Virus record (IMG/VR): IMGVR_UViG_2718218171_000003
Span: 1-47,909 of that record
Strand: one strand, 5' to 3'
Source of the DNA: a virus
Lineage: Duplodnaviria; Heunggongvirae; Uroviricota; Caudoviricetes
Length of the DNA stretch: 47,909 nt
Positions within the stretch are counted from its first letter, which is position 1. Every line of letters begins with the position of its first letter. The position numbers were made by a program, and so were the translations under genes. The notes beneath the pieces were generated by a model. That model did not search any database. It had not been told where the DNA came from and saw only the letters and a list, made by a program, of their open reading frames with translations. This document shows positions 1-47,909 of the stretch, one piece after another.

Positions 1-405
1 ATGGATCAGGTTGTTGTTTTTCAAAAGATGTTTGAGCAAGTGAGAAAAGAGCAAAACTTCTCCTGGTTTTATTCAGAATTAAAACATCACCGCATTGCAC
101 ATTACATTTATTATCTGGCTACGGATAATATCAGAATTATTACTCACGATGACACGGTTTTGTTATTAAGAGGAACCAGGAACCTGTTAAAAGTTAGTAC
201 GACCAAGAACCCTGCTAAAATAAAAGAGGCCGCATTGCTTCATATTTGCGGAAAATCAACATTTCGGGAATACTGTTCAACACTGGCAGGCGCGGGCGTT
301 TTCCGGTGGGTTACTGATGTTAATCATAACAAACGCAGTTACTACGCCATTGATAATACGCTTTTATATATTGAAGATGTAGAAAACAATAAACCATTAA
401 TCTAG
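1..405 (+). CDS. ycgX: YcgX-like (DUF1398-type) host protein
   Basis: Complete 134-aa ORF starting at window base 1; length and position next to iraM and the icd-site prophage junction match the E. coli ycgX locus as I recall it; not searched. Confidence 0.55.
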   Translation: MDQVVVFQKMFEQVRKEQNFSWFYSELKHHRIAHYIYYLATDNIRIITHDDTVLLLRGTRNLLKVSTTKNPAKIKEAALLHICGKSTFREYCSTLAGAGVFRWVTDVNHNKRSYYAIDNTLLYIEDVENNKPLI

Positions 406-611
406 CTAAAGTTGGAAGCTTAAGAAATGCTTCATAATTCAGTAAGACATTAGCATAATGGAAATAAAAGTGCAGAGACTATCCCTATGGATGATAAATA
501 CTGTCTTTTTATTGCCACTCATAAATAATCACCAGGCCAATACTATCAAATTGATATTTGAAATGTGATTACTTGACTTTCTATACGTTATTTTATAACG
601 GTTAGCAAATT

Positions 612-660
612 TATAAAACCAACGGGCGTGCCATACGCCCGTTTCAATACTTAACGCACA
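612..660. repeat. Second copy of the icd-terminator hairpin plus about 20 bp of flank
   Basis: About 50 bp nearly identical to 1480-1525; stem AACGGGCG / CGCCCGTT; on the minus strand followed by GGTTTTATAAATTTG. Confidence 0.6.
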
Positions 661-1107
661 TGTGTTTTGGTTTAGTCATCATCCGGTTATATGTATTTTA
701 GCCAGGAATGGGTTAAACCATTCCTATATAACTAAAAAATTGAAACCTTATTCTCATGTCATGCTTATATTCGTCATTATCGTTATATAAAAAGGCCAAC
801 CATAATGTTTAGCAAATTGGCACAAAGTAGTATAAAGGCTATGTTTTAATTACAGGATGTTCAGTCATTTGAATGTATAACATTTTAGCTAAACAAATCT
901 AAAACGAAGTGAATAATCTAATATTTTCACTAAATCTCATTTTGTTTGATATCTATTGAGATTTCTTGCTTTAAATTTTGTTTTATATAAACAATGGTTT
1001 TAATTTTTGATTAATTTGTTTTTTGGGGAGTAATATACACATATGCAAAGTCAAGAAATAAACATCCTAATGAACCATATTAAATACCGTGGGATAAGAC
1101 ATAACAA

Positions 1108-1431
1108 ATGAAGTGGATAGTAATTGACACGGTAATTCAACCTACATGCGGTATATCTTTTTCAGCCATATGGGGTGATATGAAAATGATCATCTGGTAT
1201 CAACCTACTATATTTCTCACTCCTGGAAGTATATTTACACCGGTTAAGTCTGGTATTATCTTTAAGGATAAAGAATACCCTATTACTATTTATAACATCA
1301 CACCATTCAACAAGGATTTATGGAGTTTACTCAAAAGCAGTCAAGAGTGTCCTCCAGGAGAAAGCGAAATAACAAATAAATGTTTACATAATAGTTGTAT
1401 TATAAAAATATGCCCATATGGACTCAAGTAA
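1108..1431 (+). CDS. iraM: Anti-adaptor protein IraM (RssB inhibitor)
   Basis: 107-aa [26 protein letters not shown]...CPYGLK matching the recalled IraM/YcgW sequence and length; lies next to the e14-type attachment locus as in K-12. Confidence 0.7.
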
Positions 1432-1479
1432 TGGTCTTCATATAAATATTCTCGACATGATATTAATAATATCCACATA

Positions 1480-1512
1480 AATAAAACAACGGGCGTGTTA
1501 TACGCCCGTTTC
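1480..1512 (-). terminator. Rho-independent terminator of the displaced icd 3' end (also downstream of iraM on the plus strand)
   Basis: Minus strand: AACGGGCGTATAACACGCCCGTT hairpin followed by GTTTTATTT, starting about 25 nt after the icd stop codon. Confidence 0.6.
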
Positions 1513-1533
1513 AATATTTAACACATGTAGAGA

Positions 1534-1693
1534 TTACATGTTCTTGATGATCGCATCACCAAACTCGCTACATTTCAGCAATTTAGCGCCTTCCATCAGA
1601 CGTTCGAAGTCATAGGTTACGGTCTTGGCGTTGATTGCGCCTTCCATACCTTTAACAATCAGGTCTGCGGCTTCAGTCCAGCCCATATGGCGT
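1534..1693 (-). pseudogene. icdC: Displaced 3'-terminal fragment of isocitrate dehydrogenase gene (icdC-like)
   Basis: Minus-strand translation reads [52 protein letters not shown]-stop, the Icd C-terminus; no icd coding sequence upstream; AT-rich DNA begins at about 1694. Confidence 0.85.
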
Positions 1694-2197
1694 AACAGTA
1701 TATAAAAACAATAAGTTCAAGTCATTGATATTTAATGATAAAAATTATTTTATTGTCTTTTTATTAGCCAAAATCAACTTTATTCAACCGTTTGATTTCA
1801 TTGACGTTCGTTTTTATTTTGGGGAAAGGTTTTATCTACCATTTATATCAAAATTACAAGTCTACATTTTATTAACATCTCAATACATGTGAGGCCTTGC
1901 AGACCTTTGTGAGACCTTATGTGTCTCAGTTTTGTCCCATCTTTTATTACGACTTGCATAGCCAATGAAGATAAACGTGACGACAAACGGCGCAGCAATC
2001 TTCCTTTCTTTCACACTTTCCCAACCCAGCATGTATACTTTTCTGCCATAACTAAAGTGAATGCCTGTTATGAGCAACAAACAGGCATTAGCGCCGCTAG
2101 CATATTAGCTACCATTCGACTGCCATACTTAAGATTGATTTCTTAAGTATAACCCGGTTTCTAATACTACTTATATATTCAGCTCTGAGATTCATTT

Positions 2198-5100
2198 TTA
2201 TCTCGTAAAGCTAGTTTTATGACTTCCTGTTAGCTGACTGTCTTCATAATAAAATGCTCCACTAAACTCCTGTCGACCATAATGATGACTTGATGTGAGT
2301 GAGCCCCCTATAACGCCCTTTTCACCTAATAATGTCCAAACGATTTCAAAACCATTGTCCCTTAACATTGTTAAAAATGGTTCTTTTTTAACAAGTAGAT
2401 GCGGCTTTGAAGCATATACAGCTTCAGCTGCAAAGCAAACCATAGTTCCATTTTCATCATTGAAGCTACCCTCTACTTCCCCACTTTTTAATCCCATCTT
2501 TTCAAAGATTAAGTTACTAGGCTTCAAAAAATTCAAAGTTTCTATTTTTGATTTGTCGAACTCCTCTTCCCACAAATAATTAATCGAAGTGACACTAACA
2601 TCAGCAATCTTAGCTCCAGACTCCCGGTCTGTTACCGAAGTCCAGTCAGATCCACCATAATAATCTGATTTAAAAGACTTAAATGCTTCGGACCAATAGT
2701 ACTCCCTATTAAATAATTGGTATCTATCAGTACATTCCGGCATCCACCTGCCCATAAAGTCTTGAGCTATTGCCCAATATCTAAAATTTTCAAATTCTTC
2801 AACTTTAACGATATAACTTCTGATCTGATACCAAACCTCTTTTCGTGGGTGCCCCCAATCATCGTTTCCAATAATTTTTGGTTCTTTCCATGATGGATAA
2901 CTTTCTAATACTATCCATTCATCACCATTATCATCTTTAACTTCAATAAAAGCATATGAATTAGTTATAGTAGTAGAACTTTTAACCCAGTCTTCATTAG
3001 AGCAAGTCCAATCAAACACTTCATCATTAAGCCACCACATTTCTTTATTGCTTATTTTTTTCGTTCCAGTTTCTTTAAGTAAGATAGTGGGATCTATATC
3101 TCTTACGTAAGGCTCCCATGGCCCTTGGTATGGATTTTCCTTTCGTTCGTCACCATAACCTTCAAAACGAGTAAAATTATCGGCTAGCCTTGCCATGTAT
3201 TCATAATAAGCAATCCATTGGTATTTTTTACCAATCCGTTCTTGGAATGCCTCTCTACGTCCACGTCCAGTTCCTATTTGTTGGTCAAAATTACCATGCT
3301 TCTCCGGATCCCAACCAAGCTCTATAACACGATTGAATATAAATTGTTGAGCTAGTCGAAGATCAAAGTGTTTATCAGTTTCCAGCAGATTATTATTATG
3401 ATCCAGGTATGGCTCTATTTCATTTTCAAACTCACTTAACAGATCGTATGACAATGAATTCTTAAATAATTTCTTGCTCGCCTTTATTTCTTCCTGTGCT
3501 TTTCTACCGACCACACGACCAAATTTAATTCCTTCGCATTTATCATCATAAATGAAAGGATCTGTGGCATCATACAAATCTTTTTGTTGATCAGTTAGTT
3601 TACATTTGAAAGTTTTAAAAACTTGCTTACGGTCAACAGGGGTTTCATTAAACTTGCAACCAGACCAATCAGAATGATTATAATTTGTACCAATAGTATA
3701 TCGTGAAAAGTCACCACCTTCCATAATCGAGCTCCAGAGTTCCCGATAAGGTTCTTTATCATAAAGGGACTCTAGTTCCTCTTTTGAAGGAATCTTGTCA
3801 GGCCAAATGCTGTTGTAGGGTGGTCTAGTCTTGGATAATTCAATGCTTTCAAGTTCCAATCCAAGATGATTAGCAAATTCAATAATCTCTCTAGCATAAT
3901 CTCTAAGTAATATATTTGGATACACATACTCAGAACAAAATACCTTTTGGTAAACAGTTTCGGCTAAATATTTTAGTTCTTTAATATTATCAGTTCGCAA
4001 TGTACAGCCTAATGCAACTGCAAATATTCTTTCCCAAACGTAAGGATCATTTACACCATAAAACTTATCAATTATTTTTCTCAATACAGGAATTCTTGGC
4101 TCGAGTAAACTCACTAAAGCCTTGGTTGAGCAATCTCGAAGTTCTCGGTTACTAGAAGTTAAAAACCAGCATAAACTAGTTGCAACTAGCTCGATTGACT
4201 CATCCGAAACAAAGCTTTTATCTGTTCTGGCCCATGCCCAATCGATTAGATGCCTAAAAGCTGAGTCTTCACTATATTTATATTTAAGTTCTGTAGTCCA
4301 AAACGAATCTCGATTTGCCAAAGAATAATCTTTTAGCCAATCATGCAAGAAATTAGCATTAAAGGGATGGTCAACTAAACCTGAAATAGAGATCACTGCC
4401 TCGAGGAAATGATCAAAACTATCTTTAAATTTAAAAACATGTTCATTGATGAAAGGTCTAATTTTTTCGAAATCAATAGCCTTAATATCTCGCCATATCA
4501 AGCTATCAATAAAGGCTTCTAGTAATTTAAGATTATTGCTAAACTCCGGCAGAAATTCATAAAGCTCTTTTTCATACCTTTCTGGCAATTGAATAGACAG
4601 CGCCTCTACTATTCCCGATTTTATATAAAAATCACATTCATCATGAAAATATTTTTTCAGACGACCATCAGGCTTAAATTCACTTTCGATATTTTCAACA
4701 TCATTTAATAAAAAATTAACAGTTAAATGATCATCAAACCTTTCAAAAGCCACATAAACTACTTCCTCAGTAGAATTATCATCATTTCTCACTATGCCTT
4801 TAGTCAATAATCCTTCGTCAATCAAGGCGCTGAGGAAGGTTTTATCAGCAACATAATCATTAACTACAGATTGAACCACTGAGTGAGCATCTTTAAGTGA
4901 AATACTATTACGACCAATCTCTAATTTGAATTTTATGATTTCATTGAGAGCATCTTTAACAAGAGGAAAACTGGGATCGAATGCATATTTTCTTGGCGAT
5001 GCTAATGATTTATTTACCCCTTCCACTAAAAAGTTAAAAATATTTGAAATCCCATTAAATCCAACAGGCACTTTGGTTAAACCATTTTTCTTAATGCCTT

Positions 5101-6652
5101 CACACAATAACTTAAGAAATAGAGGGTTTTTAAACTCTGGATTAAGGTTAGGTGATGAAGGCCTCTCTATATTGTAATAATCATAAAATAGACTAACCGC
5201 TTCCAACTCAACGCTCTGAAATCCAATATGTTCATGAATTTCAAAATTATTTCGCTCAACATTCTCATGTGAAATTGTTACATTTCTATATGTTGTTCTG
5301 ACTGACATTATCAGACCAAGCCATTCAAAGCCTCTGATTTCATCGACAAAACTGTTAATATTGTCATTCCAGAATTTATTTCCATTACCTTCATTAATAG
5401 CATCAATAAAAACTAAGACTCTTTTTCCTGTTTTTTTGCCATATAAATTCAGTTTTTCTAGGAATTCACGAGAAGTGATTTTAAGCTGTAATCTCTTGAA
5501 GATTTGTGACCATGGAGATTCATCTGAAGTAAGTTGTTGCCCTAGTATGAGTAGAGAAGGATACCCAGAAGCAATTCGATTTTTAATCACATCAGCCAGT
5601 AAATGAGACTTACCAATTCCAGCTTTTCCTTCGAGAAGTAAGAATGGGTTGTTAGCCAACTTCACTGTTGTTGAATTAATGAATGTACGTAATTCATTGC
5701 ACGCATAGTCAAGTTCCCGAAGCATTCGCAGAGTAGATGAATACTTATCACTGTAATGCTTGGTTTCACCTACTTGTTCTGATTTTTCTCGGAGTTCCCA
5801 CAATATTGATTCCGCTCCGCCAATAGCTGTCTGGCAACTAGAAACATAGTTATTAAATTTATTTATAGGGATTTCATCTAATTTAGAAAAATTAATTTCT
5901 TGATATATATCAGAAATTTCTTTTAAGGACTGGTCTATTTCAGATAATTGTGAGGAAATTACATCGCAACTATGTAATTTCTTTCCAGTGACCAGAAAAC
6001 TATCTATATGCGAATAAAATATTTTAGAAAAATTATTAGTTCTACCGAGACCATCAAATATCTCTGCTATTTCTAGCTTTACGTTGAGTTCGGGTGTGTA
6101 TCGGCCTCCCAAGTCAGCTATTGCTTGACTACTTTTCTCATTTAACCAATCATCACTCAAGTGAAAAGTTAGTTTCTCATCTATAGACCGCAAAACAAGT
6201 TTAATTTGAATAAGCTCTTCATTAATATCGAATATTTTTTCTTTATAAGTTTCTTCGATATGTAGCTTTTTTAACTTCGAACAATTATTTATTTTTAACG
6301 ACAACATCCCATAAAAAAGGCTGAGTTGTTGTTGAGTTGGGGGAGTGACGCTTGGATATTCTTTGAACTTGTCTAATAACATCTCTTTGTCAGGGAACTC
6401 TTTAAAAAGGATGTGCTCATTCAACATCTCAAACAATGGTTTAGAATGATAAAATGGAATTGCTCCACTTTCTACTGGATATGTTTCTTCAAACTCAATT
6501 GCCGTCTCTTCAATTAGTTGATATAATCTATCCACATATTTTTCTGTGGGGAATAATGCTTTCTTAATCCAACTATATCCTTCTTGAGAAATGAATTGAT
6601 CAATAAGTTTAGTTGCTACATAAGTTGCCACTGTAATTGATATGGGTTCCAT
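2198..6652 (-). CDS. NACHT/STAND-type P-loop NTPase (NLR-like), 1484 aa; candidate antiphage defence protein
   Basis: Uninterrupted 4455-nt ORF; Walker A GKAGIGKS (aa 342-349, codons 5606-5629), Walker B-like VLVFIDAINE (aa 412-421), sensor-1-like LIMSVRTT (aa 447-454), NPLFLKLL helix; N-terminal about 330 aa and C-terminal about 900 aa without assignable motifs; strongly AT-rich unlike neighbouring phage genes; RBS GGAAGA 8 nt upstream of ATG. Confidence 0.7.
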   Translation of the reverse strand: MEPISITVATYVATKLIDQFISQEGYSWIKKALFPTEKYVDRLYQLIEETAIEFEETYPVESGAIPFYHSKPLFEMLNEHILFKEFPDKEMLLDKFKEYPSVTPPTQQQLSLFYGMLSLKINNCSKLKKLHIEETYKEKIFDINEELIQIKLVLRSIDEKLTFHLSDDWLNEKSSQAIADLGGRYTPELNVKLEIAEIFDGLGRTNNFSKIFYSHIDSFLVTGKKLHSCDVISSQLSEIDQSLKEISDIYQEINFSKLDEIPINKFNNYVSSCQTAIGGAESILWELREKSEQVGETKHYSDKYSSTLRMLRELDYACNELRTFINSTTVKLANNPFLLLEGKAGIGKSHLLADVIKNRIASGYPSLLILGQQLTSDESPWSQIFKRLQLKITSREFLEKLNLYGKKTGKRVLVFIDAINEGNGNKFWNDNINSFVDEIRGFEWLGLIMSVRTTYRNVTISHENVERNNFEIHEHIGFQSVELEAVSLFYDYYNIERPSSPNLNPEFKNPLFLKLLCEGIKKNGLTKVPVGFNGISNIFNFLVEGVNKSLASPRKYAFDPSFPLVKDALNEIIKFKLEIGRNSISLKDAHSVVQSVVNDYVADKTFLSALIDEGLLTKGIVRNDDNSTEEVVYVAFERFDDHLTVNFLLNDVENIESEFKPDGRLKKYFHDECDFYIKSGIVEALSIQLPERYEKELYEFLPEFSNNLKLLEAFIDSLIWRDIKAIDFEKIRPFINEHVFKFKDSFDHFLEAVISISGLVDHPFNANFLHDWLKDYSLANRDSFWTTELKYKYSEDSAFRHLIDWAWARTDKSFVSDESIELVATSLCWFLTSSNRELRDCSTKALVSLLEPRIPVLRKIIDKFYGVNDPYVWERIFAVALGCTLRTDNIKELKYLAETVYQKVFCSEYVYPNILLRDYAREIIEFANHLGLELESIELSKTRPPYNSIWPDKIPSKEELESLYDKEPYRELWSSIMEGGDFSRYTIGTNYNHSDWSGCKFNETPVDRKQVFKTFKCKLTDQQKDLYDATDPFIYDDKCEGIKFGRVVGRKAQEEIKASKKLFKNSLSYDLLSEFENEIEPYLDHNNNLLETDKHFDLRLAQQFIFNRVIELGWDPEKHGNFDQQIGTGRGRREAFQERIGKKYQWIAYYEYMARLADNFTRFEGYGDERKENPYQGPWEPYVRDIDPTILLKETGTKKISNKEMWWLNDEVFDWTCSNEDWVKSSTTITNSYAFIEVKDDNGDEWIVLESYPSWKEPKIIGNDDWGHPRKEVWYQIRSYIVKVEEFENFRYWAIAQDFMGRWMPECTDRYQLFNREYYWSEAFKSFKSDYYGGSDWTSVTDRESGAKIADVSVTSINYLWEEEFDKSKIETLNFLKPSNLIFEKMGLKSGEVEGSFNDENGTMVCFAAEAVYASKPHLLVKKEPFLTMLRDNGFEIVWTLLGEKGVIGGSLTSSHHYGRQEFSGAFYYEDSQLTGSHKTSFTR

Positions 6653-6731
6653 GATTAGCTTCTTCCAACAATTAAATTTTTTACCAAGCGTTTATGCTTT
6701 CCAATAATTATTACATCTCACCGTAAAACAT

Positions 6732-6759
6732 ATTTATATGGTTTTAAACCTATCTGTAA
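6732..6759 (-). promoter_or_regulatory. Candidate sigma70 promoter for the NTPase gene
   Basis: Minus strand -35 TTTACA (6759-6754), 16-nt spacer, -10 TATAAA (6737-6732), about 75 nt upstream of the ATG at 6652. Confidence 0.3.
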
Positions 6760-7183
6760 ATCTTGACACCTTGGCAAGAACCTAATCCTACATTTTAATA
6801 TCAATCTATATAATATCGCCAGCGTCATAATAATCGGGCTTGTCATAGTTAAGTATTCGCCTCCGATATCCCAATGAGATAAGTAAGTCATAAGTGTTAT
6901 AAATGAAAAGGTTACATTTTTCAAAGAGTTATTATGATGGAATATTATTCAAAACGCAATGTGGCTGAAACGAGTCTGAATCTAACATCCGCTCCTAGCA
7001 CATAGCAGCCATAGAGACAGTGGCGTAAAATCATGGAGGATCGGTGGGAGAAGGTGCAAATCCTCCCATACAAAAAATACGTAAAAACGGTAACGGCTGG
7101 AAATCATTCAATACTCGCACTATCGAAAGTTAACCAGCCAGCCGCAGTATCCTATCATGACAAGTTACTGCGGCTTTTTATAT

Positions 7184-7471
7184 TTAACGGATCAACAGCC
7201 AGACCAGCAGACACACCACCACTGGCACAGCAAAATCCATCAGGCTTGCCACATCCCATGCACGAGGATCAAAACCGCCCCACCACGGCATGTTAATCCG
7301 CTTGCCATGCCCGAACATTTCAATCCAGCGATATTCTGCCTGGGTATGTTCACGAGCGATGAAGAACGTACAACCAGCTATCGCTCCGTAAGCCCAGTTC
7401 CCGGTAAAAAGACCAATCAGTAACTGCGCAGCCACAGCACAAAGCGCATGAAGGAAAGGTGTTATATCCAT
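7184..7471 (-). CDS. Small integral membrane protein (about 95 aa), function unknown
   Basis: Hydrophobic segments ALCAVAAQLLIGLF and FAVPVVVCLLVWLLI; ATG at 7471 with GGTAGGA RBS (track ORF extends to a TTG at 7486). Confidence 0.5.
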   Translation of the reverse strand: MDITPFLHALCAVAAQLLIGLFTGNWAYGAIAGCTFFIAREHTQAEYRWIEMFGHGKRINMPWWGGFDPRAWDVASLMDFAVPVVVCLLVWLLIR

Positions 7472-7486
7472 TTTCATCCTACCCAA

Positions 7487-7507
7487 TAAAACGGGGCGCT
7501 CGGCCCC
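7487..7507 (-). terminator. Rho-independent terminator after the tail-fibre gene
   Basis: Minus strand GGGGCCGAGCGCCCC hairpin followed by GTTTTATTGGG. Confidence 0.5.
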
Positions 7508-7513
7508 TTAATA

Positions 7514-8554
7514 TTATTTAGACGCAAGCGCCGCCTCAATTGCAGATAATCTTTGTCTTAATTCTGCGTTTTCTTCTTCCAGTGCTGTTATCCTGTCGTC
7601 TGACTCTCTGGCTACCTGAACAAGCAAACCTGTTACGCCTGAGTAATCAACGGTATAGTATCTTTCTCCCTCTTCTCCATCAGACCCATTGTCCCCGCTC
7701 TTGTACTTTATTGTGCTACCAACTGATTCAGGGATTGCATTAAGTGCCTCTTGCGCAATAACGCCAGCATAAGGCATACCATTAGACTTGAGACGGTATG
7801 TATATCCATTCATTAATCTGATGCGTTCAGTGGCATTGTCAATAACCTGAATATTTTCTTTAAGATCTCTGTCCGACACCTGGTCGAATGATGTTGCCTT
7901 GCATGGCCCGTTTATCTCAAGCTGATAGGTTTTATCTGGGTTCCTTTGTGCATAAAACAAAAAAAGCCCGCCATCATCCCTAATTTCATAAACAACTGGA
8001 CGACTGGAGTTTCCCCATAATAACGTCGATACACCAGAATACGCCGTACCTTGCGTGTTTAGTGTCATGGTCGAACCATGATTAGCGTATTTGATTTGTA
8101 ATGTGTCTGTGTAATCAAATTTAATAAGCGCGTTACTTCCCCGCACACCATACGACATGAGACAGTTCCCCATCTTGAGGTAACCATCACTGCCTGGAAA
8201 AATTAATGTTCCGCCGTAAAGATTACTAAAGTCCCACCAAATACCCTTTTCGCCATCTTTTACGTGTAGTCGCGCCATTGCAGCTTCATCGCCTGCAACA
8301 TTTTTTCGGGTATAAAACTCAGTATATACATCGATTTTATCGGCAGTCTTATGAATTGAACGATGTTTACCACCAAAGACAGTACCAGTTGTCGGCAAAG
8401 TACTATCTTTTTTGGTAGCATCCCAATCACCTAACACCTCGCGTTTACCATCAACATAGGATTTTGTTGCGTAGCTTCCAAGATCAGTTTTTAATTTGCT
8501 AACATCGGATTTTAGCGTTTTGATGTCATCAGGAATTACTGTCGATGTAGCCAT
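7514..8554 (-). CDS. Tail fibre-like protein with C-terminal intramolecular chaperone (peptidase S74-type) domain
   Basis: 346-aa ORF; motif SDRDLKENIQVIDNATERIRLMNGYTYRLK followed by GVIAQEALNAIPE and a terminal coiled coil ITALEEENAELRQRL, typical of self-cleaving chaperone domains of phage fibres. Confidence 0.7.
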   Translation of the reverse strand: MATSTVIPDDIKTLKSDVSKLKTDLGSYATKSYVDGKREVLGDWDATKKDSTLPTTGTVFGGKHRSIHKTADKIDVYTEFYTRKNVAGDEAAMARLHVKDGEKGIWWDFSNLYGGTLIFPGSDGYLKMGNCLMSYGVRGSNALIKFDYTDTLQIKYANHGSTMTLNTQGTAYSGVSTLLWGNSSRPVVYEIRDDGGLFLFYAQRNPDKTYQLEINGPCKATSFDQVSDRDLKENIQVIDNATERIRLMNGYTYRLKSNGMPYAGVIAQEALNAIPESVGSTIKYKSGDNGSDGEEGERYYTVDYSGVTGLLVQVARESDDRITALEEENAELRQRLSAIEAALASK

Positions 8555-8563
8555 TTTTCTTCC

Positions 8564-8845
8564 TCACATCCAGCCACGAAGTTGATGCTCAACAGCAACC
8601 GCGTATTCATCGAATAATGACGATATTTGCGAATCATTAATGATGCGCACGTTTACAAAATATCCGTCTTCCTTAACACATACCGGTTCGCCATCTTCAG
8701 TCAGTTCTCCGGTTTCTTTGTACACGTCACCTATCACGTCAATGAGAATATCATCCTGCATCGACTCGTCATCATAATAGCCAGTGCTATCCATAAAGGC
8801 CGAAAATTCGGCCCTGTCTTCAAATTTGAGTGTTAAATCTTTCAT
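8564..8845 (-). CDS. Acidic 93-aa protein, translationally coupled to stf (TAATG overlap), unknown function
   Basis: ORF start overlaps the stf stop codon by 1 nt; Asp/Glu-rich; no recognisable motif. Confidence 0.5.
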   Translation of the reverse strand: MKDLTLKFEDRAEFSAFMDSTGYYDDESMQDDILIDVIGDVYKETGELTEDGEPVCVKEDGYFVNVRIINDSQISSLFDEYAVAVEHQLRGWM

Positions 8846-11220
8846 TAGATTGACTCCCCCACCTGAGCATCAGTCAATGCCTTGTGCCATATTCTGAAAT
8901 TCCTGACATGACCAAATAAATGACGTAACCCGGCTGTAGTCTGGCCTCCAATACGGATAATTGCGGTGTTCTGAATACAGGACCATGTGGTTTTTGTTTC
9001 GCTGGATATATGCCCGTTACTTACTGAGCACGTAGACTGCTCTGACTTTACACGCATCCCCATAACCATTTTTTCAAGCGATGCGTTTTCGTTTACCCGT
9101 CTGTTAGCTCCTCCAATATCGCAATAAGGAAATCCGTCGTAATCTGTTGAACGACCGAAGCCAAGAATAATAGCCGCTCCGGTTTGATGACCGCCGGTAT
9201 CAAAAACACGTGGCGCTGCATTTGGCGTTTTATACCAGTTCTTATGTACCTCACAAAGAACCGTAAAAGGAAGATTATAAAGATTATTCTTAATTGGAAC
9301 TGTAACTATATCGCTTGCGCGGGTCGCCGCCGTCGCTCCTGATATAATAAAAGATGATACACAAGGCCCATCTTCTACTTGTGGGGTGGCCAGATAAATA
9401 TAGTCACCAGATACGGTTGCCCCGCTCTGCTTAGGAGAATACTGTATCTGAGAGCCTATTTTTAACTCCCCATCAATTGCCTGAATTGTTGCCTCTGCAA
9501 AAATCCATCCGGTAGCTTCGTCCTTTCTGACTCTCGCTGTAATCCTTGAGGCAGCACCGCCTGTCATATTAATTTCAAGCGTTTGTGTATCAATATACGC
9601 ATCACCAAGAAAAGTTGTTGCGCTACCGTCATATTTATCAAACCGGATACGCAACCTTACCTGCAGTTCTGTTTTAAAACGACATGAGGTTGTCACGTGT
9701 TTATTATCGCCTGAGACATCAACTGACTTTGTTGCAGCAATTGACGCCATATTAATGGCTGAGGTTTGCCCAATCAGAGAATCGTTGCAGACAAACTTTC
9801 CATAGGTAAAACCAAAATTATCCGTCCCTGTTTCGGGCACATCCATATTTGACGATCGCCCCCAACTGGCAGGGCTTTCCGAATTGAGCATGTAGTTTGT
9901 TCTTTGCCCCTCAATAAGCAGGCCATCACGTTCAAATCGTGGCTCGTCAATGGCAGCCTCTGTCAGCACACCAGATTTGTTAATATAGGTTGCTTTCGAT
10001 GCACGTTTAAACTTAACAATCTTGTCGCCAGGCATCGTTATTTCATCGTCACCAATAACAATTTTTTTATATGATGGCGAAAAGCCCGTAATCATATCCA
10101 GCGAATCGTTAAATGGTATCCACACATCAGGCAGCGGCTGTAAGACATATTTATACGGCTCCGCAGCCTGGCTTGCGTACTCTCTGGCTGCATCTTCGCT
10201 TGCTTTAGCTGCCGTCTGGCTTGCTGCCGATGCTTTCGCTGAGTTCGCAGCCGCTGTTTCGCTCACCTTTGCGTTGGTTTCACTGGTTTTTGCTGCTTTT
10301 TGACTGTTAGCTGATGCAGTGGCAGAAGCAGCCGCCGCGCTTGCAGAACTGGCTGCGGCACTCTCGCTTTGGGCCGCTGCATCCTGACTGCTTTTCGCCG
10401 CAGTTTCACTGGCTTTGGCATTCGTTTCGCTGGTCTTCGCTGCCGTCTGGCTGGACTTTGCGTTAGTTTCACTCGTCTTCGCAGCTTTCTGGCTGTTAGC
10501 CGCAGCAGTTGCTGATCCAGCTGCTGAAGTCGCAGAACCGGCTGCCGCGCTCTCGCTTTGGGCTGCTGCAACCTGGCTGTTTTTTGCCGCAGTTTCACTG
10601 GCTTTGGCATTCGTTTCGCTGGTTTTCGCTGCCGTCTGGCTGGACTTTGCGTTGGTTTCGCTCGTCTTTGCGGCTGTCTCGCTATTTTTCGCGTTGGTTT
10701 CTGATTTTTTGGCTGCTGTCGCGGAGTTTTCTGATGCAGTCTGTGAGGTCGCTGCCGTCTGTGCACTATTAGCTGCATTCGTTTCTGAGGTTTTCGCCGC
10801 GTTCTTCGATGATGCCGCTGCAGTTTCGGATTTCTTTGCCGCCGCTGCGCTCTGAGAGGCGGCTTCGGCGTTGCGTGCCACTTCTTCCACCATTGCCTCA
10901 AAACGACGCAATGCCTCCGGCATGACATCATCTTCCGTCATGGCACCGAGAAAATCATTCAGCGTACCTGGTCTGGAGCCTTCATAGACGGTAATGGTCC
11001 CGGCATGTGAAGGCGGAAAACCTTCAACCAGCAGGATGACGCTGTACTGGCCATGCTCAACATCCATGCTGTAACGCCCGGCTTCATCCGGATTTTCAGA
11101 GGCCACCGTGTTCACCAGTACCGTGGTGCTGTTACGCTTTGCCTTCAGTTGAATAGTGCAGTTCTGTATTGGTTTTCCCGCACCATCTTTCAGCACACCT
11201 GAGATTTTTACTGCTGCCAT
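8845..11220 (-). CDS. stf: Side tail fibre protein (Stf-like), 791 aa, lambda-like N-terminus with a repetitive shaft and a distinct C-terminal domain
   Basis: N-terminus MAVKISGVLKDG...GFPPSHAGTITVYE matches lambda Stf; ATG at 11220 with GGAG RBS; Ala/Ser/Thr/Lys-rich repeats; C-terminus ends GHVRNFRIWHKALTDAQVGE (lectin/LamG-like signature, inferred). Confidence 0.85.
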   Translation of the reverse strand: MAAVKISGVLKDGAGKPIQNCTIQLKAKRNSTTVLVNTVASENPDEAGRYSMDVEHGQYSVILLVEGFPPSHAGTITVYEGSRPGTLNDFLGAMTEDDVMPEALRRFEAMVEEVARNAEAASQSAAAAKKSETAAASSKNAAKTSETNAANSAQTAATSQTASENSATAAKKSETNAKNSETAAKTSETNAKSSQTAAKTSETNAKASETAAKNSQVAAAQSESAAAGSATSAAGSATAAANSQKAAKTSETNAKSSQTAAKTSETNAKASETAAKSSQDAAAQSESAAASSASAAAASATASANSQKAAKTSETNAKVSETAAANSAKASAASQTAAKASEDAAREYASQAAEPYKYVLQPLPDVWIPFNDSLDMITGFSPSYKKIVIGDDEITMPGDKIVKFKRASKATYINKSGVLTEAAIDEPRFERDGLLIEGQRTNYMLNSESPASWGRSSNMDVPETGTDNFGFTYGKFVCNDSLIGQTSAINMASIAATKSVDVSGDNKHVTTSCRFKTELQVRLRIRFDKYDGSATTFLGDAYIDTQTLEINMTGGAASRITARVRKDEATGWIFAEATIQAIDGELKIGSQIQYSPKQSGATVSGDYIYLATPQVEDGPCVSSFIISGATAATRASDIVTVPIKNNLYNLPFTVLCEVHKNWYKTPNAAPRVFDTGGHQTGAAIILGFGRSTDYDGFPYCDIGGANRRVNENASLEKMVMGMRVKSEQSTCSVSNGHISSETKTTWSCIQNTAIIRIGGQTTAGLRHLFGHVRNFRIWHKALTDAQVGESI
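10180..10668. repeat. In-frame tandem repeats inside stf (unit about 189 bp = 63 aa, two full copies plus a partial third)
   Basis: Protein repeats KTSETNAKSSQTAAKTSETNAKASETAAK...ANSQKAA at aa 187-249 and 250-312; near-identical DNA segments about 189 nt apart. Confidence 0.7.
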
Positions 11221-11229
11221 ATCCACTCC

Positions 11230-11258
11230 ACAAAAAAGCCCGCCTGAACCGGCGGGCT
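11230..11258 (-). terminator. Rho-independent terminator between lom and stf
   Basis: Minus strand AGCCCGCC-GGTTCA-GGCGGGCT hairpin followed by TTTTTTGTGG. Confidence 0.55.
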
Positions 11259-11284
11259 GTCATAACACTGTGTTACCTGGCTAA

Positions 11285-11884
11285 TCAGAATTTATAACCG
11301 ACACCCACGATGAAACCGTCAGTGCGCCAGTCACCACTGCCGGAGCCTTCATAAGCAATATCAATGGCCACGGATTCGGTCGGGTTAAACTGCACGCCAG
11401 CCCCCCACGCCAGAGACGTGTTGCTGTGGCGACCGTCATCACTTCCAGTCAGCACATCGTGCGTTTTCCCCTTGCTGTCAGTTACGCGGAGATAATCCCC
11501 GGAGAACGTTGAAACACGGCTGTAAGCCACACCTGCCATCGCATAAGCACTGAACCATTCATTCACGCGTACAGACGGCCCCGCCATCATGCTGAACCAG
11601 CGGTTACGCACTGAATCTTCATGCCAGCGGGTATCGCTGTAATGCGTTTTTTGCTCATCTTTGGCATTGGCATAACTGAATGACGTCACCAGCCCCAGCG
11701 TGTCCGTAAATTCATAACGGTATTTCACGTTAATGCCCTTCAGGTCATCGTTGCCGGGCATATCAGTATGGGTCTGAAGATACCCGGCGCTTAGTGTGGA
11801 CTGATGCTCTGCTGCGCTCGCTGGCGTACCAGCAGCAACCAGCCAGACTACTGCGGACAGAATAACAGCACATAATTTACGCAT
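11285..11884 (-). CDS. lom: Outer membrane protein Lom (Ail/Lom family)
   Basis: 199-aa ORF with signal peptide and beta-barrel-type sequence ending GFIVGVGYKF; position after J as in lambda. Confidence 0.9.
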   Translation of the reverse strand: MRKLCAVILSAVVWLVAAGTPASAAEHQSTLSAGYLQTHTDMPGNDDLKGINVKYRYEFTDTLGLVTSFSYANAKDEQKTHYSDTRWHEDSVRNRWFSMMAGPSVRVNEWFSAYAMAGVAYSRVSTFSGDYLRVTDSKGKTHDVLTGSDDGRHSNTSLAWGAGVQFNPTESVAIDIAYEGSGSGDWRTDGFIVGVGYKF

Positions 11885-11951
11885 AATTACCTCTCGCTTT
11901 TCTGCAATAAAAAAGGCGTCATTTCTGACGCCCGTATTGGGGTTATAAAAT

Positions 11952-14900
11952 TCAGCTGATACTGATGCCTGCGGTGGCTTTCTTCATCACCACAACCAGC
12001 AAATCGCTGATACTTGCTGTGGGATACCAGTCATTTACCAGCCATGCTGACACCGAAAACTCCAGCGTCATGTGACCGTGACCGGCAGGCATATCAATAA
12101 CGCCACTGTAAATCAGCGTATTATCCAGCGCGGTACGGTTATAAATTTCAGCACCGTTTTTCCGCACTATCAGACGGCATGAGGAGTAAATATCAGTATG
12201 CTCTCTCTCATGTTTAGCGCCGCTGAATGCCACCGCCGGAATAACAATCTGCCGGTCAAACGGCTGATCGTCATAAATCCTGACGGTAATGGTCCCTGAT
12301 GGCCACCGTTCCGGTGCACGGGAGTCCCGGGGGAAAGCTTTGCCCACTGTTTTAACGAGATCGCCTTCAATCTGGTTCGCGGACAGTTTTCCCAGAACCC
12401 GGCAGTTCTCGTTAATCGTGACGTTGTTGAGCGTCCCGGAGTTCGCATTCACGTTACCGCTGATATCGGCATTTTTCGCCGTCAGCCGCCCGTCCGGTGT
12501 CAGGGAAAATGCCGGAGGATTACCGCCGCTGGTAATGGTGGGAGCCGTCAGATATTTCAGGAACACTTCGTTCATGAATATCTGATCGCCCTGCCCAACA
12601 AACATCGGCTTTGTGTTGCCATTCGCAGGATTAATCATCGCAATCCTGTCTGCCGCCAGCAGCACCTGACTCTGCATGCCGTCAGGGGTGTTTTCAATAC
12701 CGGCACCAATACCCGCGATATAAAGGCGTCCGTCCTGCATCTGCTGCAGCTTCACAGCCCACATGCTGTTCAGGTTATTATTTGTATCAACCTGAACCTT
12801 CTGTATCTGCTGGATCGCTGCACTCTGGTCTTCCAGTTTCTTATTGACGGTCTGCGTGATTTCATTACTGACATCCGTGATGGACGTTCTGATTTCCGCC
12901 AGGTCAGGCGCAAGCTGACCGTTATCAATCTGCGTCCACAACTCCTGAGCCAGATGGGTTTTCCCTATCTCTCCTTTGAAAAAATCCAGATAGCCGGATG
13001 CATCATCACTCGGCTGGCCAACAGCCTCCACGAATGCCGATTTGCCAACGGTGTTCACACTGCGGATGTAAAAATAATAATCATGGCCCGGCTTGATATT
13101 GATACTGGCAGCTATCCAGTACAGCGCCGTGCCAAGATAGCGGGCTGTGGTTTCAACCTGCCTGATATCCGCAATCCGCTTTTCCGAGAACCAGAACTCA
13201 AACTGTACCGTCGGATCATAAACGGCAAGATACGGCGTGGCGGTTATCTGAAAATAGCCCGGCGTCAGCTCAATCCGCGACGGCGCTGCCGGTGCGGCAA
13301 TCCGGAACGATACCGATGCCGGATCGCCCTGCTGCCCCCAGGCATTTGCCGCCCGGACTGTCAGCCTGTAGTTTCCCAGCGCCAGTTGCGTGAAGCGGTA
13401 TGTGGTTTCCGTCGTCCTGGCCGTGCTGACCAGCCGCTCACTGCCGTCATCCGCTGCCACGGTCAGACGAAGCATAAAGCTCACGCCCTTCACCACCTTC
13501 GGCGTGTCCCATCGCGCCAGCACCTGATATTCCCCGCTGTCTGCGGTGACTTCGGCGGTCAGGTGCTGCACCGCTGGCGGCGTGACACCATTCACCGTGC
13601 CGCTCTGGTCGCCGTCAAAGTGCGCCCCGTTATCCACGATGGCCTCTTTCTCCGGCACATGCTGCACGGCGGTGATGGCATACGTGCCGTCGTCGTTCTC
13701 ACGGATACTCACGCAGCGGAACAGTCGCTGGCGCAGCGTCGGCAGCTTCAGCCCCCATACGCTGTATTCAGCAACACCGCCAGGAACACGGCTCACTTTT
13801 ACCTTCACGCCGTCGGTGACGGACTGAACCTCCACGCTGACCGGATTCCCCTGTCCGTCAACCAGGCTTATCAGCGTGATGCCGGAGGATGGCAGCGTGA
13901 TTTCACGGTCGAGCGTCAGCGTCCGCGTCTGGCTGTTCACCGCCAGCACGCGCCCGCCGATGCTGATACCCGCATAGTCATCATCACAGATTTCAATGAC
14001 ATCGCCCGGTACATGGCGAAGCCCTTCGGCACCCACGCTGAAGTCCACGGTCTGCGTTTCCAGCAGCTCCGTTTTAATCAGCCACAGCCCGGCGCGGTGT
14101 GCCTGCCCCCGGCTGGTACAGCCAAAGGCATCCATCTTCGTGACGTTACGACCGTAACGGGCAATGGCCTGCGTATCTTCAACAAGCTCTGTCGCCGTCT
14201 CCCAGCCGTTATCCGGGTCAATCCAGTTCACCTCAACGGCATTATGGCGGTCCTTCAGGGCGCTGAAGCTGTAGCGGAACGGCGCGCCATCATCCGGCAT
14301 CACCACATTACTGCGGTTATAGGTCCACACCTTATCCGACGGTCGGTCCTGCACGAACGTCAGCGTCTGCCCGTTCCATACCGGCATACAGCGCATCGCC
14401 GAGCAGAAATCACTGAGCACATCCCACGCCTTGCGCTGTGTGGTCAGGTACGCATTACAGGTGATGCGCGGCTCCGTGCCACCAAAGCCATCCGGCACCG
14501 ACTGGTCGCAATACTGGCCGATGACATACAGCGCCCATTTGTCCACATCCACCGCACCAAGACGTTTCCCCATGCCGTAGCGCGGATGGGTCAGCATATC
14601 CCACAGACACCAGGCCATGTTGTTGCTGTATGCCGGTTTAAACGTTCCGTCCCAGATACCGCTGTATTGCCGCGTCTGCGGGTTATAGTTCGACGGCACC
14701 TGCAGAATACGCCCGCGCAGATGATAATTACGGCTCACCTGCTGGCTGCCGAACTGCTCCGAATCCACCTGTACGCCGACCAGTGCCGTGTTCGGGTAGC
14801 ACTGTTTCACATCGATGATTTCGGTGTATGACGACCAGAGCGTTTTGTTCTGCAGCTGGTCTGTGGTGCTGTCCGGCGTCATCCTGCGCATCCGGATATT

Positions 14901-15431
14901 AAACGGGCGCGGCGGCAGGTTATCCACCACCACCGAGGCCAGATACTGCGAGGTGGTTTTGCCTTTAATGGTGATATCTTTTTCCGTCACCCAGCCACCG
15001 TTACGCTGTATCTGAACCAGCAGACGGACTTCCGACGGATTCCGGTCCCCCTTTGAGGTGGTTTCCACCAGTGCCTGCACACCGAAGGTAAAGCGCAGTC
15101 GGTCGATGTTTGCCGACGTGATGGTGCGGGTGATCGGCGTGTCGTATTTCACTTCCGTACCCAGCACCGTCTCGGAGCCGGAGGATTCAAATCCCTCCGG
15201 CGGAGTCTGCTCCTGCTCACCAGCCCGGAACACCACCGTGACACCGGCGATGTTGGTATTCCCCTCACTGTCCAGCACCGGCGTACTGTTCAGCAGCACG
15301 CTTTTTAATCCATCCACCGGACCTTCAATCGGCCCTTCACTGATGGCATCAATCACACTCAGCAACTGCGTGGATTTCAGGTTGTCCTTCGCTTCGCGCG
15401 GGGTATGCCCCTTACTGCTGCCTTTACCCAT
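11952..15431 (-). CDS. J: Tail tip host-specificity protein J (1159-aa variant)
   Basis: N-terminus [54 protein letters not shown] as in lambda J; position and size. Confidence 0.95.
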
Positions 15432-15491
15432 TCCTCACGCTCCAGAAACGACAAAACCGCCCGCAGGCGGTTTCACATAAAACATTTTGCA

Positions 15492-16139
15492 TCAGCGACC
15501 AATCACCACAACCTGACCACCGTCCCCTTCGTCTGCCGTGCAGATCTCCTGAGATACCACGCGTGACCCCACGCGCATTTCACCGTACAGAACGGGCAGA
15601 ACATTCCCCTGGGCAACCATGTTATCCAGTGAGGAGAAATAGGTGTTCTGCTTACCGTTATCCGTTGTCTGTGTGCGGGGAGTTCTGGCTTTCGGTGCCA
15701 GCATCTGAGCCACACCGCCCAGGATCATACTGGCCCCTGCCGCATACATGCCCGATACAGCCGCGGCACCCAGCCAGCCCACAGGGTTCCACCATGCCAC
15801 CGCAATCAGCGCCGCACCCAGCACTGCCTGAAAAACACCGCCACTTTTAGCTCCCGCCAGACGCGGCACAATGTGGATCACGGCACCATTTGCCAGCGGC
15901 TCATTAAGACGGGCAGATAATTCATTTTCGCCTGCATCACGCCCGGCAATGCGCACCTGATACCAGCCCTCATTCAGTTTCTGGCGAAACGACGGAAGCT
16001 GCGTGGCCAGCGCCCGGATGGCTTCGGCCCCCGTTTTCACACGAAGGTCGATGCGGCGGCCAAATCGTTGTAAATCCCCGTAAAGGCAGATGCGTGCCAT
16101 GCCCGGTGACGCCAGAGGGAGTGTGTGCGTCGCTGCCAT
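15492..16139 (-). CDS. I: Tail tip assembly protein I
   Basis: MAATHTLPLASPGMARICLYGDLQRFGRRIDLRVKTGAEAIRALATQLPSFRQKLNEGWYQVRIAGRD matches lambda I. Confidence 0.9.
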   Translation of the reverse strand: MAATHTLPLASPGMARICLYGDLQRFGRRIDLRVKTGAEAIRALATQLPSFRQKLNEGWYQVRIAGRDAGENELSARLNEPLANGAVIHIVPRLAGAKSGGVFQAVLGAALIAVAWWNPVGWLGAAAVSGMYAAGASMILGGVAQMLAPKARTPRTQTTDNGKQNTYFSSLDNMVAQGNVLPVLYGEMRVGSRVVSQEICTADEGDGGQVVVIGR

Positions 16140-16780
16140 TTGTCTGTATACCTCTCTCGTTTGCTCAGTTGTTCAGGAATATGGTGCAGCAGCTCGCCGT
16201 CGCCGCAGTAAATGGCGGCATGATTCGGCACCGATGAACCAAAACAGCACAGCAGCACATCGCCCGGTTGTGCTGATGACAACGGCACCTGATACAGCCC
16301 TGTGGCCTCCAGATTATCCAGATAGAGATTCTGACCGTGACGCCACCAGTCATCCCCGCGATGAAAATCCGGCATCTCAATTCCCGCCAGATGGTAAGCA
16401 TCCCGGAACAGCGTGTAACAGTCCGTCACCCCGTGCTCAAAGCGCCGCCCGGTGAGATGCGGCACACAGCGGAATTTATGAATCACCCCCCGGCAGACCA
16501 GCCACCACGGCAAATCACTCTGCACCTGCAGCCGCCGGTCGGCCTCACTCAGCCAGGGCAGACCACCGGGGTGGCTGTGGACCAGCGCCACAATCTCTCC
16601 CTGCATTTCTGCCTGCAGCCAGTCCTCCGGCGACATCCGGAAATAATCCTCCGGCTCACCGGAGATATTCACGCAGGGAAAATATCTTTCCCCCTCCGGC
16701 GTTCTCACCACGAAGCCGCACGACTCCGCTGGCGCACATCGTCGGGCGTGCGCCAGAATCGCTGATTCTGTCTCTGTCAT
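16037..16780 (-). CDS. K: Tail tip assembly protein K (MPN/JAMM plus NlpC/P60-like), long 247-aa form
   Basis: Matches lambda K; JAMM motif HSHPGGLPWLSEAD; ATG at 16780 lies 5 nt after the L stop; a shorter 199-aa form would start at the internal MSPEDW. Confidence 0.85.
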   Translation of the reverse strand: MTETESAILAHARRCAPAESCGFVVRTPEGERYFPCVNISGEPEDYFRMSPEDWLQAEMQGEIVALVHSHPGGLPWLSEADRRLQVQSDLPWWLVCRGVIHKFRCVPHLTGRRFEHGVTDCYTLFRDAYHLAGIEMPDFHRGDDWWRHGQNLYLDNLEATGLYQVPLSSAQPGDVLLCCFGSSVPNHAAIYCGDGELLHHIPEQLSKRERYTDKWQRRTHSLWRHRAWHASAFTGIYNDLAAASTFV

Positions 16781-16785
16781 GGGAT

Positions 16786-17484
16786 TTACTGCGAAAGTTT
16801 GTTAATGGAAAGGAAGCCGCCAAAGTTGCCGACATTATTGCGAAACTTACAGCCACTCAGGCATTTGCTGCATTTATCCTTCGTGATATCGGACGTCGGC
16901 TGGTCATATTCATCCGCGACCGCCGGACCGTTATAACCGCACTCATCACCGCGATAGGTCCAGGTGCAGGTATTAGCCAGCATGATGCGCCCCGGAAAAA
17001 CAGCACCATCCGTTTCAGTCGGCGTGGACAGTACAAAAGAGGCACTGACCGCGCTCAGTTCGCTGCACTGCTCGATGCGCCAGCGGCTGATCACCTCCTG
17101 CTCCGGATCGGCATCACTGTTTCCGTTGACGAAGTTCACCGCATCCAGAAAACGGGCGTAAACCTTACGCCTGACCACCGTTCCGCCGACCAGACTCTGC
17201 AGATCTTCCGCCATCCCGGTGACCATGCCGTACAGGTTAGAGACTGCCAGCGTGGGGCGCGTACTGGTGCCTTTGCCATTCAGTTCAAAACCACTCCCCT
17301 GAATGGGATACGCCAGATACTGCCGCCCCTGCCAGGTGACCGGCTCACCTTTTTCGTTCTGCTCATTACAGAAAAAATAACGTTCACCACCGACCTCTGT
17401 CAGATCGATTTCCCAGAGCACCACGCTGGCCGACTGCTCCGCACGGGTGCATTCATTCAGTGTTTCCTGCCGGATATCCTGCAT
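16786..17484 (-). CDS. L: Tail tip protein L
   Basis: 232-aa ORF matching lambda L in sequence and position. Confidence 0.95.
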   Translation of the reverse strand: MQDIRQETLNECTRAEQSASVVLWEIDLTEVGGERYFFCNEQNEKGEPVTWQGRQYLAYPIQGSGFELNGKGTSTRPTLAVSNLYGMVTGMAEDLQSLVGGTVVRRKVYARFLDAVNFVNGNSDADPEQEVISRWRIEQCSELSAVSASFVLSTPTETDGAVFPGRIMLANTCTWTYRGDECGYNGPAVADEYDQPTSDITKDKCSKCLSGCKFRNNVGNFGGFLSINKLSQ

Positions 17485-17813
17485 CAGTTCACCACCTGTT
17501 TAAACTCTGCGCTGAACTCAACACGCAGCATACTGACCCGCGACGTCCATTTTGCGCAGATCACCTTTATCTGCCGCCAGTCATAAGGCGGCGTCCACAG
17601 AAAGGCTTTCCAGCCTCCGTGCTCTGCCAGAAACGATTCCAGCGCCGTGACCTCCCAACGGGGGACAGAAATCGTCACGCTGTACGTTTTCAGGTTGGCA
17701 TTCAGCCCGGCAGGCGCGCGCTGGGAGTAACCATCACCAAAGCGCACCTCCCTGACGGAAGGAGCCGAAGCCACATCCATACCCGGTTTCACTTTCCAGC
17801 GGAAGGTTTTCAT
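17484..17813 (-). CDS. M: Tail tip protein M
   Basis: 109-aa ORF matching lambda M. Confidence 0.95.
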   Translation of the reverse strand: MKTFRWKVKPGMDVASAPSVREVRFGDGYSQRAPAGLNANLKTYSVTISVPRWEVTALESFLAEHGGWKAFLWTPPYDWRQIKVICAKWTSRVSMLRVEFSAEFKQVVN

Positions 17814-20371
17814 CGTCCACCTCCGGAGAACAGACCACCATCACGCATCTGCCCGGTCACAACATCCATTGCCGCCTTACGGGCTACGTCATAAACCGCC
17901 TTCAGCGCCTGTGGCCCTATCTGACCGTTCGTGCCGTCGTTGTTAATCACCACATGGTTATTCTGCTCAAACTTTCCGGACGCCTGCGACCGACTGTCCG
18001 CCATGCTGCCCGGTGTACCGACATAACCGCCGGTGGCATAGCCGCGCATCAGCCGGTAAAGATTCCCCACGCCAATCCGGCTGGTTGCCTCCTTCGTGAA
18101 GACAAATTCACCACGGTGAACAATCCCCGCTGGCTCATATTTGCCGCCGGTTCCCGTAAATCCTCCGGTCGCAAAATGGAGTTTCGCCGCAGCTGCCTGA
18201 ATGGCTGCACCACCTGACGCTGATGAGCCGCCACCGGTAGCACCTCCAATGGCGCTGCCGATACTCCCGACAATCCCCACCATTGCCTGCTTAAGCAGAA
18301 TTTCTGTCATCATGGACAGCACGGAACGGGTGAAGCTGCGCCAGTTCTGTTCACTGCCGGTCAGCATCGCCGCCATATTCTGTGCAATACCATCAAAGGT
18401 CTGCGTGGCTGCACTTTTAACCTGCGACATACTGTCCGTGGCGCTCTCTTCCCACTCACTCCAGCCTGACTTGAGGCCTGCCATCCAGCTCCCGCGAAGC
18501 TGGTCTTCAGCCGCCCAGGTCTTTTTCTGCTCTGACATGACGCTATTCAGCGCCAGCGGATTATCGCCATACTGTTCCTTCAGACGCTGTTCCGTGGCGT
18601 CTCGCGCTGCCTGCCGGTCAGTCAGCCCCCGGTTTTTCGCATCAATGGCTGCCCGTTTTGCCCGTTGTTGCTGTGCGAATTTATCCGCCTGCTGCGCCAG
18701 CGCATTCAGGTGCTCCTGATACGTGACCTTATCGCCAAGTGCAGCCAGCTGGCGTTTGTACTCCAGCGTCTCGTCTTTATGCGCCAGCAGGGATTTCTCC
18801 TGTGCGGACAGCTGGCGACGTTGTGCCGCCTCCTCCAGTACCGCGAACTGACTTTCTGCCTTCCATAAATCCCGGCGCTGCTGGCTGATTTTCTCATTCG
18901 CTCCGGCATGCTTCTCCAGTGTCCGGAGTTCTGCCTGAAGCGTCAGCAGGGCAGCATGAGCATTGTCTTCCTGACGATCGCCCGCAGACACCTTCATGCC
19001 GGACTGTTTCGGCTTTTTCAGCGTCGCTTCATAATCCTTTTTCGCCGCCGCCATCAGCGTGTTGTAATCTGCCTGCAGGATTTTCCCGTCTTTCAGTGCC
19101 TTGTTCAGTTCTTCCTGACGGGCGGTATATTTCTCCAGCGGCGTCTGCAGCCGTTCGTAAGCCTTCTGCGCCTCTTCGGTATATTTCAGCCGTGACGCTT
19201 CGGTATCGCTCTGCTGCTGCGCATTTTTGTCCTGTTGACTCTGCTGTTCAGCCTTCTTTCGGGCGGCTTCAAGCGCAAGACGGGCCTTTTCACGATCATC
19301 CCAGTAACGCGCCCGCGCTTCATCGTTAACAAAATAATCATCCTTACGCAGATTCCAGATGTCGTCCGCTTTCTTAAATGCGGCCTCTGCCTTAATCAGC
19401 ATCTCCTGAGCGGTATCAGGACGACCAATATCCAGCACCGCATCCCACATGGATTTGAATGCCCGTGCAGTCCTGTCTGCCCAGGTCTCCAGCGTGCCCA
19501 TGTTCTCTTTCAGGCGGCGGGTCTGGTCATCAAACCCTTTCGTTGCGGCCTCGTTCGCCGCCTGCAATGCCCCGGCTTCATCGCCGGAACGCTGCAACTG
19601 AGCAACATACGCAATCTGCTCCGCCGTCACGTTATGGAACTGGCGCGCCATCGCCGTCAGCCCCGACGTCGGGTCAGTGGTCAGCTTCCCGAAGGCTTCA
19701 GCGACCTTGTCCACCTCCACGCCGGATGCAGAGGAGAAACGCGCCACACTCTGGCTGATGGACGCAATCTGAGCCTCACCGCTTACCCCCGCCTTAACCA
19801 GTGCACTGAGTGACTCGCTGGTCTGGTTAAACGTCAGCCCTGCCGCCTGCCCGGCTCTGGACAGGACCAGCATACGATCTGCCGTCAGACCTGACTGATG
19901 ACCGGAAAGGACCAGCGTTTTGTTGAACTCAGACAGGGTTGAGTTGCCCTGATACCAGGCGTACGCCAGCGCACCGGTCGCCACTGCCAGCGAGGTGGCC
20001 CCGACCATCGGCAGGGTGATCGCACCGGCAAGCCCCCTGAACATGGGGATCATCCCGCCGAAGGAGTCCTTAACCTGACCACCCTGTTGCAGCAGGATCA
20101 GCCACGGACTTTGCCCGCCTGCAAGCTGCGTGGCCACGTCGGTGAACTGTGCAGGAAGCATACGCATGGCGGCTTTATACTGTCCGACGGAAATCCCCGC
20201 TTTCTGTGCAGCCAGCGCCTGCCGGTTCATCGACTGTTCAACGACTGCCGCTGTTTTTTTCGCATCACTTTCCGTACCGGAAAAATGACGCCTGACTCTG
20301 GCCATCTGCTCGTCAAATCTGGCCGCATCCAGACTTAAATCAACGACCAGATCGCCTACCGGTTCAGCCAT
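17810..20371 (-). CDS. H: Tail tape measure protein H
   Basis: 853-aa ORF, same length and sequence character as lambda H. Confidence 0.95.
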   Translation of the reverse strand: MAEPVGDLVVDLSLDAARFDEQMARVRRHFSGTESDAKKTAAVVEQSMNRQALAAQKAGISVGQYKAAMRMLPAQFTDVATQLAGGQSPWLILLQQGGQVKDSFGGMIPMFRGLAGAITLPMVGATSLAVATGALAYAWYQGNSTLSEFNKTLVLSGHQSGLTADRMLVLSRAGQAAGLTFNQTSESLSALVKAGVSGEAQIASISQSVARFSSASGVEVDKVAEAFGKLTTDPTSGLTAMARQFHNVTAEQIAYVAQLQRSGDEAGALQAANEAATKGFDDQTRRLKENMGTLETWADRTARAFKSMWDAVLDIGRPDTAQEMLIKAEAAFKKADDIWNLRKDDYFVNDEARARYWDDREKARLALEAARKKAEQQSQQDKNAQQQSDTEASRLKYTEEAQKAYERLQTPLEKYTARQEELNKALKDGKILQADYNTLMAAAKKDYEATLKKPKQSGMKVSAGDRQEDNAHAALLTLQAELRTLEKHAGANEKISQQRRDLWKAESQFAVLEEAAQRRQLSAQEKSLLAHKDETLEYKRQLAALGDKVTYQEHLNALAQQADKFAQQQRAKRAAIDAKNRGLTDRQAARDATEQRLKEQYGDNPLALNSVMSEQKKTWAAEDQLRGSWMAGLKSGWSEWEESATDSMSQVKSAATQTFDGIAQNMAAMLTGSEQNWRSFTRSVLSMMTEILLKQAMVGIVGSIGSAIGGATGGGSSASGGAAIQAAAAKLHFATGGFTGTGGKYEPAGIVHRGEFVFTKEATSRIGVGNLYRLMRGYATGGYVGTPGSMADSRSQASGKFEQNNHVVINNDGTNGQIGPQALKAVYDVARKAAMDVVTGQMRDGGLFSGGGR

Positions 20372-20798
20372 ACCGGACTCCTCCTGCGATCCCTTCTGAT
20401 ACTGTCATCAGCATTACGTCATCCTCCGTCATGCCCGCCATATCCGGGGAAGCGGGGATAACTTCATTTCCGTCCGGGTCAAAGCGGACGCCTCCGGCAA
20501 GCCCTGCCGCTTTCTGCATCAGCACATCATCTTCAGGCTCTTCGTCATCCTCACGCCGGTTCAGCAGACTGAAATCCAGCGGATGCATATCCGGATCGCT
20601 GAAAAACAGGCTGAGCACAGTGTACGTCAGCCCGGAAAAGTGCATATCCAGCAGAACATCATGAAAATAATGGGTACTGTAAAAGCGGTGCCAGTCGGCA
20701 TACTCCGTGGATGACATCCCGGCAAGCATGGCGCGCCAGTCGGGTCGCCCCATCTCACGCGCCAGTTTCAGGGCAAAACTCAGCTCACCGTCGAACAC
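20364..20798 (-). CDS. T: Tail assembly protein T, expressed as a G-T fusion by -1 frameshift
   Basis: ORF in the -1 frame relative to G, beginning at the slippery site; as in lambda G-T. Confidence 0.85.
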   Translation of the reverse strand: MFDGELSFALKLAREMGRPDWRAMLAGMSSTEYADWHRFYSTHYFHDVLLDMHFSGLTYTVLSLFFSDPDMHPLDFSLLNRREDDEEPEDDVLMQKAAGLAGGVRFDPDGNEVIPASPDMAGMTEDDVMLMTVSEGIAGGVRYG

Positions 20799-21202
20799 TT
20801 TCCCGCAGAAACAGGCTCTGCAGGCCCGGCGTCCTCTGCCTGTTCAGGGGCATTATTCACCACAAACTCAGACATACCGGACAGCCGGTACACCACGTTT
20901 TCAGCATGAGAAATTGCCTCTGTGGGCCAGGTGGTAAGCACTTCCTGCTCAATCTGTTTAACGGCCTCATTCATGGACGGCATCTGCGTCTTCTTCGGAT
21001 GGTTATGCCACAGGGACATCGCCACCAGAAACGCGCCGGTTCTGATGACGTCTTCCACAGTAACCTGCCGGTTGCTGTCGGATCCCGCCTGTTCTGCCTG
21101 CCGTTTCATCAGGGCAAGATGCTCAATACGCTGCAGGGCTGACAGTTCAGAAAGCGTGACGGTCACGCCGTTATATTCAAATGATTCGGTTTTCAGGAAC
21201 AT
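20780..21202 (-). CDS. G: Tail assembly chaperone G
   Basis: 140-aa ORF matching lambda G. Confidence 0.95.
   Translation of the reverse strand: MFLKTESFEYNGVTVTLSELSALQRIEHLALMKRQAEQAGSDSNRQVTVEDVIRTGAFLVAMSLWHNHPKKTQMPSMNEAVKQIEQEVLTTWPTEAISHAENVVYRLSGMSEFVVNNAPEQAEDAGPAEPVSAGKCSTVS
20798..20804 (-). promoter_or_regulatory. Slippery heptamer G GGA AAG for programmed -1 ribosomal frameshift (G to G-T)
   Basis: Minus strand GGGAAAG at 20804-20798, in G frame as G-GGA-AAG and in T frame as GGG-AAA-G. Confidence 0.8.
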
Positions 21203-21217
21203 CGCTGACTCTCCGGA

Positions 21218-21958
21218 TTAACTGGCGGTGACGTTGATTTCTGCAACCGCAGCAAACTCACCATTACCGGATACGACCGGAATGTTGACCTTGCCTGCAG
21301 CAACGCCGTTCACGGTGATGGTCATACCACTGACCGACACGGTGGCTTTTGTTTTATCCGAAGACACCGCACGGAAGCTCTTGTCGGTTACGCCTTCCGG
21401 CTGGAATGCCACGGTCAGCGTGGTGCTCTGCCCTTTCACTACGGAAGCACTGGCAGGCGTTACCGTCATGCCGGTTGCCGCCGTCACCGTACTGCGATCT
21501 TCAGCCATCGACGGGCGTCCCACATTGGTGACCTTCACCGTGCGGGTGATCACTTCCTTCGCCGTCACCGCCTTACCGATACTGCTGACCCAGCCACGGA
21601 ACACATCGACCGTGCCGTTCGGGAAGCGGATTTTATAGGCACGGGTATCACCTTCATTAAACCACGCCAGCAGCGCCTGCTGCCCCTGCTCTCCGGGCAT
21701 CCACGCCAGCGTGAAGCTGGTATCTCCGGCAGATTTCTGCCCCTGTCCGGTCGCGGTCCAGTCCGCATCTTCATCATCGAGATAACTGTCGTCATAGGAC
21801 TCAGCGGTCAGTTCGCCGGGCGTCAGGTCTTTAACCTTTGCCAGACGCGACCAGTCATTGTCTGAAAGCGGGTTTGCATAAGGGTCGCCGCTCCCGTTAT
21901 AAACCCACAGTGTGGTCCCGGCCCCTTTCACCGGTGCCAGAGGATTTGGTGTTGGCAT
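21218..21958 (-). CDS. V: Major tail tube protein V
   Basis: 246 aa from [20 protein letters not shown], matching lambda V; track ORF has a 10-codon upstream extension. Confidence 0.95.
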
Positions 21959-21965
21959 ATCGTCC

Positions 21966-22361
21966 TCACATTTCATAGGTAATGACATAAGTCAGATCGG
22001 CTGAACTCCACAGGCCCGCATCATCGTCGCGCCGGTAGTCATAGCCACTGGCCACCATACTGGTGATCAAATCTGACAGTGCCGGGATATCGCTCATCAC
22101 CGGATAAATCCGGGACTCCATCCACGCATCCAGCTCTGAATCCGGCACCTGAGCAGGCAGGAAAACTTCAATATGCAGCTCCGCCTGCCAGGTATCGCTG
22201 TCCAGCTCTTCGCCCGTGTATTCAGCGCCGGTGAGATAAACGGCAATTGCCGGAAAATCTTCCTCATCAAAAACAGCGGGGCGACCATCAAAAAGCGTCG
22301 CCCCGGTGTCATGCTTCTCCAGTGCATCCAGTACGGCTGCACGGAGTTCAGTATGTTTCAT
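21966..22361 (-). CDS. U: Tail terminator protein U
   Basis: 131-aa ORF matching lambda U. Confidence 0.95.
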
Positions 22362-22936
22362 CGCTTTATTACCATTCTCAGTTGATGCTGCAGCGCATAG
22401 CCCAGCTCTTTCGGAAGACGTTCACGCCGTATCCGTTCAATATTCTGTTTAAACGCCGTGGTCAGCGGCACCGCCACCGGGATTTTCACCACATCAATGG
22501 GGTAACGGTTTTTCCCGGCCACACGCTGCATGACATGCCACCGGCCATTTTTCAGTTGCTGAATAAACGCGCCGGGAATACGACGGTTTCCCACCACAAG
22601 CACGCTGCCGCCACCTTTCAGGGATGAACGCTGCCCCTTTTTACGACGTCTGCGGCGGGAAAGGACAACCCGCGCGTTACCCAGCTTGATTACGGGCAAA
22701 TCCCCCCGGTTAACCCTGATTCTGGCCTGCGGATTTTTGACCGTGGCCCTTTTCAGCCTGGCCCTTTCCTTTACCAGTTTCCGGCGTACCTTTGTCTCAC
22801 GGGCAACCTGTGCCACCGACTGCGATATCGCGGATGAAGCAACGCGGTTAATGGCCATTGCGGCGGCACCGGGCACCGCCGTTCTGCTGATACGGCTGAG
22901 GTTTTCAACGGCCTGCTCAAGACCTTTTATGGCCAT
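22358..22936 (-). CDS. Z: Tail completion protein Z
   Basis: 192-aa ORF matching lambda Z. Confidence 0.95.
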   Translation of the reverse strand: MAIKGLEQAVENLSRISRTAVPGAAAMAINRVASSAISQSVAQVARETKVRRKLVKERARLKRATVKNPQARIRVNRGDLPVIKLGNARVVLSRRRRRKKGQRSSLKGGGSVLVVGNRRIPGAFIQQLKNGRWHVMQRVAGKNRYPIDVVKIPVAVPLTTAFKQNIERIRRERLPKELGYALQHQLRMVIKR

Positions 22937-22947
22937 ACATCCCCCTT

Positions 22948-23301
22948 TCAGCGGCGACGGTTAACGGCAGGCGGTACGCCCCGCCCAAGCCAGAGATGAC
23001 AGCTTCCGCCATCATCCGGCGAAATCCGGTCTATCCAGAAGTTTTCCTCACCGATGGTCAGCGTGTCGCCGCGCCGCAGCTGCCGCACCTCATCAGTCCG
23101 GACAAACAGGGACGGGCTGGAGCCTTCAACGCGCACGCCCTGTCCGGCATAGCTGATATTTTCAGGGTCATCAAAAACACCACGTATCACAGCACCGGAC
23201 TGCTCACCGGATGTCATGGTGGCTGACGTTCCCATGTACCCGCGTATCGTTTCATCGGCGCAGGCAATGGCAGCATCGAACAGGTTATCGAAATCAGCCA
23301 C
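22948..23301 (-). CDS. FII: Head-tail joining protein FII
   Basis: 117-aa ORF matching lambda FII. Confidence 0.95.
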   Translation of the reverse strand: MADFDNLFDAAIACADETIRGYMGTSATMTSGEQSGAVIRGVFDDPENISYAGQGVRVEGSSPSLFVRTDEVRQLRRGDTLTIGEENFWIDRISPDDGGSCHLWLGRGVPPAVNRRR

Positions 23302-23312
23302 AGCGCCTCCCG

Positions 23313-23708
23313 TTATTGCATTCTGGCCAGGCCGCGCTCTGTCATTTCAGCTGCCACACCGGCAGAGACACGGAACGCCGTTCCCGGCAGCACAAATGCC
23401 ACAGCCTCATCCCGCGTGGCGTGAAGTGCATCAGTATGCAGCGTCACCAGTGCCACAACCGTGACCAGATCAGCCGTATCAGTCACGGTATCCGGCTGCG
23501 CTGATACAACCTCATTTTCATGTCCGGTCAGCACATTTTCCGGGCTGAGAGGGGTCTCCTGACCGGCAGTGTCGCCCGTGTCATCAAGCTCTTCTTCCAG
23601 CTCTGCCACACGGAGCGCCAGTTCTTCTTTCGTCCCCGTCAGGCTGATATCACGGTTCAGTTGTTCACCCAGCGAGCGGAGACGGGCAATCAGTTCATCT
23701 TTCGTCAT
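23313..23708 (-). CDS. FI: DNA packaging protein FI
   Basis: 131 aa from MTKDELIARLRSLGEQLNRD, matching lambda FI. Confidence 0.9.
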   Translation of the reverse strand: MTKDELIARLRSLGEQLNRDISLTGTKEELALRVAELEEELDDTGDTAGQETPLSPENVLTGHENEVVSAQPDTVTDTADLVTVVALVTLHTDALHATRDEAVAFVLPGTAFRVSAGVAAEMTERGLARMQ

Positions 23709-23749
23709 GGACTCCTCCACAGAGAAACAATGGCCCCGAAGGGCCATGA

Positions 23750-24775
23750 TTACGCCAGTTGTACAGACACGAACTCATCAGGGTCAGCCAGCAGCATCAG
23801 CGGTGCTGACTGAATCATGGTGAACTCACGCGCCGGGTCGCCGGTGGTCACCCAGTTTTTCGGGTAACGGGCAGAGGCGTTAATGCCTTCGCGCTGTGCG
23901 TCCGCATCCTGAATGCAACCATAGGTGCGCAGACCGCGTGCCTGAGTGTTCCCCAGCACCATCGTGTTGTCCGGCAGGAAGTTCTTTTTGACGCCGTTTT
24001 CCACGTACTGTCCGGAATACACGACGATGGCCACATCGCCATACATTCCCTTATAAGACACCGCTTTGCCCAGGTCTTTTACCGCTGTCTCCAGCTCGGA
24101 ATGAGAGCCGCGACGGGTATCCAGCTTCTCCTTGACGGCCTTGAAGGAACGGAACAGCGCCCAGCCTTTCGGATCAAACACGATGATATTCACCACACCG
24201 CTGGCGTTCAGCGCGTAGGCTTCGATATCGTCGGTCGGGTCATACGTGGACTTGTCACGCTTGCTCCACTCCGTGCCGCCGGACTGCGTGATGTTATTCG
24301 CCGCACTGCGGCCCATATCCACCTCAACCGGATCGAAGGCTTCACCGGTCATGGTGTATTTGCCCTTAAGCACGGCAGAAACTGCCTGCATCTCTTCGAC
24401 CTGGGCAATGGCCAGCTCTTCGTCACGCATGTTCTGCATAATGATGCGACGGCGGCGGTAAGCCGGGTCCGCCAGATTCTGCGGATCTTCATCCGGCAGG
24501 CGACGCAGGGTCATCTGCGGATTCACCTCATGCTTCGGCTTGACATATCCCGGCGTAAATTCAGAGGTGGAGCCGCCACGGGAGCGGATAACCTCACCGG
24601 AAACAATCGGCGAAACGTACAGCGCCATGTTTACCAGTCCCGGAATTTGTGAGAGATAGACTTTCTCCGTGGTGAAGGGATAGCTCTCACGGAAAAAGAG
24701 ACGCAGAAACAGCGGATCAAACTTAAATTTCTGCTCATTTGCCGCCAGCAGCTGGGCGGTTGTGTACATCGACAT
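23750..24775 (-). CDS. E: Major capsid protein E
   Basis: 341 aa from MSMYTTAQLLAANEQKFKFDPLFLRLFFRESYPF, matching lambda E. Confidence 0.95.
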   Translation of the reverse strand: MSMYTTAQLLAANEQKFKFDPLFLRLFFRESYPFTTEKVYLSQIPGLVNMALYVSPIVSGEVIRSRGGSTSEFTPGYVKPKHEVNPQMTLRRLPDEDPQNLADPAYRRRRIIMQNMRDEELAIAQVEEMQAVSAVLKGKYTMTGEAFDPVEVDMGRSAANNITQSGGTEWSKRDKSTYDPTDDIEAYALNASGVVNIIVFDPKGWALFRSFKAVKEKLDTRRGSHSELETAVKDLGKAVSYKGMYGDVAIVVYSGQYVENGVKKNFLPDNTMVLGNTQARGLRTYGCIQDADAQREGINASARYPKNWVTTGDPAREFTMIQSAPLMLLADPDEFVSVQLA

Positions 24776-24830
24776 AAAAAAATCCCGTAAAAAAAGCCGC
24801 ACAGGCGGCCTTTAGTGATGAAGGGTAAAG

Positions 24831-25163
24831 TTAAACGATGCTGATTGCCGTTCCGGCAAACGCGGTCCGTTTTTTCGTCTCGTCGCTGGCAGCCTCCGGC
24901 CAGAGCACATCCTCATAACGAAACGTGCCGGACTTGTAGAACGTCAGCGTGGTGCTGGTCTGGTCAGCAGCAACCGCCAGAATGCCAACGGCAGCACCGT
25001 CGGTGGTGCCATCCCACGCAACCAGCTTACGGGTGGAGGTATCCAGCATCAGCGGGGTCATTGCAGGCGCTTTCGCACTCAATCTGCCAGGCGCGGTTGC
25101 GGTATGAGCCGGGTCACTGTTGCCCAGCGGCTGGTAATGGGTAAAGGTCTCTTTGCTCGTCAT
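24831..25163 (-). CDS. D: Capsid decoration protein D
   Basis: 110 aa from [12 protein letters not shown], matching lambda D. Confidence 0.95.
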
Positions 25164-25172
25164 AAACATCCC

Positions 25173-25778
25173 TTACACTGGTGTGTTCAGCAAATCATTA
25201 ACGGCATCAGATGCCGGGTTACCTGCCGCCAGCGGTGCCGGTGCCCCCTGCATCAGACGATCCAGCGCAGTGTCACTGCGCGCCTGTGCACTCTGTGGTG
25301 CTGCGGCCAGAATGCGGCGGGCCGTTTCCACGGTCATACCGGGGGTTTCTGCCAGCACGCGTGCCTGTTCTTCGCGTCCGTGAGCCTCCTCACAGTTGAG
25401 GATCCCCATAATGCGGCTGTTTTCTGCCGCAACCGCTGCGGTGATCTGCGCGTTCACGTCCGGCTGCGCCGCGCTGGCGTTTTCGCCCTCCGTCGCTTGC
25501 ACCACGGTGGTGATGTCAGCCTGCGAAGCAGTGGCTGAAACAGTTGTTGATTGGGTCTCTTTGGTCATTCGCCCTCCTGAGAGACGGGATTTACGTGCAT
25601 CCAGTGCATCACGCATGACGGTGATCGCATCGGTGCTGTTAACAAGTTCATCAGCCAGTCCGGCATCAATGGCCTCCTGACCGCTGTACACTGCAGCCTC
25701 GGTATCCAGCACAGCCTGCACGGACAGGCCGGTATATGCCGACACTTTCTGCGCAAACATCTGGCGGGTTGCATCCAT
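25173..25778 (-). CDS. Nu3: Scaffolding protein Nu3 (nested, same frame as the C 3' portion)
   Basis: In-frame internal ATG at 25778 giving MDATRQMFAQKVSAYTGLS...; by analogy with lambda Nu3. Confidence 0.55.
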   Translation of the reverse strand: MDATRQMFAQKVSAYTGLSVQAVLDTEAAVYSGQEAIDAGLADELVNSTDAITVMRDALDARKSRLSGGRMTKETQSTTVSATASQADITTVVQATEGENASAAQPDVNAQITAAVAAENSRIMGILNCEEAHGREEQARVLAETPGMTVETARRILAAAPQSAQARSDTALDRLMQGAPAPLAAGNPASDAVNDLLNTPV

Positions 25779-26472
25779 CCGGGACTGCAGTGTTTCCCGG
25801 ACGTCATCCGGAAGATGGCTGTAGGGGTTGCCATCCACCTTATGGCTGCCGCTGTAAATCAGCGTGATTTCCACGCCCTGTTTCTCCAGCGCAGCACCGT
25901 AATTGCTGTGAGCCATCATGACGCCGATGGAGCCTGTCCGGGCGGTCTGTGTGACCAGACGCCGGGAAGCGGCACTGGCAAGCAACTGACCTGCACTGCA
26001 GTTCATGTCGTTGGCCAGCGCCCATACCGGTTTTATGTCACGCACACGGGCGATGATGTCAGCGCAGTCAAATGCCCCCGCCACCATCCCGCCGGGCGTG
26101 TCCATATCGAGCAGAATGCCGTCCACCATCGGGTCGCTGGCAGCCTGTTGCAGACGGGCGATAATGCCGTTGTAACCGGTCATCCCCGAATACGGCTGCA
26201 GCGCCCGCGTCCGGCTGACCAGCGTGCCGGACACCGGCAGCACGGCGATGCCGTTCATGACCTGATAACTGCGGGCCTGTCGCGGTCCGTCATCATCACC
26301 GGATAACGCCAGCGTCGCGGGTGCCTCTCCGGCAGCCAGGCTGTCACCGGACACCGCATCCGTCAGGCGGCTGATCCCAAGCTGGCCTGCAAGTGCACAA
26401 AAGAAAACCCGCGCATAGGCGGGTTCAAGCATCAGCGGCTCATTAAAGGCCATGCTGGCAATATGCGGGAGA

Positions 26473-26492
<20 letters not shown>
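25173..26492 (-). CDS. C: Prohead protease / head protein C
   Basis: 439 aa from a GTG start (V)TAELRNLPHIASMAFNEP, matching lambda C; overlaps the B 3' end. Confidence 0.9.
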
Positions 26493-30173
<3,681 letters not shown>

Positions 30174-30199
<26 letters not shown>

Positions 30200-30719
30200 T
30201 CAGCAACCCCGGTATCAGTTCATCCAGCGCGGCTGCTTTGTTCATGGCTTTGATGATATCCCGTTTCAGGAAATCAACATGTCGGTTTTCCAGTTCCGGA
30301 AAACGCCGCTGCACCGACAGGGGGATCCCGTCGAGAATACTGGCAATTTCACCTGCGATCCGCGACAGCACGAAAGTACAGAATGCAGTTTCCACCACTT
30401 CAGCGGAGTCTCTGGCATTTTTCAGCTCCTGTGCGTCGGCCTGCGCACGCGTAAGTCGATGGCGTTCGTACTCAATAGTCCCTGGCTGGAGATCTGTCTC
30501 GCTGGCCTGCCGCAGTTCTTCAACTTCCCGGCGCAGCTTTTCGTTCTCAATTTCAGCATCCCTTTCGGCATACCATTTTATGGCGGCGGCAGAGTCATAA
30601 AGCACCTCATTACCCTTGCCACCACCCCGCAGAACGGGCATTCCCTGCTCCTGCCAGTTCTGAATGGTACGGATACTCGCGCCGAAAATGTCAGCCAGCT
30701 GCTTTTTGTTGACTTCCAT
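30174..30719 (-). CDS. Nu1: Terminase small subunit Nu1
   Basis: 181-aa ORF from MEVNKKQLADIFGASIRTIQNWQEQGMPV, matching lambda Nu1. Confidence 0.95.
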
Positions 30720-30724
30720 TGTTC

Positions 30725-30912
30725 ATTCCACGGACAAAAACAGAGAAAGGAAACGACAGAGGCCAAAAGGCCTGTTTTCAGCACCTGTCGTTTCCTTTCT
30801 TTTCAGGGGGTGTTTTAAATAAAAACATTAAGTTACGGAGAAGAAGAACGGAAACGCCTTAAACCGGAAAATTTTCATAAATAGCGAAAACCCGCGCGCC
30901 TTCCGCCCCGTA
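30725..30912 (-). other. cos region: cosB (inverted R-site repeats around an AGGCCAAAAGGCCT palindrome) and cosN
   Basis: GAAAGGAAACGACAG / CTGTCGTTTCCTTTC inverted repeats at about 30745-30799; minus strand GGGCGGAAGGCGCGCGGGTTTTCGCTATTTATGAAAATTTTCCGG resembles the lambda cohesive end region GGGCGGCGACCTCGCGGGTTTTCGCTATTTATGAAAATTTTCCGG. Confidence 0.75.
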
Positions 30913-31084
30913 ACGTTCTGGATTGCCGGAAAGGACCCGAAAATGATAATACATATCAATTACACTTAAAGAGGGAGGTAATTTGTTCACATCAACACTC
31001 CGGACCCAATGGCCTTCTACTCTGGTTTTGCCATAAAATAGTCCTGATACATATTCATATCAGTTAGTCATATACGGAAAAAAT

Positions 31085-31411
31085 ATGGGCATTACTATTT
31101 TCAGCAGTGAAATACAGGATGTTGATAGCGAAGCGATGTACAAGAGTTGGCTAGCGACCCATTCCGATGGATTCGTTATTAATCTGCTTAAGTCGGCCAG
31201 CGGGAAAGGCAGAAAAAGTGATGCCAGATTTACGCGGATTCATCGAGCCTCATGCAAATCAATCAACCCGTTAATCAGCCCAAAAAATCACGCCGGCTTT
31301 ACCACTGGCCGATACCAAAAAGTATGTGTTCTTACGCTTGACGAGGCCGAGTCCACCGCAGGCCAACTAACAGGACTGCCAACCATCCAGAGATGTCATT
31401 GGTGTATATAA
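31085..31411 (+). CDS. Hypothetical 108-aa protein, opposite strand to the lysis genes (bor-equivalent position, not Bor by sequence)
   Basis: ORF with Cys cluster ending QRCHWCI; no match to lambda Bor as recalled. Confidence 0.4.
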   Translation: MGITIFSSEIQDVDSEAMYKSWLATHSDGFVINLLKSASGKGRKSDARFTRIHRASCKSINPLISPKNHAGFTTGRYQKVCVLTLDEAESTAGQLTGLPTIQRCHWCI

Positions 31412-31451
31412 GATACTGCCGTTACGATGGGCCTGCCCATTGTGATGGCAA

Positions 31452-31473
31452 TAAAAAACCGCCCGGAGGCGGC
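31452..31473. terminator. Bidirectional rho-independent terminator between the convergent 67-aa and 108-aa ORFs
   Basis: CCGCC-CGGA-GGCGG hairpin; minus strand followed by TTTTTTATTG, plus strand preceded by AAAAAA and followed by CTTGATTT. Confidence 0.5.
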
Positions 31474-31478
31474 TTGAT

Positions 31479-31682
31479 TTATGGCAACCAGATTACCTCT
31501 ATCCCACTCTTTGAGAATAATTCCAAATCAGCACTAACGCGTGATACGAAATCGAAATTGTCCGCCGGGGTAGAGATTTGGCCCAGTATCCTGTCAGTCC
31601 ACATGGTTGCACCAACCTGTTTAACCATAAATGTCAGGTTACCGCTCGGATGGCTTACGATTTTTGCATAAATTTTAGTCAT
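31479..31682 (-). CDS. Hypothetical 67-aa protein downstream of Rz
   Basis: ORF followed directly by a terminator; size and position resemble small ybcW-type prophage proteins (weak recollection). Confidence 0.4.
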   Translation of the reverse strand: MTKIYAKIVSHPSGNLTFMVKQVGATMWTDRILGQISTPADNFDFVSRVSADLELFSKSGIEVIWLP

Positions 31683-31734
31683 AACATTTCTCCGTAATAT
31701 TCACTAGATATCAACGGCACAATACGCTCTGACT

Positions 31735-32196
31735 TTAGTTAAAACATTGCTTTTTTATATATTCCTGCAGATAACCGACCTGCTTCGTCACTGTGACGAT
31801 TCGCTCTCTGAGGGTGAAATAATCCCGTTCAGCGGAGTCAGTAAGTCGGGGGGCGGTAACATCGCCCAGGCCGCCGGTGCTGGTCGCTCCGTTCGCGGGA
31901 CATCTGGCGTTGAGGTGCAGCCCACACTTGCCAGTGCGAACACAACGCTGCAAATCATCAAGCTGCTTTTTAGCATCAGCTAAGTCCTTCGTGTATTTGG
32001 CATCCAGCGCCGCTGCATCACGCTGGCGGATCTGCATGTCTTTGATGGTGGCGTTCGCCAGCTTCAGTTCTCTGGTGTTTTTGTCGCGCTGCGTTTTGTA
32101 TGTAATAGCGTTATCACGGTAATGATTAACAGCCCATGACAGGCAGACGATGATGCAGATAACCAGAGCGGAGATTATCGCGGTTACTCTGCTCAT
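31735..32196 (-). CDS. Rz: i-spanin Rz
   Basis: 153-aa ORF from [34 protein letters not shown], matching lambda Rz. Confidence 0.95.
31788..31976 (-). CDS. Rz1: o-spanin lipoprotein Rz1, embedded in Rz in the +1 frame
   Basis: Lipobox-type N-terminus ...ALASVGC and Pro-rich [17 protein letters not shown] like lambda Rz1; exact start uncertain. Confidence 0.8.
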
Positions 32197-32669
32197 ACCT
32201 CAATCTCTCTGACCGTTCCGCCTGCTTCTTTGAATTTTGCAATCAGGTTGTCAACCTTATGCTCGAACTGACCATAACCAGCGCCCGGAAGTGAAGCCCA
32301 TATATTGCTGCAACGGTCGATTGCCTGACGAATATCACCGCGATCAATCATCGGTAAAGCGCCACGCTCTTTAATTTGCTGCAGTGCAACAGCGTCCTGG
32401 CTGTTTGGAGAGAAGTCTTTCAGTCCAAGCTGTTTACGGTAATCATCCCACCAACGGGAAAGGAGTTGGTAACGTCCGGCTGCTGTTGATTTGAGTTTCG
32501 AGTTTAGCGTGACAAGTTTGCGAGGATGATCGGAGTAATCAGTGAAGAGTTCGCCACCTACAATAACGTCGTAGCCGTGATTGCGGGTTGGCTGTCGCCC
32601 GTTATCCGTTCCTTCTGACCACGCCAACATATCGAGGAAAGCTTTACGCTGAAGATTAAGATTTTGCAT
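32193..32669 (-). CDS. R: Endolysin R (lytic transglycosylase)
   Basis: 158-aa ORF with [20 protein letters not shown]...[18 protein letters not shown], matching lambda R. Confidence 0.95.
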
Positions 32670-32961
32670 TTTTCACCCCTGTCAGTCGTTCCCAGAAGTA
32701 CGTCAGTGCAACCGACCCCATCGCACCACTAATACCCGCTGTCGCGAGAATCATGTAAATACTGAATCCACTTTCGATACTGATCAGGCCACCAATAACA
32801 CCGGTGAATCCCGATACCACAATCTGAGCCAGAGCATTTATCCAGCTCCACGTTGCTTTACTCTGCTTCACATCTATCAGGTAGCGGACCAGACCGCCCC
32901 AACCTGCGATGATCAGCAAAACGAGCCAGAACGCTCCGGCAAGGCTCTCTTTTTCGTGCAT
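32656..32961 (-). CDS. Putative holin (three predicted TM segments; not lambda S by sequence)
   Basis: Directly upstream of and overlapping R; hydrophobic segments LAGAFWLVLLIIAGWGGLV, WINALAQIVVSGFTGVIGGLI, FSIYMILATAGISGAMGSVAL; ATG at 32961 (track start is a TTG at 32973); start uncertain. Confidence 0.65.
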   Translation of the reverse strand: MHEKESLAGAFWLVLLIIAGWGGLVRYLIDVKQSKATWSWINALAQIVVSGFTGVIGGLISIESGFSIYMILATAGISGAMGSVALTYFWERLTGVKNAKS

Positions 32962-33076
32962 ATGAATAGCCAATGTTTCGTCGCCGACAAAAGGCCGGGA
33001 CGTTAAATGTCAGAAATCAGGCTCTCGGGGTAATTTAACGACAAAGCACGGAGTTGATGCTCCCCGCAAGCCTGGA

Positions 33077-33101
33077 ATAAAAAAGCCAGCATGTAGCTGG
33101 C
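33077..33101 (-). terminator. tR'-like rho-independent terminator of the short late leader transcript
   Basis: Minus strand GCCAGC-ATGTA-GCTGGC hairpin followed by TTTTTTATTCC, about 190 nt downstream of the Q-like stop and about 100 nt upstream of the holin. Confidence 0.6.
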
Positions 33102-33282
33102 AACAGAGGGTTAAGCAATATCAACTCAACAGCTGAAGACACCCTGGCTGGGGTAGGTTGGAAGGCTACTCACCGTCCAGAAACAGAAAAGCCCAAGGCT
33201 TTAAACCTCGGGCTTGAATTTGGATTACTGCCAGTGCGTACAACATTGGCAAAATATCAGATTTACATGAAATATATGCTTT

Positions 33283-33972
33283 TTAATCCAGTTTTGCAAT
33301 ATTTTGCTGTGAAAATGTCGCCTTTTGTTTTGAACGTGTTCTCGTTACAAGCAATAAAGCTTGGCTATCAAGCTGTAGAAAAATGTGCTTCATTGCAACC
33401 CAGCGTTCAGTAAATGTCTCAGACCAGTTTTTTGATGTCACTCCCACCAGTAATGCAAGCTCCTGGTATTCATAGGTCTTACGCCCTGCCAGCTCGTTCT
33501 TCACATCCTGTGCCGCCAACCAAATCAACTTCTTTAAGCGTTCCAGTGTCTTACTGACAATTTTTCTTGTACCTAACAGCGCCTTAAACTCGCTCCATGC
33601 CCACTGCGTTATGGCAACCTGATGCTCCCAGCGAATATTTTCACTGTAACTCCACAACAACCACGCTTTCTGATGTTCATCGAGAGACAAAATCGCACGC
33701 CGCCATGAAGAGGTTGAAAACTCGACAGAACTGACCAGGGCGACAGATGAACCTTTTGCGTACGACTGTTTACCGGAAATCGGCGGATTATCCAGCGTAA
33801 TCATCTTGCCAGTTACCACATCCAGAATACGTGGCTTCTTTCGTTTGTATGTACCAGTATCAAATTGTGCATGCTCCAGCCAGGCTTCAAGCTGGCCTTT
33901 CGTTGCTCCGCTCAAATCAGCGGTAGCCACCATGAGTTGCTCGCGGACATACTGTAAATATTGGATATTCAT
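33283..33972 (-). CDS. Late-gene antiterminator Q-like protein (229 aa)
   Basis: Last gene of the nin operon immediately upstream of the leader/terminator and lysis cassette; ATG at 33972 with GGAG RBS; assignment is positional, sequence differs from lambda Q. Confidence 0.55.
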   Translation of the reverse strand: MNIQYLQYVREQLMVATADLSGATKGQLEAWLEHAQFDTGTYKRKKPRILDVVTGKMITLDNPPISGKQSYAKGSSVALVSSVEFSTSSWRRAILSLDEHQKAWLLWSYSENIRWEHQVAITQWAWSEFKALLGTRKIVSKTLERLKKLIWLAAQDVKNELAGRKTYEYQELALLVGVTSKNWSETFTERWVAMKHIFLQLDSQALLLVTRTRSKQKATFSQQNIAKLD

Positions 33973-34091
33973 GCGGCAGCTCCTTTCAGTGTTTTGGCGT
34001 AATTCTTCAGTATTCGGTAATCGGTCAAAACAGAACCGGGAAAACGATATAAGCGCAGGCGCAGCCAACGGTGGCGAAGAAGTTCTGCCAT
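33969..34091 (-). CDS. YlcG-like 40-aa protein
   Basis: Small ORF MAELLRHRWLRLRLYRFPGSVLTDYRILKNYAKTLKGAAA between rusA and Q, stop overlapping the Q start (ATGA); below the ORF-track size cutoff. Confidence 0.4.
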   Translation of the reverse strand: MAELLRHRWLRLRLYRFPGSVLTDYRILKNYAKTLKGAAA

Positions 34092-34105
34092 ATAAAACTC
34101 AAACA

Positions 34106-34468
34106 TCATTCATCTCCCAGTTCAGTGATGGTCAGTTCCAGCTTTCCATCTTTGACAACCGGCATCTTCACAACGCGGTAATCAACGACCTGAGCATCAT
34201 CCAGCCAGAAACCTGCTTTGGTGAGTGCGTCAAAAGAGGCTTTTTGTAGATTATCCAGGTCACGGCGACGGCGATCCGGCATGTGGCACTCAATGCGGAT
34301 TTTCACAGGCATAGCCAGACCGATATCCAGCATTGAGCCTTTAATGATTCGGGCGACGTTATCGCGGTATGCCTGCCCTTCTGCGCTGATGTGCGTGCGC
34401 CCTCGATTATGGCGGTAGTAGCGGTTATTGCTCGGCGGCCAGGGTAGTGTGATGTGGTAAGTATTCAC
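34106..34468 (-). CDS. rusA: Holliday junction resolvase RusA
   Basis: 120-aa [46 protein letters not shown]... matching RusA. Confidence 0.9.
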
Positions 34469-34755
34469 GCCTTAATTACCCCCTCTTTCAGCCAGATAAC
34501 CTGCGTTCTCGCCATACCTTCCAGCGCGCATTCTTTTGCATATCCAGCGTCAACAAAATGCGTGCGACGGTCGATCTCGTCGTGACAGTCAGAACATGCA
34601 ATGGTGGCAATAAGGTCTGGCGGTTTAATACCGGTACCGCACAATCCAGCCAGCCGGATATGTGCCAGTACTGACGTTTCAGGATTGCCATTACATACGC
34701 CAGGGATTCTTACCTGGCATTCCCGACCACGCGCTGCTTTTCTCAAATCAGCCAT
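34465..34755 (-). CDS. YbcO-like (DUF1364-type) Cys-rich protein
   Basis: 96 aa from [10 protein letters not shown] with AGGAGG RBS; conserved Cys/His pattern [11 protein letters not shown]...CSDCHDEID; position between ninE-like and rusA as in DLP12. Confidence 0.55.
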
Positions 34756-34894
34756 GATTCCTCCTTGCTGCCAGTCGCAACCATTTTTTATCAACCAGGC
34801 TGGCGGTATATCCGAGCAGAGTTGGTATTTCGGATGGCTTCAGCTCAGGTTTACGCTTACGACGATTTGGTACTTTGTAGATGTGTCCGTTCAT
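34748..34894 (-). CDS. ninE: NinE-like small basic protein
   Basis: 48-aa [51 protein letters not shown] resembling lambda NinE; below the ORF-track size cutoff. Confidence 0.5.
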   Translation of the reverse strand: MNGHIYKVPNRRKRKPELKPSEIPTLLGYTASLVDKKWLRLAARRNHG

Positions 34895-34917
34895 GACACG
34901 AATAAGCGGTGTAGCCA

Positions 34918-35373
34918 TTACGCCTCCTGCTTGTCGCGCAGCATCTGGAACTCGCAGCTCTGCGGAATAGTCAGGTGGCAGCCAATATTCATCGCCCAGG
35001 CTTCAACCTTACACAGGAAGACATACATCTCTCCGGTATCGAGATCGGAGGTATGACGTAATGACTGAATGGTGGTGATTTCACCGGTTACGACATCAAC
35101 CAGTTCTTTGGTTTCATAACCGAGATAAGTGTGTTTGAGAGCATCTTTTACCCAAGCTGGAGTGGCGAACGTTTTACCCCTGCTGATGAGGTATTCACTG
35201 ATTTCGCTGTACCACATGTGGCTGAGTGCATTCTGGGAAAGACTGCGTCTCTCGCGCCATGGTTTAAGCACCATGCGAAAGCATTTGCCGTCCTCCAGAT
35301 AAGGCTGGATCTGCTGGCCGATAGCGGTGAAGTTGCCGCGATGTAATTTGATGCCGTCTTGTGGGAGGTTCAC
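34918..35373 (-). CDS. NinB / YbcN-family protein
   Basis: 151-aa ORF (GTG start) with [20 protein letters not shown] resembling the NinB motif RSLDQNRKLW. Confidence 0.6.
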
Positions 35374-35572
35374 GCTTCACCTCCGCAGAGGTCAAACGCA
35401 GGATGCAAAAAATCGCAGGTGCATTTCTGCATCTGTGAAGGGAGAAGAGAGTTTGGATTGTATGTGCGCATAAACGTCCCCGTTTAGCGCAGAAGTCACC
35501 GGAGTTGTTCAGGCTCCGATGACGTGATTATGGCGTGTTGATTATGGGAAATCAAAGTAGATAGTCAAAAAA

Positions 35573-36091
35573 TTACCACAAGTGGCCCTTCGTTTGGAAG
35601 AGTAACATCTGTAAAAGGCCGTTTGCTGCCTTGAAATTCTCATATTGGTCGGTGAAGTGAAATTTCCATTTTTCACCATGGAATAAGTTGTTTCTAAGGC
35701 AGTGCAAAACCTTTAAGCAAAGACTCAACATCTGTTTTTCATCAGGCTTCGGGTTTTCCATCAATTCAATCATTCGAGACTTGGTATCACTCCGAGCGTA
35801 ATCATTTGGAAATAGTACATGAAATCGGTGATTGACCCTTCCTGATTCCAAATATCGTTTAGTATAGTAACTATACACTTTTCTTACTAAATCCTGATCG
35901 ATACTCCCTGAAGTCAAAAGCCAATCGGCAACATTGCCTGTTTTTGCAACACTTGTCCCTTTGTGCGACCATTTACTTTCCCCGAATGCAAATAACAACG
36001 TGAAAAGGTAAATATTATCCCATTCTTCACGCTTTAGATCTCTTCCGCCATCGGTCAAACTTATCAAAACTTCTTCAAATTTTTGTTGCAT
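35573..36091 (-). CDS. HEPN-motif protein (R-N-x3-H near C-terminus); putative RNase-type toxin or abortive-infection moron
   Basis: 172 aa from ATG at 36091 with GAGG RBS; motif LHCLRNNLFHGEKW; AT-rich coding sequence. Confidence 0.45.
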   Translation of the reverse strand: MQQKFEEVLISLTDGGRDLKREEWDNIYLFTLLFAFGESKWSHKGTSVAKTGNVADWLLTSGSIDQDLVRKVYSYYTKRYLESGRVNHRFHVLFPNDYARSDTKSRMIELMENPKPDEKQMLSLCLKVLHCLRNNLFHGEKWKFHFTDQYENFKAANGLLQMLLFQTKGHLW

Positions 36092-36449
36092 GCCCACCTC
36101 AGTTACCCATTAATCTTTGATGATCTGGTTTGCCATTTCCGTATATTGAGAATCACTGGAATGAGGCAATTTCAAACTCTCCCCCCGATAGTGCCGCAAC
36201 CGTTCAAGGAAGTAATTACGCAGTTGCTCGGACTGCTAACGTATCACCACCTCGGCACCAGCATGTTCAGCCGCTTTTTGTACGCTACTCCGTAAGCTGC
36301 AAAGTATAGGTATACATTAACCTTGTGTCATTCTTCCTGCGACTCTGCTGCAACGATTCCAGCAGTTATTGCTGCCCATGCCTATGTCATCAAGTTATCC
36401 CACTCTCGAAACCGCATAATACTAAAAAAACACACGCATTCTGTTTGTC

Positions 36450-36875
36450 TTATTTTTTGCCAATGCGGAACGTAGTTGTATTTTTGCCTTCATTGCGTTG
36501 CAATATGTTAAATTTATTTAAGAGTTTAATCATGCCCGAATTTTTGTTGACTACCACAAACTCAATCAATGGAATTTTACCAAGCAATAGATTCATCACG
36601 TTAAACCCTATCGATTTCCCTTGCATTCTGGGGGCCAAATGTATTTCATGTAAAAAAATGTACACTTCGCGTGGAAAATCAAAACCTAGATTTTTATACT
36701 CAACCTCAACAAACCCAACAATATTTCCATTACTTTTGATAAAATAGACATTATCAATACTCGACAATGAGTATATTTTTGAACTCCACTTGTAATTTTG
36801 CCGATAAGAATTCACAGCATTTATTTTCTGAACATCAGGTAGATTACAATGTGAAAAAGGAACAATGCTTGCCAT
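36450..36875 (-). CDS. GNAT-family N-acetyltransferase
   Basis: 141-aa ORF with acetyl-CoA binding motif HEIHLAPRMQGKSIGFNVMNLLL; AT-rich. Confidence 0.7.
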   Translation of the reverse strand: MASIVPFSHCNLPDVQKINAVNSYRQNYKWSSKIYSLSSIDNVYFIKSNGNIVGFVEVEYKNLGFDFPREVYIFLHEIHLAPRMQGKSIGFNVMNLLLGKIPLIEFVVVNKNSGMIKLLNKFNILQRNEGKNTTTFRIGKK

Positions 36876-36877
36876 TT

Positions 36878-37054
36878 TTACCCTACCATTAAAGAACTTA
36901 CAATGAGTTCATCCGGACCTATAACAATCAGAAAAATCATAACATTTAAGAATAAATTGACGAATAACAAATTAATAGTTCTATTAAATTTGCTACTGCA
37001 AGATGGCATATCACGAACCTGATTGACCAGGTCGCTAATTTCATGATCTTTCAT
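36878..37054 (-). CDS. 58-aa peptide with C-terminal hydrophobic segment, 2 nt upstream of the GNAT gene
   Basis: Translated by hand: MKDHEISDLVNQVRDMPSCSSKFNRTINLLFVNLFLNVMIFLIVIGPDELIVSSLMVG; GAGG RBS; a possible 24-codon ORF with AGGAG RBS precedes it; below the ORF-track cutoff. Confidence 0.35.
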   Translation of the reverse strand: MKDHEISDLVNQVRDMPSCSSKFNRTINLLFVNLFLNVMIFLIVIGPDELIVSSLMVG

Positions 37055-37250
37055 GACTTACCTCTGTGGTGTATGGCGGCGCGGCAGGAGTTCCATCCGT
37101 AAATGAATGAGTTCAATGGTGACATGACTACGCTCCTTTTAATAAGTAAGTCATATGCCTAGCATGCAGTCATTTTATGTGGCACTACCAGCACTGGCTT
37201 CGCACTAAACGTGGAAATTGCCTCATTAATAACCTTCACAGCATCAGCCA

Positions 37251-37496
37251 TTACGTAGTATAGATTACCGCCGTTACGTTGTACTGCTGCTTTGTTGAGT
37301 ATTTCGCGCATCCTGCTTCCAGGTTATCGATGGTGATATCAGCCTGTCGGCCGTAGCGCTCGCCCCCTTTACGACCTGCCATCCACGCTTCAAACATGTG
37401 CTGCGTTTTCTCAACAGAAAATTCTCCGTCGTCGTTAACCTCTGGCCCCACGCCATTGTTGCCTTTGGTAAACCACTCAATGAATTGCTCTTTCAT
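37251..37496 (-). CDS. Hypothetical 81-aa protein downstream of ren
   Basis: ATG overlapping the ren stop (ATGA); no recognisable motif. Confidence 0.45.
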   Translation of the reverse strand: MKEQFIEWFTKGNNGVGPEVNDDGEFSVEKTQHMFEAWMAGRKGGERYGRQADITIDNLEAGCAKYSTKQQYNVTAVIYTT

Positions 37497-37783
37497 GCAC
37501 TCACCCCGTAAACGCTCAACACCCGCTTCATCGCGGCACTCTGGCGACACTCCTTGAAAATCAGATTCGTGCTCACCTTTCCTTCCCGTTCTTCCCTGGT
37601 AGCGAACCGGTAATACACCGTTCGCCAGACCTTACCATCAATGACTAAGATTCCTGTCCGCGCCATTTTAGCCGCAGCCTGATTTATGCTGGTTACTGTT
37701 GCGCCTGTTACCGCAGCAACGTCCTGCGCACAGAAGCTCTTATGCGTCCCCAGGTAATGAATAATTGCTTCTTTTCCCGTCAT
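37493..37783 (-). CDS. ren: Ren protein
   Basis: 96-aa ORF MTGKEAIIHYLGTHKSFCAQDVAAVTGATVTSINQAAAKMAR... matching lambda Ren. Confidence 0.85.
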   Translation of the reverse strand: MTGKEAIIHYLGTHKSFCAQDVAAVTGATVTSINQAAAKMARTGILVIDGKVWRTVYYRFATREEREGKVSTNLIFKECRQSAAMKRVLSVYGVSA

Positions 37784-38481
37784 ACACTGGCTCCTTTCAG
37801 TCCGAACTTAGCTTTGATTTCTGCGATCTTCGCCAGAGCCTGTGCACGATTTAGAGGTCTACCGCCCATGACAGGAAGTTGTTTTACTGGTTCAGGTATA
37901 GCCTCACCACGGTTAATTCGCACGGTCATACAGGACAGTTCATCGGCAGCCTTGCGCCGTAATTCCGCGTCAGTCAACGCATTGGCCCGCATGTTCTGGT
38001 ACAGATTGGTAACCAGCCAGTAGTGCGCGTTTGATTTCCACGGATAAGACTCTGCATCTGGATACAGTCCACGCTTCCGGCAATACTCGTAAACCATATC
38101 AACCAGCTCGCTGACGTTTGGCAGCCCGGCGTTAACGGATGCTTCTTCCCGGCACCAAGAGACAAACTGCCCGGGTGATGGCAGGAATGGTCGATTCTGC
38201 CGACGGGCGACGCGCATTCCAGCGTTAACCTGTTCCATCGTGGTGATCCCATTTTCCCGGAAAGCCAGAACCCACTGGCGGCGGATTTCGTTCAGTTCAT
38301 TCTGGTCCCGGTTAGCCAGGCTCGCCGGGAAAGTTGCCAGTAACTGGCTGAACACACCATTGATAATCTGCGCTACCTGCTGTACCTGCGGCTTTTCGTC
38401 GTACTGTTCCGGCATGTTATTGGCGATCCGGCGCATCTGCTCACGGTCAAAATTAACCATCTGTGCGGCGATGTTTTTCAT
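37780..38481 (-). CDS. P: Replication protein P (helicase loader)
   Basis: 233-aa ORF MKNIAAQMVNFDREQMRRIANNMPEQYDEKPQVQQVAQIINGVFSQLL matching lambda P. Confidence 0.95.
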   Translation of the reverse strand: MKNIAAQMVNFDREQMRRIANNMPEQYDEKPQVQQVAQIINGVFSQLLATFPASLANRDQNELNEIRRQWVLAFRENGITTMEQVNAGMRVARRQNRPFLPSPGQFVSWCREEASVNAGLPNVSELVDMVYEYCRKRGLYPDAESYPWKSNAHYWLVTNLYQNMRANALTDAELRRKAADELSCMTVRINRGEAIPEPVKQLPVMGGRPLNRAQALAKIAEIKAKFGLKGASV

Positions 38482-39407
38482 AGCTCCACCCCGTAAATCC
38501 AGTCAGTGTTCGTCAGGTCGAGTTTTGGTTTGCCGGCTGTCACGCCAGCCTGTTGCTTGTTTCGGTTGATTTCGAGCTGTGTCCACTTGTCGCGGAGTTT
38601 GGCCGGACACAACACGTTACCGGACCAGAAGTTGTCCTGGCATGCCCAGCGGAACAGCACGCACATGTCGCGGTGGTTACGTCCGTCACGTTCACGCATC
38701 AGGCGGATATCGTTAGCCCACCCTGCAAAATTCGGTTTTCTAGCTGATGGCGCGATGGTCTTCACCATGTCAAACATCCACTCTGCGGCGGTCAGGTCTT
38801 CTGCTGTCCCCCACTTGCTGCCGCTCTGAATTGCAGCATTCGGTTTCTCCACAGGAAGATCGTTTTCTGGCTGGTCAGAGGATTCGCCAGAATTCTCTGA
38901 CGAAAAAGGTTTTATATTTTCTTTTGTTAGTTTGTCTTTTGTGTTTACCTGATTCGGGTAAATGCCTTTACCTGATTTAGGTAAACTTTTCTTACCTGAT
39001 TCAGGTAAATTTACCTCTTTCAGGTAAACTTTATTTTTCTTACCTGATTCGGGTAATGTTGACCATTCACTGACCACATTATTGACGCCGATATTCCGCC
39101 CGCTCTGAATTAAAATCCCACGCTTTACCAGAACACTTTTTGCAGCAGAACACTTGTGCGGCAATATCCCGGTCAATTCGGAAAGTTGCTCGTTGCTCAC
39201 CCAATCCAGTTTTTTATTAAAGCCATATGTTTTGCGCATGACAGCCAGGAAGACCAGAAGCTGGTGCTGTGTTAATCCGGCCAGCATCACAGCTTCCAGC
39301 AACTCATTTGCAATGCGCGTATAACCATCATCGAGATCTGCCACGCGCGGCTCCTTTTGTGCCACATCCGGCACTGGAAAATTGAATATCTCAGCAGTGT
39401 TTGCCAT
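38478..39407 (-). CDS. O: Replication initiator O
   Basis: 309 aa from MANTAEIFNFP...VADLDDGY with GGGAGG RBS, aligning with the lambda O N-terminus; C-terminal half near-identical to lambda O; track ORF extends 30 codons upstream. Confidence 0.95.
   Translation of the reverse strand: MANTAEIFNFPVPDVAQKEPRVADLDDGYTRIANELLEAVMLAGLTQHQLLVFLAVMRKTYGFNKKLDWVSNEQLSELTGILPHKCSAAKSVLVKRGILIQSGRNIGVNNVVSEWSTLPESGKKNKVYLKEVNLPESGKKSLPKSGKGIYPNQVNTKDKLTKENIKPFSSENSGESSDQPENDLPVEKPNAAIQSGSKWGTAEDLTAAEWMFDMVKTIAPSARKPNFAGWANDIRLMRERDGRNHRDMCVLFRWACQDNFWSGNVLCPAKLRDKWTQLEINRNKQQAGVTAGKPKLDLTNTDWIYGVEL
38945..39058. repeat. Replication origin iterons inside O (five about 19-bp repeats TTACCTGATTCGGGTAA-type) next to an AT-rich stretch
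   Basis: Five copies of (T/C)TTACCTNNTTNNGGTAAA at about 38945, 38966, 38991, 39010 and 39040; AT-rich segment at 38900-38940. Confidence 0.8.
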
Positions 39408-39493
39408 AATTCCTCCCGCAATGAGTGCGTTACGATTTGCACCTGAAAGTCGGTTCTGTTCCCGCAGACCGACTTTCGCCATTTCTGAACCTG

Positions 39494-40039
39494 TCATATT
39501 GCCCCCAGCATGGTGGTAACCATCGCCATTAATGGACCAGCCAGATCCGGGTCCACACGAAACATCGACACAATACCTTCACTCATTTCCTTCAGTTTCT
39601 GGTGGCGTGGTGCGTTGAGAATGACCGCCTGCTTTGCCTCACTGAGTTCCTTTTCCATTTCAGCCAGCCGAGCTATGAAGCTATCCTGCTCAACCAGGTG
39701 GCCGCGATATTCCAGCGGTAGTACCGCCAGAATTGCCGGGGTCAGTTCACGCACGTTATTTCGGTATTTTTCAGAATCGAATTTGTTATCGAGGAAGCGG
39801 AACAACTTCTGGCGTGCACGGCTGACATCATCAGGGAAATCGATGGTGCCGCCGCCCAGCTCCCGATACTCATTCACAATGAGTGCGGCAACAACATCCT
39901 GATTATCTGCAGCCGACCAGGCGCGAACGGCATCACGGATTTTTTCGTGGCCTGGCGCCTGTTTTGTTTGAGAACGATTTATCACCGCAGTCGGGCTAAA
40001 TCCGCTAGTCTGTTGGTATGTAAGTGGTTGCATAGTCAT
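39494..40039 (-). CDS. 181-aa early-operon protein in the cII position, function unknown
   Basis: ORF between cro-like gene and O with AAGG RBS; not lambda CII by sequence or size. Confidence 0.5.
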   Translation of the reverse strand: MTMQPLTYQQTSGFSPTAVINRSQTKQAPGHEKIRDAVRAWSAADNQDVVAALIVNEYRELGGGTIDFPDDVSRARQKLFRFLDNKFDSEKYRNNVRELTPAILAVLPLEYRGHLVEQDSFIARLAEMEKELSEAKQAVILNAPRHQKLKEMSEGIVSMFRVDPDLAGPLMAMVTTMLGAI

Positions 40040-40063
40040 TGCCTTATCAGTTAACGCCGCAGT

Positions 40064-40291
40064 TTAGGCGGCAGAATTACTCGCGTTAAACAATGGTGCG
40101 AGGTCGGGACGAATATCTGCTGGTTTAATCTTTCCACCAGTGGCTGAGACAATTTTCATTACATAGCGGGCATCAATTCCGCCACCGTGTAGCCAACGCC
40201 AAACAGTGGGTTGGGCTACACCGCATAGATCTGCCAGTCGTTTTTGACTACCTGTAATACTGATTGCGAGTTGAATGGTTTGATTTGTCAT
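40064..40291 (-). CDS. cro: Cro-like HTH regulator
   Basis: 75 aa from ATG at 40291; HTH-like QKRLADLCGVAQPTVWRWLHGG; divergent from cI. Confidence 0.75.
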   Translation of the reverse strand: MTNQTIQLAISITGSQKRLADLCGVAQPTVWRWLHGGGIDARYVMKIVSATGGKIKPADIRPDLAPLFNASNSAA

Positions 40292-40322
40292 TATCAATTC
40301 CTATTGGTATTGCAATGAATAG

Positions 40323-40351
40323 ATAATAGCAATGCGTATTAACTCAATCAA
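40323..40351 (-). promoter_or_regulatory. pR-like sigma70 promoter driving cro and replication genes
   Basis: Minus strand -35 TTGATT (40351-40346), 17-nt spacer, -10 TATTAT (40328-40323); AGGA RBS before the cro ATG. Confidence 0.6.
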
Positions 40352-40365
40352 TAGCAAAACGTGTT

Positions 40366-40393
40366 TTGACCATCAATACGCAAGCGTATAAAT
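40366..40393 (+). promoter_or_regulatory. pRM-like promoter for cI, predicting a leaderless transcript
   Basis: -35 TTGACC (40366-40371), 16-nt spacer, -10 ATAAAT (40388-40393); predicted start site at or next to the cI ATG at 40402, which has no Shine-Dalgarno sequence. Confidence 0.5.
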
Positions 40394-40401
40394 TAAAACT
40401 T

Positions 40402-41094
40402 ATGAAAAAAGAAACTCTTGCTGATCGCTTAAACCTAGCGATGGAACAATCTGGAATGTCTCAAGGCGCTCTTGCAAAGGCGTCTGGCGTAGCTCAACCC
40501 ACAATCTGGAGACTGACAAGCGGCAACGCGCGCGGCTCAACAAAAATTGTTGAAATAGCTAATGCATTGGGTGTTCGAACAGAGTGGCTCTCATCAGGCA
40601 TAGGCCCGATGAGAAATGACGGTCAACAATCAGGGAAGCCTGCTGTCAACCATTCCAAATACTTCAAGATTGACGTTCTTGATATAGAAGTCAGTGCCGG
40701 GCCGGGTGTCATCAATCGTGAGTTTGTAGAAGTTCTACGCTCGGTTGAGTACTCGTTTGACGATGCTCGTCACATGTTCGATGGCAGGAAGGCAGAAAAT
40801 ATCCGCATCATTAACGTGCGTGGTGACAGCATGTCAGGAACGATCGAACCAGGTGATCTGCTGTTCGTTGATATCACGGTTAAATCTTTCGACGGTGATG
40901 GCATCTATGCGTTTCTGTACGACGACACCGCCCATGTAAAGCGCCTGCAAATGATGAAGGATAAGCTGCTGGTTATCTCTGATAACAAGAGCTACTCACC
41001 GTGGGACCCGATCGAGAAAGACGAGATGAACCGGGTGTTCATCTTCGGTAAGGTTATTGGGAGCATGCCCCAGACGTACAGGAAACATGGATAA
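40402..41094 (+). CDS. cI: CI-type repressor (N-terminal HTH, C-terminal LexA-like S24 autopeptidase)
   Basis: HTH MSQGALAKASGVAQPTIWRL; Ala-Gly cleavage site in EVSAGPG; catalytic Ser in VRGDSMSG and Lys in HVKRL. Confidence 0.9.
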   Translation: MKKETLADRLNLAMEQSGMSQGALAKASGVAQPTIWRLTSGNARGSTKIVEIANALGVRTEWLSSGIGPMRNDGQQSGKPAVNHSKYFKIDVLDIEVSAGPGVINREFVEVLRSVEYSFDDARHMFDGRKAENIRIINVRGDSMSGTIEPGDLLFVDITVKSFDGDGIYAFLYDDTAHVKRLQMMKDKLLVISDNKSYSPWDPIEKDEMNRVFIFGKVIGSMPQTYRKHG

Positions 41095-41174
41095 TCAGTA
41101 CTGTGCTGATGAGGCTTTTGGTTAATGCGCTGAAAGAATTCTTTATAAAAATAACATTACGGGAAAGGCAAAAA

Positions 41175-41444
41175 ATGAGTGATAAAAAACTTATTAAAAA
41201 ATCAAATAACTGTGTAGATGCATATGCTGATGCATTTGGATATTCATCTTTTGGGGAAGATGACGATCGCTTAGGCTCCATATCTTTCTTTCAGCATGTT
41301 ACAGAATGGGACGCTGATGGTAGTAATGACACTGAAAGCGTAAAGTACAACATTGCAACAATTCGCATGACGGAAGATTTAATGCTTAAACTCGCTGACT
41401 TTATTCGCGATCAGCATGATAGAGCTAAAACCAATAAGTCATAA
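41175..41444 (+). CDS. Hypothetical 89-aa protein, first gene after cI (rex position)
   Basis: ATG at 41175 with GGAAAGG RBS; AT-rich; no recognisable motif. Confidence 0.45.
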   Translation: MSDKKLIKKSNNCVDAYADAFGYSSFGEDDDRLGSISFFQHVTEWDADGSNDTESVKYNIATIRMTEDLMLKLADFIRDQHDRAKTNKS

Positions 41445-41452
41445 TATTAACA

Positions 41453-41893
41453 ATGAAACACGGTTATTACGAAGCTCCAAACCTAACTGAAAAGCTTGAA
41501 CAAGCGGCAAGATCATCATCTTTGCACACCGCAGCATTTTCTCAATCAGCTGGTATGTCTGGCGGTAATGTACCTATGCTACAATCAAGTGGTAGCGGTG
41601 GCTCTGGGAGTAATAATGTGCTTGAATCGAAAGTTGCAAAGCTTGAGTCTGATGTGTCCTACATCCGACGTGACGTTGATGAGCTCAAGACAGATGTCAA
41701 ATCTATCGACAGAAACATGATCGCTGTTCTGGAGCGACTCGATTCAATAAAAGAGTCACTAGCCAAAAAACCATCCATCGATGCTGTCGATAGAAAGATT
41801 TCAGACGCAAAGCTTGCGGTATTGCTTGGTGTTCCAGCAATCATCGCTGCAGGAACAGGGCTTTATAAGCTATCAATGTACTTTTTTCTTTAG
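41453..41893 (+). CDS. 146-aa protein with Gly/Ser linker, coiled coil and C-terminal transmembrane anchor (XhlA-like architecture)
   Basis: SSGSGGSGS linker, heptad-like LESKVAKLESDVSYIRRDVDELKTDVKSIDRNMIAVLERLDSIKESL, C-terminal LAVLLGVPAIIAAGTGLYKL; AT-rich. Confidence 0.5.
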   Translation: MKHGYYEAPNLTEKLEQAARSSSLHTAAFSQSAGMSGGNVPMLQSSGSGGSGSNNVLESKVAKLESDVSYIRRDVDELKTDVKSIDRNMIAVLERLDSIKESLAKKPSIDAVDRKISDAKLAVLLGVPAIIAAGTGLYKLSMYFFL

Positions 41894-41982
41894 TGCTTAA
41901 GAAACTGCTCGCCACCTTGCATTAGGCAAAGCGATTTTTCATTCCCTATTACCCTTTCTTAACCAATCATCTAAACCCTGCC

Positions 41983-42036
41983 CCCGTGAACTGACCCCCG
42001 AAAGTTGGACAGTTCACGGGCCCGGGTTTTCTTTTG
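41983..42036 (+). terminator. Terminator-like hairpin ending the cI operon
   Basis: Perfect 11-bp stem CCCGTGAACTG / CAGTTCACGGG with 16-nt loop, then CCCGGGTTTTCTTTTG. Confidence 0.55.
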
Positions 42037-42173
42037 CCTCCCCTCATCACACACCGTTCAAAAAACCACCACAACCCCGCTTCGGTTATCGCTATGCGAT
42101 GCAAGTCACAAAATTAATTCTTTTTGCTATCAAACATTTAATATCAAAACACATCTAGCAATAGCAATAAGTA

Positions 42174-42202
42174 TTGATATCATCAATAGCAATAGCTATT
42201 AT
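42174..42202 (+). promoter_or_regulatory. pL-like promoter with overlapping operator repeats (OL)
   Basis: -35 TTGATA (42174-42179), 17-nt spacer, -10 TATTAT (42197-42202); inverted repeat AATAGC-AATA-GCTATT across the -10; AATAGCAAT motif shared with the cI-cro intergenic region. Confidence 0.55.
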
Positions 42203-42395
42203 CACCATATCGCAACAACACAACGATACGGCAACCACCTGATTCACCGTTGCGATGACCGCTTAGATCCGCAGCTTGAATTTCAGCAGGCTCAGGGGAG
42301 TGCGAGGGGTGAAGCGGACGCGTGAACGTCGGTGTGACCAGCTGAAATTAACTCAACACTTCATACCTCAGTCGCTTCAACGAGGCGGCTTAGTT

Positions 42396-42686
42396 ATGAC
42401 AACCGGCGGCCATCCACCGCCTGAATACGCGCAGAAGTCTCTATATGTTCAGCAGCCCAGCTTACGGGCAGGAGTTTTTATGGTTCATCAACATTACGGA
42501 ACGCAGACCGTTAATCGCGGTGCGGTCATGCCAGGAATGCTGGTCAAACACAAAGATGGTACCTGGACTGCATCAGCTAATTTACGCGGACGGCTATATC
42601 TGCATCGCGGCATCGAGCGCACTTATACCCGTGATTTGCTCGTGGAAGTTTTTCTCGACGGACGCGGTAACGGCCTGAATCACTAA
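42396..42686 (+). CDS. Hypothetical 96-aa protein, first gene of the pL operon
   Basis: ATG at 42396 with GAGG RBS; track ORF extends upstream to a TTG at 42276; no recognisable motif. Confidence 0.4.
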
Positions 42687-42761
42687 TCCCCTTTCCTGTT
42701 TTCCTAATCAGCCTGGCATTTCGCGGGCGATATTTTCACAGCCATTTTCAGGAGTTCAGCC

Positions 42762-43058
42762 ATGAACGCTTATTACATTCAGGATCGTCTTGAGGCTCAG
42801 AGCTGGGCGCGTCACTACCAGCAGATCGCCCGTGAAGAGAAAGAGGCAGAACTGGCAGACGACATGGAAAAAGGTCTTCCACAGCACCTGTTTGAATCAC
42901 TCTGCATCGATCATTTGCAACGCCACGGGGCCAGCAAAAAAGCCATTACCCGTGCGTTTGATGACGACGTTGAGTTTCAGGAGCGCATGGCAGAACACAT
43001 CCGGTACATGGTTGAAACAATTGCTCACCACCAGGTTGATATTGATTCAGAGGTATAA
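42762..43058 (+). CDS. gam: Gam (RecBCD inhibitor), 98-aa form
   Basis: [56 protein letters not shown] matching lambda Gam. Confidence 0.95.
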
Positions 43059-43063
43059 AACGA

Positions 43064-43849
43064 ATGAGTACTGCACTCGCAACGCTGGCAGGGAAGCTGG
43101 CTGAACGTGTCGGCATGGATTCTGTCGACCCACAGGAACTGATCACCACTCTTCGCCAGACGGCATTTAAAGGTGATGCCAGCGATGCGCAGTTTATCGC
43201 ATTGCTGATCGTTGCCAACCAGTACGGCCTTAATCCGTGGACGAAAGAAATTTACGCCTTCCCTGATAAGCAGAACGGCATCGTTCCTGTGGTGGGCGTT
43301 GATGGCTGGTCCCGCATCATTAATGAAAACCAGCAGTTTGATGGCATGGACTTTGAGCAGGACAATGAATCATGTACATGCCGGATTTACCGCAAGGACC
43401 GTAATCATCCGATCTGCGTTACCGAGTGGATGGATGAATGCCGCCGCGAACCATTCAAAACCCGCGAAGGCAGAGAAATCACGGGACCGTGGCAGTCGCA
43501 TCCCAAACGGATGTTACGGCATAAAGCTATGATTCAGTGTGCCCGTCTGGCCTTCGGATTTGCTGGTATCTATGACAAGGATGAAGCCGAGCGCATTGTC
43601 GAAAATACCGCATACACTGCAGAACGTCAGCCGGAACGCGACATCACTCCGGTTAACGATGAAACCATGCAGGAGATTAACACTCTGCTGATCGCCCTGG
43701 ATAAAACATGGGATGACGACTTATTGCCGCTCTGTTCCCAGATATTTCGCCGCGACATTCGCGCATCGTCAGAACTGACACAGGCCGAAGCAGTGAAAGC
43801 TCTTGGATTCCTGAAACAGAAAGCCACTGAGCAGAAGGTGGCAGCATGA
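43064..43849 (+). CDS. bet: Bet (Red beta single-strand annealing protein)
   Basis: 261-aa [69 protein letters not shown] matching lambda Bet. Confidence 0.95.
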
Positions 43850-44526
43850 CACCGGACATTATCCTGCAGCGTACCGGCATCGACGTGAGAGCTGTCGAAC
43901 AGGGGGATGATGCATGGCACAAATTACGGCTCGGCGTCATCACCGCTTCAGAAGTTCACAACGTGATAGCTAAGCCCCGCTCAGGAAAGAAGTGGCCTGA
44001 CATGAAAATGTCCTACTTCCACACCCTGCTGGCTGAGGTTTGCACCGGTGTGGCTCCGGAAGTTAATGCTAAGGCGCTGGCCTGGGGAAAACAGTACGAG
44101 AACGACGCCAGAACCCTGTTTGAATTCACTTCCGGCGTGAATGTTACTGATTCCCCGATCATCTATCGCGACGAAAGTATGCGCACCGCCTGTTCTCCCG
44201 ATGGTTTATGCAGTGACGGCAATGGCCTTGAGCTGAAATGCCCGTTTACCTCCCGGGATTTCATGAAGTTCCGGCTCGGTGGTTTCGAGGCCATAAAGTC
44301 GGCTTACATGGCCCAGGTGCAGTACAGCATGTGGGTGACACGAAAAGATGCCTGGTACTTTGCCAACTATGACCCGCGTATGAAGCGTGAAGGACTGCAT
44401 TATGTCGTGGTTGAGCGGGATGAAAAGTACATGGCGAGTTTTGACGAGATGGTGCCGGAGTTCATCGAAAAAATGGACGAGGCACTGGCTGAAATTGGTT
44501 TTGTATTTGGGGAGCAATGGCGATGA
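43846..44526 (+). CDS. exo: Exo (lambda exonuclease)
   Basis: 226-aa [68 protein letters not shown] matching lambda Exo. Confidence 0.95.
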
Positions 44527-44681
44527 CGCATCCTCACGATAATATCCGGGTAGGCGCGATCACTTTCGTCTACTCCATTACAAAGCGAGGCTGGGTATTT
44601 CCCGGCCTTTCTGTTATCAGAAATCCACTGAAAGCACAGCGGCTGGCTGAGAAGATAAATAATAAACAGGAGGATATATGA
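44517..44681 (+). CDS. 54-aa ORF coupled to exo (overlap) and to the downstream DndB-like gene (ATGA)
   Basis: [54 protein letters not shown] translated by hand; below the ORF-track cutoff. Confidence 0.35.
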
Positions 44682-45742
44682 GTCAGGTTGGTAATCATTC
44701 ATTCGAATTTCCGGCATCGCAAGGTGTACAGGGTGGTACTGTTACACTCTTCCTTACCATACCAGGAAGATCGCTGGCTCGTTTCCTCGCTTCAGATAAT
44801 TACGGCCATACACTGTAACGCTCTCAGCGAGAAATTAATCCAAATCGAGTACGAAAATTTTTAAATTATCTCACTAACGCAGACTCAAGAAATGAGCCTT
44901 TTATCATTCCCCCTCTCGTAGGTAACTGTGATTCGAATATAGAATTTGTACCGTTTGGCAACACAAATGTTGGTATAGCCAGAATTCCCCTCGACGCCGA
45001 AATAAAACTTTTTGATGGTCAACATCGTGCAGCTGGCATTGAGATATATTGCCGAAGTTCCCCATCAACGCTCATGGTTCCCATGATGCTTACAATGAAT
45101 CTGCCGCTAAAAACCAGGCAGCAGTTCTTTTCGGACATAAATAACAACGTTTCTAAGCCATCAGCGACCATCAATATGGCGTATAACGGCCGGGATGATA
45201 TTGCTCAGGGAATGATATCCTTCCTGACCCAACATACTGTATTTGCCGATATAACCGATTTTGAACACAACGTAGTGCCATTAAAAAGTAATATGTGGGT
45301 GAGTTTCAAGGCACTCACTGATGCAACGTCAAAGTTCGCTAGGAACGGCAATCAACAACTTGAAATGGGATATATAGAATCTGTCTGGGAGGCATGGATT
45401 ACACTAACTCAGATTGACTCAATCCGACATGGTGTACACCACGCTACGTACAAGCGCGATTATATTCAGTTCCATGGAGTAATGATTAACGCTTTCGGTT
45501 TTGCGGTTCAACAGATGATGGTTAATCATTCCATCGCAGAAATAACTTCTATGATCGAAAAACTATGTGCAACTACCAGCTCTGCAGAAAGAGAGGATTT
45601 TTTTCTGATGGATAACTGGGCGGGGATCTGCACGAAAGCCAGCCAGGAAAAACTATCTGTTATTGCCAATGTGGCAGCGCAGAAAGCAGCAGCAAACAGA
45701 CTGATACAAGCTTTTACCAAAGGAAGTCTGGAATCAACTTAA
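44678..45742 (+). pseudogene. DndB-like DGQHR-domain gene interrupted by an in-frame TAA (at 44816-44818)
   Basis: One frame reads ATG 44678 ... FPASQGVQGG ... TAA ... LFDGQHRAAGIEIYC ... to stop at 45742; no ATG/GTG/TTG between the TAA and the ATG at 45074, so the DGQHR segment has no start codon. Confidence 0.6.
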
Positions 45743-45895
45743 TGAATCAACATTGTCTCATATCAGCATGCTGTACGGCGTCTTTAAGGAACGGTGAACA
45801 TGAAAAGCAAAATCATCAGGGAGCTACAGGCTCCTTTTTTATTGTTCGCATTCACCCTCAAGCGTATTAACCAACAATTTAGGGATTAATGGAAG

Positions 45896-46114
45896 ATGGC
45901 AGACATCATTGATTCAGCATCAGAAATTGAAGAATTACAGCGCAACACAGCAATAAAAATGCACCGCCTGAACCACCAGGCTATATCTGCCACTCATTGT
46001 TGTGAGTGTGGCGATCCGATAGATGAACGAAGACGTCTGGCCGTTCAGGGTTGTCGGACTTGTGCAAGTTGCCAGGAGGAGATCGAACTTAAGAACAAAC
46101 AATGGGGATTGTGA
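45896..46114 (+). CDS. TraR/DksA-family C4 zinc-finger protein
   Basis: 72-aa ORF with CCECGDPIDERRRLAVQGCRTCASCQ (C-x2-C-x17-C-x2-C). Confidence 0.75.
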   Translation: MADIIDSASEIEELQRNTAIKMHRLNHQAISATHCCECGDPIDERRRLAVQGCRTCASCQEEIELKNKQWGL

Positions 46115-46161
46115 TGGCCTCAAAGCAGCAAATTTCAACATCGTCCAACTGAGGTGTAAAA

Positions 46162-46401
46162 ATGTTCAGAATCATTTTTCCTAACACCTGGTACGTCGAC
46201 CACCACGGCACTCCCTGCAAAATCCTGCGTTCTACCCACAACAAAGTTCACTACATCCGAAAAGGCAGAACATGTATCGCCAGCATGTTCCGCTTTAATC
46301 ATGACTTTGAACCTGTGAATAAAGCTGATGCAGATCGGATAGCAGAAGAGATCGAAACGGCAGAACACATTAAGAAGTTACGTGCCATACGCAGGAAATA
46401 G
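46162..46401 (+). CDS. Hypothetical 79-aa protein
   Basis: ORF between the TraR-like gene and xis; no recognisable motif. Confidence 0.4.
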   Translation: MFRIIFPNTWYVDHHGTPCKILRSTHNKVHYIRKGRTCIASMFRFNHDFEPVNKADADRIAEEIETAEHIKKLRAIRRK

Positions 46402-46540
46402 AAAAATTGATAAATTCAATACTGCATTTCTCAGCATTAAATTTATCTCTATGACCAGTCAAGAGATGTACCTGCCATGAGCTTAATATCATGTCAGATA
46501 TATCGGTCACAAACTCCCTCAGCAGCTAAGAGGAGGACAA

Positions 46541-46777
46541 ATGTCTCGACTAATCACTTTACAGGACTGGGCTAAAGAAGAATTTGGGGACTTAGCACCA
46601 AGTGAGCGAGTTCTGAAAAAATACGCGCAAGGGAAAATGATGGCCCCACCCGCTATAAAAGTTGGTCGCTACTGGATGATTGACCGAAATTCCCGTTTTG
46701 TAGGAACGCTTGCAGAACCGCAACTCCCAATAAACGCAAACCCAAAACTCCAACGGATAATCGCTGATGGCTGCTAG
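46541..46777 (+). CDS. xis: Excisionase (Xis)
   Basis: 78-aa ORF directly upstream of and overlapping int; LTLQDWAKEE...PPAIKVGRYWMIDRNSRF resembles the lambda Xis fold signature; GAGGAGG RBS. Confidence 0.75.
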   Translation: MSRLITLQDWAKEEFGDLAPSERVLKKYAQGKMMAPPAIKVGRYWMIDRNSRFVGTLAEPQLPINANPKLQRIIADGC

Positions 46778-47909
46778 ACCCCGATCTCACAAAATCTCTA
46801 TACCCAATTTATATTGCAAATTAGATAAGCGAACCGGAAAGGTATATTGGCAATACAAACATCCACTATCCGGTCGTTTTCATAGCTTAGGAACTGATGA
46901 GAATGAAGCAAAACAAGTTGCTACTGAAGCAAATACCATTATTGCTGAACAACGTACCCGACAAATATTAAGCGTCAATGAGCGTCTGGAAAGAATGAAA
47001 GGCAGGCGCTCAGACATTACGGTGACAGAATGGCTTGATAAATATATTTCTATCCAGGAGGACAGGCTGCAACATAATGAACTAAGACCCAACTCCTATC
47101 GGCAAAAAGGCAAACCCATTCGTCTTTTCCGTGAGCATTGTGGAATGCAACACCTCAAGGATATTACCGCACTTGATATTGCCGAAATAATTGATGCTGT
47201 AAAGGCTGAAGGTCATAACAGGATGGCGCAAGTCGTGAGAATGGTGTTAATCGACGTCTTCAAAGAAGCACAACACGCAGGACATGTTCCGCCAGGATTT
47301 AACCCAGCGCAGGCAACAAAACAACCGCGAAATCGAGTAAACCGCCAAAGATTATCACTGCCCGAATGGCAGGCAATATTTGACAGCGTAAGCAGACGGC
47401 AGCCCTATTTAAAATGCGGGATGCTACTTGCTCTTGTCACTGGACAACGTTTAGGCGATATCTGCAATTTGAAATTCTCTGATATCTGGGACGACATGTT
47501 GCACATTACTCAGGAAAAAACCGGTTCAAAACTTGCTATTCCGCTTAACCTGAAATGCGATGCTCTGAATATTACCCTTCGTGAAGTTATATCTCAGTGC
47601 AGGGATGCTGTTGTTAGTAAATATCTGGTCCATTACCGTCACACAACCTCTCAAGCAAACAGAGGAGACCAGGTTTCTGCGAATACTCTGACAACGGCTT
47701 TTAAAAAGGCCAGGGAAAAATGTGGCATAAAATGGGAGCAAGGAACTGCGCCCACATTTCATGAGCAGCGATCTCTGTCAGAACGGTTATATCGGGAACA
47801 GGGTCTGGATACGCAAAAGTTGTTAGGCCATAAATCCAGAAAAATGACCGACCGATACAATGATGATCGTGGTAAAGACTGGATTATCGTAGATATCAAA
47901 ACAGCATAG
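46767..47909 (+). CDS. int: Tyrosine integrase (lambda Int family)
   Basis: 380-aa ORF with C-terminal catalytic region ...HEQRSLSERLYREQ...LLGHKSRKMTDRYNDDRGKDW; stop codon is the last triplet of the window. Confidence 0.9.
   Translation: MAARPRSHKISIPNLYCKLDKRTGKVYWQYKHPLSGRFHSLGTDENEAKQVATEANTIIAEQRTRQILSVNERLERMKGRRSDITVTEWLDKYISIQEDRLQHNELRPNSYRQKGKPIRLFREHCGMQHLKDITALDIAEIIDAVKAEGHNRMAQVVRMVLIDVFKEAQHAGHVPPGFNPAQATKQPRNRVNRQRLSLPEWQAIFDSVSRRQPYLKCGMLLALVTGQRLGDICNLKFSDIWDDMLHITQEKTGSKLAIPLNLKCDALNITLREVISQCRDAVVSKYLVHYRHTTSQANRGDQVSANTLTTAFKKAREKCGIKWEQGTAPTFHEQRSLSERLYREQGLDTQKLLGHKSRKMTDRYNDDRGKDWIIVDIKTA

Follow-up and report, generated by a model that had tools for sequence, protein, structure and literature searches.

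Gene content and terminator repeat beside the icd prophage

The window referred to throughout is the whole stretch of DNA that was analyzed, the 47,909 nt of IMG/VR record IMGVR_UViG_2718218171_000003, in which ycgX, ymgL and iraM are located on the + strand and a 3′ fragment of icd on the – strand. The features of the region are as follows.

1–405, + strand: ycgX (DUF1398), an ORF matching Pfam PF07166 (E = 1e-47)
458–568, + strand: small ORF ymgL, from the annotation of genomes L001, L002 and L201 and from translation, located between ycgX and copy A as part of the ancestral flank
613–663, – strand: copy A, a predicted icd terminator module composed of the U-tract complement (613–620), a hairpin (621–643, loop GCC) and a spacer (644–663)
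664–1107, + strand: AT-rich upstream region of iraM (27% GC), part of an 867-bp indel and containing the annotated small ORF ymgK (805–849)
1108–1431, + strand: iraM, an anti-adaptor gene (NCBIfam NF007393)
1481–1528, – strand: copy B, the predicted intrinsic terminator of icd, with a hairpin at 1488–1510 (loop GTT) and the U-tract GUUUUAUUUA on the – strand
1534–1692, – strand: displaced icd 3′ end, an icdC-type pseudogene fragment (residues ~365–416) on the attR side of the current prophage
1693–47909, no strand assigned: lambdoid prophage in icd, from ORFs, integrase domains and attP-form contigs
2198–6652, – strand: Avs2, a cargo gene of the prophage
46767–47909, + strand: integrase of the resident prophage, from integrase domains

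The product of iraM matched NF007393 over its full length with 168.3 bits, against a curated cut-off of 121; PF11183 was among the precomputed Pfam tags, yet a direct Pfam scan gave no match at E ≤ 0.001. The ORF at 1534–1686 on the – strand, with the icd stop codon at 1534–1536, corresponds to residues 367–416 of the 416 residues of NADP-isocitrate dehydrogenase, in agreement with the first-pass annotation, which had assigned an icd 3′ fragment to 1534–1693. Homology to intact icd genes reaches 1692 and continues weakly as far as 1697. The ycgX gene was found in iraM-positive and iraM-less E. coli alike. It is phage-like as well: in a tblastn search against phages, it shared 44% identity with a DUF1398 ORF located at the right end of the genomes of lambda and its relatives. 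An Rfam scan of window positions 1–2500 yielded nothing near thresholds.

A repeat search matched positions 616–658 with 1483–1525 (43 nt, 88% identity, spacing of 867), and hand alignment with one 1-nt and one 2-nt indel paired 613–663 with 1481–1528, 45 of the 51 positions being identical. The duplicated icd terminator that had been reported near 612–660 and 1480–1512 is thus real, with coordinates right to within a few bases, and copies A (613–663) and B (1481–1528) do bracket iraM (1108–1431) as direct repeats. The repeat unit consists of ATAAAAC, which is the complement of the U-tract, a 23-nt hairpin, and a 20-nt spacer, the end of which is separated from the icd stop codon by 5 nt. The hairpins at 621–643 and 1488–1510 differ only in the loop, with GCC in copy A and GTT in copy B, and both have a stem of 9 bp, including 6 GC pairs, and a 5-nt loop. 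The folding energy of the intact hairpin is –14.2 kcal/mol, and the – strand tails are GUUUUAUUUA for copy B and GGUUUUAUAA for copy A.

A consensus scan scored both copies as intrinsic terminators on the – strand only, that is, in the direction of icd, and the folds agreed; both are predicted Rho-independent terminators of this direction. The tail of copy A on the + strand, UUUCAAUA, is a poor U-tract. The hairpin of copy B begins 23 nt past the icd stop codon. Like the bidirectional terminators found between convergent genes, copy B is a stable hairpin between iraM and icd, but its U-tract is good in the icd direction only; copy A differs from such terminators in that it lies in no convergent gene pair.

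The hairpin pattern was limited to copies A and B in the 47.9 kb of the window, with 0 matches expected in 100 shuffles. No third terminator copy was found elsewhere in the window, upstream of ycgX (in the left flanks of L001 and L002) or beside phage homologues of iraM. Per genome, the repeat matched a median of 2 places and at most 4, and every one was in an icd-related context. The repeat, with its 51 nt, 88% identity and lack of terminal inverted repeats, does not have the properties of a target-site duplication, a MITE or a REP-type element.

The iraM polymorphism and prophage occupancy at icd

A census of 5426 complete E. coli genomes was performed with a ycgX-A-iraM-B-icd query and with a separate query for the empty-site junction. 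The ycgX-A-iraM-B-icd arrangement was present in approximately 3836 genomes, and the junction query revealed an empty site with a single B-type terminator in approximately 1037 (~19%). The remaining ~550 genomes had other arrangements; a prophage remnant abuts the terminator in O157:H7, and one further genome has an IS1 truncation at the locus. In the iraM-less genomes H22–H27, the query spans 1033 bp, compared with 1900 bp in the window, and is exactly 867 bp shorter. In empty-site genomes, the ycgX-side flank is joined to one B-type hairpin, which is followed by icd. Copies A and B are the exact boundaries of the AT-rich 867-bp iraM segment (29% GC overall), and this segment is a presence/absence polymorphism.

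The empty-site genomes include the type strain ATCC 11775, Nissle 1917 and ExPEC XM, which we take to belong to phylogroup B2, as we do all empty-site strains of recognizable phylogroup. The other Escherichia and Citrobacter species examined have a single terminator and no iraM at the locus. The presence or absence of iraM among strains, including its absence from CFT073, and the paralogue IraL have been described previously (PMC4045071).

All four combinations of iraM and an icd prophage were found, as exemplified below.

iraM present, prophage at icd present: the window
iraM present, prophage at icd absent: L002, with an intact 1251-nt icd and rluE adjoining
iraM absent, prophage at icd absent: L001
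iraM absent, prophage at icd present: L003, with the same prophage end as the window

Because all four combinations exist, copy A cannot be regarded as a footprint of the present prophage, to which it is unrelated. The check proposed in the first-pass annotation, whether the upstream copy occurs in strains without an icd prophage, cuts both ways: the copy is present without a prophage in L002, and approximately 19% of E. coli genomes lack it.

Phage-borne terminators and constraint on copies A and B

Integrases with 99–100% identity to that of the window are encoded on contigs (L007, L054, L010) in which int is followed, after 68 nt, by the hairpin and the icd 3′ end. In L054 and L010, the icd 3′ end leads straight into DNA matching window positions 1694–1978, which is the layout of the attP form of the phage in the window. 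The attP-form contigs contain one terminator copy each, and they place the prophage's own terminator and icd 3′ copy just past the end of the window. The exact attR-side boundary had been put at about 1693; a junction there is supported, but base-level placement of the crossover is precluded by the segment 1481–1692, all of which is common to phage and host. In the closest genome, H1, the prophage differs in length from that of the window.

Phages 21, 4A7, ev207 and Perceval matched the ycgX–iraM intergenic query at 613–663 only, and the matching sequence in phage 21 is annotated as "terminator". The attP contigs and free phages carry a block composed of U-tract, hairpin, spacer and icd 3′ end, and its distal 51 nt correspond to the A/B unit. 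Phages that integrate in icd thus bring the terminator along with the last ~160 nt of icd. Each integration therefore leaves the prophage flanked by a terminator at either end, the two being direct repeats. In the present lysogen, copy B and icdC lie at attR, and the phage terminator and icd 3′ end at attL.

Remains of other icd prophages were found beside icd. Next to its terminator and full icd, Escherichia sp. MOD1-EC7003 has retained no more than the final 49 nt of int and one fragment of the Q region, and in E. albertii Q-region pieces and half of int are left. In MOD1-EC7003, E. albertii and O157:H7, an icd prophage has decayed to scraps while its terminator and icd 3′ end are in use, and these cases constitute independent precedents.

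A B-type hairpin, identical in stem and loop, adjoins full-length icd in Citrobacter amalonaticus, C. braakii and Citrobacter sp. Cu233, and likewise in E. albertii, E. whittamii and two further Escherichia species; the arrangement of the hairpin after a full-length icd was found in eight outgroup genomes. Neither iraM nor ycgX was detected near icd within the 8 kb fetched from these Citrobacter and Escherichia outgroups. Copy B is predicted to be the native icd terminator, deeply conserved from Citrobacter to Escherichia, and the working copy.

The A-specific junction served to retrieve 61 metagenome contigs in which the stems of the two copies were surveyed; 53 of these contigs reach copy B. 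The stem of copy A was intact in 14 of the 61 contigs and mutated in 47, whereas that of copy B was intact in 53 of 53. The commonest form of copy A (25 of 61) is the K-12 form AACGGCCGT...ACGTCCGTT; the form AACGGGTGT, found in 18, is that of Shigella, and four loci had other stem changes. Copy A thus occurred as five stem variants with at least four different mutations, compared with none in copy B, these counts referring to sequences rather than to independent events. Mutated copy A stems had folding energies between –7 and –10.7 kcal/mol on the terminator strand, compared with –14.2 kcal/mol for the intact stem, so that the stem is intact in this window and degenerate in most strains. We found no – strand gene for copy A to terminate: positions 664–1340 contain no – strand ORF of at least 40 amino acids and nothing icd-like. 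Because its stem has accumulated at least four different mutations and that of copy B none, copy A is under relaxed constraint, and we regard it as a retired, or fossil, icd terminator.

Three substitutions and three indel positions in copy A are fixed in all iraM-positive strains. The five differences fixed in copy A all lie outside the stem (chance probability of ~0.1 by our own estimate), and these stem-sparing changes hint at early constraint on copy A. In 162 genomes, an IS200/IS605-family element has inserted directly at the border of hairpin A. The odd left flank of one metagenome copy A was considered as a possible new context and was rejected, given that it is an insertion of this family.

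Origin of the A/B pair

Chromosomal iraM with at least 90% identity was found in E. coli and Shigella only, in line with PMC4045071. All diverged homologues examined (54–67% identity) were located in prophage-type DNA. Two phage records and four of five contigs looked up (P0004, P0009, P0019 and P0012) have the homologue in the moron slot of lambdoid prophages, flanked by antiterminator Q (or stx2AB) on one side and nanS-p/holin on the other and oriented antisense to the late genes; in the fifth contig (P0011), it is located beside an IS21-type element and PerC/GGDEF genes. Nucleotide homology between chromosomal and phage iraM is confined to the coding sequence. When 406–1107 and 1432–1487 were compared with phages by blastn, and with seven prophage loci by blastn and tblastx, the terminator alone matched. 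No integrase or other phage gene is left between copies A and B. The phage origin of chromosomal iraM therefore rests on the context of its homologues, given that the local noncoding sequence matches no phage, and we infer that the gene is cargo of the phage moron type.

The flank of the terminator in Citrobacter is homologous (81–85%) to approximately 50 nt on the left side of copy A and, likewise, of the single terminator in B2 genomes. To the left of copy B, only the U-tract is shared with other terminator copies, as is the case for phage-borne copies. These flanks fit copy A as the original terminator and copy B as a phage-delivered one, because the old downstream flank is contiguous with A and not with B. 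The argument is not strong by itself, because the 7 shared nucleotides (ATAAAAC) are functionally constrained: this common left boundary is the U-tract, for which function is a sufficient explanation, and it is no marker of a recombination boundary.

Among haplotypes of the ycgX flank, the eight from empty sites formed one clade and those from iraM-positive genomes two, the three clades being nearly equidistant (0.031–0.037) in an unrooted clustering. Given that empty-site haplotypes form one clade, the indel appears to reflect one old event rather than recurrent repeat-mediated loss or slippage. A search of the 5426 genomes for empty sites recombined between A and B (an A-type loop with a B-type right flank, as a chimera on the L001 haplotype) found none among ~1044 at ≥99%, a test that speaks for the L001 haplotype background. 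Because the outgroups lack iraM and B2 is usually given a basal position in E. coli, gain of iraM after the B2 split is favored over its loss in B2. We consider it less likely that A-iraM-B was ancestral and that the B2 lineage lost the segment through one deletion between the two copies.

The A/B duplication is probably the scar of an event involving an older icd-integrating lambdoid phage that subsequently decayed to iraM. Such a phage would have integrated with its own terminator and icd 3′ end, leaving terminators on both sides of the prophage. The outer terminator, attached to the ancestral downstream flank, would have become copy A, and the phage-delivered terminator would have become copy B and taken over icd termination. 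Deletions would have shrunk the prophage to one moron, iraM, together with its control region, the displaced icd 3′ fragment beside copy A would also have been lost, and copy A would have drifted afterwards. The B2-type empty site would represent the state before integration. Several results count against this reconstruction. Local alignment of the interval between copy A and iraM with the displaced icd 3′ fragment gave a score below the shuffle mean, no intermediate genome with phage genes still between A and B was found, and positions 664–1107 and 1432–1480 showed no likeness to phage records or to the flanks of phage iraM homologues.

Chance resemblance between generic GC-rich terminator hairpins is extremely improbable as the source of the A/B similarity. 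Similar 9-bp stems (AACGGGCGT / ACGCCCGTT) do occur in the unrelated genera Mangrovibacter, Cedecea and Serratia, but the match is not that of a generic hairpin: identity continues for 7 nt on the U-tract side and through the 20-nt spacer on the other, zero matches were expected in shuffles, and the repeat boundaries coincide exactly with the population indel, and these observations refute the explanation. A secondary att remnant or footprint of the window's prophage or its immediate relatives, as proposed in the first-pass annotation, would account for the location of copy A approximately 1 kb from attR and for its likeness to att-adjacent sequence. However, copy A is present in genomes with an intact icd and no prophage (L002 and 14 of 21 iraM-positive rows in a spread sample of the census), B2 genomes with the prophage end of the window (L003 and H22–H26) lack both copy A and iraM, and the attP form has one terminator copy only. 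The crossover core of icd phages lies inside icd, ~160 nt from the stop codon, and the homology of copy A ends 5 nt short of the stop position, so that copy A contains neither icd coding sequence nor the core; no integrase-like sequence is located between the copies. This origin is very unlikely and is refuted by the four-way distribution of iraM and prophage, and the proposed att remnant does not hold in the strict sense. Of the more general suggestion of a footprint of integration at icd, the present prophage is excluded, and we infer an older phage event instead. Copy A might also be a second terminator maintained by selection, shielding ycgX and ymgL from antisense transcription or read-through of the iraM/icd region or ending ycgX–ymgL transcripts. 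Its intact hairpin in this window (–14.2 kcal/mol), its U-rich – strand tail and the sparing of the stem by its five oldest changes would fit such a role, but 47 of 61 loci, with the K-12 and Shigella forms included, have a damaged copy A stem, while that of copy B is invariant, the + strand tail is a poor U-tract, and no – strand gene lies upstream; we therefore regard a selected function as improbable.

In a further alternative, copy B would be the original terminator and copy A would have arrived with the iraM segment, 867 bp having been inserted at or into the terminator either by recombination with foreign DNA bearing a diverged icd-type terminator or by a hairpin-targeted or illegitimate insertion that duplicated its target. 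The empty site and all outgroups are B-type at every diagnostic position, which makes copy A the odd one out, no icd remnant lies beside it, and its hairpin can attract insertions, as illustrated by the IS200/IS605-family element in 162 genomes. However, the A-type module, as defined by the loop GCC and TCAATACTTAACGCACATGT, was present in 0 of 50,697 phage records and in no other species among species representatives; three IMG/VR loci contained it, all in the ycgX–iraM context, and its junction was found in 61 metagenome loci, 61 of 61 in that same context. In addition, the ancestral downstream flank is contiguous with A rather than with B, the segment has no terminal inverted repeats and no transposase, and a diverged 51-nt duplication is unlike a target-site duplication. 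We consider arrival of copy A with the insert to be unlikely.

If the A/B pair is indeed the scar of an older icd phage, the icd terminator module may serve as a reusable landing strip, at which successive phages push the older terminator outward and decay to one useful cargo gene, with iraM having been domesticated in this manner into the PhoP-RpoS circuit of non-B2 E. coli. We put forward this broader model tentatively and with some doubt. If it were true, the series bluR, ycgX, T(A), iraM, T(B), icdC, Avs2...prophage, T, icd would be a stratigraphy of phage deposits, and retired terminators would be its layer markers.

In tandem accretion at the 3′ ends of tRNA and tmRNA genes, each element adds a direct repeat of the 3′ end of the gene. 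The logic at icd would be the same, with the element restoring the 3′ end and the displaced copy being pushed outward as a fossil, but here the target encodes a protein, and all that survives as a fossil is its terminator. Phage 21 attaches in icd, with mosaic icd 3′ ends. The attachment of e14 within icd is attributed to Hill et al. (1989), as cited in PMC13626634. The icd/icdC duplication of the e14 and phage 21 type, which the prophage ends of the window show in fresh form, resembles the A/B pair in that both are direct repeats of a distal icd unit, which in the A/B pair would likewise derive from a phage-borne copy. The A/B pair differs in comprising only the terminator and the 20-nt spacer, with no icd coding sequence; in having 816 nt, a single gene and no integrase between its copies; and in being present in most E. 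coli whatever the prophage occupancy, with one copy decaying. Chromosomal iraM resembles phage morons, among them the CFT073 gene iraL of the potB island (PMC4045071) and the homologues of iraM found between stx2 and nanS-p, in being a small, AT-rich, independently transcribed gene, but it lies outside any recognizable prophage.

In our literature search, no paper turned up that reports the duplicated terminator, the exact edges of the 867-bp segment or the degeneration of the outer terminator copy. Attachment at icd, the icd/icdC pair and the strain distribution of iraM are already known, and the A/B pair adds a modest new detail and no new mechanism. The present analysis fixes base-level boundaries for an iraM polymorphism that divides B2 (ExPEC-type) from most other E. 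coli and that alters RpoS stabilization under PhoPQ-inducing conditions. It also offers a concrete candidate route from a phage moron to a host regulator, and it suggests that a prophage-flanking repeat can outlast its prophage as a retired terminator, so that similar scars can be searched for at other protein-gene attachment sites.

The location of iraM has been given as "on the e14 prophage" (PMC4045071). The order in K-12 is ycgX-ymgL-ymgK-iraM-icdC-mcrA, with iraM just outside e14, beyond icdC, and the gene is also present in strains without an icd prophage; that statement is therefore corrected here, iraM being located outside e14.

An antiviral gene at the attR end of the prophage

The first prophage gene from the attR end directly adjoins the displaced icd fragment and encodes an antiviral protein:

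2198-6652, - strand: Avs2 (AVAST type 2), an antiviral STAND NTPase of 1484 amino acids, identified with a PADLOC score of 1762 bits

A Pfam search of the 1484-residue Avs2 protein yielded no match. The GC content of the gene is 34%, versus 52% in the remaining prophage, and Avs2 is therefore a defence cargo gene of the prophage.

Sequences around the icd terminators

In the analysis of copy A, the decaying copy of the icd terminator, we observed a mobile element that abuts its hairpin (hairpin A) at the left edge, with a few bases between the element and the stem:

Metagenome locus L159, 1-101, reverse orientation, and E. coli genome matches H148-H159 and H4: IS200/IS605-family element, at the equivalent of window position ~615

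This element is multicopy, occupying 7-36 places per genome. Given that its junction with hairpin A is present in 162 complete E. coli genomes, these data suggest hairpin-proximal targeting by the element. The hairpin of copy B, the working terminator, was flipped in two of the 53 metagenome loci (among L134-L194) that reach it, with AACGGGCGTATAACACGCCCGTT on the + strand and the flanks unchanged; either the palindrome has inverted in these two loci, or the flip could be an artefact of assembly.

Repeats were found within the 68 nucleotides that separate the integrase stop codon from the phage-borne terminator:

Contig L007, 5617-5683, also in L009, L013 and L054, just past the right end of the window: three direct repeats of GTTTTGGGGAA(G/A)

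They are candidate arm-type binding sites for the integrase. In flanks of the other type, which occurs in Citrobacter, in Shigella L072 and in L020, the equivalent place carries three TTTTGATAA repeats.

Two loci retain remnants of decayed prophages in icd:

L078 (Escherichia sp. MOD1-EC7003), 486-843: decayed icd-phage remnant
L080 (E. albertii NBRC 107761), 2242-4557: decayed icd-phage remnant

Both consist of a Q-region fragment and the 3' end of int from the same type of icd-integrating phage, highly decayed, and in both loci full-length icd now relies on the icd 3' end and terminator that the phage brought. In an E. coli-type locus from IMG/VR that lacks iraM and has a single terminator (L026), the spacer between terminator and icd is ACAGTTTTTAACGCATGCAGAAATTACAT, which is closer to the Citrobacter spacer than to that of E. 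coli. Such a spacer would fit a mosaic icd 3' region assembled from different species.

Homologues, classification and annotation of iraM

Stx2a phages, Stx2c phages and other lambdoid prophages carry homologues of iraM with 54-67% identity (L121, L122, L123-L131 and L195-L197). These lie antisense in a slot that has stx2B (or Q) on one side and nanS-p/holin on the other. Many phage records contain the homologue without annotating it. The presence of an RpoS-stabilising anti-adaptor adjoining stx2 may merit interest by itself.

Precomputed database tags assign the IraM homologues to Pfam PF11183 (PmrD family). An hmmscan of the window IraM (1108-1431) against Pfam-A gave no match at E<=0.001, and the same protein strongly matched NCBIfam NF007393.

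The genes for the iraM regulators, phoP and phoQ, are located ~6 kb from icd on its other side (L132, O157:H7, 12978-14128), with the gene order icd-rluE-nudJ-mnmA-hflD-purB-phoPQ. The DH5alpha assembly NZ_CP045741.1 (L201, 2298-2620) lists iraM as a pseudogene with a frameshift, which could stem from a sequencing error or be a true lesion of the laboratory strain.

Follow-up and report, generated by a model that had tools for sequence, protein, structure and literature searches.

An anti-phage avs2 gene as probable swappable cargo of an icd-integrated lambda-like prophage

The window (the whole stretch of DNA analysed, 47,909 nucleotides of IMG/VR record IMGVR_UViG_2718218171_000003) carries a lambda-like prophage integrated at icd, and the features at its left end are collected in Table 1. 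An earlier note had described the interval 1694-7183, here called the island, as AT-rich cargo holding an NTPase gene and otherwise only low-confidence short ORFs, and the gene content agrees with this. There is a single long ORF, and the short ORFs at 1843-1998, 1880-2080, 6718-6924 and 6982-7107 have no Pfam or PHROGs matches and were therefore treated as non-coding. RefSeq likewise annotates avs2 as the only gene in the equivalent interval of strain N3, where the counterpart of the icd fragment is annotated as an incomplete isocitrate dehydrogenase (icdC in K-12). Scanned against Rfam at E ≤ 1, positions 1-9000 gave no match within the island; a sub-threshold tpke11 match lies outside it, at 1460-1529.

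Table 1. Features at the icd-proximal end of the prophage (window coordinates)
Feature	Position	Strand	Basis or remark
Displaced icd 3' fragment, last 50 codons	1534..1686	-	ORF translation equals the Icd C-terminus; attachment-site junction beside iraM and ycgX
att-proximal prophage end, specific to icd-integrating phages	1687..1879	.	Common to icd-site prophages L005-L008
Left linker, non-coding	1880..2075	.	Common to avs2 cassettes elsewhere and to sitABCD-type icd phages
avs2, 1484 aa	2198..6652	-	NCBIfam, PADLOC and PDB 9O4E_A alignments
N-terminal effector domain, residues 1-175, helical	6128..6652	-	
Walker A GKAGIGKS, residues 342-349 including K348	5606..5629	-	
AT-rich upstream region, travels with avs2	6653..6987	-	Inside the 1880-7145 cassette, ~98% identity elsewhere
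Candidate promoter of the earlier note	6733..6760	-	TTTACA, 16 nt, TATAAA, read directly
Right linker, edge of different cargoes	6988..7146	.	~70-bp core at 7072-7149
Hairpin (GCCGCAGTA...TACTGCGGC) followed by TTTTT	7141..7174	+	Sequence and fold; directly past the stop codon of the 100-aa ORF
Small membrane protein, 100 aa	7184..7486	-	phrog_1443, E = 9e-58

The product of the long ORF scored 1695 bits against the NCBIfam equivalog NF041813 (residues 178-1476; cut-off 1000 bits) and 1762 bits against the PADLOC Avs2 model PDLC02164 (residues 22-1483), while PDB chain 9O4E_A aligned with residues 1-1484 end to end at 3369 bits. It is collinear with this solved EcAvs2 chain and has the three-part Avs2 architecture of effector, STAND ATPase and C-terminal TPR plus sensor, with a Walker B motif (VLVFIDA) at residue 412 and weak STAND/NACHT/NB-ARC Pfam matches at 324-427. 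Judged by these alignments, the gene is avs2, encoding an AVAST type 2 STAND NTPase, and represents a close allele of EcAvs2. The earlier designation as an NTPase gene was thus correct but incomplete, as the STAND protein Avs2 already has a name, an anti-phage role and a solved structure. The gene is already known: it is annotated by RefSeq and the structure of the protein has been published, EcAvs2 having been solved by cryo-EM with a phage terminase (PDB 9O4E; Evans et al., Nat Commun 2026, PMC13601566).

Length (1484 aa), domain order and the uncommon non-nuclease N-terminal effector are shared with EcAvs2. When compared with EcAvs2-type alleles, defined by identity to the 9O4E chain over the first 100 residues, 31-33 of the 1484 residues differ, 13 of them within effector residues 1-175, and the present allele further differs in its context, an icd-site lambda-like prophage. 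Conservation extends to all 10 residues that have been probed experimentally: the Walker A lysine K348, whose replacement by alanine abolishes EcAvs2 defence, and D981, T1128, R1130, R1132, W1266, E1362, E1364, E1444 and E1462, which contact the terminase or the bridging ATP (PMC13601566). KpAvs2 of Klebsiella pneumoniae belongs to the same Avs2 sensor family and is a terminase-activated system that acts by abortive infection (Bechon et al. 2024, PMC11564622). It has a Mrr-type nuclease effector and two associated genes and also senses Ksap1 and Ksap2 (PMC11564622), whereas the avs2 gene described here stands alone and encodes an uncharacterised helical effector. The first 15 residues of EcAvs2 resemble amyloid signalling motifs, on which nothing further is noted (PMC13601566). 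A comparison of the first 34 Avs2 residues with peptides from all frames of the window identified no partner sharing such a motif (best E = 4.6), and the description of a two-component amyloid-signalling NLR does not fit, there being neither a motif-matched neighbour nor another credible gene in the island.

The AT-richness that had been reported for the island is pronounced, with a GC content of 34.5% against 51.5% in the remaining prophage (7184-47909), where the lowest window of the same size (5.49 kb) reaches 45.8%. The avs2 gene itself has a GC content of 34.3% and a GC3 of 26%, compared with a GC3 of 62-68% in the J and TerL genes of the prophage. The composition plot, in which a missing discontinuity would have spoken against foreign cargo, therefore revealed a strong one, and the base composition of the slot is unlike that of the surrounding phage genome, as is looked for in a moron or variable cargo slot. 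The proposed bounds fared less evenly. The icd 3' fragment does lie on the left and tail-fibre genes, which begin at 7514, on the right, but the left chromosomal flank (1-1533, ycgX and iraM) is as AT-rich as the island at 32.4% GC, so the contrast on this side consists only of the 153-bp icd fragment (47% GC). On the right, the GC step falls at ~6950-7000 instead of 7183: 100-bp windows across 6653-6987 have 27-36% GC and rise only in the final ~40 bp, and those across the right linker have 41-49% GC. The 100-aa ORF beyond the linker (50.8% GC, hydrophobic at both ends) is kept after the tail-fibre genes in three compared loci (L005, L013 and L015); it is phage backbone rather than cargo and forms the true right border.

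The low GC content of the flank raises the idea that the AT-rich stretch simply continues the chromosomal ycgX-iraM neighbourhood and is not phage-borne. We reject this and consider its probability negligible, because the icd fragment separates flank from island, iraM directly adjoins an intact icd in prophage-free genomes, and the same cassette recurs at unrelated loci, where it is always located beside tail-fibre or pin genes.

Comparative genomics also bears out the earlier suggestion that the island occupies a variable cargo position of lambdoid prophages. The equivalent position holds different cargo in other icd-site prophages and in phages whose structural genes are ~96% identical: pinE-mcrA in the K-12 element e14, mcrC with an AAA ATPase, a 252-256-aa gene with sitABCD, or a pin-type recombinase with ynaE and dinI. 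The cargo thus differs among related phages while the flanking homology is conserved, and the segment is not conserved backbone of this phage family. The e14 slot occupies the same site (icd/icdC-iraM), also holds a defence gene and, like the lambda b region, separates the attachment junction from tail-fibre or pin genes. However, e14 is a different, defective element that has only window positions 1-1700 in common with this prophage and is without both linkers, and it carries a type IV restriction enzyme, not a STAND sensor. Closer in layout are the sitABCD lambda-like phages at icd (Lambda_2E9 and prophages of 118UI and DE17). They use the same attachment site, and the two linkers, the 100-aa ORF and a tail-fibre gene follow one another as they do in the window; the integrase of Lambda_2E9 is 380 aa, the length of the integrase in the window. 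In these phages the 252-256-aa gene takes the place of avs2, and sitABCD is added after the right linker and ahead of the 100-aa ORF, such that the free phage Lambda_2E9 reads int, attP with the icd 3' end, left linker, 256-aa gene, right linker, sitABCD, 100-aa ORF and tail fibre.

Copies of the avs2 cassette itself (1880-7145) with ~98% identity lie at the ends of further lambdoid prophages; the cassette was found in 86 of 5426 complete E. coli genomes, with identical borders in thrW, yagP/pao and CP4-6-type contexts. Its occurrence in an icd-site lambda-like prophage is confined to one of these 5426 genomes, that of strain N3. No avs2 was detected among 50,697 phage records, so its transfer inside virions is not documented. 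The segment 1687-1879 is absent from avs2 cassettes at other sites, all of which begin at 1880, while homology with the icd-site prophages of Table 1 extends to 1952-2075. The two homology sets therefore overlap within the left linker, making this a candidate recombination joint on sequence grounds. Sequence related to the left linker is present in 4080 of the 5426 genomes and adjoins attP in free lambda-like phages; the linker was also sought in the yagU-paoA intergenic region but was not found there in the locus examined (L010). The right linker, which is not cargo, has an 87% match in sit-type icd prophages, where it separates the 252-aa gene from sitA, and a 79% match next to McrBC-like cargo. 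Its core is a repeat that is present in 5386 of the 5426 genomes, including copies in the ecpE-ykgJ intergenic region and at an O157 prophage cargo edge. Homology between avs2 cassettes stops at 7145-7147, within the hairpin that follows.

All copies outside icd share the sharp left border at 1880, and truncated integrase genes adjoin this border in the ETEC and S1-IND-02-A genomes, as might be expected if the island were an integrative element of its own, or what is left of a second element inserted in tandem, instead of cargo of the lambda-like phage. We consider this improbable, since the island has no integrase, transposase or terminal repeats and, relative to the icd duplication, is on the prophage side, and since free lambda-like phages package both linkers, which lie between attP and the tail fibres in their genomes. 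Swapping of int/att modules explains the sharp border at 1880 equally well. The integrase fragments beside the cassette in two other genomes leave room for another route of movement.

A promoter (TTTACA, 16 nt, TATAAA) had been proposed upstream of avs2, along with independent expression in the lysogen. The motif is present as described, with its hexamers at 6760-6755 and 6738-6733, but its quality does not rise above chance: it is without the conserved T at -7 and ties with a second 10/12 sigma-70 match at 6924-6896, and the region contains 22 promoter-like sites against 23.5 ± 5.3 in shuffled sequences, which is no excess. Hairpins are located downstream of the avs2 stop codon. As horizontally acquired DNA that is silenced in E. 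coli typically has a GC content as low as this (34.5%), avs2 might be carried but silent or non-functional, owing to AT-rich silencing or allele substitutions, and the island would then have no current role. The outcome of the promoter scans and the 13 effector-domain substitutions relative to the tested allele are compatible with this. Nevertheless, we regard a silent avs2 as unlikely, if slightly less so than a separate element: the 1484-codon frame is intact despite AT-rich DNA in which stop codons arise easily, every probed functional residue is conserved, synonymous differences between avs2 alleles are about as common as non-synonymous ones, and the same effector variant recurs in N3, ETEC strain 2014EL-1346-6 and I4. 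EcAvs2 cloned with its native promoter conferred defence (PMC13601566, Methods), which makes independent expression of avs2 in the lysogen plausible by analogy, and 6653-6987 presumably holds the avs2 promoter.

Collectively, these data make it highly probable that the interval is a swappable accessory slot of an icd-integrated lambda-like prophage whose present cargo is the anti-phage gene avs2. The slot, which separates the attachment site from the tail-fibre module, would correspond to the lambda b region, and avs2, as its sole cargo gene, would constitute a one-protein anti-phage system from which the lysogen may benefit. Terminase-triggered oligomerisation, toxicity and phage defence have been established for EcAvs2 (PMC13601566). 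By analogy, the C-terminal TPR and beta-rich sensor would bind the large terminase of an invading phage at its ATPase domain, aided by a bridging ATP; the STAND ATPase would then drive tetramerisation and so unite four N-terminal effector domains, and the infected cell would die ahead of completion of the phage cycle. Cargo would most likely pass between prophages by homologous recombination at the two linkers. As a prophage accessory slot with a defence gene, this is a textbook example that adds little beyond confirming the first reading. It does yield a map of the slot at base resolution, running from the att module through the left linker, the cargo and the right linker, then an optional second cargo, to the 100-aa ORF and the tail fibres; this map explains the mutual replacement of Avs2, McrA, McrBC-like pair and SitABCD cargoes.

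The prophage with avs2 encodes its own large terminase at 28274-30199, of the lambda gpA type. Other avs2 prophages do likewise: that of strain Bongo has a lambda-type terminase with only 4 residue differences, and that of strain S1-IND-02-A has a different, 700-aa gpA-family terminase. A resident terminase might be expected to be detected by a terminase sensor, and this counts against the cargo interpretation favoured above. We tentatively suggest, as a possibility that falls short of an even chance, that a large-terminase sensor is borne by apparently intact lambdoid prophages with gpA-family terminases of their own through escape, separation or lock-in. Either gpA-type terminases escape EcAvs2, so that the weapon spares the phage's own kind, or avs2 expression and activity are kept apart from late-gene expression, or avs2 prevents the prophage from inducing productively and so fixes it in place. 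The response of EcAvs2 to the lambda terminase was sought in the main text of PMC13601566, which does not mention lambda. It has been argued in a preprint that the terminase-sensing Avs3 is missing from phage hotspots due to the risk of self-targeting. That a terminase sensor coexists with intact terminase genes of the lambda type raises a self/non-self question about prophage-borne Avs proteins that can be tested directly; if the suggestion holds, Avs2 in this prophage would be a natural test case for the self-targeting argument.

The first 1700 nt of the window are E. coli chromosomal DNA, and the sequence beyond is a lambda-like prophage whose structural half shares approximately 96% identity with isolated phages, 2G7b and PhiR63_1 among them, whose tail fibres feature Peptidase_S74 chaperone and phage_tail_N domains, and whose lambda-type integrase gene terminates exactly at the final base of the window. 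The chromosomal genes ycgX and iraM and the icd 3′ fragment also mark where e14 has its right end in K-12; in genomes lacking a prophage at this site, an intact icd directly adjoins iraM.

Sliding-window GC content, together with GC3 of individual genes, revealed a compositional discontinuity, which confirmed the AT-rich island proposed in the earlier note: the interval 1694-7183 has a GC content of 34.5% versus 51.5% in the remaining prophage, where no 5.49-kb window falls below 45.8%, and the long ORF has a GC3 of 26%, whereas the J and terminase genes reach 62-68%. The predicted content of one NTPase gene plus short ORFs was also borne out, as none of the other ORFs had a match in Pfam or PHROGs and avs2 is the sole RefSeq annotation in the equivalent interval of strain N3. 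The proposed borders held only in part. The icd 3′ fragment does lie on the left, but the chromosomal flank (1-1533, 32.4% GC) is as AT-rich as the island, and on the right the GC content rises near 6950-7000 rather than at 7183. On that side, the cargo is bordered by a conserved linker, beyond which lies a backbone gene.

Elsewhere in the prophage, the early/nin region features a second AT-rich patch (37% GC) that is probably another moron; its three ORFs had no match in PADLOC. A DndB/DGQHR-type ORF, with the recombination genes on one side and the integrase gene on the other, aligns only to the C-terminal two-thirds of phrog_7901 (positions 133-353 of 355); either the ORF is truncated or its start was mis-called.

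Features of the window, with coordinates and strands
Feature	Coordinates	Strand	Description
ycgX	1-405		chromosomal flank
iraM	1108-1431		chromosomal flank
icd	1534-1686	minus	final 50 codons
Left linker	1880-2075		
avs2	2198-6652	minus	long ORF, 1484 aa
Avs2 effector domain	6128-6652	minus	residues 1-175
Right linker	6988-7146		
~70-bp core	7072-7149		
Hairpin and T-run	7141-7187	plus	antisense to avs2
Backbone gene	7184-7486		100-aa membrane protein, phrog_1443
Large terminase	28274-30199	minus	lambda gpA type
AT-rich patch	35570-37060		ORFs of 174 aa (phrog_27260), 141 aa (weak GNAT match) and 58 aa; function unassigned
DndB/DGQHR-type ORF	45074-45742	plus	222 aa

The product of the long ORF scored 1695 bits against the NCBIfam equivalog model for Avs2 (cut-off 1000), an AVAST type 2 STAND NTPase, and up to 1762 bits against PADLOC Avs2 models, while Pfam alone gave only sub-threshold STAND, NACHT and NB-ARC matches around the P-loop. 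A PDB sequence search returned one chain, 9O4E_A (1484 aa; residues 1-1484 aligned, 3369 bits), which is E. coli Avs2 (EcAvs2) bound to the PhiV-1 terminase (PMC13601566). The Walker A lysine (K348) is kept, as are all nine sensor or bridging-ATP residues probed or highlighted in EcAvs2 (D981, T1128, R1130, R1132, W1266, E1362, E1364, E1444 and E1462). The defence gene carried as cargo is thus already known and annotated, its product has a solved structure, and the type of location is familiar as well.

The window allele differs from those of the S1-IND-02-A and Bongo prophages, which match the 9O4E chain across the first 100 residues, at 33 and 31 positions, respectively (~97.8% identity). 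These differences cluster in the effector domain and helical extension, with 13 of the 31-33 in residues 1-175 and 21 of the 33 from S1-IND-02-A in residues 1-330. Of the two effector variants, the window allele shares 'YSWIKKALFPTEK' with N3, ETEC strain 2014EL-1346-6 and I4, and 'YGCIKKALFPQKR' is that of S1-IND-02-A, Bongo and the PDB allele.

By analogy with the near-identical EcAvs2, the window protein would act as described in the literature (PMC13601566). EcAvs2 protects against T7-like, T1-like and Dhillonvirus phages; the large terminase was its sole activator in proteome-wide screens of PhiV-1 and ZL19, the terminase ATPase domain suffices, and Ksap1 of Pal009 is an additional activator. 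On binding terminase, EcAvs2 assembles into a flat C4 tetramer whose interface holds a third, bridging ATP, and K348A abolishes defence. The N-terminal effector, unseen in the cryo-EM map, is not a nuclease and is regarded by those authors as uncharacterised and probably non-enzymatic; they note a resemblance to amyloid signalling motifs in the first 15 residues. The idea of a two-gene amyloid relay gained no support here, as no neighbouring ORF had a motif matching the Avs2 N-terminus. Partial homologues (46-71% identity) carry names including Photobacterium, Vibrio, Salinivibrio and Bacteroidota, which hints at a low-GC donor lineage.

Comparison with other icd-site prophages supported the assignment of the island as a variable cargo slot rather than conserved backbone. 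This position is occupied by pinE-mcrA in K-12 e14, by mcrC and an AAA ATPase in MB7671, and by a 252-256-aa gene plus sitABCD in 118UI, DE17 and AVS0578; among 5426 complete genomes, only N3 carries avs2 there. In PhiR63_1, whose tail-fibre module is the same as that of the window, the cargo is instead a pin-type recombinase together with ynaE and dinI. The gene order of the free phage Lambda_2E9 (int, attP and the icd 3′ end that the phage itself carries there, left linker, 256-aa gene, right linker, sitABCD, 100-aa ORF, tail fibre) places the slot within the packaged genome. The cassette itself (1880-7145) recurs at ~98% identity with both ends identical: in S1-IND-02-A (prophage at thrW), in Bongo (apparently complete lambda-like prophage adjoining yagP/paoD), and in CP4-6-type remnants of ETEC O6:H16 strain 2014EL-1346-6 and I4. 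At least 80% of the query was present in 86 of the 5426 genomes.

Phages of the sitABCD-carrying type at icd share homology with the window at 1-2075, 6988-7146 and 7193-7480, and avs2 cassettes elsewhere from 1880 to 7145/7147, so the two linkers are common to elements with differing cargo. From these alignments we infer that cargo may be swapped by homologous recombination at the linkers. The McrBC-like cargo has a copy of 7052-7147 (79% identity) at its right edge. The ~70-bp core occurs in 5386 of 5426 E. coli genomes (median two copies, maximum nine), including the core-genome ecpE-ykgJ intergenic region and the edge of a DUF1076 gene cluster in an O157 lambdoid prophage, and could be a recombination linker or a phage-gene remnant; PGAP labels the O157 copy a 'capsid protein' fragment. 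Immediately past the 100-aa ORF's stop codon lie a strong hairpin and a T-run. The window has no plus-strand gene that ends there. In sit-type relatives, the plus-strand sitD terminates just ahead of this ORF.

The candidate promoter of the earlier note fared less well. Its hexamers (6760-6755 and 6738-6733, minus strand) and 16-nt spacing are present. This 10/12 consensus match lacks the T at -7 and is equalled by a second one at 6924-6896, and such sites are no commoner in the region than in shuffled sequence. EcAvs2 cloned "with native promoter" was active (PMC13601566), so by analogy the promoter is probably within the AT-rich 6653-6987, which travels with the gene.

Past its start codon, the resident terminase appears to match lambda A over the first 120 residues. 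The Bongo prophage has the same terminase with four differences and S1-IND-02-A a different one; all three apparently intact avs2-bearing lambdoid prophages retain a full-length gpA-family large terminase (Bongo, L016:21537-23462; S1-IND-02-A, L017:10449-12551), a member of the protein class sensed by Avs2. No avs2 was present in 50,697 phage genomes, many of which hold both linkers with other cargo. A preprint on phage hotspots found terminase-sensing Avs3 missing there and suggested autoimmunity as the reason. The Klebsiella pneumoniae relative KpAvs2 was assayed against lambda vir (PMC11564622); for EcAvs2, the main text of PMC13601566 makes no mention of lambda. The co-residence of Avs2 with a gpA-type terminase is the only aspect of this locus with real potential for novelty.

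Follow-up and report, generated by a model that had tools for sequence, protein, structure and literature searches.

An Escherichia coli Avs2 allele carried as a single-gene cargo cassette by a lambda-like prophage

The locus and its setting

The window analysed here, a stretch of viral DNA of 47,909 nucleotides (IMG/VR record IMGVR_UViG_2718218171_000003), carries on its minus strand a coding sequence of 1484 aa plus stop (2198..6652), which the ORF list, its translation, profile searches and sequence identity mark as avs2, in an allele of the EcAvs2 type. It begins with ATG and its translation holds a single, terminal stop, so that the uninterrupted 4.45-kb ORF of the preliminary description stands, as does its contrast between an AT-rich gene and neighbouring tail genes that are not: the GC fraction is 0.343 in avs2, as against 0.514 in the tail-fibre/J block (7147-15431) and 0.573 in the head/tail block. 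At this base composition roughly 7% of all codons should be stops, and the probability of 1484 successive open ones is estimated at about 1e-49: the ORF is not a chance one. Between the alleles compared, dN/dS lies at 0.1-0.4 in most comparisons, and the gene is therefore under purifying selection. Its divergent N-terminal third combines a dN/dS of 0.2-0.3 with a dS four to five times that of the remaining gene, which points to a stretch acquired by recombination from an older allele that was functional, and not to relaxed selection.

The gene sits between tail-fibre genes (7514-8554 and 8845-11226) and a displaced 3' end of icd with its downstream sequence (1481..1692, minus strand), recognized by local alignment and marking attR. 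This alignment, ungapped over 212 nt with 14 mismatches, covers icd nt 1093-1251 and 53 nt downstream, and includes the codons for the final 50 aa of Icd; in the annotation of strain N3 the equivalent stretch is a pseudogene for part of isocitrate dehydrogenase, while in strain GF130 the same integrase adjoins an intact icd. The cassette is thus found 0.5 kb inward of the attR junction in icd, in the cargo slot between tail fibres and attR where it had been placed beforehand, and it also adjoins tail-fibre genes in another prophage lineage. We can regard avs2 as AT-rich cargo, complete in itself, that a lambda-like prophage integrated in icd carries at its att-proximal end.

Comparison with an avs2-less phage shows that 2076-6987 replaces other cargo. 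On the attR side, a phage-side arm or 'landing pad' (1693..2075, no strand assigned) is common to avs2-less phages, the window being 91.5% identical to the avs2-less Lambda_2E9 over 1481-2075; on the upstream side, a second landing pad (6988..7146, likewise without strand) is present in avs2-less phages and in all the avs2-bearing prophages examined, and is 87.4% identical to Lambda_2E9. The first arm holds a small ORF (1880-2080), without a match among PHROGs, annotated in strain 2014EL-1346-6 and hypothetical in other genomes; Lambda_2E9 has a comparable small hypothetical CDS in the homologous stretch, and since the surrounding DNA is common to a phage that lacks avs2, this ORF is no Avs2-specific partner. 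In other genomes the conserved avs2 block ends at 7145-7147, and the block conserved across contexts (1880-7147) consists of avs2 and of non-coding flanks that are also found in avs2-less phages: avs2 is a single-gene system.

Upstream, an AT-rich region of 335 bp (6653..6987, minus strand) travels with the gene and is presumed to contain its native promoter, inferred rather than demonstrated because a sigma-70 consensus scan of its minus strand gave no match. Downstream, 112 nt past the stop codon, the hairpin GCCTGTT-N10-AACAGGC (2063..2086, minus strand), read on the sequence and coinciding with the cassette edge at 2075/2076, is a possible, weakly supported terminator, which a terminator scan did not call because its loop exceeds 8 nt and it lacks a T-run.

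Identity of the protein

The NCBIfam equivalog profile for Avs2 (NF041813, cutoff 1000 bits) matches the protein from aa 178 onwards with 1695 bits, over all profile positions (1-1317 of 1317). All six PADLOC models for Avs2 match it as well, the best with 1761 bits, and no other PADLOC model does. Aligned with EcAvs2 (PDB 9O4E chain A; Evans et al., Nat Commun 2026, PMC13601566), it is collinear over its full length of 1484 aa and 97.91% identical, 31 of the 1484 residues being different. The NCBI entry WP_073461897.1, named Avs2, has the identical sequence, and each of the 86 full-length copies found among 5426 complete E. coli genomes carries the avs2 annotation. The protein of 1484 aa is an allele of E. 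coli Avs2 (AVAST type 2) that had been deposited and named before. The profile searches suggested in the preliminary description have thus led to Avs2, with NTPase matches in Pfam that stay below threshold, and its reading of a single-gene, STAND/NLR-like antiphage system proved right; calling it a candidate did not, as this is an annotated and experimentally characterized defence protein.

Domain organization

The STAND NTPase module (about aa 331-580, with an approximate C-terminal boundary; 4913..5662, minus strand) is delimited by motif positions and by sub-threshold Pfam matches. Walker A, GKAGIGKS (aa 342-349, nt 5606-5629, minus strand), Walker B, VLVFIDAINE (aa 412-421, nt 5390-5419, minus strand), LIMSVRTT (aa 447-454) and NPLFLKLL (aa 509-516) can all be read on the translation, in full agreement with what was first reported. 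Over aa 324-427, Pfam returns nSTAND6, NACHT, NB-ARC and AAA models, all sub-threshold, that of NACHT scoring 14.3 bits where the cutoff is 26.7 and being limited to the 20-aa P-loop. In the earlier label 'NACHT/STAND-like', STAND NTPase is therefore the defensible name, whereas NACHT has no Pfam support. In EcAvs2 this module has an NBD-HD1-WHD organization with an ATP-bound tetramer interface, and the K348A change, which had been suggested here as a control, is already published as abolishing defence (PMC13601566).

The C-terminal 900 residues or so, to which no motif had been assigned, form the sensor region (about aa 581-1484; 2201..4912, minus strand), in which a TPR-like alpha-helical domain precedes a beta-rich C-terminal sensor and which departs from 9O4E at 6 of its 904 residues. 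The reported richness in aromatic residues is real: Trp makes up 3.0% and Tyr 5.2% of aa 585-1484, about twice the values typical of E. coli. The beta-rich sensor of EcAvs2 binds the terminase ATPase domain together with a bridging ATP (PMC13601566). As for the N-terminal region, treated so far as one block of about 330 aa, it has two components: the first 170 aa or so are the effector, and the rest is a segment (5663..6142, minus strand) that the Avs2 profiles cover and that corresponds to the helical extension described in EcAvs2 as contributing to the terminase-binding surface (PMC13601566); this segment holds 9 of the 31 differences from 9O4E.

The effector domain (aa 1 to approximately 170; 6143..6652, minus strand) comprises a hydrophobic leader helix (MEPISITVATYVATKLIDQFIS) and then a helical bundle, and falls outside the NCBIfam profile. 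Searches of Pfam and PADLOC gave no match to it, HeLo-type families being absent even at E values up to 10. An HMM search retrieved 359 cluster representatives; the domain is N-terminal in 150 of the 150 matches listed, and among these it occurs solely at the N-termini of sensor proteins, its fusion partners including Avs2, TGP/PIN, NB-ARC+TPR and nSTAND3. The short matches resemble contig-end fragments. Across 140 homologues, conservation falls almost entirely on hydrophobic or aromatic positions, and no polar residue of catalytic type is conserved. Residues 4-22 form the most hydrophobic 19-aa window of the protein, with a hydropathy (1.09 over 19 aa) under the classical transmembrane threshold. 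All of 135 homologues have a hydrophobic leader (the best 15-aa window has a median hydropathy of 1.46, versus -0.11 in a control segment); an M-[E/D]-P start is found in only 31 of them. AF2 models predict helices with a mean pLDDT of 64-70, falling below 50 in the first 36 residues, and a Foldseek search with the model yielded no significant fold match (best E 0.26, TM about 0.2). These features point to an effector that is probably non-enzymatic, in agreement with what has been published.

Relation to known systems

With EcAvs2 the window protein shares length, collinearity, the Walker motifs, the ten contact or functional residues and an N-terminus beginning with MEPIS; it differs by its 31 substitutions, 21 of them within aa 1-330, by D979G and by its recombinant N-terminal segment. 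The allele of strain E2528-C1, one residue away from 9O4E, also adjoins prophage tail-fibre genes. The STAND core and C-terminal sensor of KpAvs2 from Klebsiella pneumoniae place it in the same family, and it responds to terminase and Ksap1 by abortive infection (Bechon et al., Nat Commun 2024, PMC11564622; PMC13601566); Ksap2 and certain terminase nuclease domains activate it in addition (PMC11564622; PMC13601566). Its N-terminus, however, is an Mrr-type endonuclease that degrades DNA, and its operon includes a radical-SAM protein and a DUF6375 protein, whereas in the window protein the effector is of the rarer, non-nuclease kind and no partner genes accompany it. SeAvs3 and Avs1 have the same effector-STAND-sensor layout and terminase-induced tetramerization, and bind the same terminase-ATPase surface through a shared beta-rich C-terminal sensor, but their TPR domain is another one and their effector is a nuclease; SeAvs3, moreover, binds a folded terminase nuclease domain, without a bridging ATP (PMC13601566).

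More distant likenesses concern the effector. A motif of about 15 N-terminal residues, 'MEPIS', predicted to form a pore-lining helix, is reported to be common to Bab, Bell/Hell and 'Avast2'; its mutation impairs defence in Bab and Avast2 alike, with Avast2 mutants affecting defence against T4 (Ibarlosa et al., bioRxiv 10.1101/2024.11.07.622273; Nat Microbiol 2025). Direct fusions of EcAvs2-type domains to TGP proteins, the class of sensors that includes Agp, also occur. Beyond the leader, nevertheless, no homology with Bab, Bell and HeLo proteins is detected by the Pfam and fold searches; the window effector has about 170 aa where the helical domain of Bab has about 80, and the locus has neither an amyloid motif nor a separate killer gene. 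In plant CC-NLR resistosomes (ZAR1) and in MLKL four-helix-bundle executioners, N-terminal helices are likewise proposed to insert into membranes, the former being oligomerizing NLRs. The likeness is one of logic alone, Pfam and fold searches having found no similarity in sequence or structure, and the ZAR1 resistosome is a pentamer where EcAvs2 is a tetramer.

Alternative readings

One could suppose that the gene encodes some other STAND protein (a bNACHT, Avs1, Avs3 or Avs4, or a STAND regulator of transcription) with no more than a resemblance to Avs2, as the weak and mixed Pfam P-loop matches might suggest; the equivalog match spanning the whole profile, the exclusively Avs2 matches of PADLOC and the 97.9% identity and collinearity with the solved EcAvs2 refute this, and its probability is negligible. 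Decay of the allele, disabled by its mosaic N-terminus and D979G and persisting as prophage baggage, deserves slightly more attention and is still very improbable. Of the 31 substitutions, 21 do lie in aa 1-330, D979G (relative to EcAvs2) lies two residues from D981, a contact of the bridging ATP, no consensus promoter was called upstream, and decay is seen in some avs2 prophages elsewhere, where integrases are truncated and IS66 has inserted. Against this, the long ORF stays open in 34% GC DNA, the N-terminal substitutions bear the mark of an older functional allele, and all ten named functional residues are retained (K348, D981, T1128, R1130, R1132, W1266, E1362, E1364, E1444 and E1462). The ATP-contact interface is also redundant, because in EcAvs2 single alanine changes at these residues leave defence unimpaired; the triple mutant R1132A/D981A/E1364A has reduced defence against T7 and Pal009 (PMC13601566). 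As the ORF is intact, these residues are kept and selection is purifying, we infer that the window allele is active.

A more serious alternative accepts Avs2 but sees the N-terminal domain as an adaptor, clustered N-termini recruiting or activating a host effector or one encoded separately, by analogy with death-fold or effector-associated domains. It would account for the lack of an enzymatic signature and for the fact that the effector is not visible in the cryo-EM of the activated EcAvs2 tetramer, for which 'interacting partners' are one explanation raised by the authors (PMC13601566); in Bab/Agp, a TGP-class sensor indeed activates a separate Bell-domain killer, Bab (10.1101/2024.11.07.622273). 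Yet the cassette has no conserved partner gene, EcAvs2 cloned as a single gene with its native promoter suffices for activity in laboratory E. coli (PMC13601566), and none of the homologues inspected has a glycine/asparagine-rich C-terminal tail of amyloid type. An adaptor is unlikely, at perhaps a quarter of the weight, though its partner might be a host protein that is universally present.

A proposed mode of action

Preferring an Avs2 that carries its own executioner, we may transpose to the window protein what has been established for EcAvs2. There, terminase was the only toxic one among PhiV-1 or ZL19 genes when combined with EcAvs2, its ATPase domain sufficing by itself; size-exclusion chromatography showed oligomerization with T4 terminase and not without it, and the structure, at 2.3 A, is a C4 tetramer with the bridging ATP (PMC13601566). 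The helical extension, TPR domain and beta-rich sensor would accordingly form a pocket binding the large-terminase ATPase domain of the infecting phage, sealed by the bridging ATP; binding would drive ATP-dependent assembly, via the STAND module, of a flat C4 tetramer that brings four N-termini together, and the infected cell would die or stop growing, so that the phage would not propagate. Taken jointly, Avs2 identity, sensing and oligomerization are very probable, a judgement that leaves the effector step aside. For the latter, the N-terminal domain of about 170 aa would be a non-enzymatic executioner, whose hydrophobic leader helix (MEPISITVATYVATK...), freed as the domains cluster, would damage the inner membrane in a Bell/HeLo-type manner; this final killing step is plausible, at somewhat less than an even chance. 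The preliminary description held that the trigger could not be identified from sequence. Homology to EcAvs2, which responds to the large-terminase ATPase domain of phages with a bridging ATP and also to Ksap1 and vs.8 (PMC13601566), makes the trigger of the window protein identifiable.

An allele of a characterised defence protein

The minus-strand open reading frame at 2198-6652, which translates from an ATG start through 1484 codons to a single terminal stop, is an already named and deposited allele of a defence protein, Avs2, that has been characterised both structurally and functionally. The preliminary description had proposed a NACHT/STAND-like antiphage gene lodged in a prophage cargo slot, and on re-reading the translation its coordinates proved exact, for the frame as for the motifs GKAGIGKS (aa 342-349) and VLVFIDAINE (412-421); LIMSVRTT falls at 447-454 and NPLFLKLL at 509-516. 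The profile searches that it had put forward as a check bear out an immune sensor of the STAND type. On NF041813, the NCBIfam equivalog for 'AVAST type 2 anti-phage system protein Avs2', the protein reaches 1695.3 bits, where the cutoff is 1000, and its residues 178-1476 span the entire profile (positions 1-1317 of 1317). In PADLOC all six Avs2 HMMs match, and no other model, the best scoring 1761.7 bits (aa 22-1483). Among PDB sequences a single chain was matched, 9O4E_A, from the cryo-EM entry of EcAvs2; it is also 1484 aa long, and the full-length comparison is collinear, with 31 differences (97.91% identity). The exact sequence is deposited at NCBI as WP_073461897.1, under the name Avs2, and full-length copies at 96-99% DNA identity are found in 86 of 5426 complete E. 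coli genomes, all 86 annotated avs2. The 'NACHT' part of the original label had to be dropped: with the whole protein as query, Pfam NACHT (PF05729) reached 14.3 bits against a gathering cutoff of 26.7 and covered the P-loop only (aa 338-357), and the nSTAND6, NB-ARC and AAA models were equally sub-threshold and limited to the P-loop. We retain 'STAND', for which the support comes from the Avs2 profile together with the structure.

As read from the collinearity with 9O4E and from the motif positions, the protein has the tripartite architecture of Avs2, with an N-terminal effector, a central STAND NTPase bearing Walker A and B motifs, and a sensor made of TPR and beta-rich C-terminal regions, the last 900 aa being rich in Trp (3.0%) and Tyr (5.2%). 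The reading frame has a GC content of 34.3%, against 51.4% in the adjacent tail-fibre/J block and 57.3% in the head/tail block. So long an open frame cannot arise by chance in such AT-rich DNA (we estimate a probability of roughly 1e-49), and dN/dS among avs2 alleles lies between 0.1 and 0.4 in most comparisons.

The terminase trigger of EcAvs2 and the residues involved

The mechanism of EcAvs2 is known from the structure 9O4E, in which the protein is bound to the large terminase of PhiV-1 (Evans et al., Nat Commun 2026, PMC13601566). At 2.3 A it forms a flat C4 tetramer joined via ATP-bound STAND modules; the terminase ATPase is held by the helical extension, the TPR domain and the beta-rich C-terminal sensor, their contact being sealed by a third, 'bridging' ATP. 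The purified protein oligomerises only when terminase is present, and the terminase ATPase domain by itself is enough for activation. Activators comprise a wide range of a panel of 37 terminases, most of them below 10% pairwise identity, as well as Ksap1 and the terminase-like T4 protein vs.8. In the same study a K348A mutation abolished defence against Pal009, T7 and PhiV-1, so that the Walker A control suggested in the preliminary description already exists in published form; the triple mutant R1132A/D981A/E1364A defended substantially less well against T7 and Pal009 (PMC13601566).

The ten residues named in that work, which comprise the Walker A lysine needed for defence (K348) and contacts to terminase and to the bridging ATP (D981, T1128, R1130, R1132, W1266, E1362, E1364, E1444 and E1462), are all kept in the protein of the window, and the sole change close to them is D979G. 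Terminase-triggered toxicity and protection against tailed phages have been shown for EcAvs2, at 97.9% identity, and are predicted for this allele.

A recombinant N-terminal third

The differences from 9O4E are unevenly spread, 21 of the 31 substitutions falling within aa 1-330, the effector and helical-extension third (codons at 5663-6652). The allele of E. coli strain E2528-C1 differs from 9O4E by one residue. Compared with four other E. coli alleles, dS in this third is 0.09-0.13 against about 0.02 in the STAND and sensor parts, that is, 4-5 times higher, and dN/dS is alike in both parts (0.2-0.3). An excess of substitutions at one end of an immune sensor could be read as diversifying selection, which we reject since the synonymous rate rises too and dN/dS stays at 0.2-0.3, or as decay, which is rejected on the similarity of dN/dS in the two parts. 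Because dS rises in parallel while dN/dS is unchanged, the N-terminus is a recombinant segment acquired from a more distant, functional allele. The pattern indicates that recombination swaps N-terminal segments between Avs2 alleles.

What the effector may do

The effector (about aa 1-170) is invisible in the EcAvs2 cryo-EM map, where it was assigned no function (PMC13601566), and most Avs2 proteins carry an Mrr nuclease in place of an N-terminal domain of the EcAvs2 type. Family searches were of little help: with aa 1-175 as query and E values up to 10 admitted, Pfam gave a spurious Erf4 as its sole match and no HeLo-type family, PADLOC had no match on the same segment, and neither Pfam nor PADLOC gave a meaningful match to the helical extension. 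A profile search with the effector gave 359 matches among 1.84 billion cluster representatives, and in all 150 of the matches listed, out of that total, the domain sits at the extreme N-terminus. The partners sampled were Avs2, shorter Avs2-like STANDs, TPR-GreAB-C-PIN (TGP), NB-ARC with TPR, and nSTAND3, in agreement with a published statement that the effector is modular. We also looked for a stand-alone effector with a C-terminal amyloid motif and rejected it; the short matches seem to be pieces from the N-terminus of longer proteins, and a BASS-like tail was seen in none of them.

Conservation among 140 homologues falls almost entirely on hydrophobic or aromatic positions (F67 in 99%, P105 in 98%, F113 in 96%, L43 in 95%, then L127 and I140), and no polar residue exceeds 84% conservation, which argues against an enzyme. 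Two AF2 models, with mean pLDDT of 64 and 70, both show a helical bundle that starts near residue 38; in both, the leader helix at residues 7-21 is unconfident. The protein of the window begins MEPISITVATYVATK, and residues 4-22 form the most hydrophobic 19-aa window of the whole product. A hydrophobic leader is universal among 135 homologues, a literal M-E/D-P start being found in 31 of these. This leader has been described as the 'MEPIS' motif, common to the Bell-domain killer Bab, which moves to the cell periphery and alters membranes, and to fungal Hell domains; mutating the MEPIS region is reported to affect Avast2 defence against T4 (Ibarlosa et al., bioRxiv 10.1101/2024.11.07.622273). 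The hydrophobic N-terminal helix with leader motif that marks the Bell/Hell/HeLo domains is thus present, profile homology was not found, and membership of the effector in the Bell/HeLo family is not established.

Taken together, the best available model, which we hold tentatively and at somewhat less than even confidence, is that of a non-enzymatic, membrane-directed executioner, which tetramerisation would set free. Its main rival, in which the effector would act as an adaptor needing a partner from the host, seems to us unlikely.

Prophage layout

The window opens with ycgX, ymgL and iraM (1-1431). The 212 nt at 1481-1692 are the displaced 3' end of icd and differ from the intact gene at 14 positions, which places the attR junction at 1692/1693; the avs2 stop codon lies 506 bp inside it. 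From there a lambda-like prophage runs to its integrase at the far end (46767-47909), by way of tail fibres, Lom, J, portal, a gpA-type large terminase, Q, a CI-like repressor and recombination genes; in strain GF130 the same integrase adjoins an intact icd.

Other features of the prophage deserve mention in their own right. A minus-strand gene at 7184-7486, placed between the avs2 cassette and the nearest tail-fibre gene, encodes a predicted membrane protein of 100 aa (phrog_1443, no Pfam match), and a GC-rich hairpin comes after it at about 7135-7170. The gene is conserved in strain N3 but does not belong to the mobile avs2 block. In the early-left operon, between exo and xis/int, a plus-strand frame of 222 aa (45074-45742) matches DndB/DGQHR over its C-terminal two thirds only (PF14072, 127-284 of 338; PADLOC DndB). 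Because its GF130 counterpart is 354 aa long, this copy is probably truncated at its 5' end. A second low-GC island (36001-37000, 36.8% GC) lies between the Q/nin region and the replication genes, with a minus-strand frame of 141 aa (36450-36875) weakly matching GNAT acetyltransferases (22.4 bits, cutoff 20.7) and a 174-aa frame without a match. It may be another cargo slot, since related prophages have different cargo there, GF130 for instance an alpha/beta hydrolase and an inverse autotransporter.

The avs2 cassette as mobile cargo

The cargo-slot reading holds as well: between phage flanks shared with Lambda_2E9 (1481-2075 and 6988-7146), a phage with the same type of integrase and without avs2, an AT-rich insert on the prophage side of attR (2076-6987, GC 0.342) replaces 1.19 kb of other cargo. 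Because the slot in Lambda_2E9 is filled differently, the att-adjacent region is a variable cargo hotspot. The equivalent slot in that phage (Escherichia virus Lambda_2E9, locus L006, 3886-5073) is taken up by a hypothetical protein of 256 aa, for which PADLOC gave no match, and after it comes a sitABCD manganese-transporter operon (5424-8731).

The block common to four other avs2 loci corresponds to 1880-7147, and its non-avs2 parts are also present in the avs2-less phage. At 97.6-98.3% identity it stands directly after the tail-fibre-assembly genes in complete-looking 40-kb prophages at tRNA-Thr/proA (thrW/proA), and it recurs in a degraded remnant carrying IS66. Since the thrW/proA prophages differ from the present one in integrase and in terminase (700 aa there), the cassette passes from one prophage lineage to another. 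Its presence in rearranged or eroded prophage DNA of several ETEC-type genomes suggests that the defence gene is kept while parts of the phage decay. The locus of strain 2014EL-1346-6 (L003) shows an IS66 insertion, a truncated integrase, and duplicated pinE and tail-fibre fragments; at locus L004 an IS66-family element (4179-6794) lies on the att side of avs2.

Unlike the KpAvs2 operon and the Avs2-trypsin-MBL system, which have accessory genes, this locus has no conserved ones, as befits the single-gene subtype. A partner among the flanking small reading frames was considered and rejected, as these have no family match and avs2-less phages carry the same flanking DNA. With its native upstream DNA, EcAvs2 is active. 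No sigma-70 consensus was found on the minus strand of 6653-7146, a downstream hairpin at 2063-2086 was not called by the terminator scan, and promoter and terminator scan counts, no higher than in shuffled sequence, gave nothing useful upstream of avs2. Outside E. coli, a 670-aa hypothetical protein annotated in Staphylococcus phage UPMK_1 (L009, MG543995.1, 5013-7025) resembles the sensor half of Avs2 (aa 635-1428) at 31% identity. We reject it as a phage-borne 'decoy' of the sensor, as the genes around it in this partial record (sigS, acetyl-CoA synthetase, the ars operon, transposases) come from the S. aureus chromosome.

A terminase sensor among terminases

It is worth emphasizing that this sensor of terminases co-resides with intact large-terminase genes of two types. 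That of the window (28274-30199, minus strand) encodes a lambda gpA-type protein of 641 aa that shares 99% identity with its counterparts in isolated lambdoid phages, and the thrW/proA prophages encode the 700-aa type (L007, 20679-22781; L008, 21080-23182). In the literature searched, we found no account of EcAvs2 facing lambda-type terminases or its own prophage, nor of how prophage induction is tolerated beside it. The avs2-bearing prophages might possess some form of self-tolerance, be it an anti-Avs2 factor, a shut-off of avs2 in lytic growth, or terminases whose surfaces the sensor fails to recognise; we regard this as rather unlikely. Conversely, Avs2 could abort the induction of its own prophage, effectively locking it in; the absence of avs2 from all 50,697 deposited phage genomes is compatible with this reading, though it falls far short of proving it.

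Significance

The gene itself brings no biological novelty, its RefSeq name, trigger and structure being known already. We can rather understand the locus as a positive control, where a reading of raw sequence recognised both a STAND-type sensor and its position as prophage cargo. For the family, the survey of homologues favours killing that would be non-enzymatic and dependent on the leader helix for the EcAvs2-type effector, a module that is found on Avs2, TGP/PIN, NB-ARC and nSTAND3 sensors alike. Were self-tolerance to be real, the prophages that bear avs2 would constitute a natural source of Avs2 inhibitors, or of the rules by which a terminase escapes.

Follow-up and report, generated by a model that had tools for sequence, protein, structure and literature searches.

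Analysis of the window, meaning the whole stretch of 47,909 nt, located on the minus strand of an E. coli lambda-like prophage a block of three genes lying between two terminator-like hairpins: stf (8845-11226), coding for a proximal side tail fibre of 793 aa; p93 (8564-8845), coding for a 93-aa acidic alpha/beta protein; and p346 (7514-8554), coding for a 346-aa putative precursor of a distal, second fibre with a C-terminal intramolecular chaperone that is predicted to be self-cleaving. The upstream hairpin (11237-11258, minus strand) is found between lom and stf and consists of an 8-pair stem, with 7 GC pairs, ahead of a T run; in phage 21 a terminator is annotated at the matching position. 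The downstream hairpin (7493-7507, minus strand; GGGGCCGAGCGCCCC and then a T run) is directly 3' of p346.

The stf stop codon and the p93 methionine codon overlap in the sequence TAATG, as an earlier note on this DNA had described, and p93 is translationally coupled to stf; a GAGGA sequence is present 7 nt 5' of the p346 ATG. Chance was dismissed as an explanation for these features because the ORFs are long and intact and the family matches are strong. As a whole, the region 7493-11258 is likely to be best explained as a cassette of three genes that together specify a bipartite side fibre of the tail.

The proximal fibre Stf and its tip

At its N-terminus Stf has a tail-attachment domain of the lambda type; a shaft of Ala-rich repeats follows, and the tip is lectin-like and not of the lambda type. 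Residues 5-134 matched PF08400 (E=8.6e-67), the full-length protein matched phrog_1419 and a match was obtained to the tail fiber N-domain of PDB entry 9e7m (E=6.8e-49). Residues 5-345 are 58% identical, over 341 aa, to the lambda Stf orf-401, and 189-nt repeats occur in stf at 10267-10683. No S74 match was found for Stf in the Pfam search.

Beyond the lambda-like part, Stf showed no similarity to lambda orf-314. This mobile distal module (residues ~362-793; 8848-10143, minus strand) is homologous to the lateral fibres of T5-like, Nonagvirus/Seuratvirus, Drexlerviridae, Dhillonvirus and rV5-like phages. It includes a beta-sandwich of the GTA head-spike-fibre type at residues 437-637 (NF048003 GTA_spike_fiber, E=3.3e-13) and a LamG-like end at residues ~737-789, where the Laminin_G_3 match was weak (E=0.0056) and under the family cutoff. 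The conserved C-terminus reads IRIGGQT..G.RHLFGHVRNFRIWHKALTD, and the terminal motif RHLFGHxRNFRxW is kept in all fibres compared (15/15).

The earlier note had proposed a mosaic receptor-binding module of non-lambda origin standing in place of tfa. The origin outside lambda was borne out, both by the unlikeness of distal Stf to orf-314 and by the recurrence of the module in Nonagvirus ESCO3. The replacement was described too narrowly: tfa is indeed absent, but the unit replaced is the whole distal part of stf together with two genes, and not only tfa.

Stf residues 384-409 (10000-10077, minus strand; PSYKKIVIGDDEITMPGDKIVKFKRAS, containing "EITMP") are a candidate docking site for the distal fibre, on grounds of co-occurrence only. 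A motif of the form [EV][IV][TK][MLW]P was present in 22 of the 22 fibres followed by a distal gene that bears the conserved N-terminal anchor described below, and an EITMP-type segment in 0 of 5 fibres that lack a distal gene. Phage 21, ev207, ev243 and PhiR41_1 have VVQVAS in its place, and the rV5-like phage CarlMeissner has a deletion there; these five fibres represent only two lineages, which makes the correlation statistically weak. In the proposed assembly Stf would trimerise and its lambda-type N-terminal domain would dock to the tail tip, while the distal ~430 non-lambda residues would form a trimeric base with protruding lectin-like beta-sandwich domains.

The probable second fibre p346 and its chaperone domain

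The chaperone signature that the earlier note had recognised at the C-terminus of the 346-aa protein was recovered by an HMM search, as the note had suggested: residues 227-278 matched PF13884, Peptidase_S74, above the cutoff (E=1.6e-12; 48 bits vs a cutoff of 22). Three motifs mark the domain: SDRDLKENIQVID, GYTYRLK and GVIAQE, with starts at residues 227, 250 and 264, respectively. The protein matched the tail fiber family phrog_4563 over 346/346 positions (E=2.8e-191). It is identical to NCBI WP_073461898.1, already annotated as 'peptidase S74 / tail fiber domain-containing protein'.

The S74 domain occupies residues 227-346 (7517-7876, minus strand), the codon of S227 being at 7874-7876. 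S227 and K232 (SDRDLK, with S-x4-K spacing) were invariant in 23/23 aligned members of the family, and the family profile matched the chaperone domain of S16 gp37 (6F45, E=6e-8) and the MyRF ICA (E=0.02). In MyRF and endoNF the bond that is cut lies on the N-terminal side of the catalytic Ser, and the catalytic pairs are S911/K916 in endoNF and S587/K592 in MyRF (PMC8326128). By homology with these two proteins, cleavage of p346 is predicted at V226|S227, which would yield a mature product of 226 aa and a released chaperone of 120 aa; the previous estimate of about 235 aa for the mature product is corrected accordingly.

A long C-terminal helix was predicted at residues 304-345 (7520-7645, minus strand; AF2 monomer, pLDDT ~65-85), consistent with the terminal coiled coil that had been read from the sequence. 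The AF2 monomer of p346 was poor (mean pLDDT 58.9); a Foldseek comparison of it with the PDB gave no match with E<=0.001, and the model was uninformative on the fold.

Just upstream from the predicted cleavage site, residues ~166-219 (7898-8059, minus strand) form a putative T4 gp34-like trimeric fibre repeat: the family profile matched the gp34 repeats (4UXE, 5NXF) with E=2e-7, over residues ~167-219. The residues W180, G181, R185, V188, E190, N215 and G216 are invariant in the family. The N-terminus (residues 1-30; 8465-8554, minus strand) is a conserved anchor that begins with MATSTVIPDDIKTLK and runs into the start of a coiled coil, a helix being predicted at residues 11-28 (AF2 monomer).

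The most variable segment of p346 follows the anchor (residues 31-105; 8240-8464, minus strand). Among close alleles the block conservation was 0.59-0.72 in this segment vs 0.82-0.97 in the anchor and the chaperone domain, and no full-length p346 allele above 88.9% DNA identity was found in complete RefSeq E. coli genomes. The segment is a candidate receptor-contact surface; the position of the variation counts against the explanation as a bipartite fibre, since it is not beside the chaperone domain, where the tip of T5-type fibres sits. A mechanism that inverts or diversifies this segment was considered, but the surrounding genes included no apparent reverse transcriptase or invertase.

We propose that p346 would trimerise via the coiled coil within its S74 domain, fold from the C-terminus to the N-terminus and cut itself at V226|S227 with Ser227/Lys232, freeing the chaperone. 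The mature 226-aa trimer would then plug its anchor (MATSTVIPDDIKTLK and the short coiled coil) onto distal Stf, with EITMP as the candidate site. Each side fibre would thereby carry two receptor-binding elements, probably for surface glycans.

The acidic protein p93 and the spread of the cassette

The acidic character of the 93-aa protein, pointed out in the earlier note, is pronounced (pI 4.05; 23 D+E vs 7 K+R). The protein had no Pfam match and no similarity to Tfa/Caudo_TAP (hhalign probability of 0.04% vs lambda Tfa), in agreement with the claim that a lambda-type Tfa is lacking here. No PDB entry was related to p93 by sequence or family profile, and no informative structural neighbour was obtained. 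Searches with PADLOC and NCBIfam gave no match for p93, nor for the membrane protein. The p93 family (~92 aa, acidic) occurs in 181 phage records and in many E. coli prophages; the representative search for p93 yielded only 53 clusters. Two very long proteins matched p93 through a repeated IG-x-Y-like motif and were judged to be spurious repeat similarities. In the literature no experimental study was found of the p93 family, nor of this cassette in lambdoid phages. The p93, fibre-end and anchor segments were observed to be tightly linked.

With the same fibre tip, p93 is retained where the distal fibre is absent, in phage 21, ev207, ev243, PhiR41_1 and the rV5-like CarlMeissner. Because phage 21 keeps p93 without a second fibre, p93 follows the type of stf tip rather than the second fibre. 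A charge complementarity is found family-wide: the pI of p93 is 4.05-4.5 and that of the last 160 aa of the fibre is 9.2-9.6 in all siphovirus and lambdoid examples (7.9 in CarlMeissner). Translational coupling would allow p93 to be made in step with Stf, and the protein would act on the basic C-terminal domain of Stf. Most likely p93 is a dedicated folding/assembly factor for Stf, which would fill the role of lambda Tfa without being its relative; a function as an adaptor that remains bound is less likely.

The three genes were found as a trio on the backbones of lambdoid, T5-like, T1-like, Dhillonvirus and 9g-like phages. Its members are a lectin-tipped fibre with RHLFGHxRNFRxW at its C-terminal end, an acidic protein of ~92 aa and a distal fibre whose N-terminus reads M-x-T-x-T-x-IP-x-DI-x-x-LK. 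In ESCO3, a virulent Nonagvirus, stf from residue ~362 onwards, p93 and p346 recur with ~89% DNA identity. Cassettes that are ~92% identical are carried by the isolated phages 2G7b, Tritos, HannyBb and PhiR63_1. The same trio occurs in a T5-like contig, a 9g-like contig and another siphovirus, and also in IrisVonRoten, KarlJaspers, VogelGryff, KarlBarth, EC100, phA11 and mar004NP2.

An intact distal gene was present at 72 of the 75 informative loci with a p93 homologue, starting with MATSTVIP (MAISTVIP in one) at a distance of <=45 nt from the p93 stop codon. The distal genes at p93 loci are of a 346-aa type and a 234-aa type, both with S74 domains; the anchor is common to p346 and the otherwise unrelated 234-aa alternative distal protein (74% over 31 aa). 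The anchor motif opens the distal proteins of T5-like, Nonagvirus, Drexlerviridae and Dhillonvirus phages, and the anchor begins ~10-100 nt 3' of the p93 gene in 18/18 phage records, these being the records common to the p93 and the anchor search lists. To judge from these sequences, the cassette moves as a unit.

Whether p346 belongs to the same fibre as Stf, and what p93 does there, admit other explanations. p93 might be, in place of a chaperone, a structural adaptor or hinge on the basic Stf tip that provides or completes a socket for distal anchors, and we hold this as a tentative alternative. Its gene always lies between the fibre gene and the distal gene, at the short distance from the anchor given above, and the cassette is variable except for three conserved elements, namely the anchor, p93 and the C-terminal end of the fibre. 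A precedent for an adaptor is LtfC, a small protein of DT57C that holds fibre N-termini by strand addition (PMC10713586), and gp23, the p93 homologue of IrisVonRoten, is called 'tail fiber protein' in GenBank. However, p93 showed no structural similarity to LtfC or known adaptors, it is intact in the plaque-forming phages 21, ev207 and ev243, all without a distal fibre, and it is a segment of Stf, not a feature of p93, that tracks the presence of the distal fibre. It is improbable that p346 is a second fibre with its own attachment to the tail tip or baseplate, not involving Stf. Some phages do have several independently attached fibres (PMC11990801), but the same anchor is found on lambda-like, T5-like, T1-like, Dhillonvirus and 9g-like tails with differing tip proteins. 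Since the anchor is constant while the tail backbone varies, its partner must lie within the cassette, and the only constant neighbours of the anchor are the Stf tip and p93.

We consider it very unlikely that p346 is a trans-acting chaperone for Stf and not a virion fibre. Stf itself has no S74 domain, and the homologues in ESCO3, KarlJaspers, VogelGryff and JK16 bear GenBank labels such as 'endosialidase chaperone' and 'putative lateral tail fiber chaperone'; these labels most likely echo the PF13884 description, 'Chaperone of endosialidase'. In the characterised cases consulted the S74 domain acts on its own chain (PMC8326128). The anchor, the coiled coil, the gp34-like repeats and the allele-variable region of p346 are moreover typical of receptor-binding proteins, and phages of the phage 21 type have the same Stf tip without p346. 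There is also a small chance that this prophage carries the cassette as a relic, no longer active and with genes intact by accident or only recently silenced: defective prophages are numerous in E. coli, the distal gene is disrupted at some loci (L019 and L030) and the stf of lambda PaPa is broken (PMC11990801). Against this, the three ORFs are full length with intact catalytic residues, and the close cassettes in 2G7b, Tritos, HannyBb and PhiR63_1 come from isolated phages.

It is conceivable, at low confidence, that p93 and the EITMP segment of the lectin-tipped fibre together form a universal socket, for which any distal protein starting with M-x-T-x-T-x-IP-x-DI-x-x-LK would be the plug. 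p93 may then define an uncharacterised family of tail-fibre accessory proteins, and lambdoid, T1-like, T5-like, Dhillonvirus and 9g-like phages could swap distal fibres with the rest of the tail untouched.

Host recognition begins with the side and lateral tail fibres, whose modules phage engineers swap to retarget phages. The three-gene distal cassette of the lambdoid prophage is the one also present in virulent T5-like, T1-like and 9g-like coliphages, and the constant N-terminal plug on interchangeable distal fibres would make it a portable, concrete unit with which the host range of lambda-based vectors could be engineered. The cassette is common and mobile, and ordinary apart from its unstudied helper p93; in other respects such mosaicism of tail fibres is to be expected.

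Comparison with known fibre systems

The locus resembles lambda Stf and Tfa in its slot after J and lom, in the attachment domain and Ala-rich shaft of the fibre, and in the small gene that follows stf. It differs by an extra fibre gene, and neither the distal half of Stf nor p93 is related to its lambda counterpart (orf-314 and Tfa, respectively). With the long tail fibre of T4 (gp34-gp35-gp36-gp37) it shares the arrangement of proximal and distal trimers, which is proposed here, and the match of the pre-chaperone segment of p346 to the gp34 repeats; the size and architecture differ, and p93 had no homology to gp35, gp38 or gp57A in the searches run.

The S74 domains of K1F endosialidase, T5 pb1, S16 gp37 and the eukaryotic MyRF have, like that of p346, a Ser/Lys pair with S-x4-K spacing and a C-terminal position. 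In these four proteins a terminal triple coiled coil drives trimerisation, while in p346 the corresponding region is a predicted helix only. The passenger of p346 is very short (226 aa, as predicted) and lacks an enzymatic domain.

In DT57C and DT571/2 a second fibre with a conserved N-terminus, LtfB, is attached via the first, LtfA (PMC4728585, PMC10713586); for DT57C there is genetic evidence that LtfB attaches through LtfA (PMC4728585, PMC10713586). LtfB resembles p346 in its C-terminal self-cleaving pfam13884 domain, and adds a second receptor specificity (PMC4728585, PMC10713586). Both LtfA and LtfB have S74 domains, whereas Stf has none; no small gene separates ltfA from ltfB (gp108, gp107), and LtfB has an anchor like that of phiEco32 gp15. 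A tblastn search with the p346 anchor returned 60 phage records, with neither DT57C nor phiEco32 among them. The cassette described here is not a branched fibre of the DT57C type.

The closest likeness is to gp22-gp23-gp24 of IrisVonRoten (Tequintavirus, BASEL Bas32), three overlapping or abutting genes in the same order. Gp22 is 54% identical to Stf over 755 aa (Stf residues 115-793), including the RHLFGHxRNFRIWHK end, and gp23, labelled 'tail fiber protein' in GenBank, is a p93 homologue (38% identity, E=2e-15). Gp24 starts with MVTKTVIPTDITKLK (vs MATSTVIPDDIKTLK in p346) and ends in an S74 chaperone domain. The tail anchor of the IrisVonRoten fibre is of the T5 type and that of Stf of the lambda type; gp24 is a 574-aa 'T-shaped' dual-domain fibre that shares only the anchor and the chaperone domain with the 346-aa p346. 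A proximal/distal arrangement is already known as a proposal for this phage, in which distal Gp24 attaches to proximal Gp22, a fibre with a galectin-like C-terminal domain (PMC11990801). Residues 339-796 of Gp22 gave a confident homotrimer model with a protruding galectin-like domain (pLDDT 95.4; PMC11990801, S7 Table). In that work Gp22 and Gp24 were modelled separately, their attachment was assumed and gp23 was not discussed (PMC11990801). Judged by its sequence, the prophage cassette is of the IrisVonRoten type, with the same fibre end, the same overlap of p93 with the fibre gene and the same N-terminus of the distal protein.

Gene organization and mosaic structure of the fibre block

The proximal side tail fibre gene, stf (8845..11226, minus strand; 793 aa), is followed in the same orientation by the genes for p93 (8564..8845, minus strand; 93 aa) and for the probable distal fibre p346 (7514..8554, minus strand; 346 aa). 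Terminator-like hairpins at 11237-11258 and 7493-7507 flank the block. As the earlier note had read, the small protein is acidic (pI 4.05; 23 acidic and 7 basic residues) and its ATG overlaps the stf stop codon (TAATG); p346 has its own ribosome-binding site (GAGGA).

Stf resembles lambda Stf orf-401 over residues 5-345 (58% identity), a stretch that includes PF08400 and the N-domain whose structure is given in PDB 9e7m; no similarity to lambda orf-314 was found beyond it. The NCBIfam model GTA_spike_fiber matched residues 437-637 (E=3.3e-13), and the extreme C-terminus showed a weak likeness, below the family cutoff, to the end of a LamG/ConA-like domain (E=0.0056). The shaft region contains 2.2 copies of a 189-nt (63-aa) tandem repeat of the AAKTSETNAK type, rich in Ala, Ser and Thr (10267..10683); spurious long ORFs also arise there in other reading frames and on the complementary strand (e.g. 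10263..10931 and 10415..10855).

This composition, together with the occurrence of the cassette on other backbones, upholds the suggestion that the module differs in origin from the lambda backbone. The tfa position indeed lacks a lambda-type Tfa (hhalign of p93 against lambda Tfa, probability 0.04%), but the replacement is larger than had been proposed, since it also takes in the distal half of stf. Short fragments annotated as tail fiber assembly protein were observed further downstream in the related lambdoid phages 2G7b (locus L001, 1769..2067) and ev243 (locus L095, 4500..4929); they resemble remnants of a lambda-type tfa after replacement of the distal fibre module.

After the p346 terminator, the window encodes a predicted membrane protein of approximately 95-100 aa (7184..7486, minus strand; phrog_1443, function unknown), 92-96% identical in 2G7b and phage 21, where it is annotated with two transmembrane domains. 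The Nonagvirus cassette lacks this gene, which is therefore a lambdoid neighbour outside the module and may serve in lysogenic conversion or exclusion. About 530 bp beyond it lies the gene for the 1,484-aa anti-phage STAND NTPase Avs2 (AVAST type 2; 2198..6652, minus strand), identified by PADLOC (E=0) and by the NCBIfam equivalog NF041813 (1,695 bits). It looks like defence cargo in the variable region behind the tail-fibre genes of lambdoid prophages.

The S74 fibre protein p346

The chaperone motifs quoted in the earlier note were all found in p346 (SDRDLK at 227, GYTYRLK at 250, GVIAQE at 264), and Pfam Peptidase_S74 matched residues 227-278 (E=1.6e-12; 48 bits, cutoff 22). PHROG 4563 (tail fiber protein) covers its full length (E=2.8e-191). 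When the family profile was run against PDB sequences, it matched the S16 gp37 chaperone domain (6F45, E=6e-8), the MyRF ICA domain (E=0.02) and, through residues ~167-219, the trimeric fibre repeats of T4 gp34 (4UXE, E=2e-7). As an AF2 monomer, p346 was modelled poorly (pLDDT 58.9), with no useful structural match; helices were predicted at 11-28 (N-terminal) and 304-345 (C-terminal).

In MyRF, whose S587/K592 are the equivalents of endoNF S911/K916, the cut falls N-terminal of the serine, and trimerisation is driven by the C-terminal triple coiled coil (PMC8326128). By homology with these proteins, the scissile bond of p346 is predicted to be V226|S227, which would yield a 226-aa mature product, not one of about 235 aa as first estimated, and a released domain of 120 aa. 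S227 and K232 were invariant in an alignment of 23 p346 relatives, as was much of the S74 domain.

Among close alleles, residues 1-30 (the anchor) and the chaperone domain are conserved and residues 31-105 are the most variable. An identical protein is deposited at NCBI (WP_073461898.1, E. coli, "peptidase S74 / tail fiber domain-containing protein"). A homologue over at least 80% of the gene was present in 592 of the 5,426 complete RefSeq E. coli genomes, none of which carried a full-length allele above 88.9% DNA identity. This S74 fibre had been annotated before and is of a well-known kind; the cassette, too, is common.

The cassette, its anchor and the role of p93

The virulent Nonagvirus ESCO3 shares the DNA from approximately stf residue 362 through the p346 gene at ~89% identity, and over the full block identity is ~92% with the lambdoid isolates 2G7b, Tritos, HannyBb and PhiR63_1. 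More distant p346 relatives (326-348 aa) occupy the same trio in a T5-like contig, a queuosine-gene (9g-like) contig and another siphovirus, and the trio recurs in IrisVonRoten (gp22-gp24), KarlJaspers, VogelGryff, KarlBarth, EC100, phA11 and mar004NP2. In all these trios homology of the fibre extends from the shaft to its conserved end (IRxGGQT..G.RHLFGHxRNFRxWHKxLTD), the stop codon of the fibre gene is overlapped or immediately followed by the small gene, and the next protein starts M-[AV]-T-x-T-x-IP-x-DI-x-x-LK; only the first ~40-150 fibre residues are specific to the tail type. The trio is a mobile cassette.

An intact distal gene starting MATSTVIP (MAISTVIP in one case) was found at most 45 nt away in 72 of the 75 informative loci with a p93 homologue. 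These genes are of two kinds, encoding 346-aa and 234-aa proteins that have only the first 31 residues in common (74% identity); the shorter type, seen in locus L046 (8292..8996) and in 23 more IMG/VR loci, carries a divergent S74 domain of its own (E=4.6e-6). If the same cleavage rule applies, with the cut preceding the first Ser of SSIRYK, a mature part of only ~115 aa is predicted, comprising the anchor, a coiled coil and ~50 further residues. A 98-aa protein that starts with the anchor, with more fibre proteins behind it, occupies this position in the Dhillonvirus KarlBarth and in mar004NP2. Since it heads 346-aa, 234-aa and 98-aa distal proteins alike, the anchor appears to be a portable plug.

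Separate anchor proteins of 64-98 aa, followed by one or two fibre proteins, occur in KarlBarth (locus L094, 3270..4149), mar004NP2 (locus L108, 2789..4561) and locus L097, where the anchor protein lies at +9 after the p93 homologue. In the last two, the distal region resembles an IrisVonRoten-type gp24 that has been split or frameshifted. Such arrangements could reflect real distal fibres of several subunits, or else artefacts of sequencing or pseudogenes.

The anchor does not change with the tail backbone, so the element it partners must lie within the cassette. Fibres followed by an anchor-bearing gene were compared with fibres lacking one, and Stf 384-409, PSYKKIVIGDDEITMPGDKIVKFKRAS, stood out. 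The motif [EV][IV][TK][MLW]P was present in 22/22 fibres with a distal gene; in those without, it reads VVQVAS in four lambdoids and is deleted in the rV5-like fibre. This segment is a candidate docking site for the distal fibre, a lead and not a result, because the group without a distal gene comprises only two lineages.

The p93 protein belongs to PHROG 1361 (function unknown) and had no match in Pfam, NCBIfam or PADLOC. Though narrow, at 53 representative clusters in 1.84 billion proteins, its family is frequent (181 phage records and hundreds of E. coli clusters); the AF2 model of p93 is a confident small alpha/beta fold (pLDDT 86.5). Two very large metagenomic proteins, P0256 (1,797 aa; E=1.4e-11) and P0271 (2,928 aa; E=1.1e-5), match residues ~32-63, the central hairpin, by way of 5-9 tandem repeats that look like Ig-like surface-protein modules; these matches were taken as repeat-driven similarity, not as homology.

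Intact p93 follows the same kind of fibre tip in phage 21, ev207, ev243 and PhiR41_1, which have no distal fibre, and rV5-like CarlMeissner, also without one, keeps a divergent form after the tip. The fibre tip, rather than the second fibre, is therefore the likely primary partner of p93, and p93 belongs with the stf tip. The family is strongly acidic throughout (pI 4.05-4.5); the last 160 fibre residues are basic in every siphovirus and lambdoid example (pI 9.2-9.6; 7.9 in CarlMeissner). We favour, at somewhat better than even chances, p93 as a dedicated assembly factor for the lectin-like tip over p93 as a retained adaptor, which we consider rather unlikely.

Comparison with published fibres

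No experimental studies of the cassette in lambdoid phages or of the p93 family were found in the literature. According to the BASEL papers, a lateral fibre in small siphoviruses or T5-like phages can be built from a single protein or from several (PMC8594841). For IrisVonRoten, the distal Gp24, which has a chaperone domain, was proposed to attach to the proximal Gp22, whose galectin-like C-terminal domain protrudes; S7 Table of that study gives Gp22 339-796 and Gp24 as separate models, and Gp23, the p93 homologue, was neither modelled nor discussed (PMC11990801). The LtfA/LtfB fibre of DT57C is branched, with genetic support, but is built differently from the cassette of the window: S74 domains occur in LtfA and LtfB alike, their genes are not separated by a small one, and the anchor is unlike that of the cassette (PMC4728585, PMC10713586).

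Follow-up and report, generated by a model that had tools for sequence, protein, structure and literature searches.

Among the side tail fibres of lambda-type phages, one of the closest described counterparts of the protein studied here is gpStf of Ur-lambda (collar in PDB 9e7m/9mgh), in which residues 102-393 have been modelled with AlphaFold3 as a proximal trimeric coiled coil, while cryo-EM and cryo-ET revealed a rigid proximal rod and a trimeric bundle adjoining the collar (PMC12617516). A more distant point of comparison is DpK2 of the Klebsiella phage RAD2 (PDB 7LZJ), a tailspike with a beta-helix enzyme domain, whose N-terminal domain has been called an extended triple helical bundle but is unmodelled at the atomic level over residues 1-190 (PMC8552709). 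Inside this unmodelled part, at aa 130-172, we find a short run of heptads (AKTSEDNAKSSENAAKNSE) similar to those described below; a 63-aa duplication is absent from DpK2.

We studied a stretch of viral DNA of 47,909 nucleotides (IMG/VR record IMGVR_UViG_2718218171_000003, in the following "the window"), which carries a conspicuous tandem repeat in its side tail fibre gene, stf. The repeat is very probably an old in-frame duplication of nine heptads in the proximal coiled-coil rod of a lambda-type Stf. The gene, its domains and its neighbours are arranged as follows:

7514..8554, minus strand: second tail fibre protein, 346 aa, with a C-terminal intramolecular chaperone domain (PF13884, phrog_4563)
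8564..8845, minus strand: 93-aa ORF, phrog_1361 (function unknown), directly downstream of stf
8845..11226, minus strand: stf, side tail fibre gene, 793 aa, with a GTG start and an ATG two codons in (ORF list)
8848..10170, minus strand: C-terminal module of Stf, aa 353-793 (NF048003, AF2, Foldseek)
10171..10905, minus strand: continuous heptad array, aa 108-352, the predicted proximal coiled-coil shaft (register, per-position composition)
10936..11214, minus strand: N-terminal collar (anchor) domain, aa 5-97 (phmmer and Foldseek against PDB 9e7m)
11285..11884, minus strand: lom (Ail/Lom outer membrane protein; PF06316, 420.9 bits), upstream of stf as in lambda
11952..15431, minus strand: 1159-aa ORF preceding lom, a candidate for J (central tail fibre / tip attachment protein)

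A preliminary description of this DNA had taken the gene for a side tail fibre gene of the lambda type, and both its product and its surroundings agree with that assignment. PF08400 (phage_tail_N) matches aa 5-134 with 223.7 bits against a cutoff of 26.6, the phrog_1419 profile (1-793) covers the product end to end (1491 bits), and the gene follows lom, itself preceded by an ORF where J would be expected; all three lie on the minus strand, in the order of a lambdoid tail module and of Ur-lambda. The 1159-aa ORF is a candidate J by its position, the corresponding gene being annotated gpJ/TipJ in related loci. The collar domain matches the Ur-lambda tail tip 'Tail fiber protein' in PDB 9e7m (phmmer E=6.8e-49; Foldseek 88% identity, TMt 0.76) and, as in Ur-lambda, it is followed by a linker and a long Ala/Ser-rich heptad array. 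BLASTP against lambda Stf gave 58% identity over aa 7-331, with the shaft heptads in the same register. The array is, on this comparison, evidently a homologue of the trimeric coiled coil in the proximal part of Ur-lambda gpStf, and it would by analogy take up a trimeric coiled-coil state in the present protein as well.

The differences from lambda concern the length of the shaft and everything beyond it. There are about 35 heptads here and about 41 in lambda, and the clean nine-heptad tandem duplication of the window is lacking in lambda. Beyond aa ~331 no similarity to lambda Stf, with its gp37-like distal domain (Tfa-assembled, OmpC binding), was found, and tfa is replaced downstream by the phrog_1361 ORF and an S74-domain fibre gene. 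Indeed, the 346-aa second tail fibre protein matches phrog_4563 over its full length and carries PF13884 (Peptidase_S74) at aa 227-278 (E=1.6e-12), and the gene order with the 93-aa ORF 3' of stf matches that of related phage and E. coli loci. The distal part of Stf itself is predicted to be a lectin/CBM-like beta-sandwich with a GTA-spike-fibre-like domain: NF048003 (GTA_spike_fiber) matches aa 437-637 with 50.5 bits against a cutoff of 36, the AF2 monomer has a confident beta-sandwich at aa ~445-620 (pLDDT 78-93 over aa 451-610), and Foldseek matches include the tail fibres of phages Pa193 and E217, CBM4/CBM35 and lectins. The repeats therefore lie between the collar and a distinct C-terminal module, as the preliminary description had it. 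As a full-length model the AF2 monomer is poor (mean pLDDT 49.8, a hairpin in the rod, the last 170 residues poorly folded), and it was used only for secondary structure and for the domain at aa 445-620.

The main structural point, absent from the preliminary description, is that heptads run without a break through the whole region. The base period of this array is 7 residues, with about 35 unbroken heptads of the form [A/N]-A-x-x-S-x-x, in which Ala occupies position 2 in 30 of 35 and Ser position 5 in 32 of 35; the 63-aa unit of the repeat equals exactly nine of these heptads. Accordingly, the self-identity of the array at the protein level is 0.46 at a lag of 7 residues and 0.11-0.20 at lags 1-6 and 8. 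The heptad register is kept in diverged homologues, including lambda and Stf proteins of 1072-1117 aa.

A composition so rich in Ala, Ser, Thr and Lys could also belong to a flexible, disordered low-complexity linker, in which the 7-residue period would be a relic of duplication. The sheer bias of the array (88 Ala and 46 Ser in 260 residues), its lack of bulky hydrophobic core residues and the low AF2 confidence within it are in favour of such a linker. A relic, however, does not account for a register that runs unbroken through some 35 heptads across diverged homologues, nor for natural length variants that are mostly multiples of 7 residues; moreover, AF2 predicts helix along the whole array (98-232 and 251-353), and the corresponding part of Ur-lambda is the rigid rod and trimeric bundle seen by cryo-EM and cryo-ET (PMC12617516). 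We thus regard a disordered linker as improbable and the coiled-coil rod as the preferred reading. Two observations count against the rod: Ala at 'a' together with Ser at 'd' makes a non-canonical hydrophobic core, and the AF2 monomer folds the array back into a hairpin at low confidence (pLDDT 37-69).

Within this array the tandem repeat occupies the following positions:

10486..10674, minus strand: repeat unit 1, aa 185-247, nine heptads (Tandem Repeats Finder, in-frame comparison)
10297..10485, minus strand: repeat unit 2, aa 248-310, nine heptads (comparison with unit 1)
10255..10296, minus strand: partial third unit, aa 311-324, two heptads (AAKTSET NAKVSET; per-heptad identity)

Two full units and a partial one had been claimed, and this count stands. 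Tandem Repeats Finder reports a period of 189 with 2.2 copies, 84% matches and no indels at 10267-10683 (score 603), a repeat-pair search returned a 189-nt pair at a spacing of 189 nt (10250-10438 and 10439-10627), and in the in-frame alignment the two units share 85.2% of their DNA and 88.9% of their protein sequence. The partial third unit is a remnant of two heptads, with per-heptad identities at offset 189 of 0.76 and 0.71, followed by 0.43, the background of the heptad array. Tandem periodicity is likewise evident from the DNA self-identity of gene nt 301-1080, which reaches 0.592 at a lag of 189 and 0.494 at a lag of 21, whereas a codon-shuffle control of the same segment gave 0.338 +/- 0.02 with a maximum of 0.40. 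The units are themselves composed, in frame, of 7- and 14-aa sub-repeats, in agreement with the shorter sub-repeats noted before, and Tandem Repeats Finder detects nested periods of 42 nt (10409-10495) and 21 nt (10645-10701). The interval given earlier, 10180-10668, does contain the repeat, but its phase (K187 to aa 349) is off by two residues and it also covers some 25 residues whose heptads do not repeat the unit.

Assemblers can collapse or expand repeats of such size, and many of the database homologues are partial proteins ending at contig breaks, so that an assembly artefact, or else a very recent slippage, might be suspected behind the two copies. The copies differ, however, at 28 of 189 positions, mostly synonymously (17 synonymous and 7 non-synonymous codon differences; longest exact run 38 nt), and dozens of complete E. 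coli genomes among the matches listed share exactly this two-copy layout at 99.4-99.6% identity, as do, at 98-99%, the phage isolates HannyBb, Tritos, 2G7b and PhiR63_1. Furthermore, in 81 distinct two-copy alleles the identity is 96.1% between first units and 92.1% between second units of different genes, and 84.0% between the two units within a gene. Because same-position copies across genes are closer to each other than the copies within a gene, the duplication is old. Both an artefact in the present sequence and a recent slippage are therefore most improbable, and the former was rejected.

The old duplication is, moreover, widespread, occurring in sequenced E. coli prophages by the hundred. 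Of 5426 complete genomes, 554 carry at least 80% of the stf gene, two unit markers were found in each of at least 119 IMG/VR stretches, and the two-unit state dominates every sample examined. The unit marker, AAGTCCAGCCAGACGGCAGC, is present in two copies in 74 loci and took the place of a junction pattern, GCTAACAGYCARAAAGCNGCNAARAC x3; the two-junction form of the latter matched only 18 of 118 loci, so that its null result in IMG/VR is uninformative. The PHROG 1419 proteins of the four phages named above and of E. coli prophages adjoining sitABCD are essentially the same gene (98-99.6% DNA identity, identical two-unit layout), of which the window copy is one more member, and the two-copy form is the established norm, equal in length to PHROG 1419 (793 positions).

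Departures from this norm exist. One-copy alleles were found in two complete genomes (E. coli CB209 and MSB1_4I) and in the phage isolate IdasGreatGrand, and seven distinct one-copy arrays are known from six database proteins and the IdasGreatGrand locus. The CB209 gene (2193 nt) differs at 15 sites from an in-silico one-unit derivative of the window gene, and its diagnostic sites follow the pattern 1111|2222..., which places the crossover within nt 21-50 of the unit. A hybrid unit of this kind supports an unequal homologous crossover in the identical 5' tract. Three-copy alleles were found only in short-read or metagenome contigs and are uncertain. In three such loci (L238-L240) the middle unit is a hybrid whose 3' part matches unit 1 without a difference. 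A hybrid middle unit is also the expected product of a de Bruijn-graph loop. Queries with a synthetic three-unit sequence and with the three-unit L240 revealed no three-copy allele among the top matches in the 5426 complete genomes; in complete E. coli genomes every listed match was two-unit, aligned as two overlapping pieces spanning 950 nt, and, as matches were ranked by coverage x identity, three-unit alleles of lower identity could fall outside this listing.

Other changes of length are mostly of whole heptads. Among 23 distinct variant arrays sharing both anchor motifs, 17 show length differences of -105, -63, -28, -14, -7 or +63 aa, and the stf array of strain EFF60 is shorter by 84 nt; the six distinct arrays with other lengths are represented by few sequences, and a frameshift is visible in at least one of them. 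The preliminary description had called the repeats prone to copy-number change by slippage or recombination and had proposed a comparison of copy number across related prophages. This comparison shows two units to be nearly universal and one-unit alleles to be rare: variants do exist, yet with two copies nearly universal and still 15% diverged, "prone to" is an overstatement. Recombination is supported as a source of change by the crossover signature of the hybrid units, while replication slippage, unlikely between units of 189 nt that have diverged by 15% and for variants that carry crossover hybrids, was rejected as the mechanism. Nor is this a hypervariable (contingency-type) locus, its units being only 85% identical and its one-unit alleles rare. 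A literature search for earlier descriptions of repeat-number variation in stf gave nothing specific. A comparable case outside phages is the streptococcal M protein, which likewise has tandem blocks of whole heptads in a coiled-coil rod and whose size variants arise from intragenic homologous recombination between blocks, although that protein is a dimer on the bacterial surface, has many nearly identical repeats and often varies in size. The stf gene has only two diverged units and varies rarely.

In the mechanism that we envisage for the nine-heptad duplication, three Stf chains would be anchored to the tail by their N-terminal collar domains, and their Ala/Ser-rich heptad arrays (aa ~98-353) would wind into one trimeric rod holding the lectin-like C-terminal receptor-binding module some 36-38 nm from the tail. 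With every 63-aa unit the rod would then gain about 9.3 nm, at a rise of 1.48 A per residue. The DNA of the two units is almost identical over their first four to five heptads, which may serve as a tract for unequal homologous recombination, in which the occasional loss of a unit would leave a one-copy allele with a unit1-5'/unit2-3' hybrid, and a gain, which may also occur, would leave a middle unit that is a unit2-5'/unit1-3' hybrid. Variants that survive would mostly be those of whole heptads, in which the three helices and the distal domain stay in register. The rod would change in length with every such event and adsorption may be affected, and the tuning of fibre length that the preliminary description suggested is conceivable on this basis.

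Alternatively, the heptad DNA could act mainly as a homology tract for swaps of receptor-binding modules, with the duplication as a by-product. The same N-terminus and array are indeed joined to different C-termini (QAAEPYK..., PASVPPLP... and that of locus L239), DNA similarity to non-lambdoid (siphophage) fibres begins at gene nt ~1045-1087, i.e. at the array end, and 10 of the 11 differences between the window and a related locus (L119) cluster in the array (gene nt 469-667). The junctions observed lie at or after the array end, however, with none inside the duplicated units, and module swapping does not account for why exactly nine heptads were duplicated and then retained. We consider this a possible, though not the probable, role of the array, and one that would complement the duplication of rod heptads. 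A bolder version of the latter would make the nine-heptad block a discrete length module under selection. Unequal crossover in the conserved 5' tract would convert alleles of one, two and perhaps three units into each other, and the fibre would change in ~9 nm steps, by which the reach of its lectin-like tip would be matched to how thick the O-antigen or capsule layer of the host is; this seems rather doubtful to us.

Understood as a duplication of rod heptads, the repeat is a known and ordinary kind of feature, the copies of which are rarely lost or gained. Its biological importance is small, as what is conspicuous here is the ordinary heptad architecture of a tail-fibre rod with the standard number of units. 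The natural one-unit alleles, together with the unconfirmed three-unit ones, would nevertheless offer ready material for relating fibre length to adsorption, and they mark safe in-register splice points for the engineering of chimeric fibres.

The array also gives rise to long open frames on both strands, one of which had been singled out in the preliminary description as only appearing to code:

10263..10931, minus strand: spurious alternative-frame ORF, +1 relative to stf, 222 aa (polymorphism pattern)

The ORF is present as described, and a real overlapping gene, in this or another frame, might in principle be the cause of the conservation. Yet of the 211 polymorphic sites, 130 lie at third positions of stf codons, where the ORF has its second codon positions, and when 79 alleles are each compared with the window allele and the codon differences summed, the stf frame has 1694 synonymous and 750 non-synonymous differences, the alternative frame 314 and 2123. 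The polymorphism fits the stf frame; an alternative-frame gene is next to inconceivable and was rejected. In the annotation of related genomes, the NCBI PGAP pipeline breaks the intact stf into a pseudogene fragment and a second CDS in many RefSeq genomes, a misannotation that arises because the heptad array misleads it.

The side tail fibre gene, stf, contains two tandem copies of a 63-aa unit in its own reading frame, and their arrangement is as follows:

8845-11226, minus strand: stf, an open reading frame of 793 aa that encloses the repeat region
10674-10486, minus strand: unit 1, aa 185-247, in the stf reading frame
10485-10297, minus strand: unit 2, aa 248-310, in the stf reading frame

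Tandem Repeats Finder reported a period of 189 nt at 10267-10683 (2.2 copies, 84% matches, zero indels) with nested periods of 42 and 21 nt, and a repeat search recovered the 189-nt pair together with families of 31-59-nt sub-repeats, spaced by multiples of 21 nt. Units 1 and 2 share 85.2% identity as DNA and 88.9% as protein; of the codon differences between them, 17 are synonymous and 7 non-synonymous. Likeness to the unit beyond unit 2 is limited to the next two heptads (aa 311-324). Self-identity of stf reaches 0.59 at lag 189 and 0.49 at lag 21, compared with 0.34 +/- 0.02 in codon shuffles; given this excess and the in-frame layout, the tandem 189-nt repeat of the preliminary description is correct. 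Its placement at 10180-10668 identified the right region, slightly shifted in phase and overrunning the repeated part by about 25 residues.

When the protein is written in sevens, about 35 heptads follow one another from RFEAMVE (aa 108) to AAREYAS (aa 352) with no break of register. Ala or Asn occupies position 1 of the heptad, Ala takes position 2 in 30 of the 35, and Ser takes position 5 in 32. Exactly nine heptads make up the 63-aa unit, and two make up the 14-aa sub-repeat AAKTSET NAKxSET; the basic period is therefore seven residues, with the 189-nt repeat as a duplication of higher order inside one continuous heptad array.

Our conclusion is that nine heptads have been duplicated in a predicted trimeric coiled-coil rod of the side fibre. 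The N-terminus carries the prophage tail fibre domain PF08400 (aa 5-134, 223.7 bits), and its first 93 residues match the chain 'Tail fiber protein' of the Ur-lambda tail-tip structure 9e7m (E=6.8e-49), with 88% identity in the collar (Foldseek). The heptad rod is already documented for Ur-lambda, in which residues 1-91 of gpStf form the collar domain, 92-101 a linker and 102-393 a proximal coiled coil, with a hinge and then the distal domain beyond them; beside the collar, a trimeric bundle was resolved, and each virion carries four trimeric fibres (PMC12617516). Similar heptads occur at aa 130-172 of DpK2, the depolymerase of Klebsiella phage RAD2 (7LZJ). Residues 1-190 of DpK2, which include them, were left unmodelled in that structure, and its authors report an extended triple helical bundle for the N-terminal domain, visible in the C1 map. 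An AF2 monomer of the window protein has helices at 98-232 and 251-353, at low confidence and folded back as a hairpin, an artefact that the Ur-lambda authors also met with AlphaFold3 (PMC12617516). The model is confident at aa 451-610 (pLDDT 78-93), and aa 437-637 match the GTA head spike fibre domain (NCBIfam NF048003); Foldseek matches of this C-terminal part include the tail fibres of Pseudomonas phages Pa193 and E217, CBM4, CBM35 and lectins. Lambda Stf, taken from a lambda contig (L089), is 58% identical over aa 7-331, which covers most of the array (BLASTP), and the heptads of both proteins share one register, whereas their C-terminal parts are unrelated. The window gene belongs to the lambda Stf family by collar, shaft and genomic position, but not by its distal receptor-binding part.

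Over window positions 8845-10182 (gene nt ~1045-2382) the gene has ~80-96% DNA similarity to lateral tail fibre genes of non-lambdoid siphophages (vB_EcoS_ESCO3, VogelGryff, tunus, tinuso and an unannotated 'Campylobacter phage C13' record). Since this similarity starts where the heptad array ends, the boundary between array and C-terminus is a mosaic joint.

The two-unit state is widespread. The whole gene occurs at 99.4-99.6% identity in dozens of complete E. coli genomes among the matches listed, at least 80% of it is present in 554 of 5426 complete genomes, and the isolated phages HannyBb, Tritos, 2G7b and PhiR63_1 carry it at 98-99% identity. Similarly, Stf matches the 793 positions of the PHROG 1419 profile end to end, and at least 119 IMG/VR stretches have two unit markers at unit spacing. 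By sequence comparison, then, the window gene is essentially identical to phage and prophage genes already sequenced, and its recurrence in many independent sequences led us to reject an assembly artefact as the source of the repeat. Among 81 distinct two-unit alleles, unit 1 is 96.1% and unit 2 92.1% identical between genes, whereas the two units of one gene are only 84.0% identical; the duplication is therefore older than the divergence of these alleles, and recent slippage was likewise rejected.

Other unit numbers exist. Seven distinct one-unit arrays (24 heptads) were found, six from the protein database and one from the locus of phage IdasGreatGrand, and one-unit alleles, which share the flanking modules of two-unit alleles, are also present in E. 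coli CB209 and MSB1_4I, both with complete chromosomes. At the 28 diagnostic positions where the two units of the window differ, the CB209 unit is of unit-1 type at the first four and of unit-2 type at all others, and its gene (2193 nt) has only 15 differences from a deletion derivative of the window gene made in silico with a crossover at unit nt 21. IdasGreatGrand has a like hybrid unit in a different allele background (93.7% unit identity). This hybrid pattern is the hallmark of unequal homologous crossover in a near-identical tract. Exact runs in that tract measure 29 and 38 nt in the window, and 23-122 nt in other alleles. A marker occurring once per unit revealed three-unit alleles in four contigs, L120 from IMG/VR and L238-L240 from metagenomes. 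Each of the four has the reciprocal hybrid as its middle unit, 5' of unit-2 type and 3' of unit-1 type. A loop through the common tract in a de Bruijn assembly graph would yield exactly such a hybrid; the middle unit of L238-L240 equals unit 1 without differences in its 3' part, while the private differences of L120 count against a simple loop. As such a loop could mimic the hybrid, and queries with a synthetic three-unit allele and L240 found no three-unit allele among the top matches in complete genomes, expansion to three units is plausible but unproven. One-unit alleles are thus confirmed in complete genomes, and three-unit alleles have so far been seen only in short-read contigs.

Distinct arrays by length, measured between the conserved anchors RFExMVE and PLPD[VI]W
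As in the window (256 aa): 95
-63 aa: 7
+63 aa: 3
-7 aa: 2
-14 aa: 2
-28 aa: 1
-105 aa: 2
Not a multiple of 7: 6

Each of these last six has few member sequences, and a frameshift is visible in at least one of them. Another 23 arrays form a class of their own, with a different array/C-terminal junction (PASVPPLP) and 32-34 heptads according to the starting point of the count; strain EFF60 carries a -84-nt variant, and more distant Stf proteins keep the register over ~17 to >48 heptads. From these counts, rod length in the Stf family would vary overwhelmingly by whole heptads. A Stf homologue in a MAG labelled Clostridiales (SFGJ01000067.1), with a collar 90% identical to the query, has ~17 heptads followed directly by a long collagen-like Gly-X-Y repeat, a different way to build a shaft.

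Coiled coils rise 1.48 A per residue, at which the array would be ~36-38 nm long and each unit would contribute ~9.3 nm. Rare unequal recombination alters the number of units, and register-preserving products would persist because the three helices and the distal trimer stay in phase; rod length may be tuned to the host surface. The earlier proposal, that slippage or recombination changes copy number, is supported, with the amendments that variation in unit number is rare and that the evidence backs recombination rather than slippage. Unit-number alleles are the expected behaviour of such repeats, and the natural set with different unit numbers and hybrid units may be previously undescribed.

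The repeats had also been said to make alternative-frame ORFs look coding, and polymorphism bears this out for one example:

10263-10931, frame +1 of stf: alternative-frame ORF

In 79 same-length alleles, 130 of 211 polymorphic sites fall at stf codon position 3. In the stf frame, codon differences from the window allele, summed over the alleles, come to 1694 synonymous and 750 non-synonymous, against 314 and 2123 in the alternative frame, and 10263-10931 was rejected as a gene. Open alternative frames are a by-product of the GCN/AAR-rich composition of the repeat.

The copy in NZ_CM185152.1 (6001-8382, 2382 nt) is intact, without stop or frameshift, and differs from the window by 11 substitutions. 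Ten of these fall in 200 nt of the heptad array (window 10560-10758, gene nt 469-667), some ahead of unit 1 and some within it, a clustering that looks like a patch of gene conversion and not like scattered mutation. RefSeq breaks this copy into a fragment marked as a pseudogene ('prophage tail fiber N-terminal domain', nt 7-373) and a second CDS that starts at nt 1132 ('phage head spike fiber domain-containing protein'), leaving the array unannotated. Most RefSeq rows among the complete-genome matches listed are split in this way, which looks like a systematic artefact caused by the repeat.

The neighbours of stf are:

lom: upstream neighbour of stf
candidate J, ORF of 1159 aa: upstream of stf, in the place of J in lambda; its counterpart in related loci is annotated gpJ/TipJ
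8564-8845, minus strand: ORF of 93 aa (phrog_1361, function unknown), downstream of stf
7514-8554, minus strand: tail fibre protein of 346 aa with a Peptidase_S74 intramolecular chaperone domain

Where lambda has tfa after stf, the window has the last two genes; their arrangement suggests that they and stf might form a two-protein or branched side fibre. The same trio occurs in IdasGreatGrand and CB209. An ORF of 1484 aa (2198-6652, minus strand) matches the NCBIfam equivalog of Avs2 (AVAST type 2 anti-phage; 1695 bits, cutoff 1000); its location just past the tail-fibre genes makes it a probable defence gene at the end of the prophage.

Finally, Stf N-termini 82-84% identical to the query (L089-L104 and further loci) occur in assemblies labelled Leeuwenhoekiella, Pseudomonas, Shewanella, Desulfosporosinus, Kitasatospora and others. 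The contigs that bear them mostly have ~1-2x coverage (one ~10x), several measure ~48.4-48.5 kb, and L089, the sole one translated, encodes the truncated 398-aa Stf of laboratory lambda; these loci in unrelated genome projects look like lambda DNA contamination.

Follow-up and report, generated by a model that had tools for sequence, protein, structure and literature searches.

Which sequences set the choice between lysis and lysogeny in this prophage, and how would its repressor read them? The 110 bp between cro and cI of a lambdoid prophage (40292-40401 of the window, the 47.9-kb stretch of DNA analysed here) were earlier described as carrying divergent promoters, repeated operator motifs and a leaderless cI start. 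We conclude that this region is very probably a lambda-type immunity (lysis/lysogeny) switch, working like lambda OR/OL. The features on which this reading is built are collected in Table 1.

Table 1. Genes, promoters and sites of the switch region, numbered from the first nucleotide of the window (a dot in the strand column, no strand assigned)
Feature	Position	Strand	Sequence or elements	Remarks
cro	40064..40291	-		75 aa; Cro-type lytic repressor, YdaS/P22-Cro-like, all-helical; recognition helix AQPTVWRW
cI	40402..41094	+		230-aa repressor; 434-like HTH and LexA/UmuD-like S24 self-cleaving domain
pR	40323..40351	-	TTGATT (40351-40346), 17-nt spacer, extended -10 TGcTATTAT	-10 at 40328-40323
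pRM	40366..40394	+	TTGACC (40366-40371)	-35, followed by overlapping -10 candidates
pRM -10 candidates			TATAAA 40387-40392; ATAAAT 40388-40393; TAAATT 40389-40394	spacers of 15, 16 and 17 nt, respectively
pL	42174..42202	+	TTGATA (42174-42179), 17 nt, TATTAT (42197-42202)	
OR1	40325..40340	.	AATAGCAATGCGTATT	putative operator; covers pR -10 and spacer; centre -16.5
OR2	40350..40365	.	AATAGCAAAACGTGTT	putative operator; overlaps pR -35 by 2 nt, centre -41.5; abuts pRM -35
OR3	40375..40390	.	AATACGCAAGCGTATA	putative operator, divergent; covers pRM spacer and -10 edge; centre about -19.5
OL2	42160..42175	.	AATAGCAATAAGTATT	putative operator; overlaps pL -35 by 2 nt; centre -41.5
OL1	42185..42200	.	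AATAGCAATAGCTATT	putative operator; overlaps pL -10; centre -16.5
ATTGCAAT	40309..40316	.	ATTGCAAT	about +1 to +8 of predicted pR transcript; not an operator
Candidate OR4	40296..40311	.	AATTCCTATTGGTATT	about +6 to +21 of pR transcript; possible weak fourth site
OL3 candidate a	42116..42131	-	GATAGCAAAAAGAATT	centre -85.5 from pL
OL3 candidate b	42140..42155	+	AATATCAAAACACATC	20 bp from OL2; centre -61.5

Genes flanking the control region

The repressor gene and cro diverge around a short control region, the arrangement of a lambdoid switch. The cro product matches Pfam YdaS_toxin (9.6e-15) and, weakly, P22_Cro; it falls in PHROG 35 (transcriptional repressor), weakly matches the solved structure of Xfaso1 Cro (3bd1) and begins at the start codon annotated by PGAP in E. 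coli. The cI product contains the Pfam domains HTH_3 and Peptidase_S24, belongs to PHROG 4 and matches solved 434 repressor and UmuD' structures, the 434 repressor being the nearest solved structure for its N-terminal domain (E = 1.6e-5 to 1e-4). As in lambdoid switches, an N-terminal HTH is joined to a C-terminal S24 domain that carries an Ala-Gly site along with a Ser/Lys dyad: the self-cleavage residues are Ala99-Gly100, Ser143 and Lys180, within the motifs AGPG at residue 99, GDSM at 141 and HVKRL at 178. The recognition helix of cI is AQPTIWRL (residues 31-38); the helix GVAQPT(I/V)WR is common to cI and Cro (E = 4e-9) and invariant throughout the repressor group.

The gene in the cII position encodes a YdaT-family protein (Pfam). 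Downstream of pL no N gene is evident, kil being the first recognisable gene, and an Rfam scan of the whole window matched no family. An HK022/HK639 put-type antiterminator RNA after pL is not supported, as similarity to the annotated HK639 putL is patchy; the post-pL segment folds no better than its shuffles (z = 0.07).

Divergent promoters

The near-consensus minus-strand promoter of the preliminary description (TTGATT-17-TATTAT), pR, was confirmed both by position and by a promoter scan, and it has a TG at the extended -10 position. Its start is predicted, from spacing alone, at the A at 40316, which would give cro a 25-nt leader. Among 36 aligned versions of the region from relatives, the pR -10 never varies and the -35 keeps its TTG. 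The plus-strand promoter is likewise present in the form proposed (TTGACC-16-ATAAAT). Its register is ambiguous, however, and the scan picked TAAATT with a 17-nt spacer. The pRM transcript is predicted to start within 40398-40402, most likely at A40402.

The pRM -35 is nearly invariant in a comparison made without conditioning. In the pRM -10 region, TATAAATT is identical in 10 genus-level relatives, for which it also served as the anchor that located the sequences. Since the pRM -35 is far nearer consensus than that of lambda, pRM here may not depend on cI for its activation. The top match of the promoter scan was pL (10/12), with hexamer positions that relatives keep and a predicted start at the A at 42209. 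The scan returned 4 promoter-like sites in 2.6 kb versus 4.8 expected, so hexamer matches by themselves are not above chance.

A 16-bp dyad over pR, pRM and pL

Five 16-bp dyads, OR1-OR3 and OL1-OL2, lie in the OR and pL regions. The operator unit appears to be a 16-bp pseudo-palindrome with the ideal form AATAGCAA|TTGCTATT, rather than the 9-mer proposed earlier. Three such dyads lie in tandem over back-to-back sigma-70 promoters, pR and pRM, and the same sites are found at pL beyond cI, as in lambdoid switches. The 9-mer AATAGCAAT itself occurs at 40325 and, as previously noted for this motif, recurs at pL (42160 and 42185), with AATAGCAAA at 40350. The earlier statement that such repeats overlap both promoters applies to pR, while pRM is covered by the divergent OR3 sequence, which had not been named.

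The geometry of these sites is regular. OR1, OR2 and OR3 are spaced exactly 25 bp apart, the OL2/OL1 geometry is equal, and OL1 and OL2 are centred on pL (-16.5 and -41.5) identically to OR1 and OR2 on pR. OL2 is a direct repeat of OL1 at the 25-bp spacing and is conserved in relatives, OR3 matches the right half of OR1 as an inverted repeat, and the centre of OR2 lies at about -44.5 from the cI ATG.

The pattern AATAGCAANNNNTATT, with zero or one mismatch, occurs in the 47.9-kb window only at OR1, OR2, OL1 and OL2. It is matched exactly by OR1 and OL2 and with one mismatch by OR2; OL1 matches exactly on the plus strand and with one mismatch on the minus strand. A scoring matrix built from the relatives' sites was run over the whole window and ranked OR1 (22.3), OL1 (21.4), OL2 (20.4), OR3 (17.2, rank 4) and OR2 (16.9) as its top five, a result not fully independent of the window because the relatives' OR2 and OR3 in the matrix are identical to its own. 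The best score in each of 100 shuffled windows averaged 13.0 (sd 2.3), and scores of at least 12 were reached 8 times in the window versus 0.93 expected. When half-sites are compared, the right halves of OR2 and OR3 have 5 mismatches each and the halves of OL1 have 0 and 1; the invariance of the OR2 and OR3 right halves may partly reflect promoter constraint.

Conservation across relatives

The footprinting set comprised 42 distinct versions of the region from six genera; per-nucleotide variation was taken from 36 aligned distinct versions. Across the 42 versions the sites, the pRM -35 and the pR -10 are nearly invariant and the spacers are saturated with changes. In the 36 aligned versions, and with conservation partly conditioned on the search and alignment anchors (TATAAATT-N7-ATGAAAAA, ATAGCAAT in OR1, and ATTCC), variation per nucleotide was 0.06 in OR2 (one variant), 0.12 in OR3 (two variants), 0.17 in the pRM -35 and 0.81 in OR1, where it is confined to central positions 10-12, compared with 7.44 in the OR1-OR2 spacer and 5.38 in 40312-40324. 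The three OR blocks and TTGACC are conserved in E. coli, Klebsiella, Salmonella, Kluyvera, Citrobacter and Raoultella, whereas the 9-bp OR1-OR2 spacer differs in almost every genus. In a heteroimmune control (PhiR47_2, ST101-KPC2phi6.1 and K. grimontii), the same C-terminal domain is combined with a different HTH and different repeats in the same layout. Matrix ranking, geometry and conservation together support the earlier proposal that these motifs are repressor operators of this immunity type, once the unit is corrected to the 16-bp dyad.

The immunity type is very common. Of 5,426 complete E. coli genomes, 718 (about 13%) contain at least 80% of the cro-cI segment, the repressor is encoded on more than 550 IMG/VR viral contigs, and the type also occurs in Salmonella ST104 and BTP1 and in Klebsiella, Kluyvera, Citrobacter and Raoultella.

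Could cI instead recognise the 9-bp direct repeat AATAGCAAT and bind it head-to-tail, in the manner of the P2-type C repressor? In all five strong sites the better half, AATAGCAA or AATACGCA, does face the same way at a regular 25-bp period, and, OL1 apart, the right halves match poorly (3-5 mismatches). This reading is nevertheless very unlikely. OL1 is nearly symmetric, and OR1 of phage Fraca is a perfect 16-bp palindrome (AATAGCAATTGCTATT). In the OL sites of BTP1, Kluyvera, Citrobacter and Klebsiella the strong half lies on the opposite side (AATACTCAATGCTATT and AATACCCATTGCTATT in OL1 of other genera), as expected for a dyad, with the outer AATA...TATT always kept and TATT conserved as much as AATA. 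Additionally, the HTH of cI is of the 434 type and its S24 domain is a dimerising one. That the repeats are a chance likeness in AT-rich intergenic DNA with no regulatory role could draw on the best OR-versus-OL 16-mer match (14/16), which 7 of 300 shuffles of the same AT-rich DNA also attained, and on the lack of enrichment of promoter-like hexamers. It is effectively refuted by the matrix ranking over the whole window, the restriction of matches with zero or one mismatch to OR and OL, the identical geometry at pR and pL, and the strong footprint both across genera and within the population.

ATTGCAAT and candidate additional sites

One motif named in the preliminary description, ATTGCAAT, did not hold up as an operator repeat. 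It occurs once, lies outside the 16-bp dyad, appears as ATTACAAT, ATTGAAAT, TTTGCAAT and ATTGCAAC in relatives, differs at several positions even between near-identical E. coli ones, and is absent from Klebsiella and Salmonella relatives. This polymorphism and the half-site comparison (8 and 6 mismatches) rule it out.

Candidate OR4 has the sixth-best matrix score in the whole window (15.1) and overlaps the cro Shine-Dalgarno AGGA (40302-40299, minus strand). Its outer (A/T)ATTCC..GTAT(T/A) is conserved and its centre varies across genera, a conservation explained in part by the Shine-Dalgarno sequence. Near pL, OL3 candidate a matches the operator pattern with two mismatches and has a low matrix score (8.3); its block AATTCnTTTnGCTATC is conserved in E. 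coli, Salmonella, Kluyvera and Citrobacter while the flanks vary. OL3 candidate b matches with three mismatches, the left half being good and the right half degenerate. All relatives keep the left half AATAnnnA at that place, and in some it equals AATAGCAA. A 9-mer common to the OR2/pRM junction and the OL3b region, TCAAAACAC, was treated as chance because it is not conserved in BTP1.

The segments 40296-40311 and 42116-42131 share an unusual AATTC outer half. It is conceivable, though on balance doubtful, that this immunity type uses more than 3+3 operators, with these two segments as auxiliary cI/Cro sites that might serve, for example, as OL-OR loop anchors or as a roadblock. If so, the additional wiring might be relevant to the reported spontaneous induction of BTP1, which is exceptionally high and occurs in a phage with the same operators.

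The start of the cI transcript

In lambda, the cI start codon lies at or next to the pRM start and has no Shine-Dalgarno sequence. Here too, in agreement with the earlier description, no purine run resembling a Shine-Dalgarno is seen in the 20 nt that precede the cI ATG at 40402 (AAGCGTATAAATTAAAACTT). The -10 is 7-9 nt away from the ATG, a distance fixed in all relatives: from TATAAATT to the ATG there are always exactly 7 nt, variable in sequence and free of a Shine-Dalgarno. Related switches with other specificities, of the HK639 and PhiR47_2 types, keep this geometry, with a -10, 6 nt and then the ATG. Every -10 register would place the start 0-4 nt from the AUG. The conserved spacing indirectly supports the proposal that transcription starts at or next to the ATG, as a predicted window of 0-4 nt instead of a single position, and with it a leaderless or near-leaderless cI mRNA.

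It is unlikely that the switch is as described and cI is nonetheless not leaderless, through a start further upstream, another promoter, or translation from TTG 40366. The open reading frame does reach up to this in-frame TTG, at which the RefSeq BTP1 record annotates the c1 start, and the pRM -10 register is ambiguous among three spacers. No mapped start of the cI transcript was found in the literature searched, the D23580 transcriptome papers and supplements giving gene coordinates and expression values only. However, TTG 40366 begins at the first base of the conserved -35 TTGACC, directly against OR2, and so leaves no room upstream for a promoter or ribosome site. The 12 codons from TTG to ATG change non-synonymously in relatives (I/S/L; LKL/FEI/FET/LNI), with no protein-level constraint seen, PGAP picks the ATG in E. 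coli, and the -10-to-ATG distance is fixed though the sequence varies. The non-synonymous changes and the PGAP choice make TTG 40366 an unlikely start for cI, and the site map would correct the upstream start annotated for BTP1 c1.

Proposed mechanism of the switch

By analogy with lambda, we infer how such a switch would operate. In a lysogen, cI dimers would occupy the 16-bp operators. Occupancy of OR1 and OR2, possibly cooperative, would hide the -10 and -35 of pR and turn off cro, the YdaT-type cII and the replication genes, and occupancy of OL1 and OL2 would silence pL, 1.8 kb away, in the same way; the two regions might also be joined by OL-OR looping. From OR2, directly against the pRM -35, cI may stimulate its own transcription, and at high cI the divergent OR3 would fill last and shut pRM off. 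The transcript from pRM, starting at the AUG or no more than about 4 nt from it, would be translated as a leaderless or near-leaderless mRNA. Upon DNA damage, S24 self-cleavage at Ala99-Gly100 would allow pR and pL to fire, and Cro, with nearly the same recognition helix as cI, would bind the same sites and silence pRM. Opposite site preferences of cI and Cro, giving bistability and SOS induction, are predicted; the shared recognition helix and the high cI expression in BTP1 lysogens (PMC7067206) agree with this indirectly.

Comparison with known immunity systems

The architecture is textbook lambda-type. As in lambda, cI and cro are divergent and about 110 bp apart; three tandem dyad operators lie over back-to-back promoters, with OR1 on the pR -10, OR2 between both -35s and OR3 inside pRM; the sites repeat at pL about 2 kb away; and the repressor is a self-cleaving S24 protein. 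The components differ. The operator of lambda is 17 bp and of the TATCACCGC type, compared with 16 bp and AATAGCAA/TTGCTATT here, where the 25-bp spacing is uniform and the pRM -35 (TTGACC) is near-consensus. In addition, the cI DNA-binding domain is 434-like instead of lambda-like, Cro is of the all-helical YdaS/P22 type, the 'cII' is a YdaT-family protein and pL is followed by no evident N gene.

The repressor and Cro of phage 434 share a recognition helix and operators, and cI and Cro here likewise have a common recognition helix. Its sequence differs from that of 434, however, and neither OR nor OL contains the 434 operator (ACAA-N6-TTGT, 14 bp). More broadly, the operator consensus of lambda, 434, P22, epsilon34, CP-933P, HK639 or PhiR47_2 was not found in OR; the only match, in OL, was a lone TATCACC heptamer at 42200.

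The PaaR2-YdaS-YdaT module of CP-933P is also a lambdoid switch with YdaS as Cro, YdaT as CII and operators at OR and at a pL-like promoter (PMC8630535). For its repressor, 5' RACE together with N-terminal sequencing showed the mRNA to be leaderless (Jurenas et al. 2021; PMC8630535), and four repeats were reported in its intergenic region, which bears on the candidate fourth site here (PMC8630535). PaaR2, however, has no homology to cI/S24 repressors, its gene is followed by a toxin-antitoxin pair, and the operator consensus (GTTTAGTAA) is absent here.

Among known lambdoid immunity operators, the match is to the ST104/BTP1 type. The P22-like Salmonella phages ST104, BTP1, SE1 and ST160 form the 'ST104' repressor specificity type (Villafane et al. 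2008; PMC2629481). Their cI shows 85% overall identity to the one here, and full identity in the HTH (MSQGALAKASGVAQPTIWRLTSGNARG). The operators are laid out alike: OR2 is unchanged, OR1 and OR3 carry 0-2 substitutions at central bases, and OL1 and OL2 match almost completely. The repressor DNA-binding domain and operators are thus those of this specificity type, and with the same HTH and near-identical operators, ST104/BTP1-type phages and the prophage here are very probably homoimmune. The two differ in backbone (P22-like podovirus versus lambda-like here), in cII type, in the genes downstream of cI (bstA in BTP1), in the N gene that BTP1 has, and in OL1, where the strong half lies on the other side.

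In searches of the BTP1/ST104 operator and immunity-region literature, neither a published map of the operators of this immunity type nor binding, footprinting or transcript-start data came to light, and a full-text search for the operator motif returned only unrelated primer matches. For a very common immunity type, sequence evidence now defines an operator consensus, a site map and the promoter geometry. In BTP1 lysogens a single transcript start drives high expression of the cI-bstA operon (PMC7067206). Spontaneous induction of BTP1 is very high, and the immunity region was suggested as a possible cause (PMC5322425); the defined site map makes this suggestion testable.

Organization of the immunity region

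The interval 40292-40401 is the gap between two divergent genes, cro and cI. It belongs to a lambdoid prophage's immunity region, lying here in reverse of the usual lambda map orientation. Structure matches relate the N-terminus of cI to the DNA-binding domain solved for the 434 repressor and the C-terminus to UmuD'; the hallmarks of self-cleavage are present (Ala99-Gly100, Ser143 within GDSM, and Lys180). Past cro lie the YdaT-family gene and then lambda-type O and P replication genes. The YdaS-family cro and the YdaT-family gene form a regulator pair of the Rac/CP-933P type, unlike lambda-type Cro and CII. Past cI are two small genes without known function, an AT-rich stretch (42100-42210), and then kil, gam-like, bet and exo.

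These two small genes take up the 'moron' slot (rexAB/bstA) that follows cI, and their transcription probably starts, together with that of cI, at pRM, the predicted cI promoter. Cargo in this slot differs widely among relatives: BTP1 has BstA, PhiR47_2 has GevT/GevA, a Klebsiella phage has RexAB, and the near-twin E. coli phage 4A7 has a gene with an ASCH domain. A long plus-strand hairpin at 41983-42035 (CCCGTGAACTG ... CAGTTCACGGG, then CCCGGG and TTTTCTTTT), just ahead of the operators at pL, is the likely terminator of the cI operon; its 16-nt loop kept it out of the calls of the terminator scan. After pL (42203-42480) there is no evident gene for an N-like antiterminator, and this segment, when compared with the HK639 RNA annotated as putL-like, showed patchy similarity only and no significant fold. 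The first recognisable product after pL is Kil (PHROG 294; residues 60-136 of ORF 42276-42686), and the N-terminal extension of this ORF is rich in arginine (VKRTRERR).

Features of the immunity region. Scores are from the operator weight matrix; variation is the number of versions with the minor base, per nucleotide, in 36 versions
Feature	Position	Strand	Score	Variation	Description
YdaT-family gene	39494-40039	-			cII position; 181 aa; Pfam YdaT_toxin 4e-29; PHROG 'CII-like activator'
cro	40064-40291	-			75 aa; YdaS-family, P22-Cro-like
Candidate extra OR site	40296-40311		15.1		AATTCCTATTGGTATT
Segment before OR1	40312-40324			5.38	
OR1	start 40325		22.3	0.81	variation confined to central positions 10-12, plus one
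OR1-OR2 spacer				7.44	9 bp
pR	-35 40351-40346; -10 40328-40323	-			TTGATT, 17 nt, TATTAT; promoter scan
OR2	40350-40365		16.9	0.06	
pRM	-35 40366-40371; -10 40389-40394	+		0.17 (-35)	TTGACC, 17 nt, TAAATT; promoter scan
OR3	40375-40390		17.2	0.12	AATACGCAAGCGTATA
Between TATAAATT and ATG				2.0	7 nt
cI	40402-41094	+			230 aa; N-terminal HTH_3, C-terminal Peptidase_S24
Small gene	41175-41444	+			PHROG 4231
Small gene	41453-41893	+			PHROG 3556, coiled-coil-like
Candidate extra OL site, distal	42116-42131				AATTCTTTTTGCTATC; kept across four genera, flanks variable
Candidate extra OL site, weak half-site	42140-42155				20 bp from OL2; only left half good
OL2	start 42160		20.4		
OL1	start 42185		21.4		
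pL	-35 42174-42179; -10 42197-42202	+			TTGATA, 17 nt, TATTAT; promoter scan

Predicted promoters and operator sites

The promoter scan recovered the same pR hexamers as the preliminary description, and pR also has TG at the extended -10 position. For pRM, the proposed -35 was retained while the 16-nt spacer with ATAAAT proved to be one of three overlapping -10 registers; the scan selects TAAATT, and the third has a 15-nt spacer and TATAAA. Promoter-like hexamers by themselves prove nothing, since four matches were found against 4.8 expected in shuffled sequence. The heptamer TATCACC, the half-site of the lambda operator, occurs directly after the pL -10 (42200-42206) and is kept in relatives from other genera (ATTATCACC); its conservation is probably due to chance or promoter context.

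The repeat unit is longer than the 9-mer first proposed. In the 47.9 kb, the pattern AATAGCAANNNNTATT with 0-1 mismatch occurs only at the starts of OR1, OR2, OL2 and OL1, which bears out the recurrence at pL given in the preliminary description. OR3 is a third, divergent OR element with both halves shifted to an AATACGC type, and it forms an inverted repeat with the right half of OR1. We scanned the window with a symmetrised weight matrix built from 13 distinct sites of relatives, with the window and 4A7 left out. The five sites were the top five matches, compared with a mean best match of 13.0 (sd 2.3) in 100 Markov-shuffled windows, and eight matches scored at least 12 where 0.93 were expected.

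Site starts are spaced exactly 25 bp apart within both OR and OL. Relative to the predicted transcript starts, OR1 and OL1 are both centred at -16.5 and OR2 and OL2 at -41.5; thus, pR and pL have identical geometry. OR2 directly adjoins the pRM -35, and OR3 spans the pRM spacer as far as the -10. Operator sites overlap both divergent promoters: OR1 and OR2 at pR and, at pRM, the divergent OR3, which the preliminary description had not named.

Conservation of the operators among relatives

The helix-turn-helix of cI is essentially identical across relatives from E. coli, Salmonella, Klebsiella, Kluyvera, Citrobacter and Raoultella. The three 16-bp OR blocks, TTGACC and TATAAATT (also a search anchor) are identical or nearly so in these relatives, and the OR1-OR2 spacer is different in almost every genus (AACTCAATC, GGCTTTAGC, AACCAAAGC, GCCCATAGC, GATGTTGGC and others). 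Our sample comprised 91 loci with 42 distinct versions of the region, 36 of which aligned without gaps and gave the variation values. The positions fixed by anchors of the search or alignment are TATAAATT-N7-ATGAAAAA, ATAGCAAT of OR1 and ATTCC; no such conditioning affects OR2, the pRM -35, the pR -10 or most of OR3. The OL region follows the same pattern of conservation. The evidence in hand, drawn from sequence comparison, is of site identity, position and evolutionary constraint.

Two observations speak for a 16-bp dyad, presumably bound by a repressor dimer, and against a direct repeat of 9 bp. Relatives from Salmonella, Kluyvera, Citrobacter and Klebsiella retain the outer AATA...TATT of OL1 but have its strong half on the other side (AATACTCAATGCTATT, AATACCCATTGCTATT), and OR1 of phage Fraca (cI 77% identical, recognition helix AQPTIWRI) is a perfect palindrome, AATAGCAATTGCTATT. 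A natural control is provided by PhiR47_2, ST101-KPC2phi6.1 and K. grimontii, which share the cI C-terminal domain and have a different helix-turn-helix. These three, and also HK639, have entirely different repeats (AACC..GGTT and ATAACC..GTTAT types) in the same three-site layout.

The second motif of the preliminary description, ATTGCAAT (40309-40316), falls at the 5' end of the predicted pR transcript, from about +1 to +8. Even E. coli copies that are otherwise nearly identical differ in it (ATTACAAT, ATTGAAAT, TTTGCAAT, ATTGCAAC), and relatives of other genera lack it, which rules it out as an operator.

Three further sites may be auxiliary operators. The sixth-best matrix match in the whole window, 40296-40311, is a candidate for a weak fourth operator at a distance of 29 bp from OR1, because its outer bases are kept across genera and its centre varies. 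It lies over the cro Shine-Dalgarno DNA, which explains this conservation in part. Fraca has a half-site, GATAGCAA, at the equivalent place. The distal OL candidate has an AATTC outer half in common with 40296-40311, and the left half of the weak OL candidate is AATATCAA, or AATAGCAA in some relatives. A precedent for extra sites is CP-933P, whose intergenic region is reported to have four repeats (PMC8630535).

The cI start

No Shine-Dalgarno sequence precedes the ATG at 40402, in agreement with the preliminary description: the 20 nt upstream (AAGCGTATAAATTAAAACTT) contain no such element. The distance from TATAAATT to the ATG is exactly 7 nt in every relative; these 7 nt vary (AAAACTT, TGAAATT, GAATATT, AAAAACC, TGAGACT) and, in the relatives compared, never include a properly placed Shine-Dalgarno. 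Heteroimmune relatives have a -10, 6 nt and ATG (TACATT-TGAACT-ATG; TAAATT-GAAAAG-ATG; TATATT-GATAAG-ATG), an arrangement like that of lambda pRM. Each of the three pRM -10 registers predicts a transcript start 0-4 nt from the AUG, and A40402 is the sole purine among the favoured positions. Leaderless translation has been proved for paaR2 of CP-933P, another YdaS/YdaT-type lambdoid switch (PMC8630535), and in BTP1 lysogens cI-bstA is a strongly expressed operon with a single transcript start (PMC7067206). On this good but indirect evidence, we consider it likely that the cI mRNA is leaderless or nearly so.

Alternatively, translation could begin at TTG 40366, as the BTP1 annotation would have it: there c1 (NC_042346, 2965-3690; D23580 STMMW_03541) is given a TTG start, which precedes the conserved ATG by 36 nt. 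However, TTG 40366 coincides with the pRM -35 hexamer and adjoins OR2, the codons between it and the ATG are without protein-level constraint, and the PGAP start is the ATG. In BTP1, too, the TTG opens the -35 hexamer of pRM, so the annotated c1 start is probably wrong. In the Salmonella phage ST-87 record (about 2999-3010), the AAAAAA run after the cI ATG is one A shorter (ATGAAAAAG vs ATGAAAAAAG), indicating a frameshift or sequencing error in that record.

Distribution of the module

The cro-cI module is found at 96-98% DNA identity in E. coli phages 4A7, Lambda_4C10, D2, 1W, 3W, Perceval and PhiR30_1. Of 5,426 complete E. coli genomes, 2,212 match part of the segment at 95-99% identity and only 718 contain at least 80% of it; therefore, one module, probably cro or the C-terminal domain of cI, is common to other immunity types by recombination. 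In IMG/VR, over 550 contigs encode the repressor. Repressors with 82-85% identity are found in the Salmonella P22-like phages BTP1, ST104, SE1 and ST160, in phages of Klebsiella, and in Kluyvera, Citrobacter and Raoultella prophages.

Proposed mechanism and comparison with known immunity types

By analogy with lambda and 434, cI dimers on OR1 and OR2 and on OL1 and OL2 would occlude pR and pL, and cI at OR2, next to the pRM -35, may activate pRM. The near-consensus TTGACC suggests that pRM is less dependent on activation than in lambda. OR3 would mediate negative autoregulation, and Cro would probably bind there first. The recognition helix GVAQPT(I/V)WR is common to both proteins (BLASTP E = 4e-9) and invariant across the group, which supports the use of one set of operators by cI and Cro. 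Prophage induction would follow from RecA-stimulated self-cleavage of cI at Ala99-Gly100.

The design of this switch is lambda's. In the comparison with known lambdoid immunity groups that the preliminary description proposed, the operator sequence differs from the consensus operators of lambda, 434 and P22 and from those of epsilon34, CP-933P, HK639 and PhiR47_2. 'ST104' has been listed as a distinct, unstudied repressor specificity (Villafane et al., PMC2629481). BTP1 has the same immunity region as ST104, and its high spontaneous induction has been speculatively ascribed to that region (Owen et al., PMC5322425). Operator mapping for the ST104/BTP1 type appears in neither paper, and full-text literature searches returned none. 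Thus, with a sequence unlike the compared types and no published mapping found, the switch of the window is a new and well-defined member of an already known kind of system.
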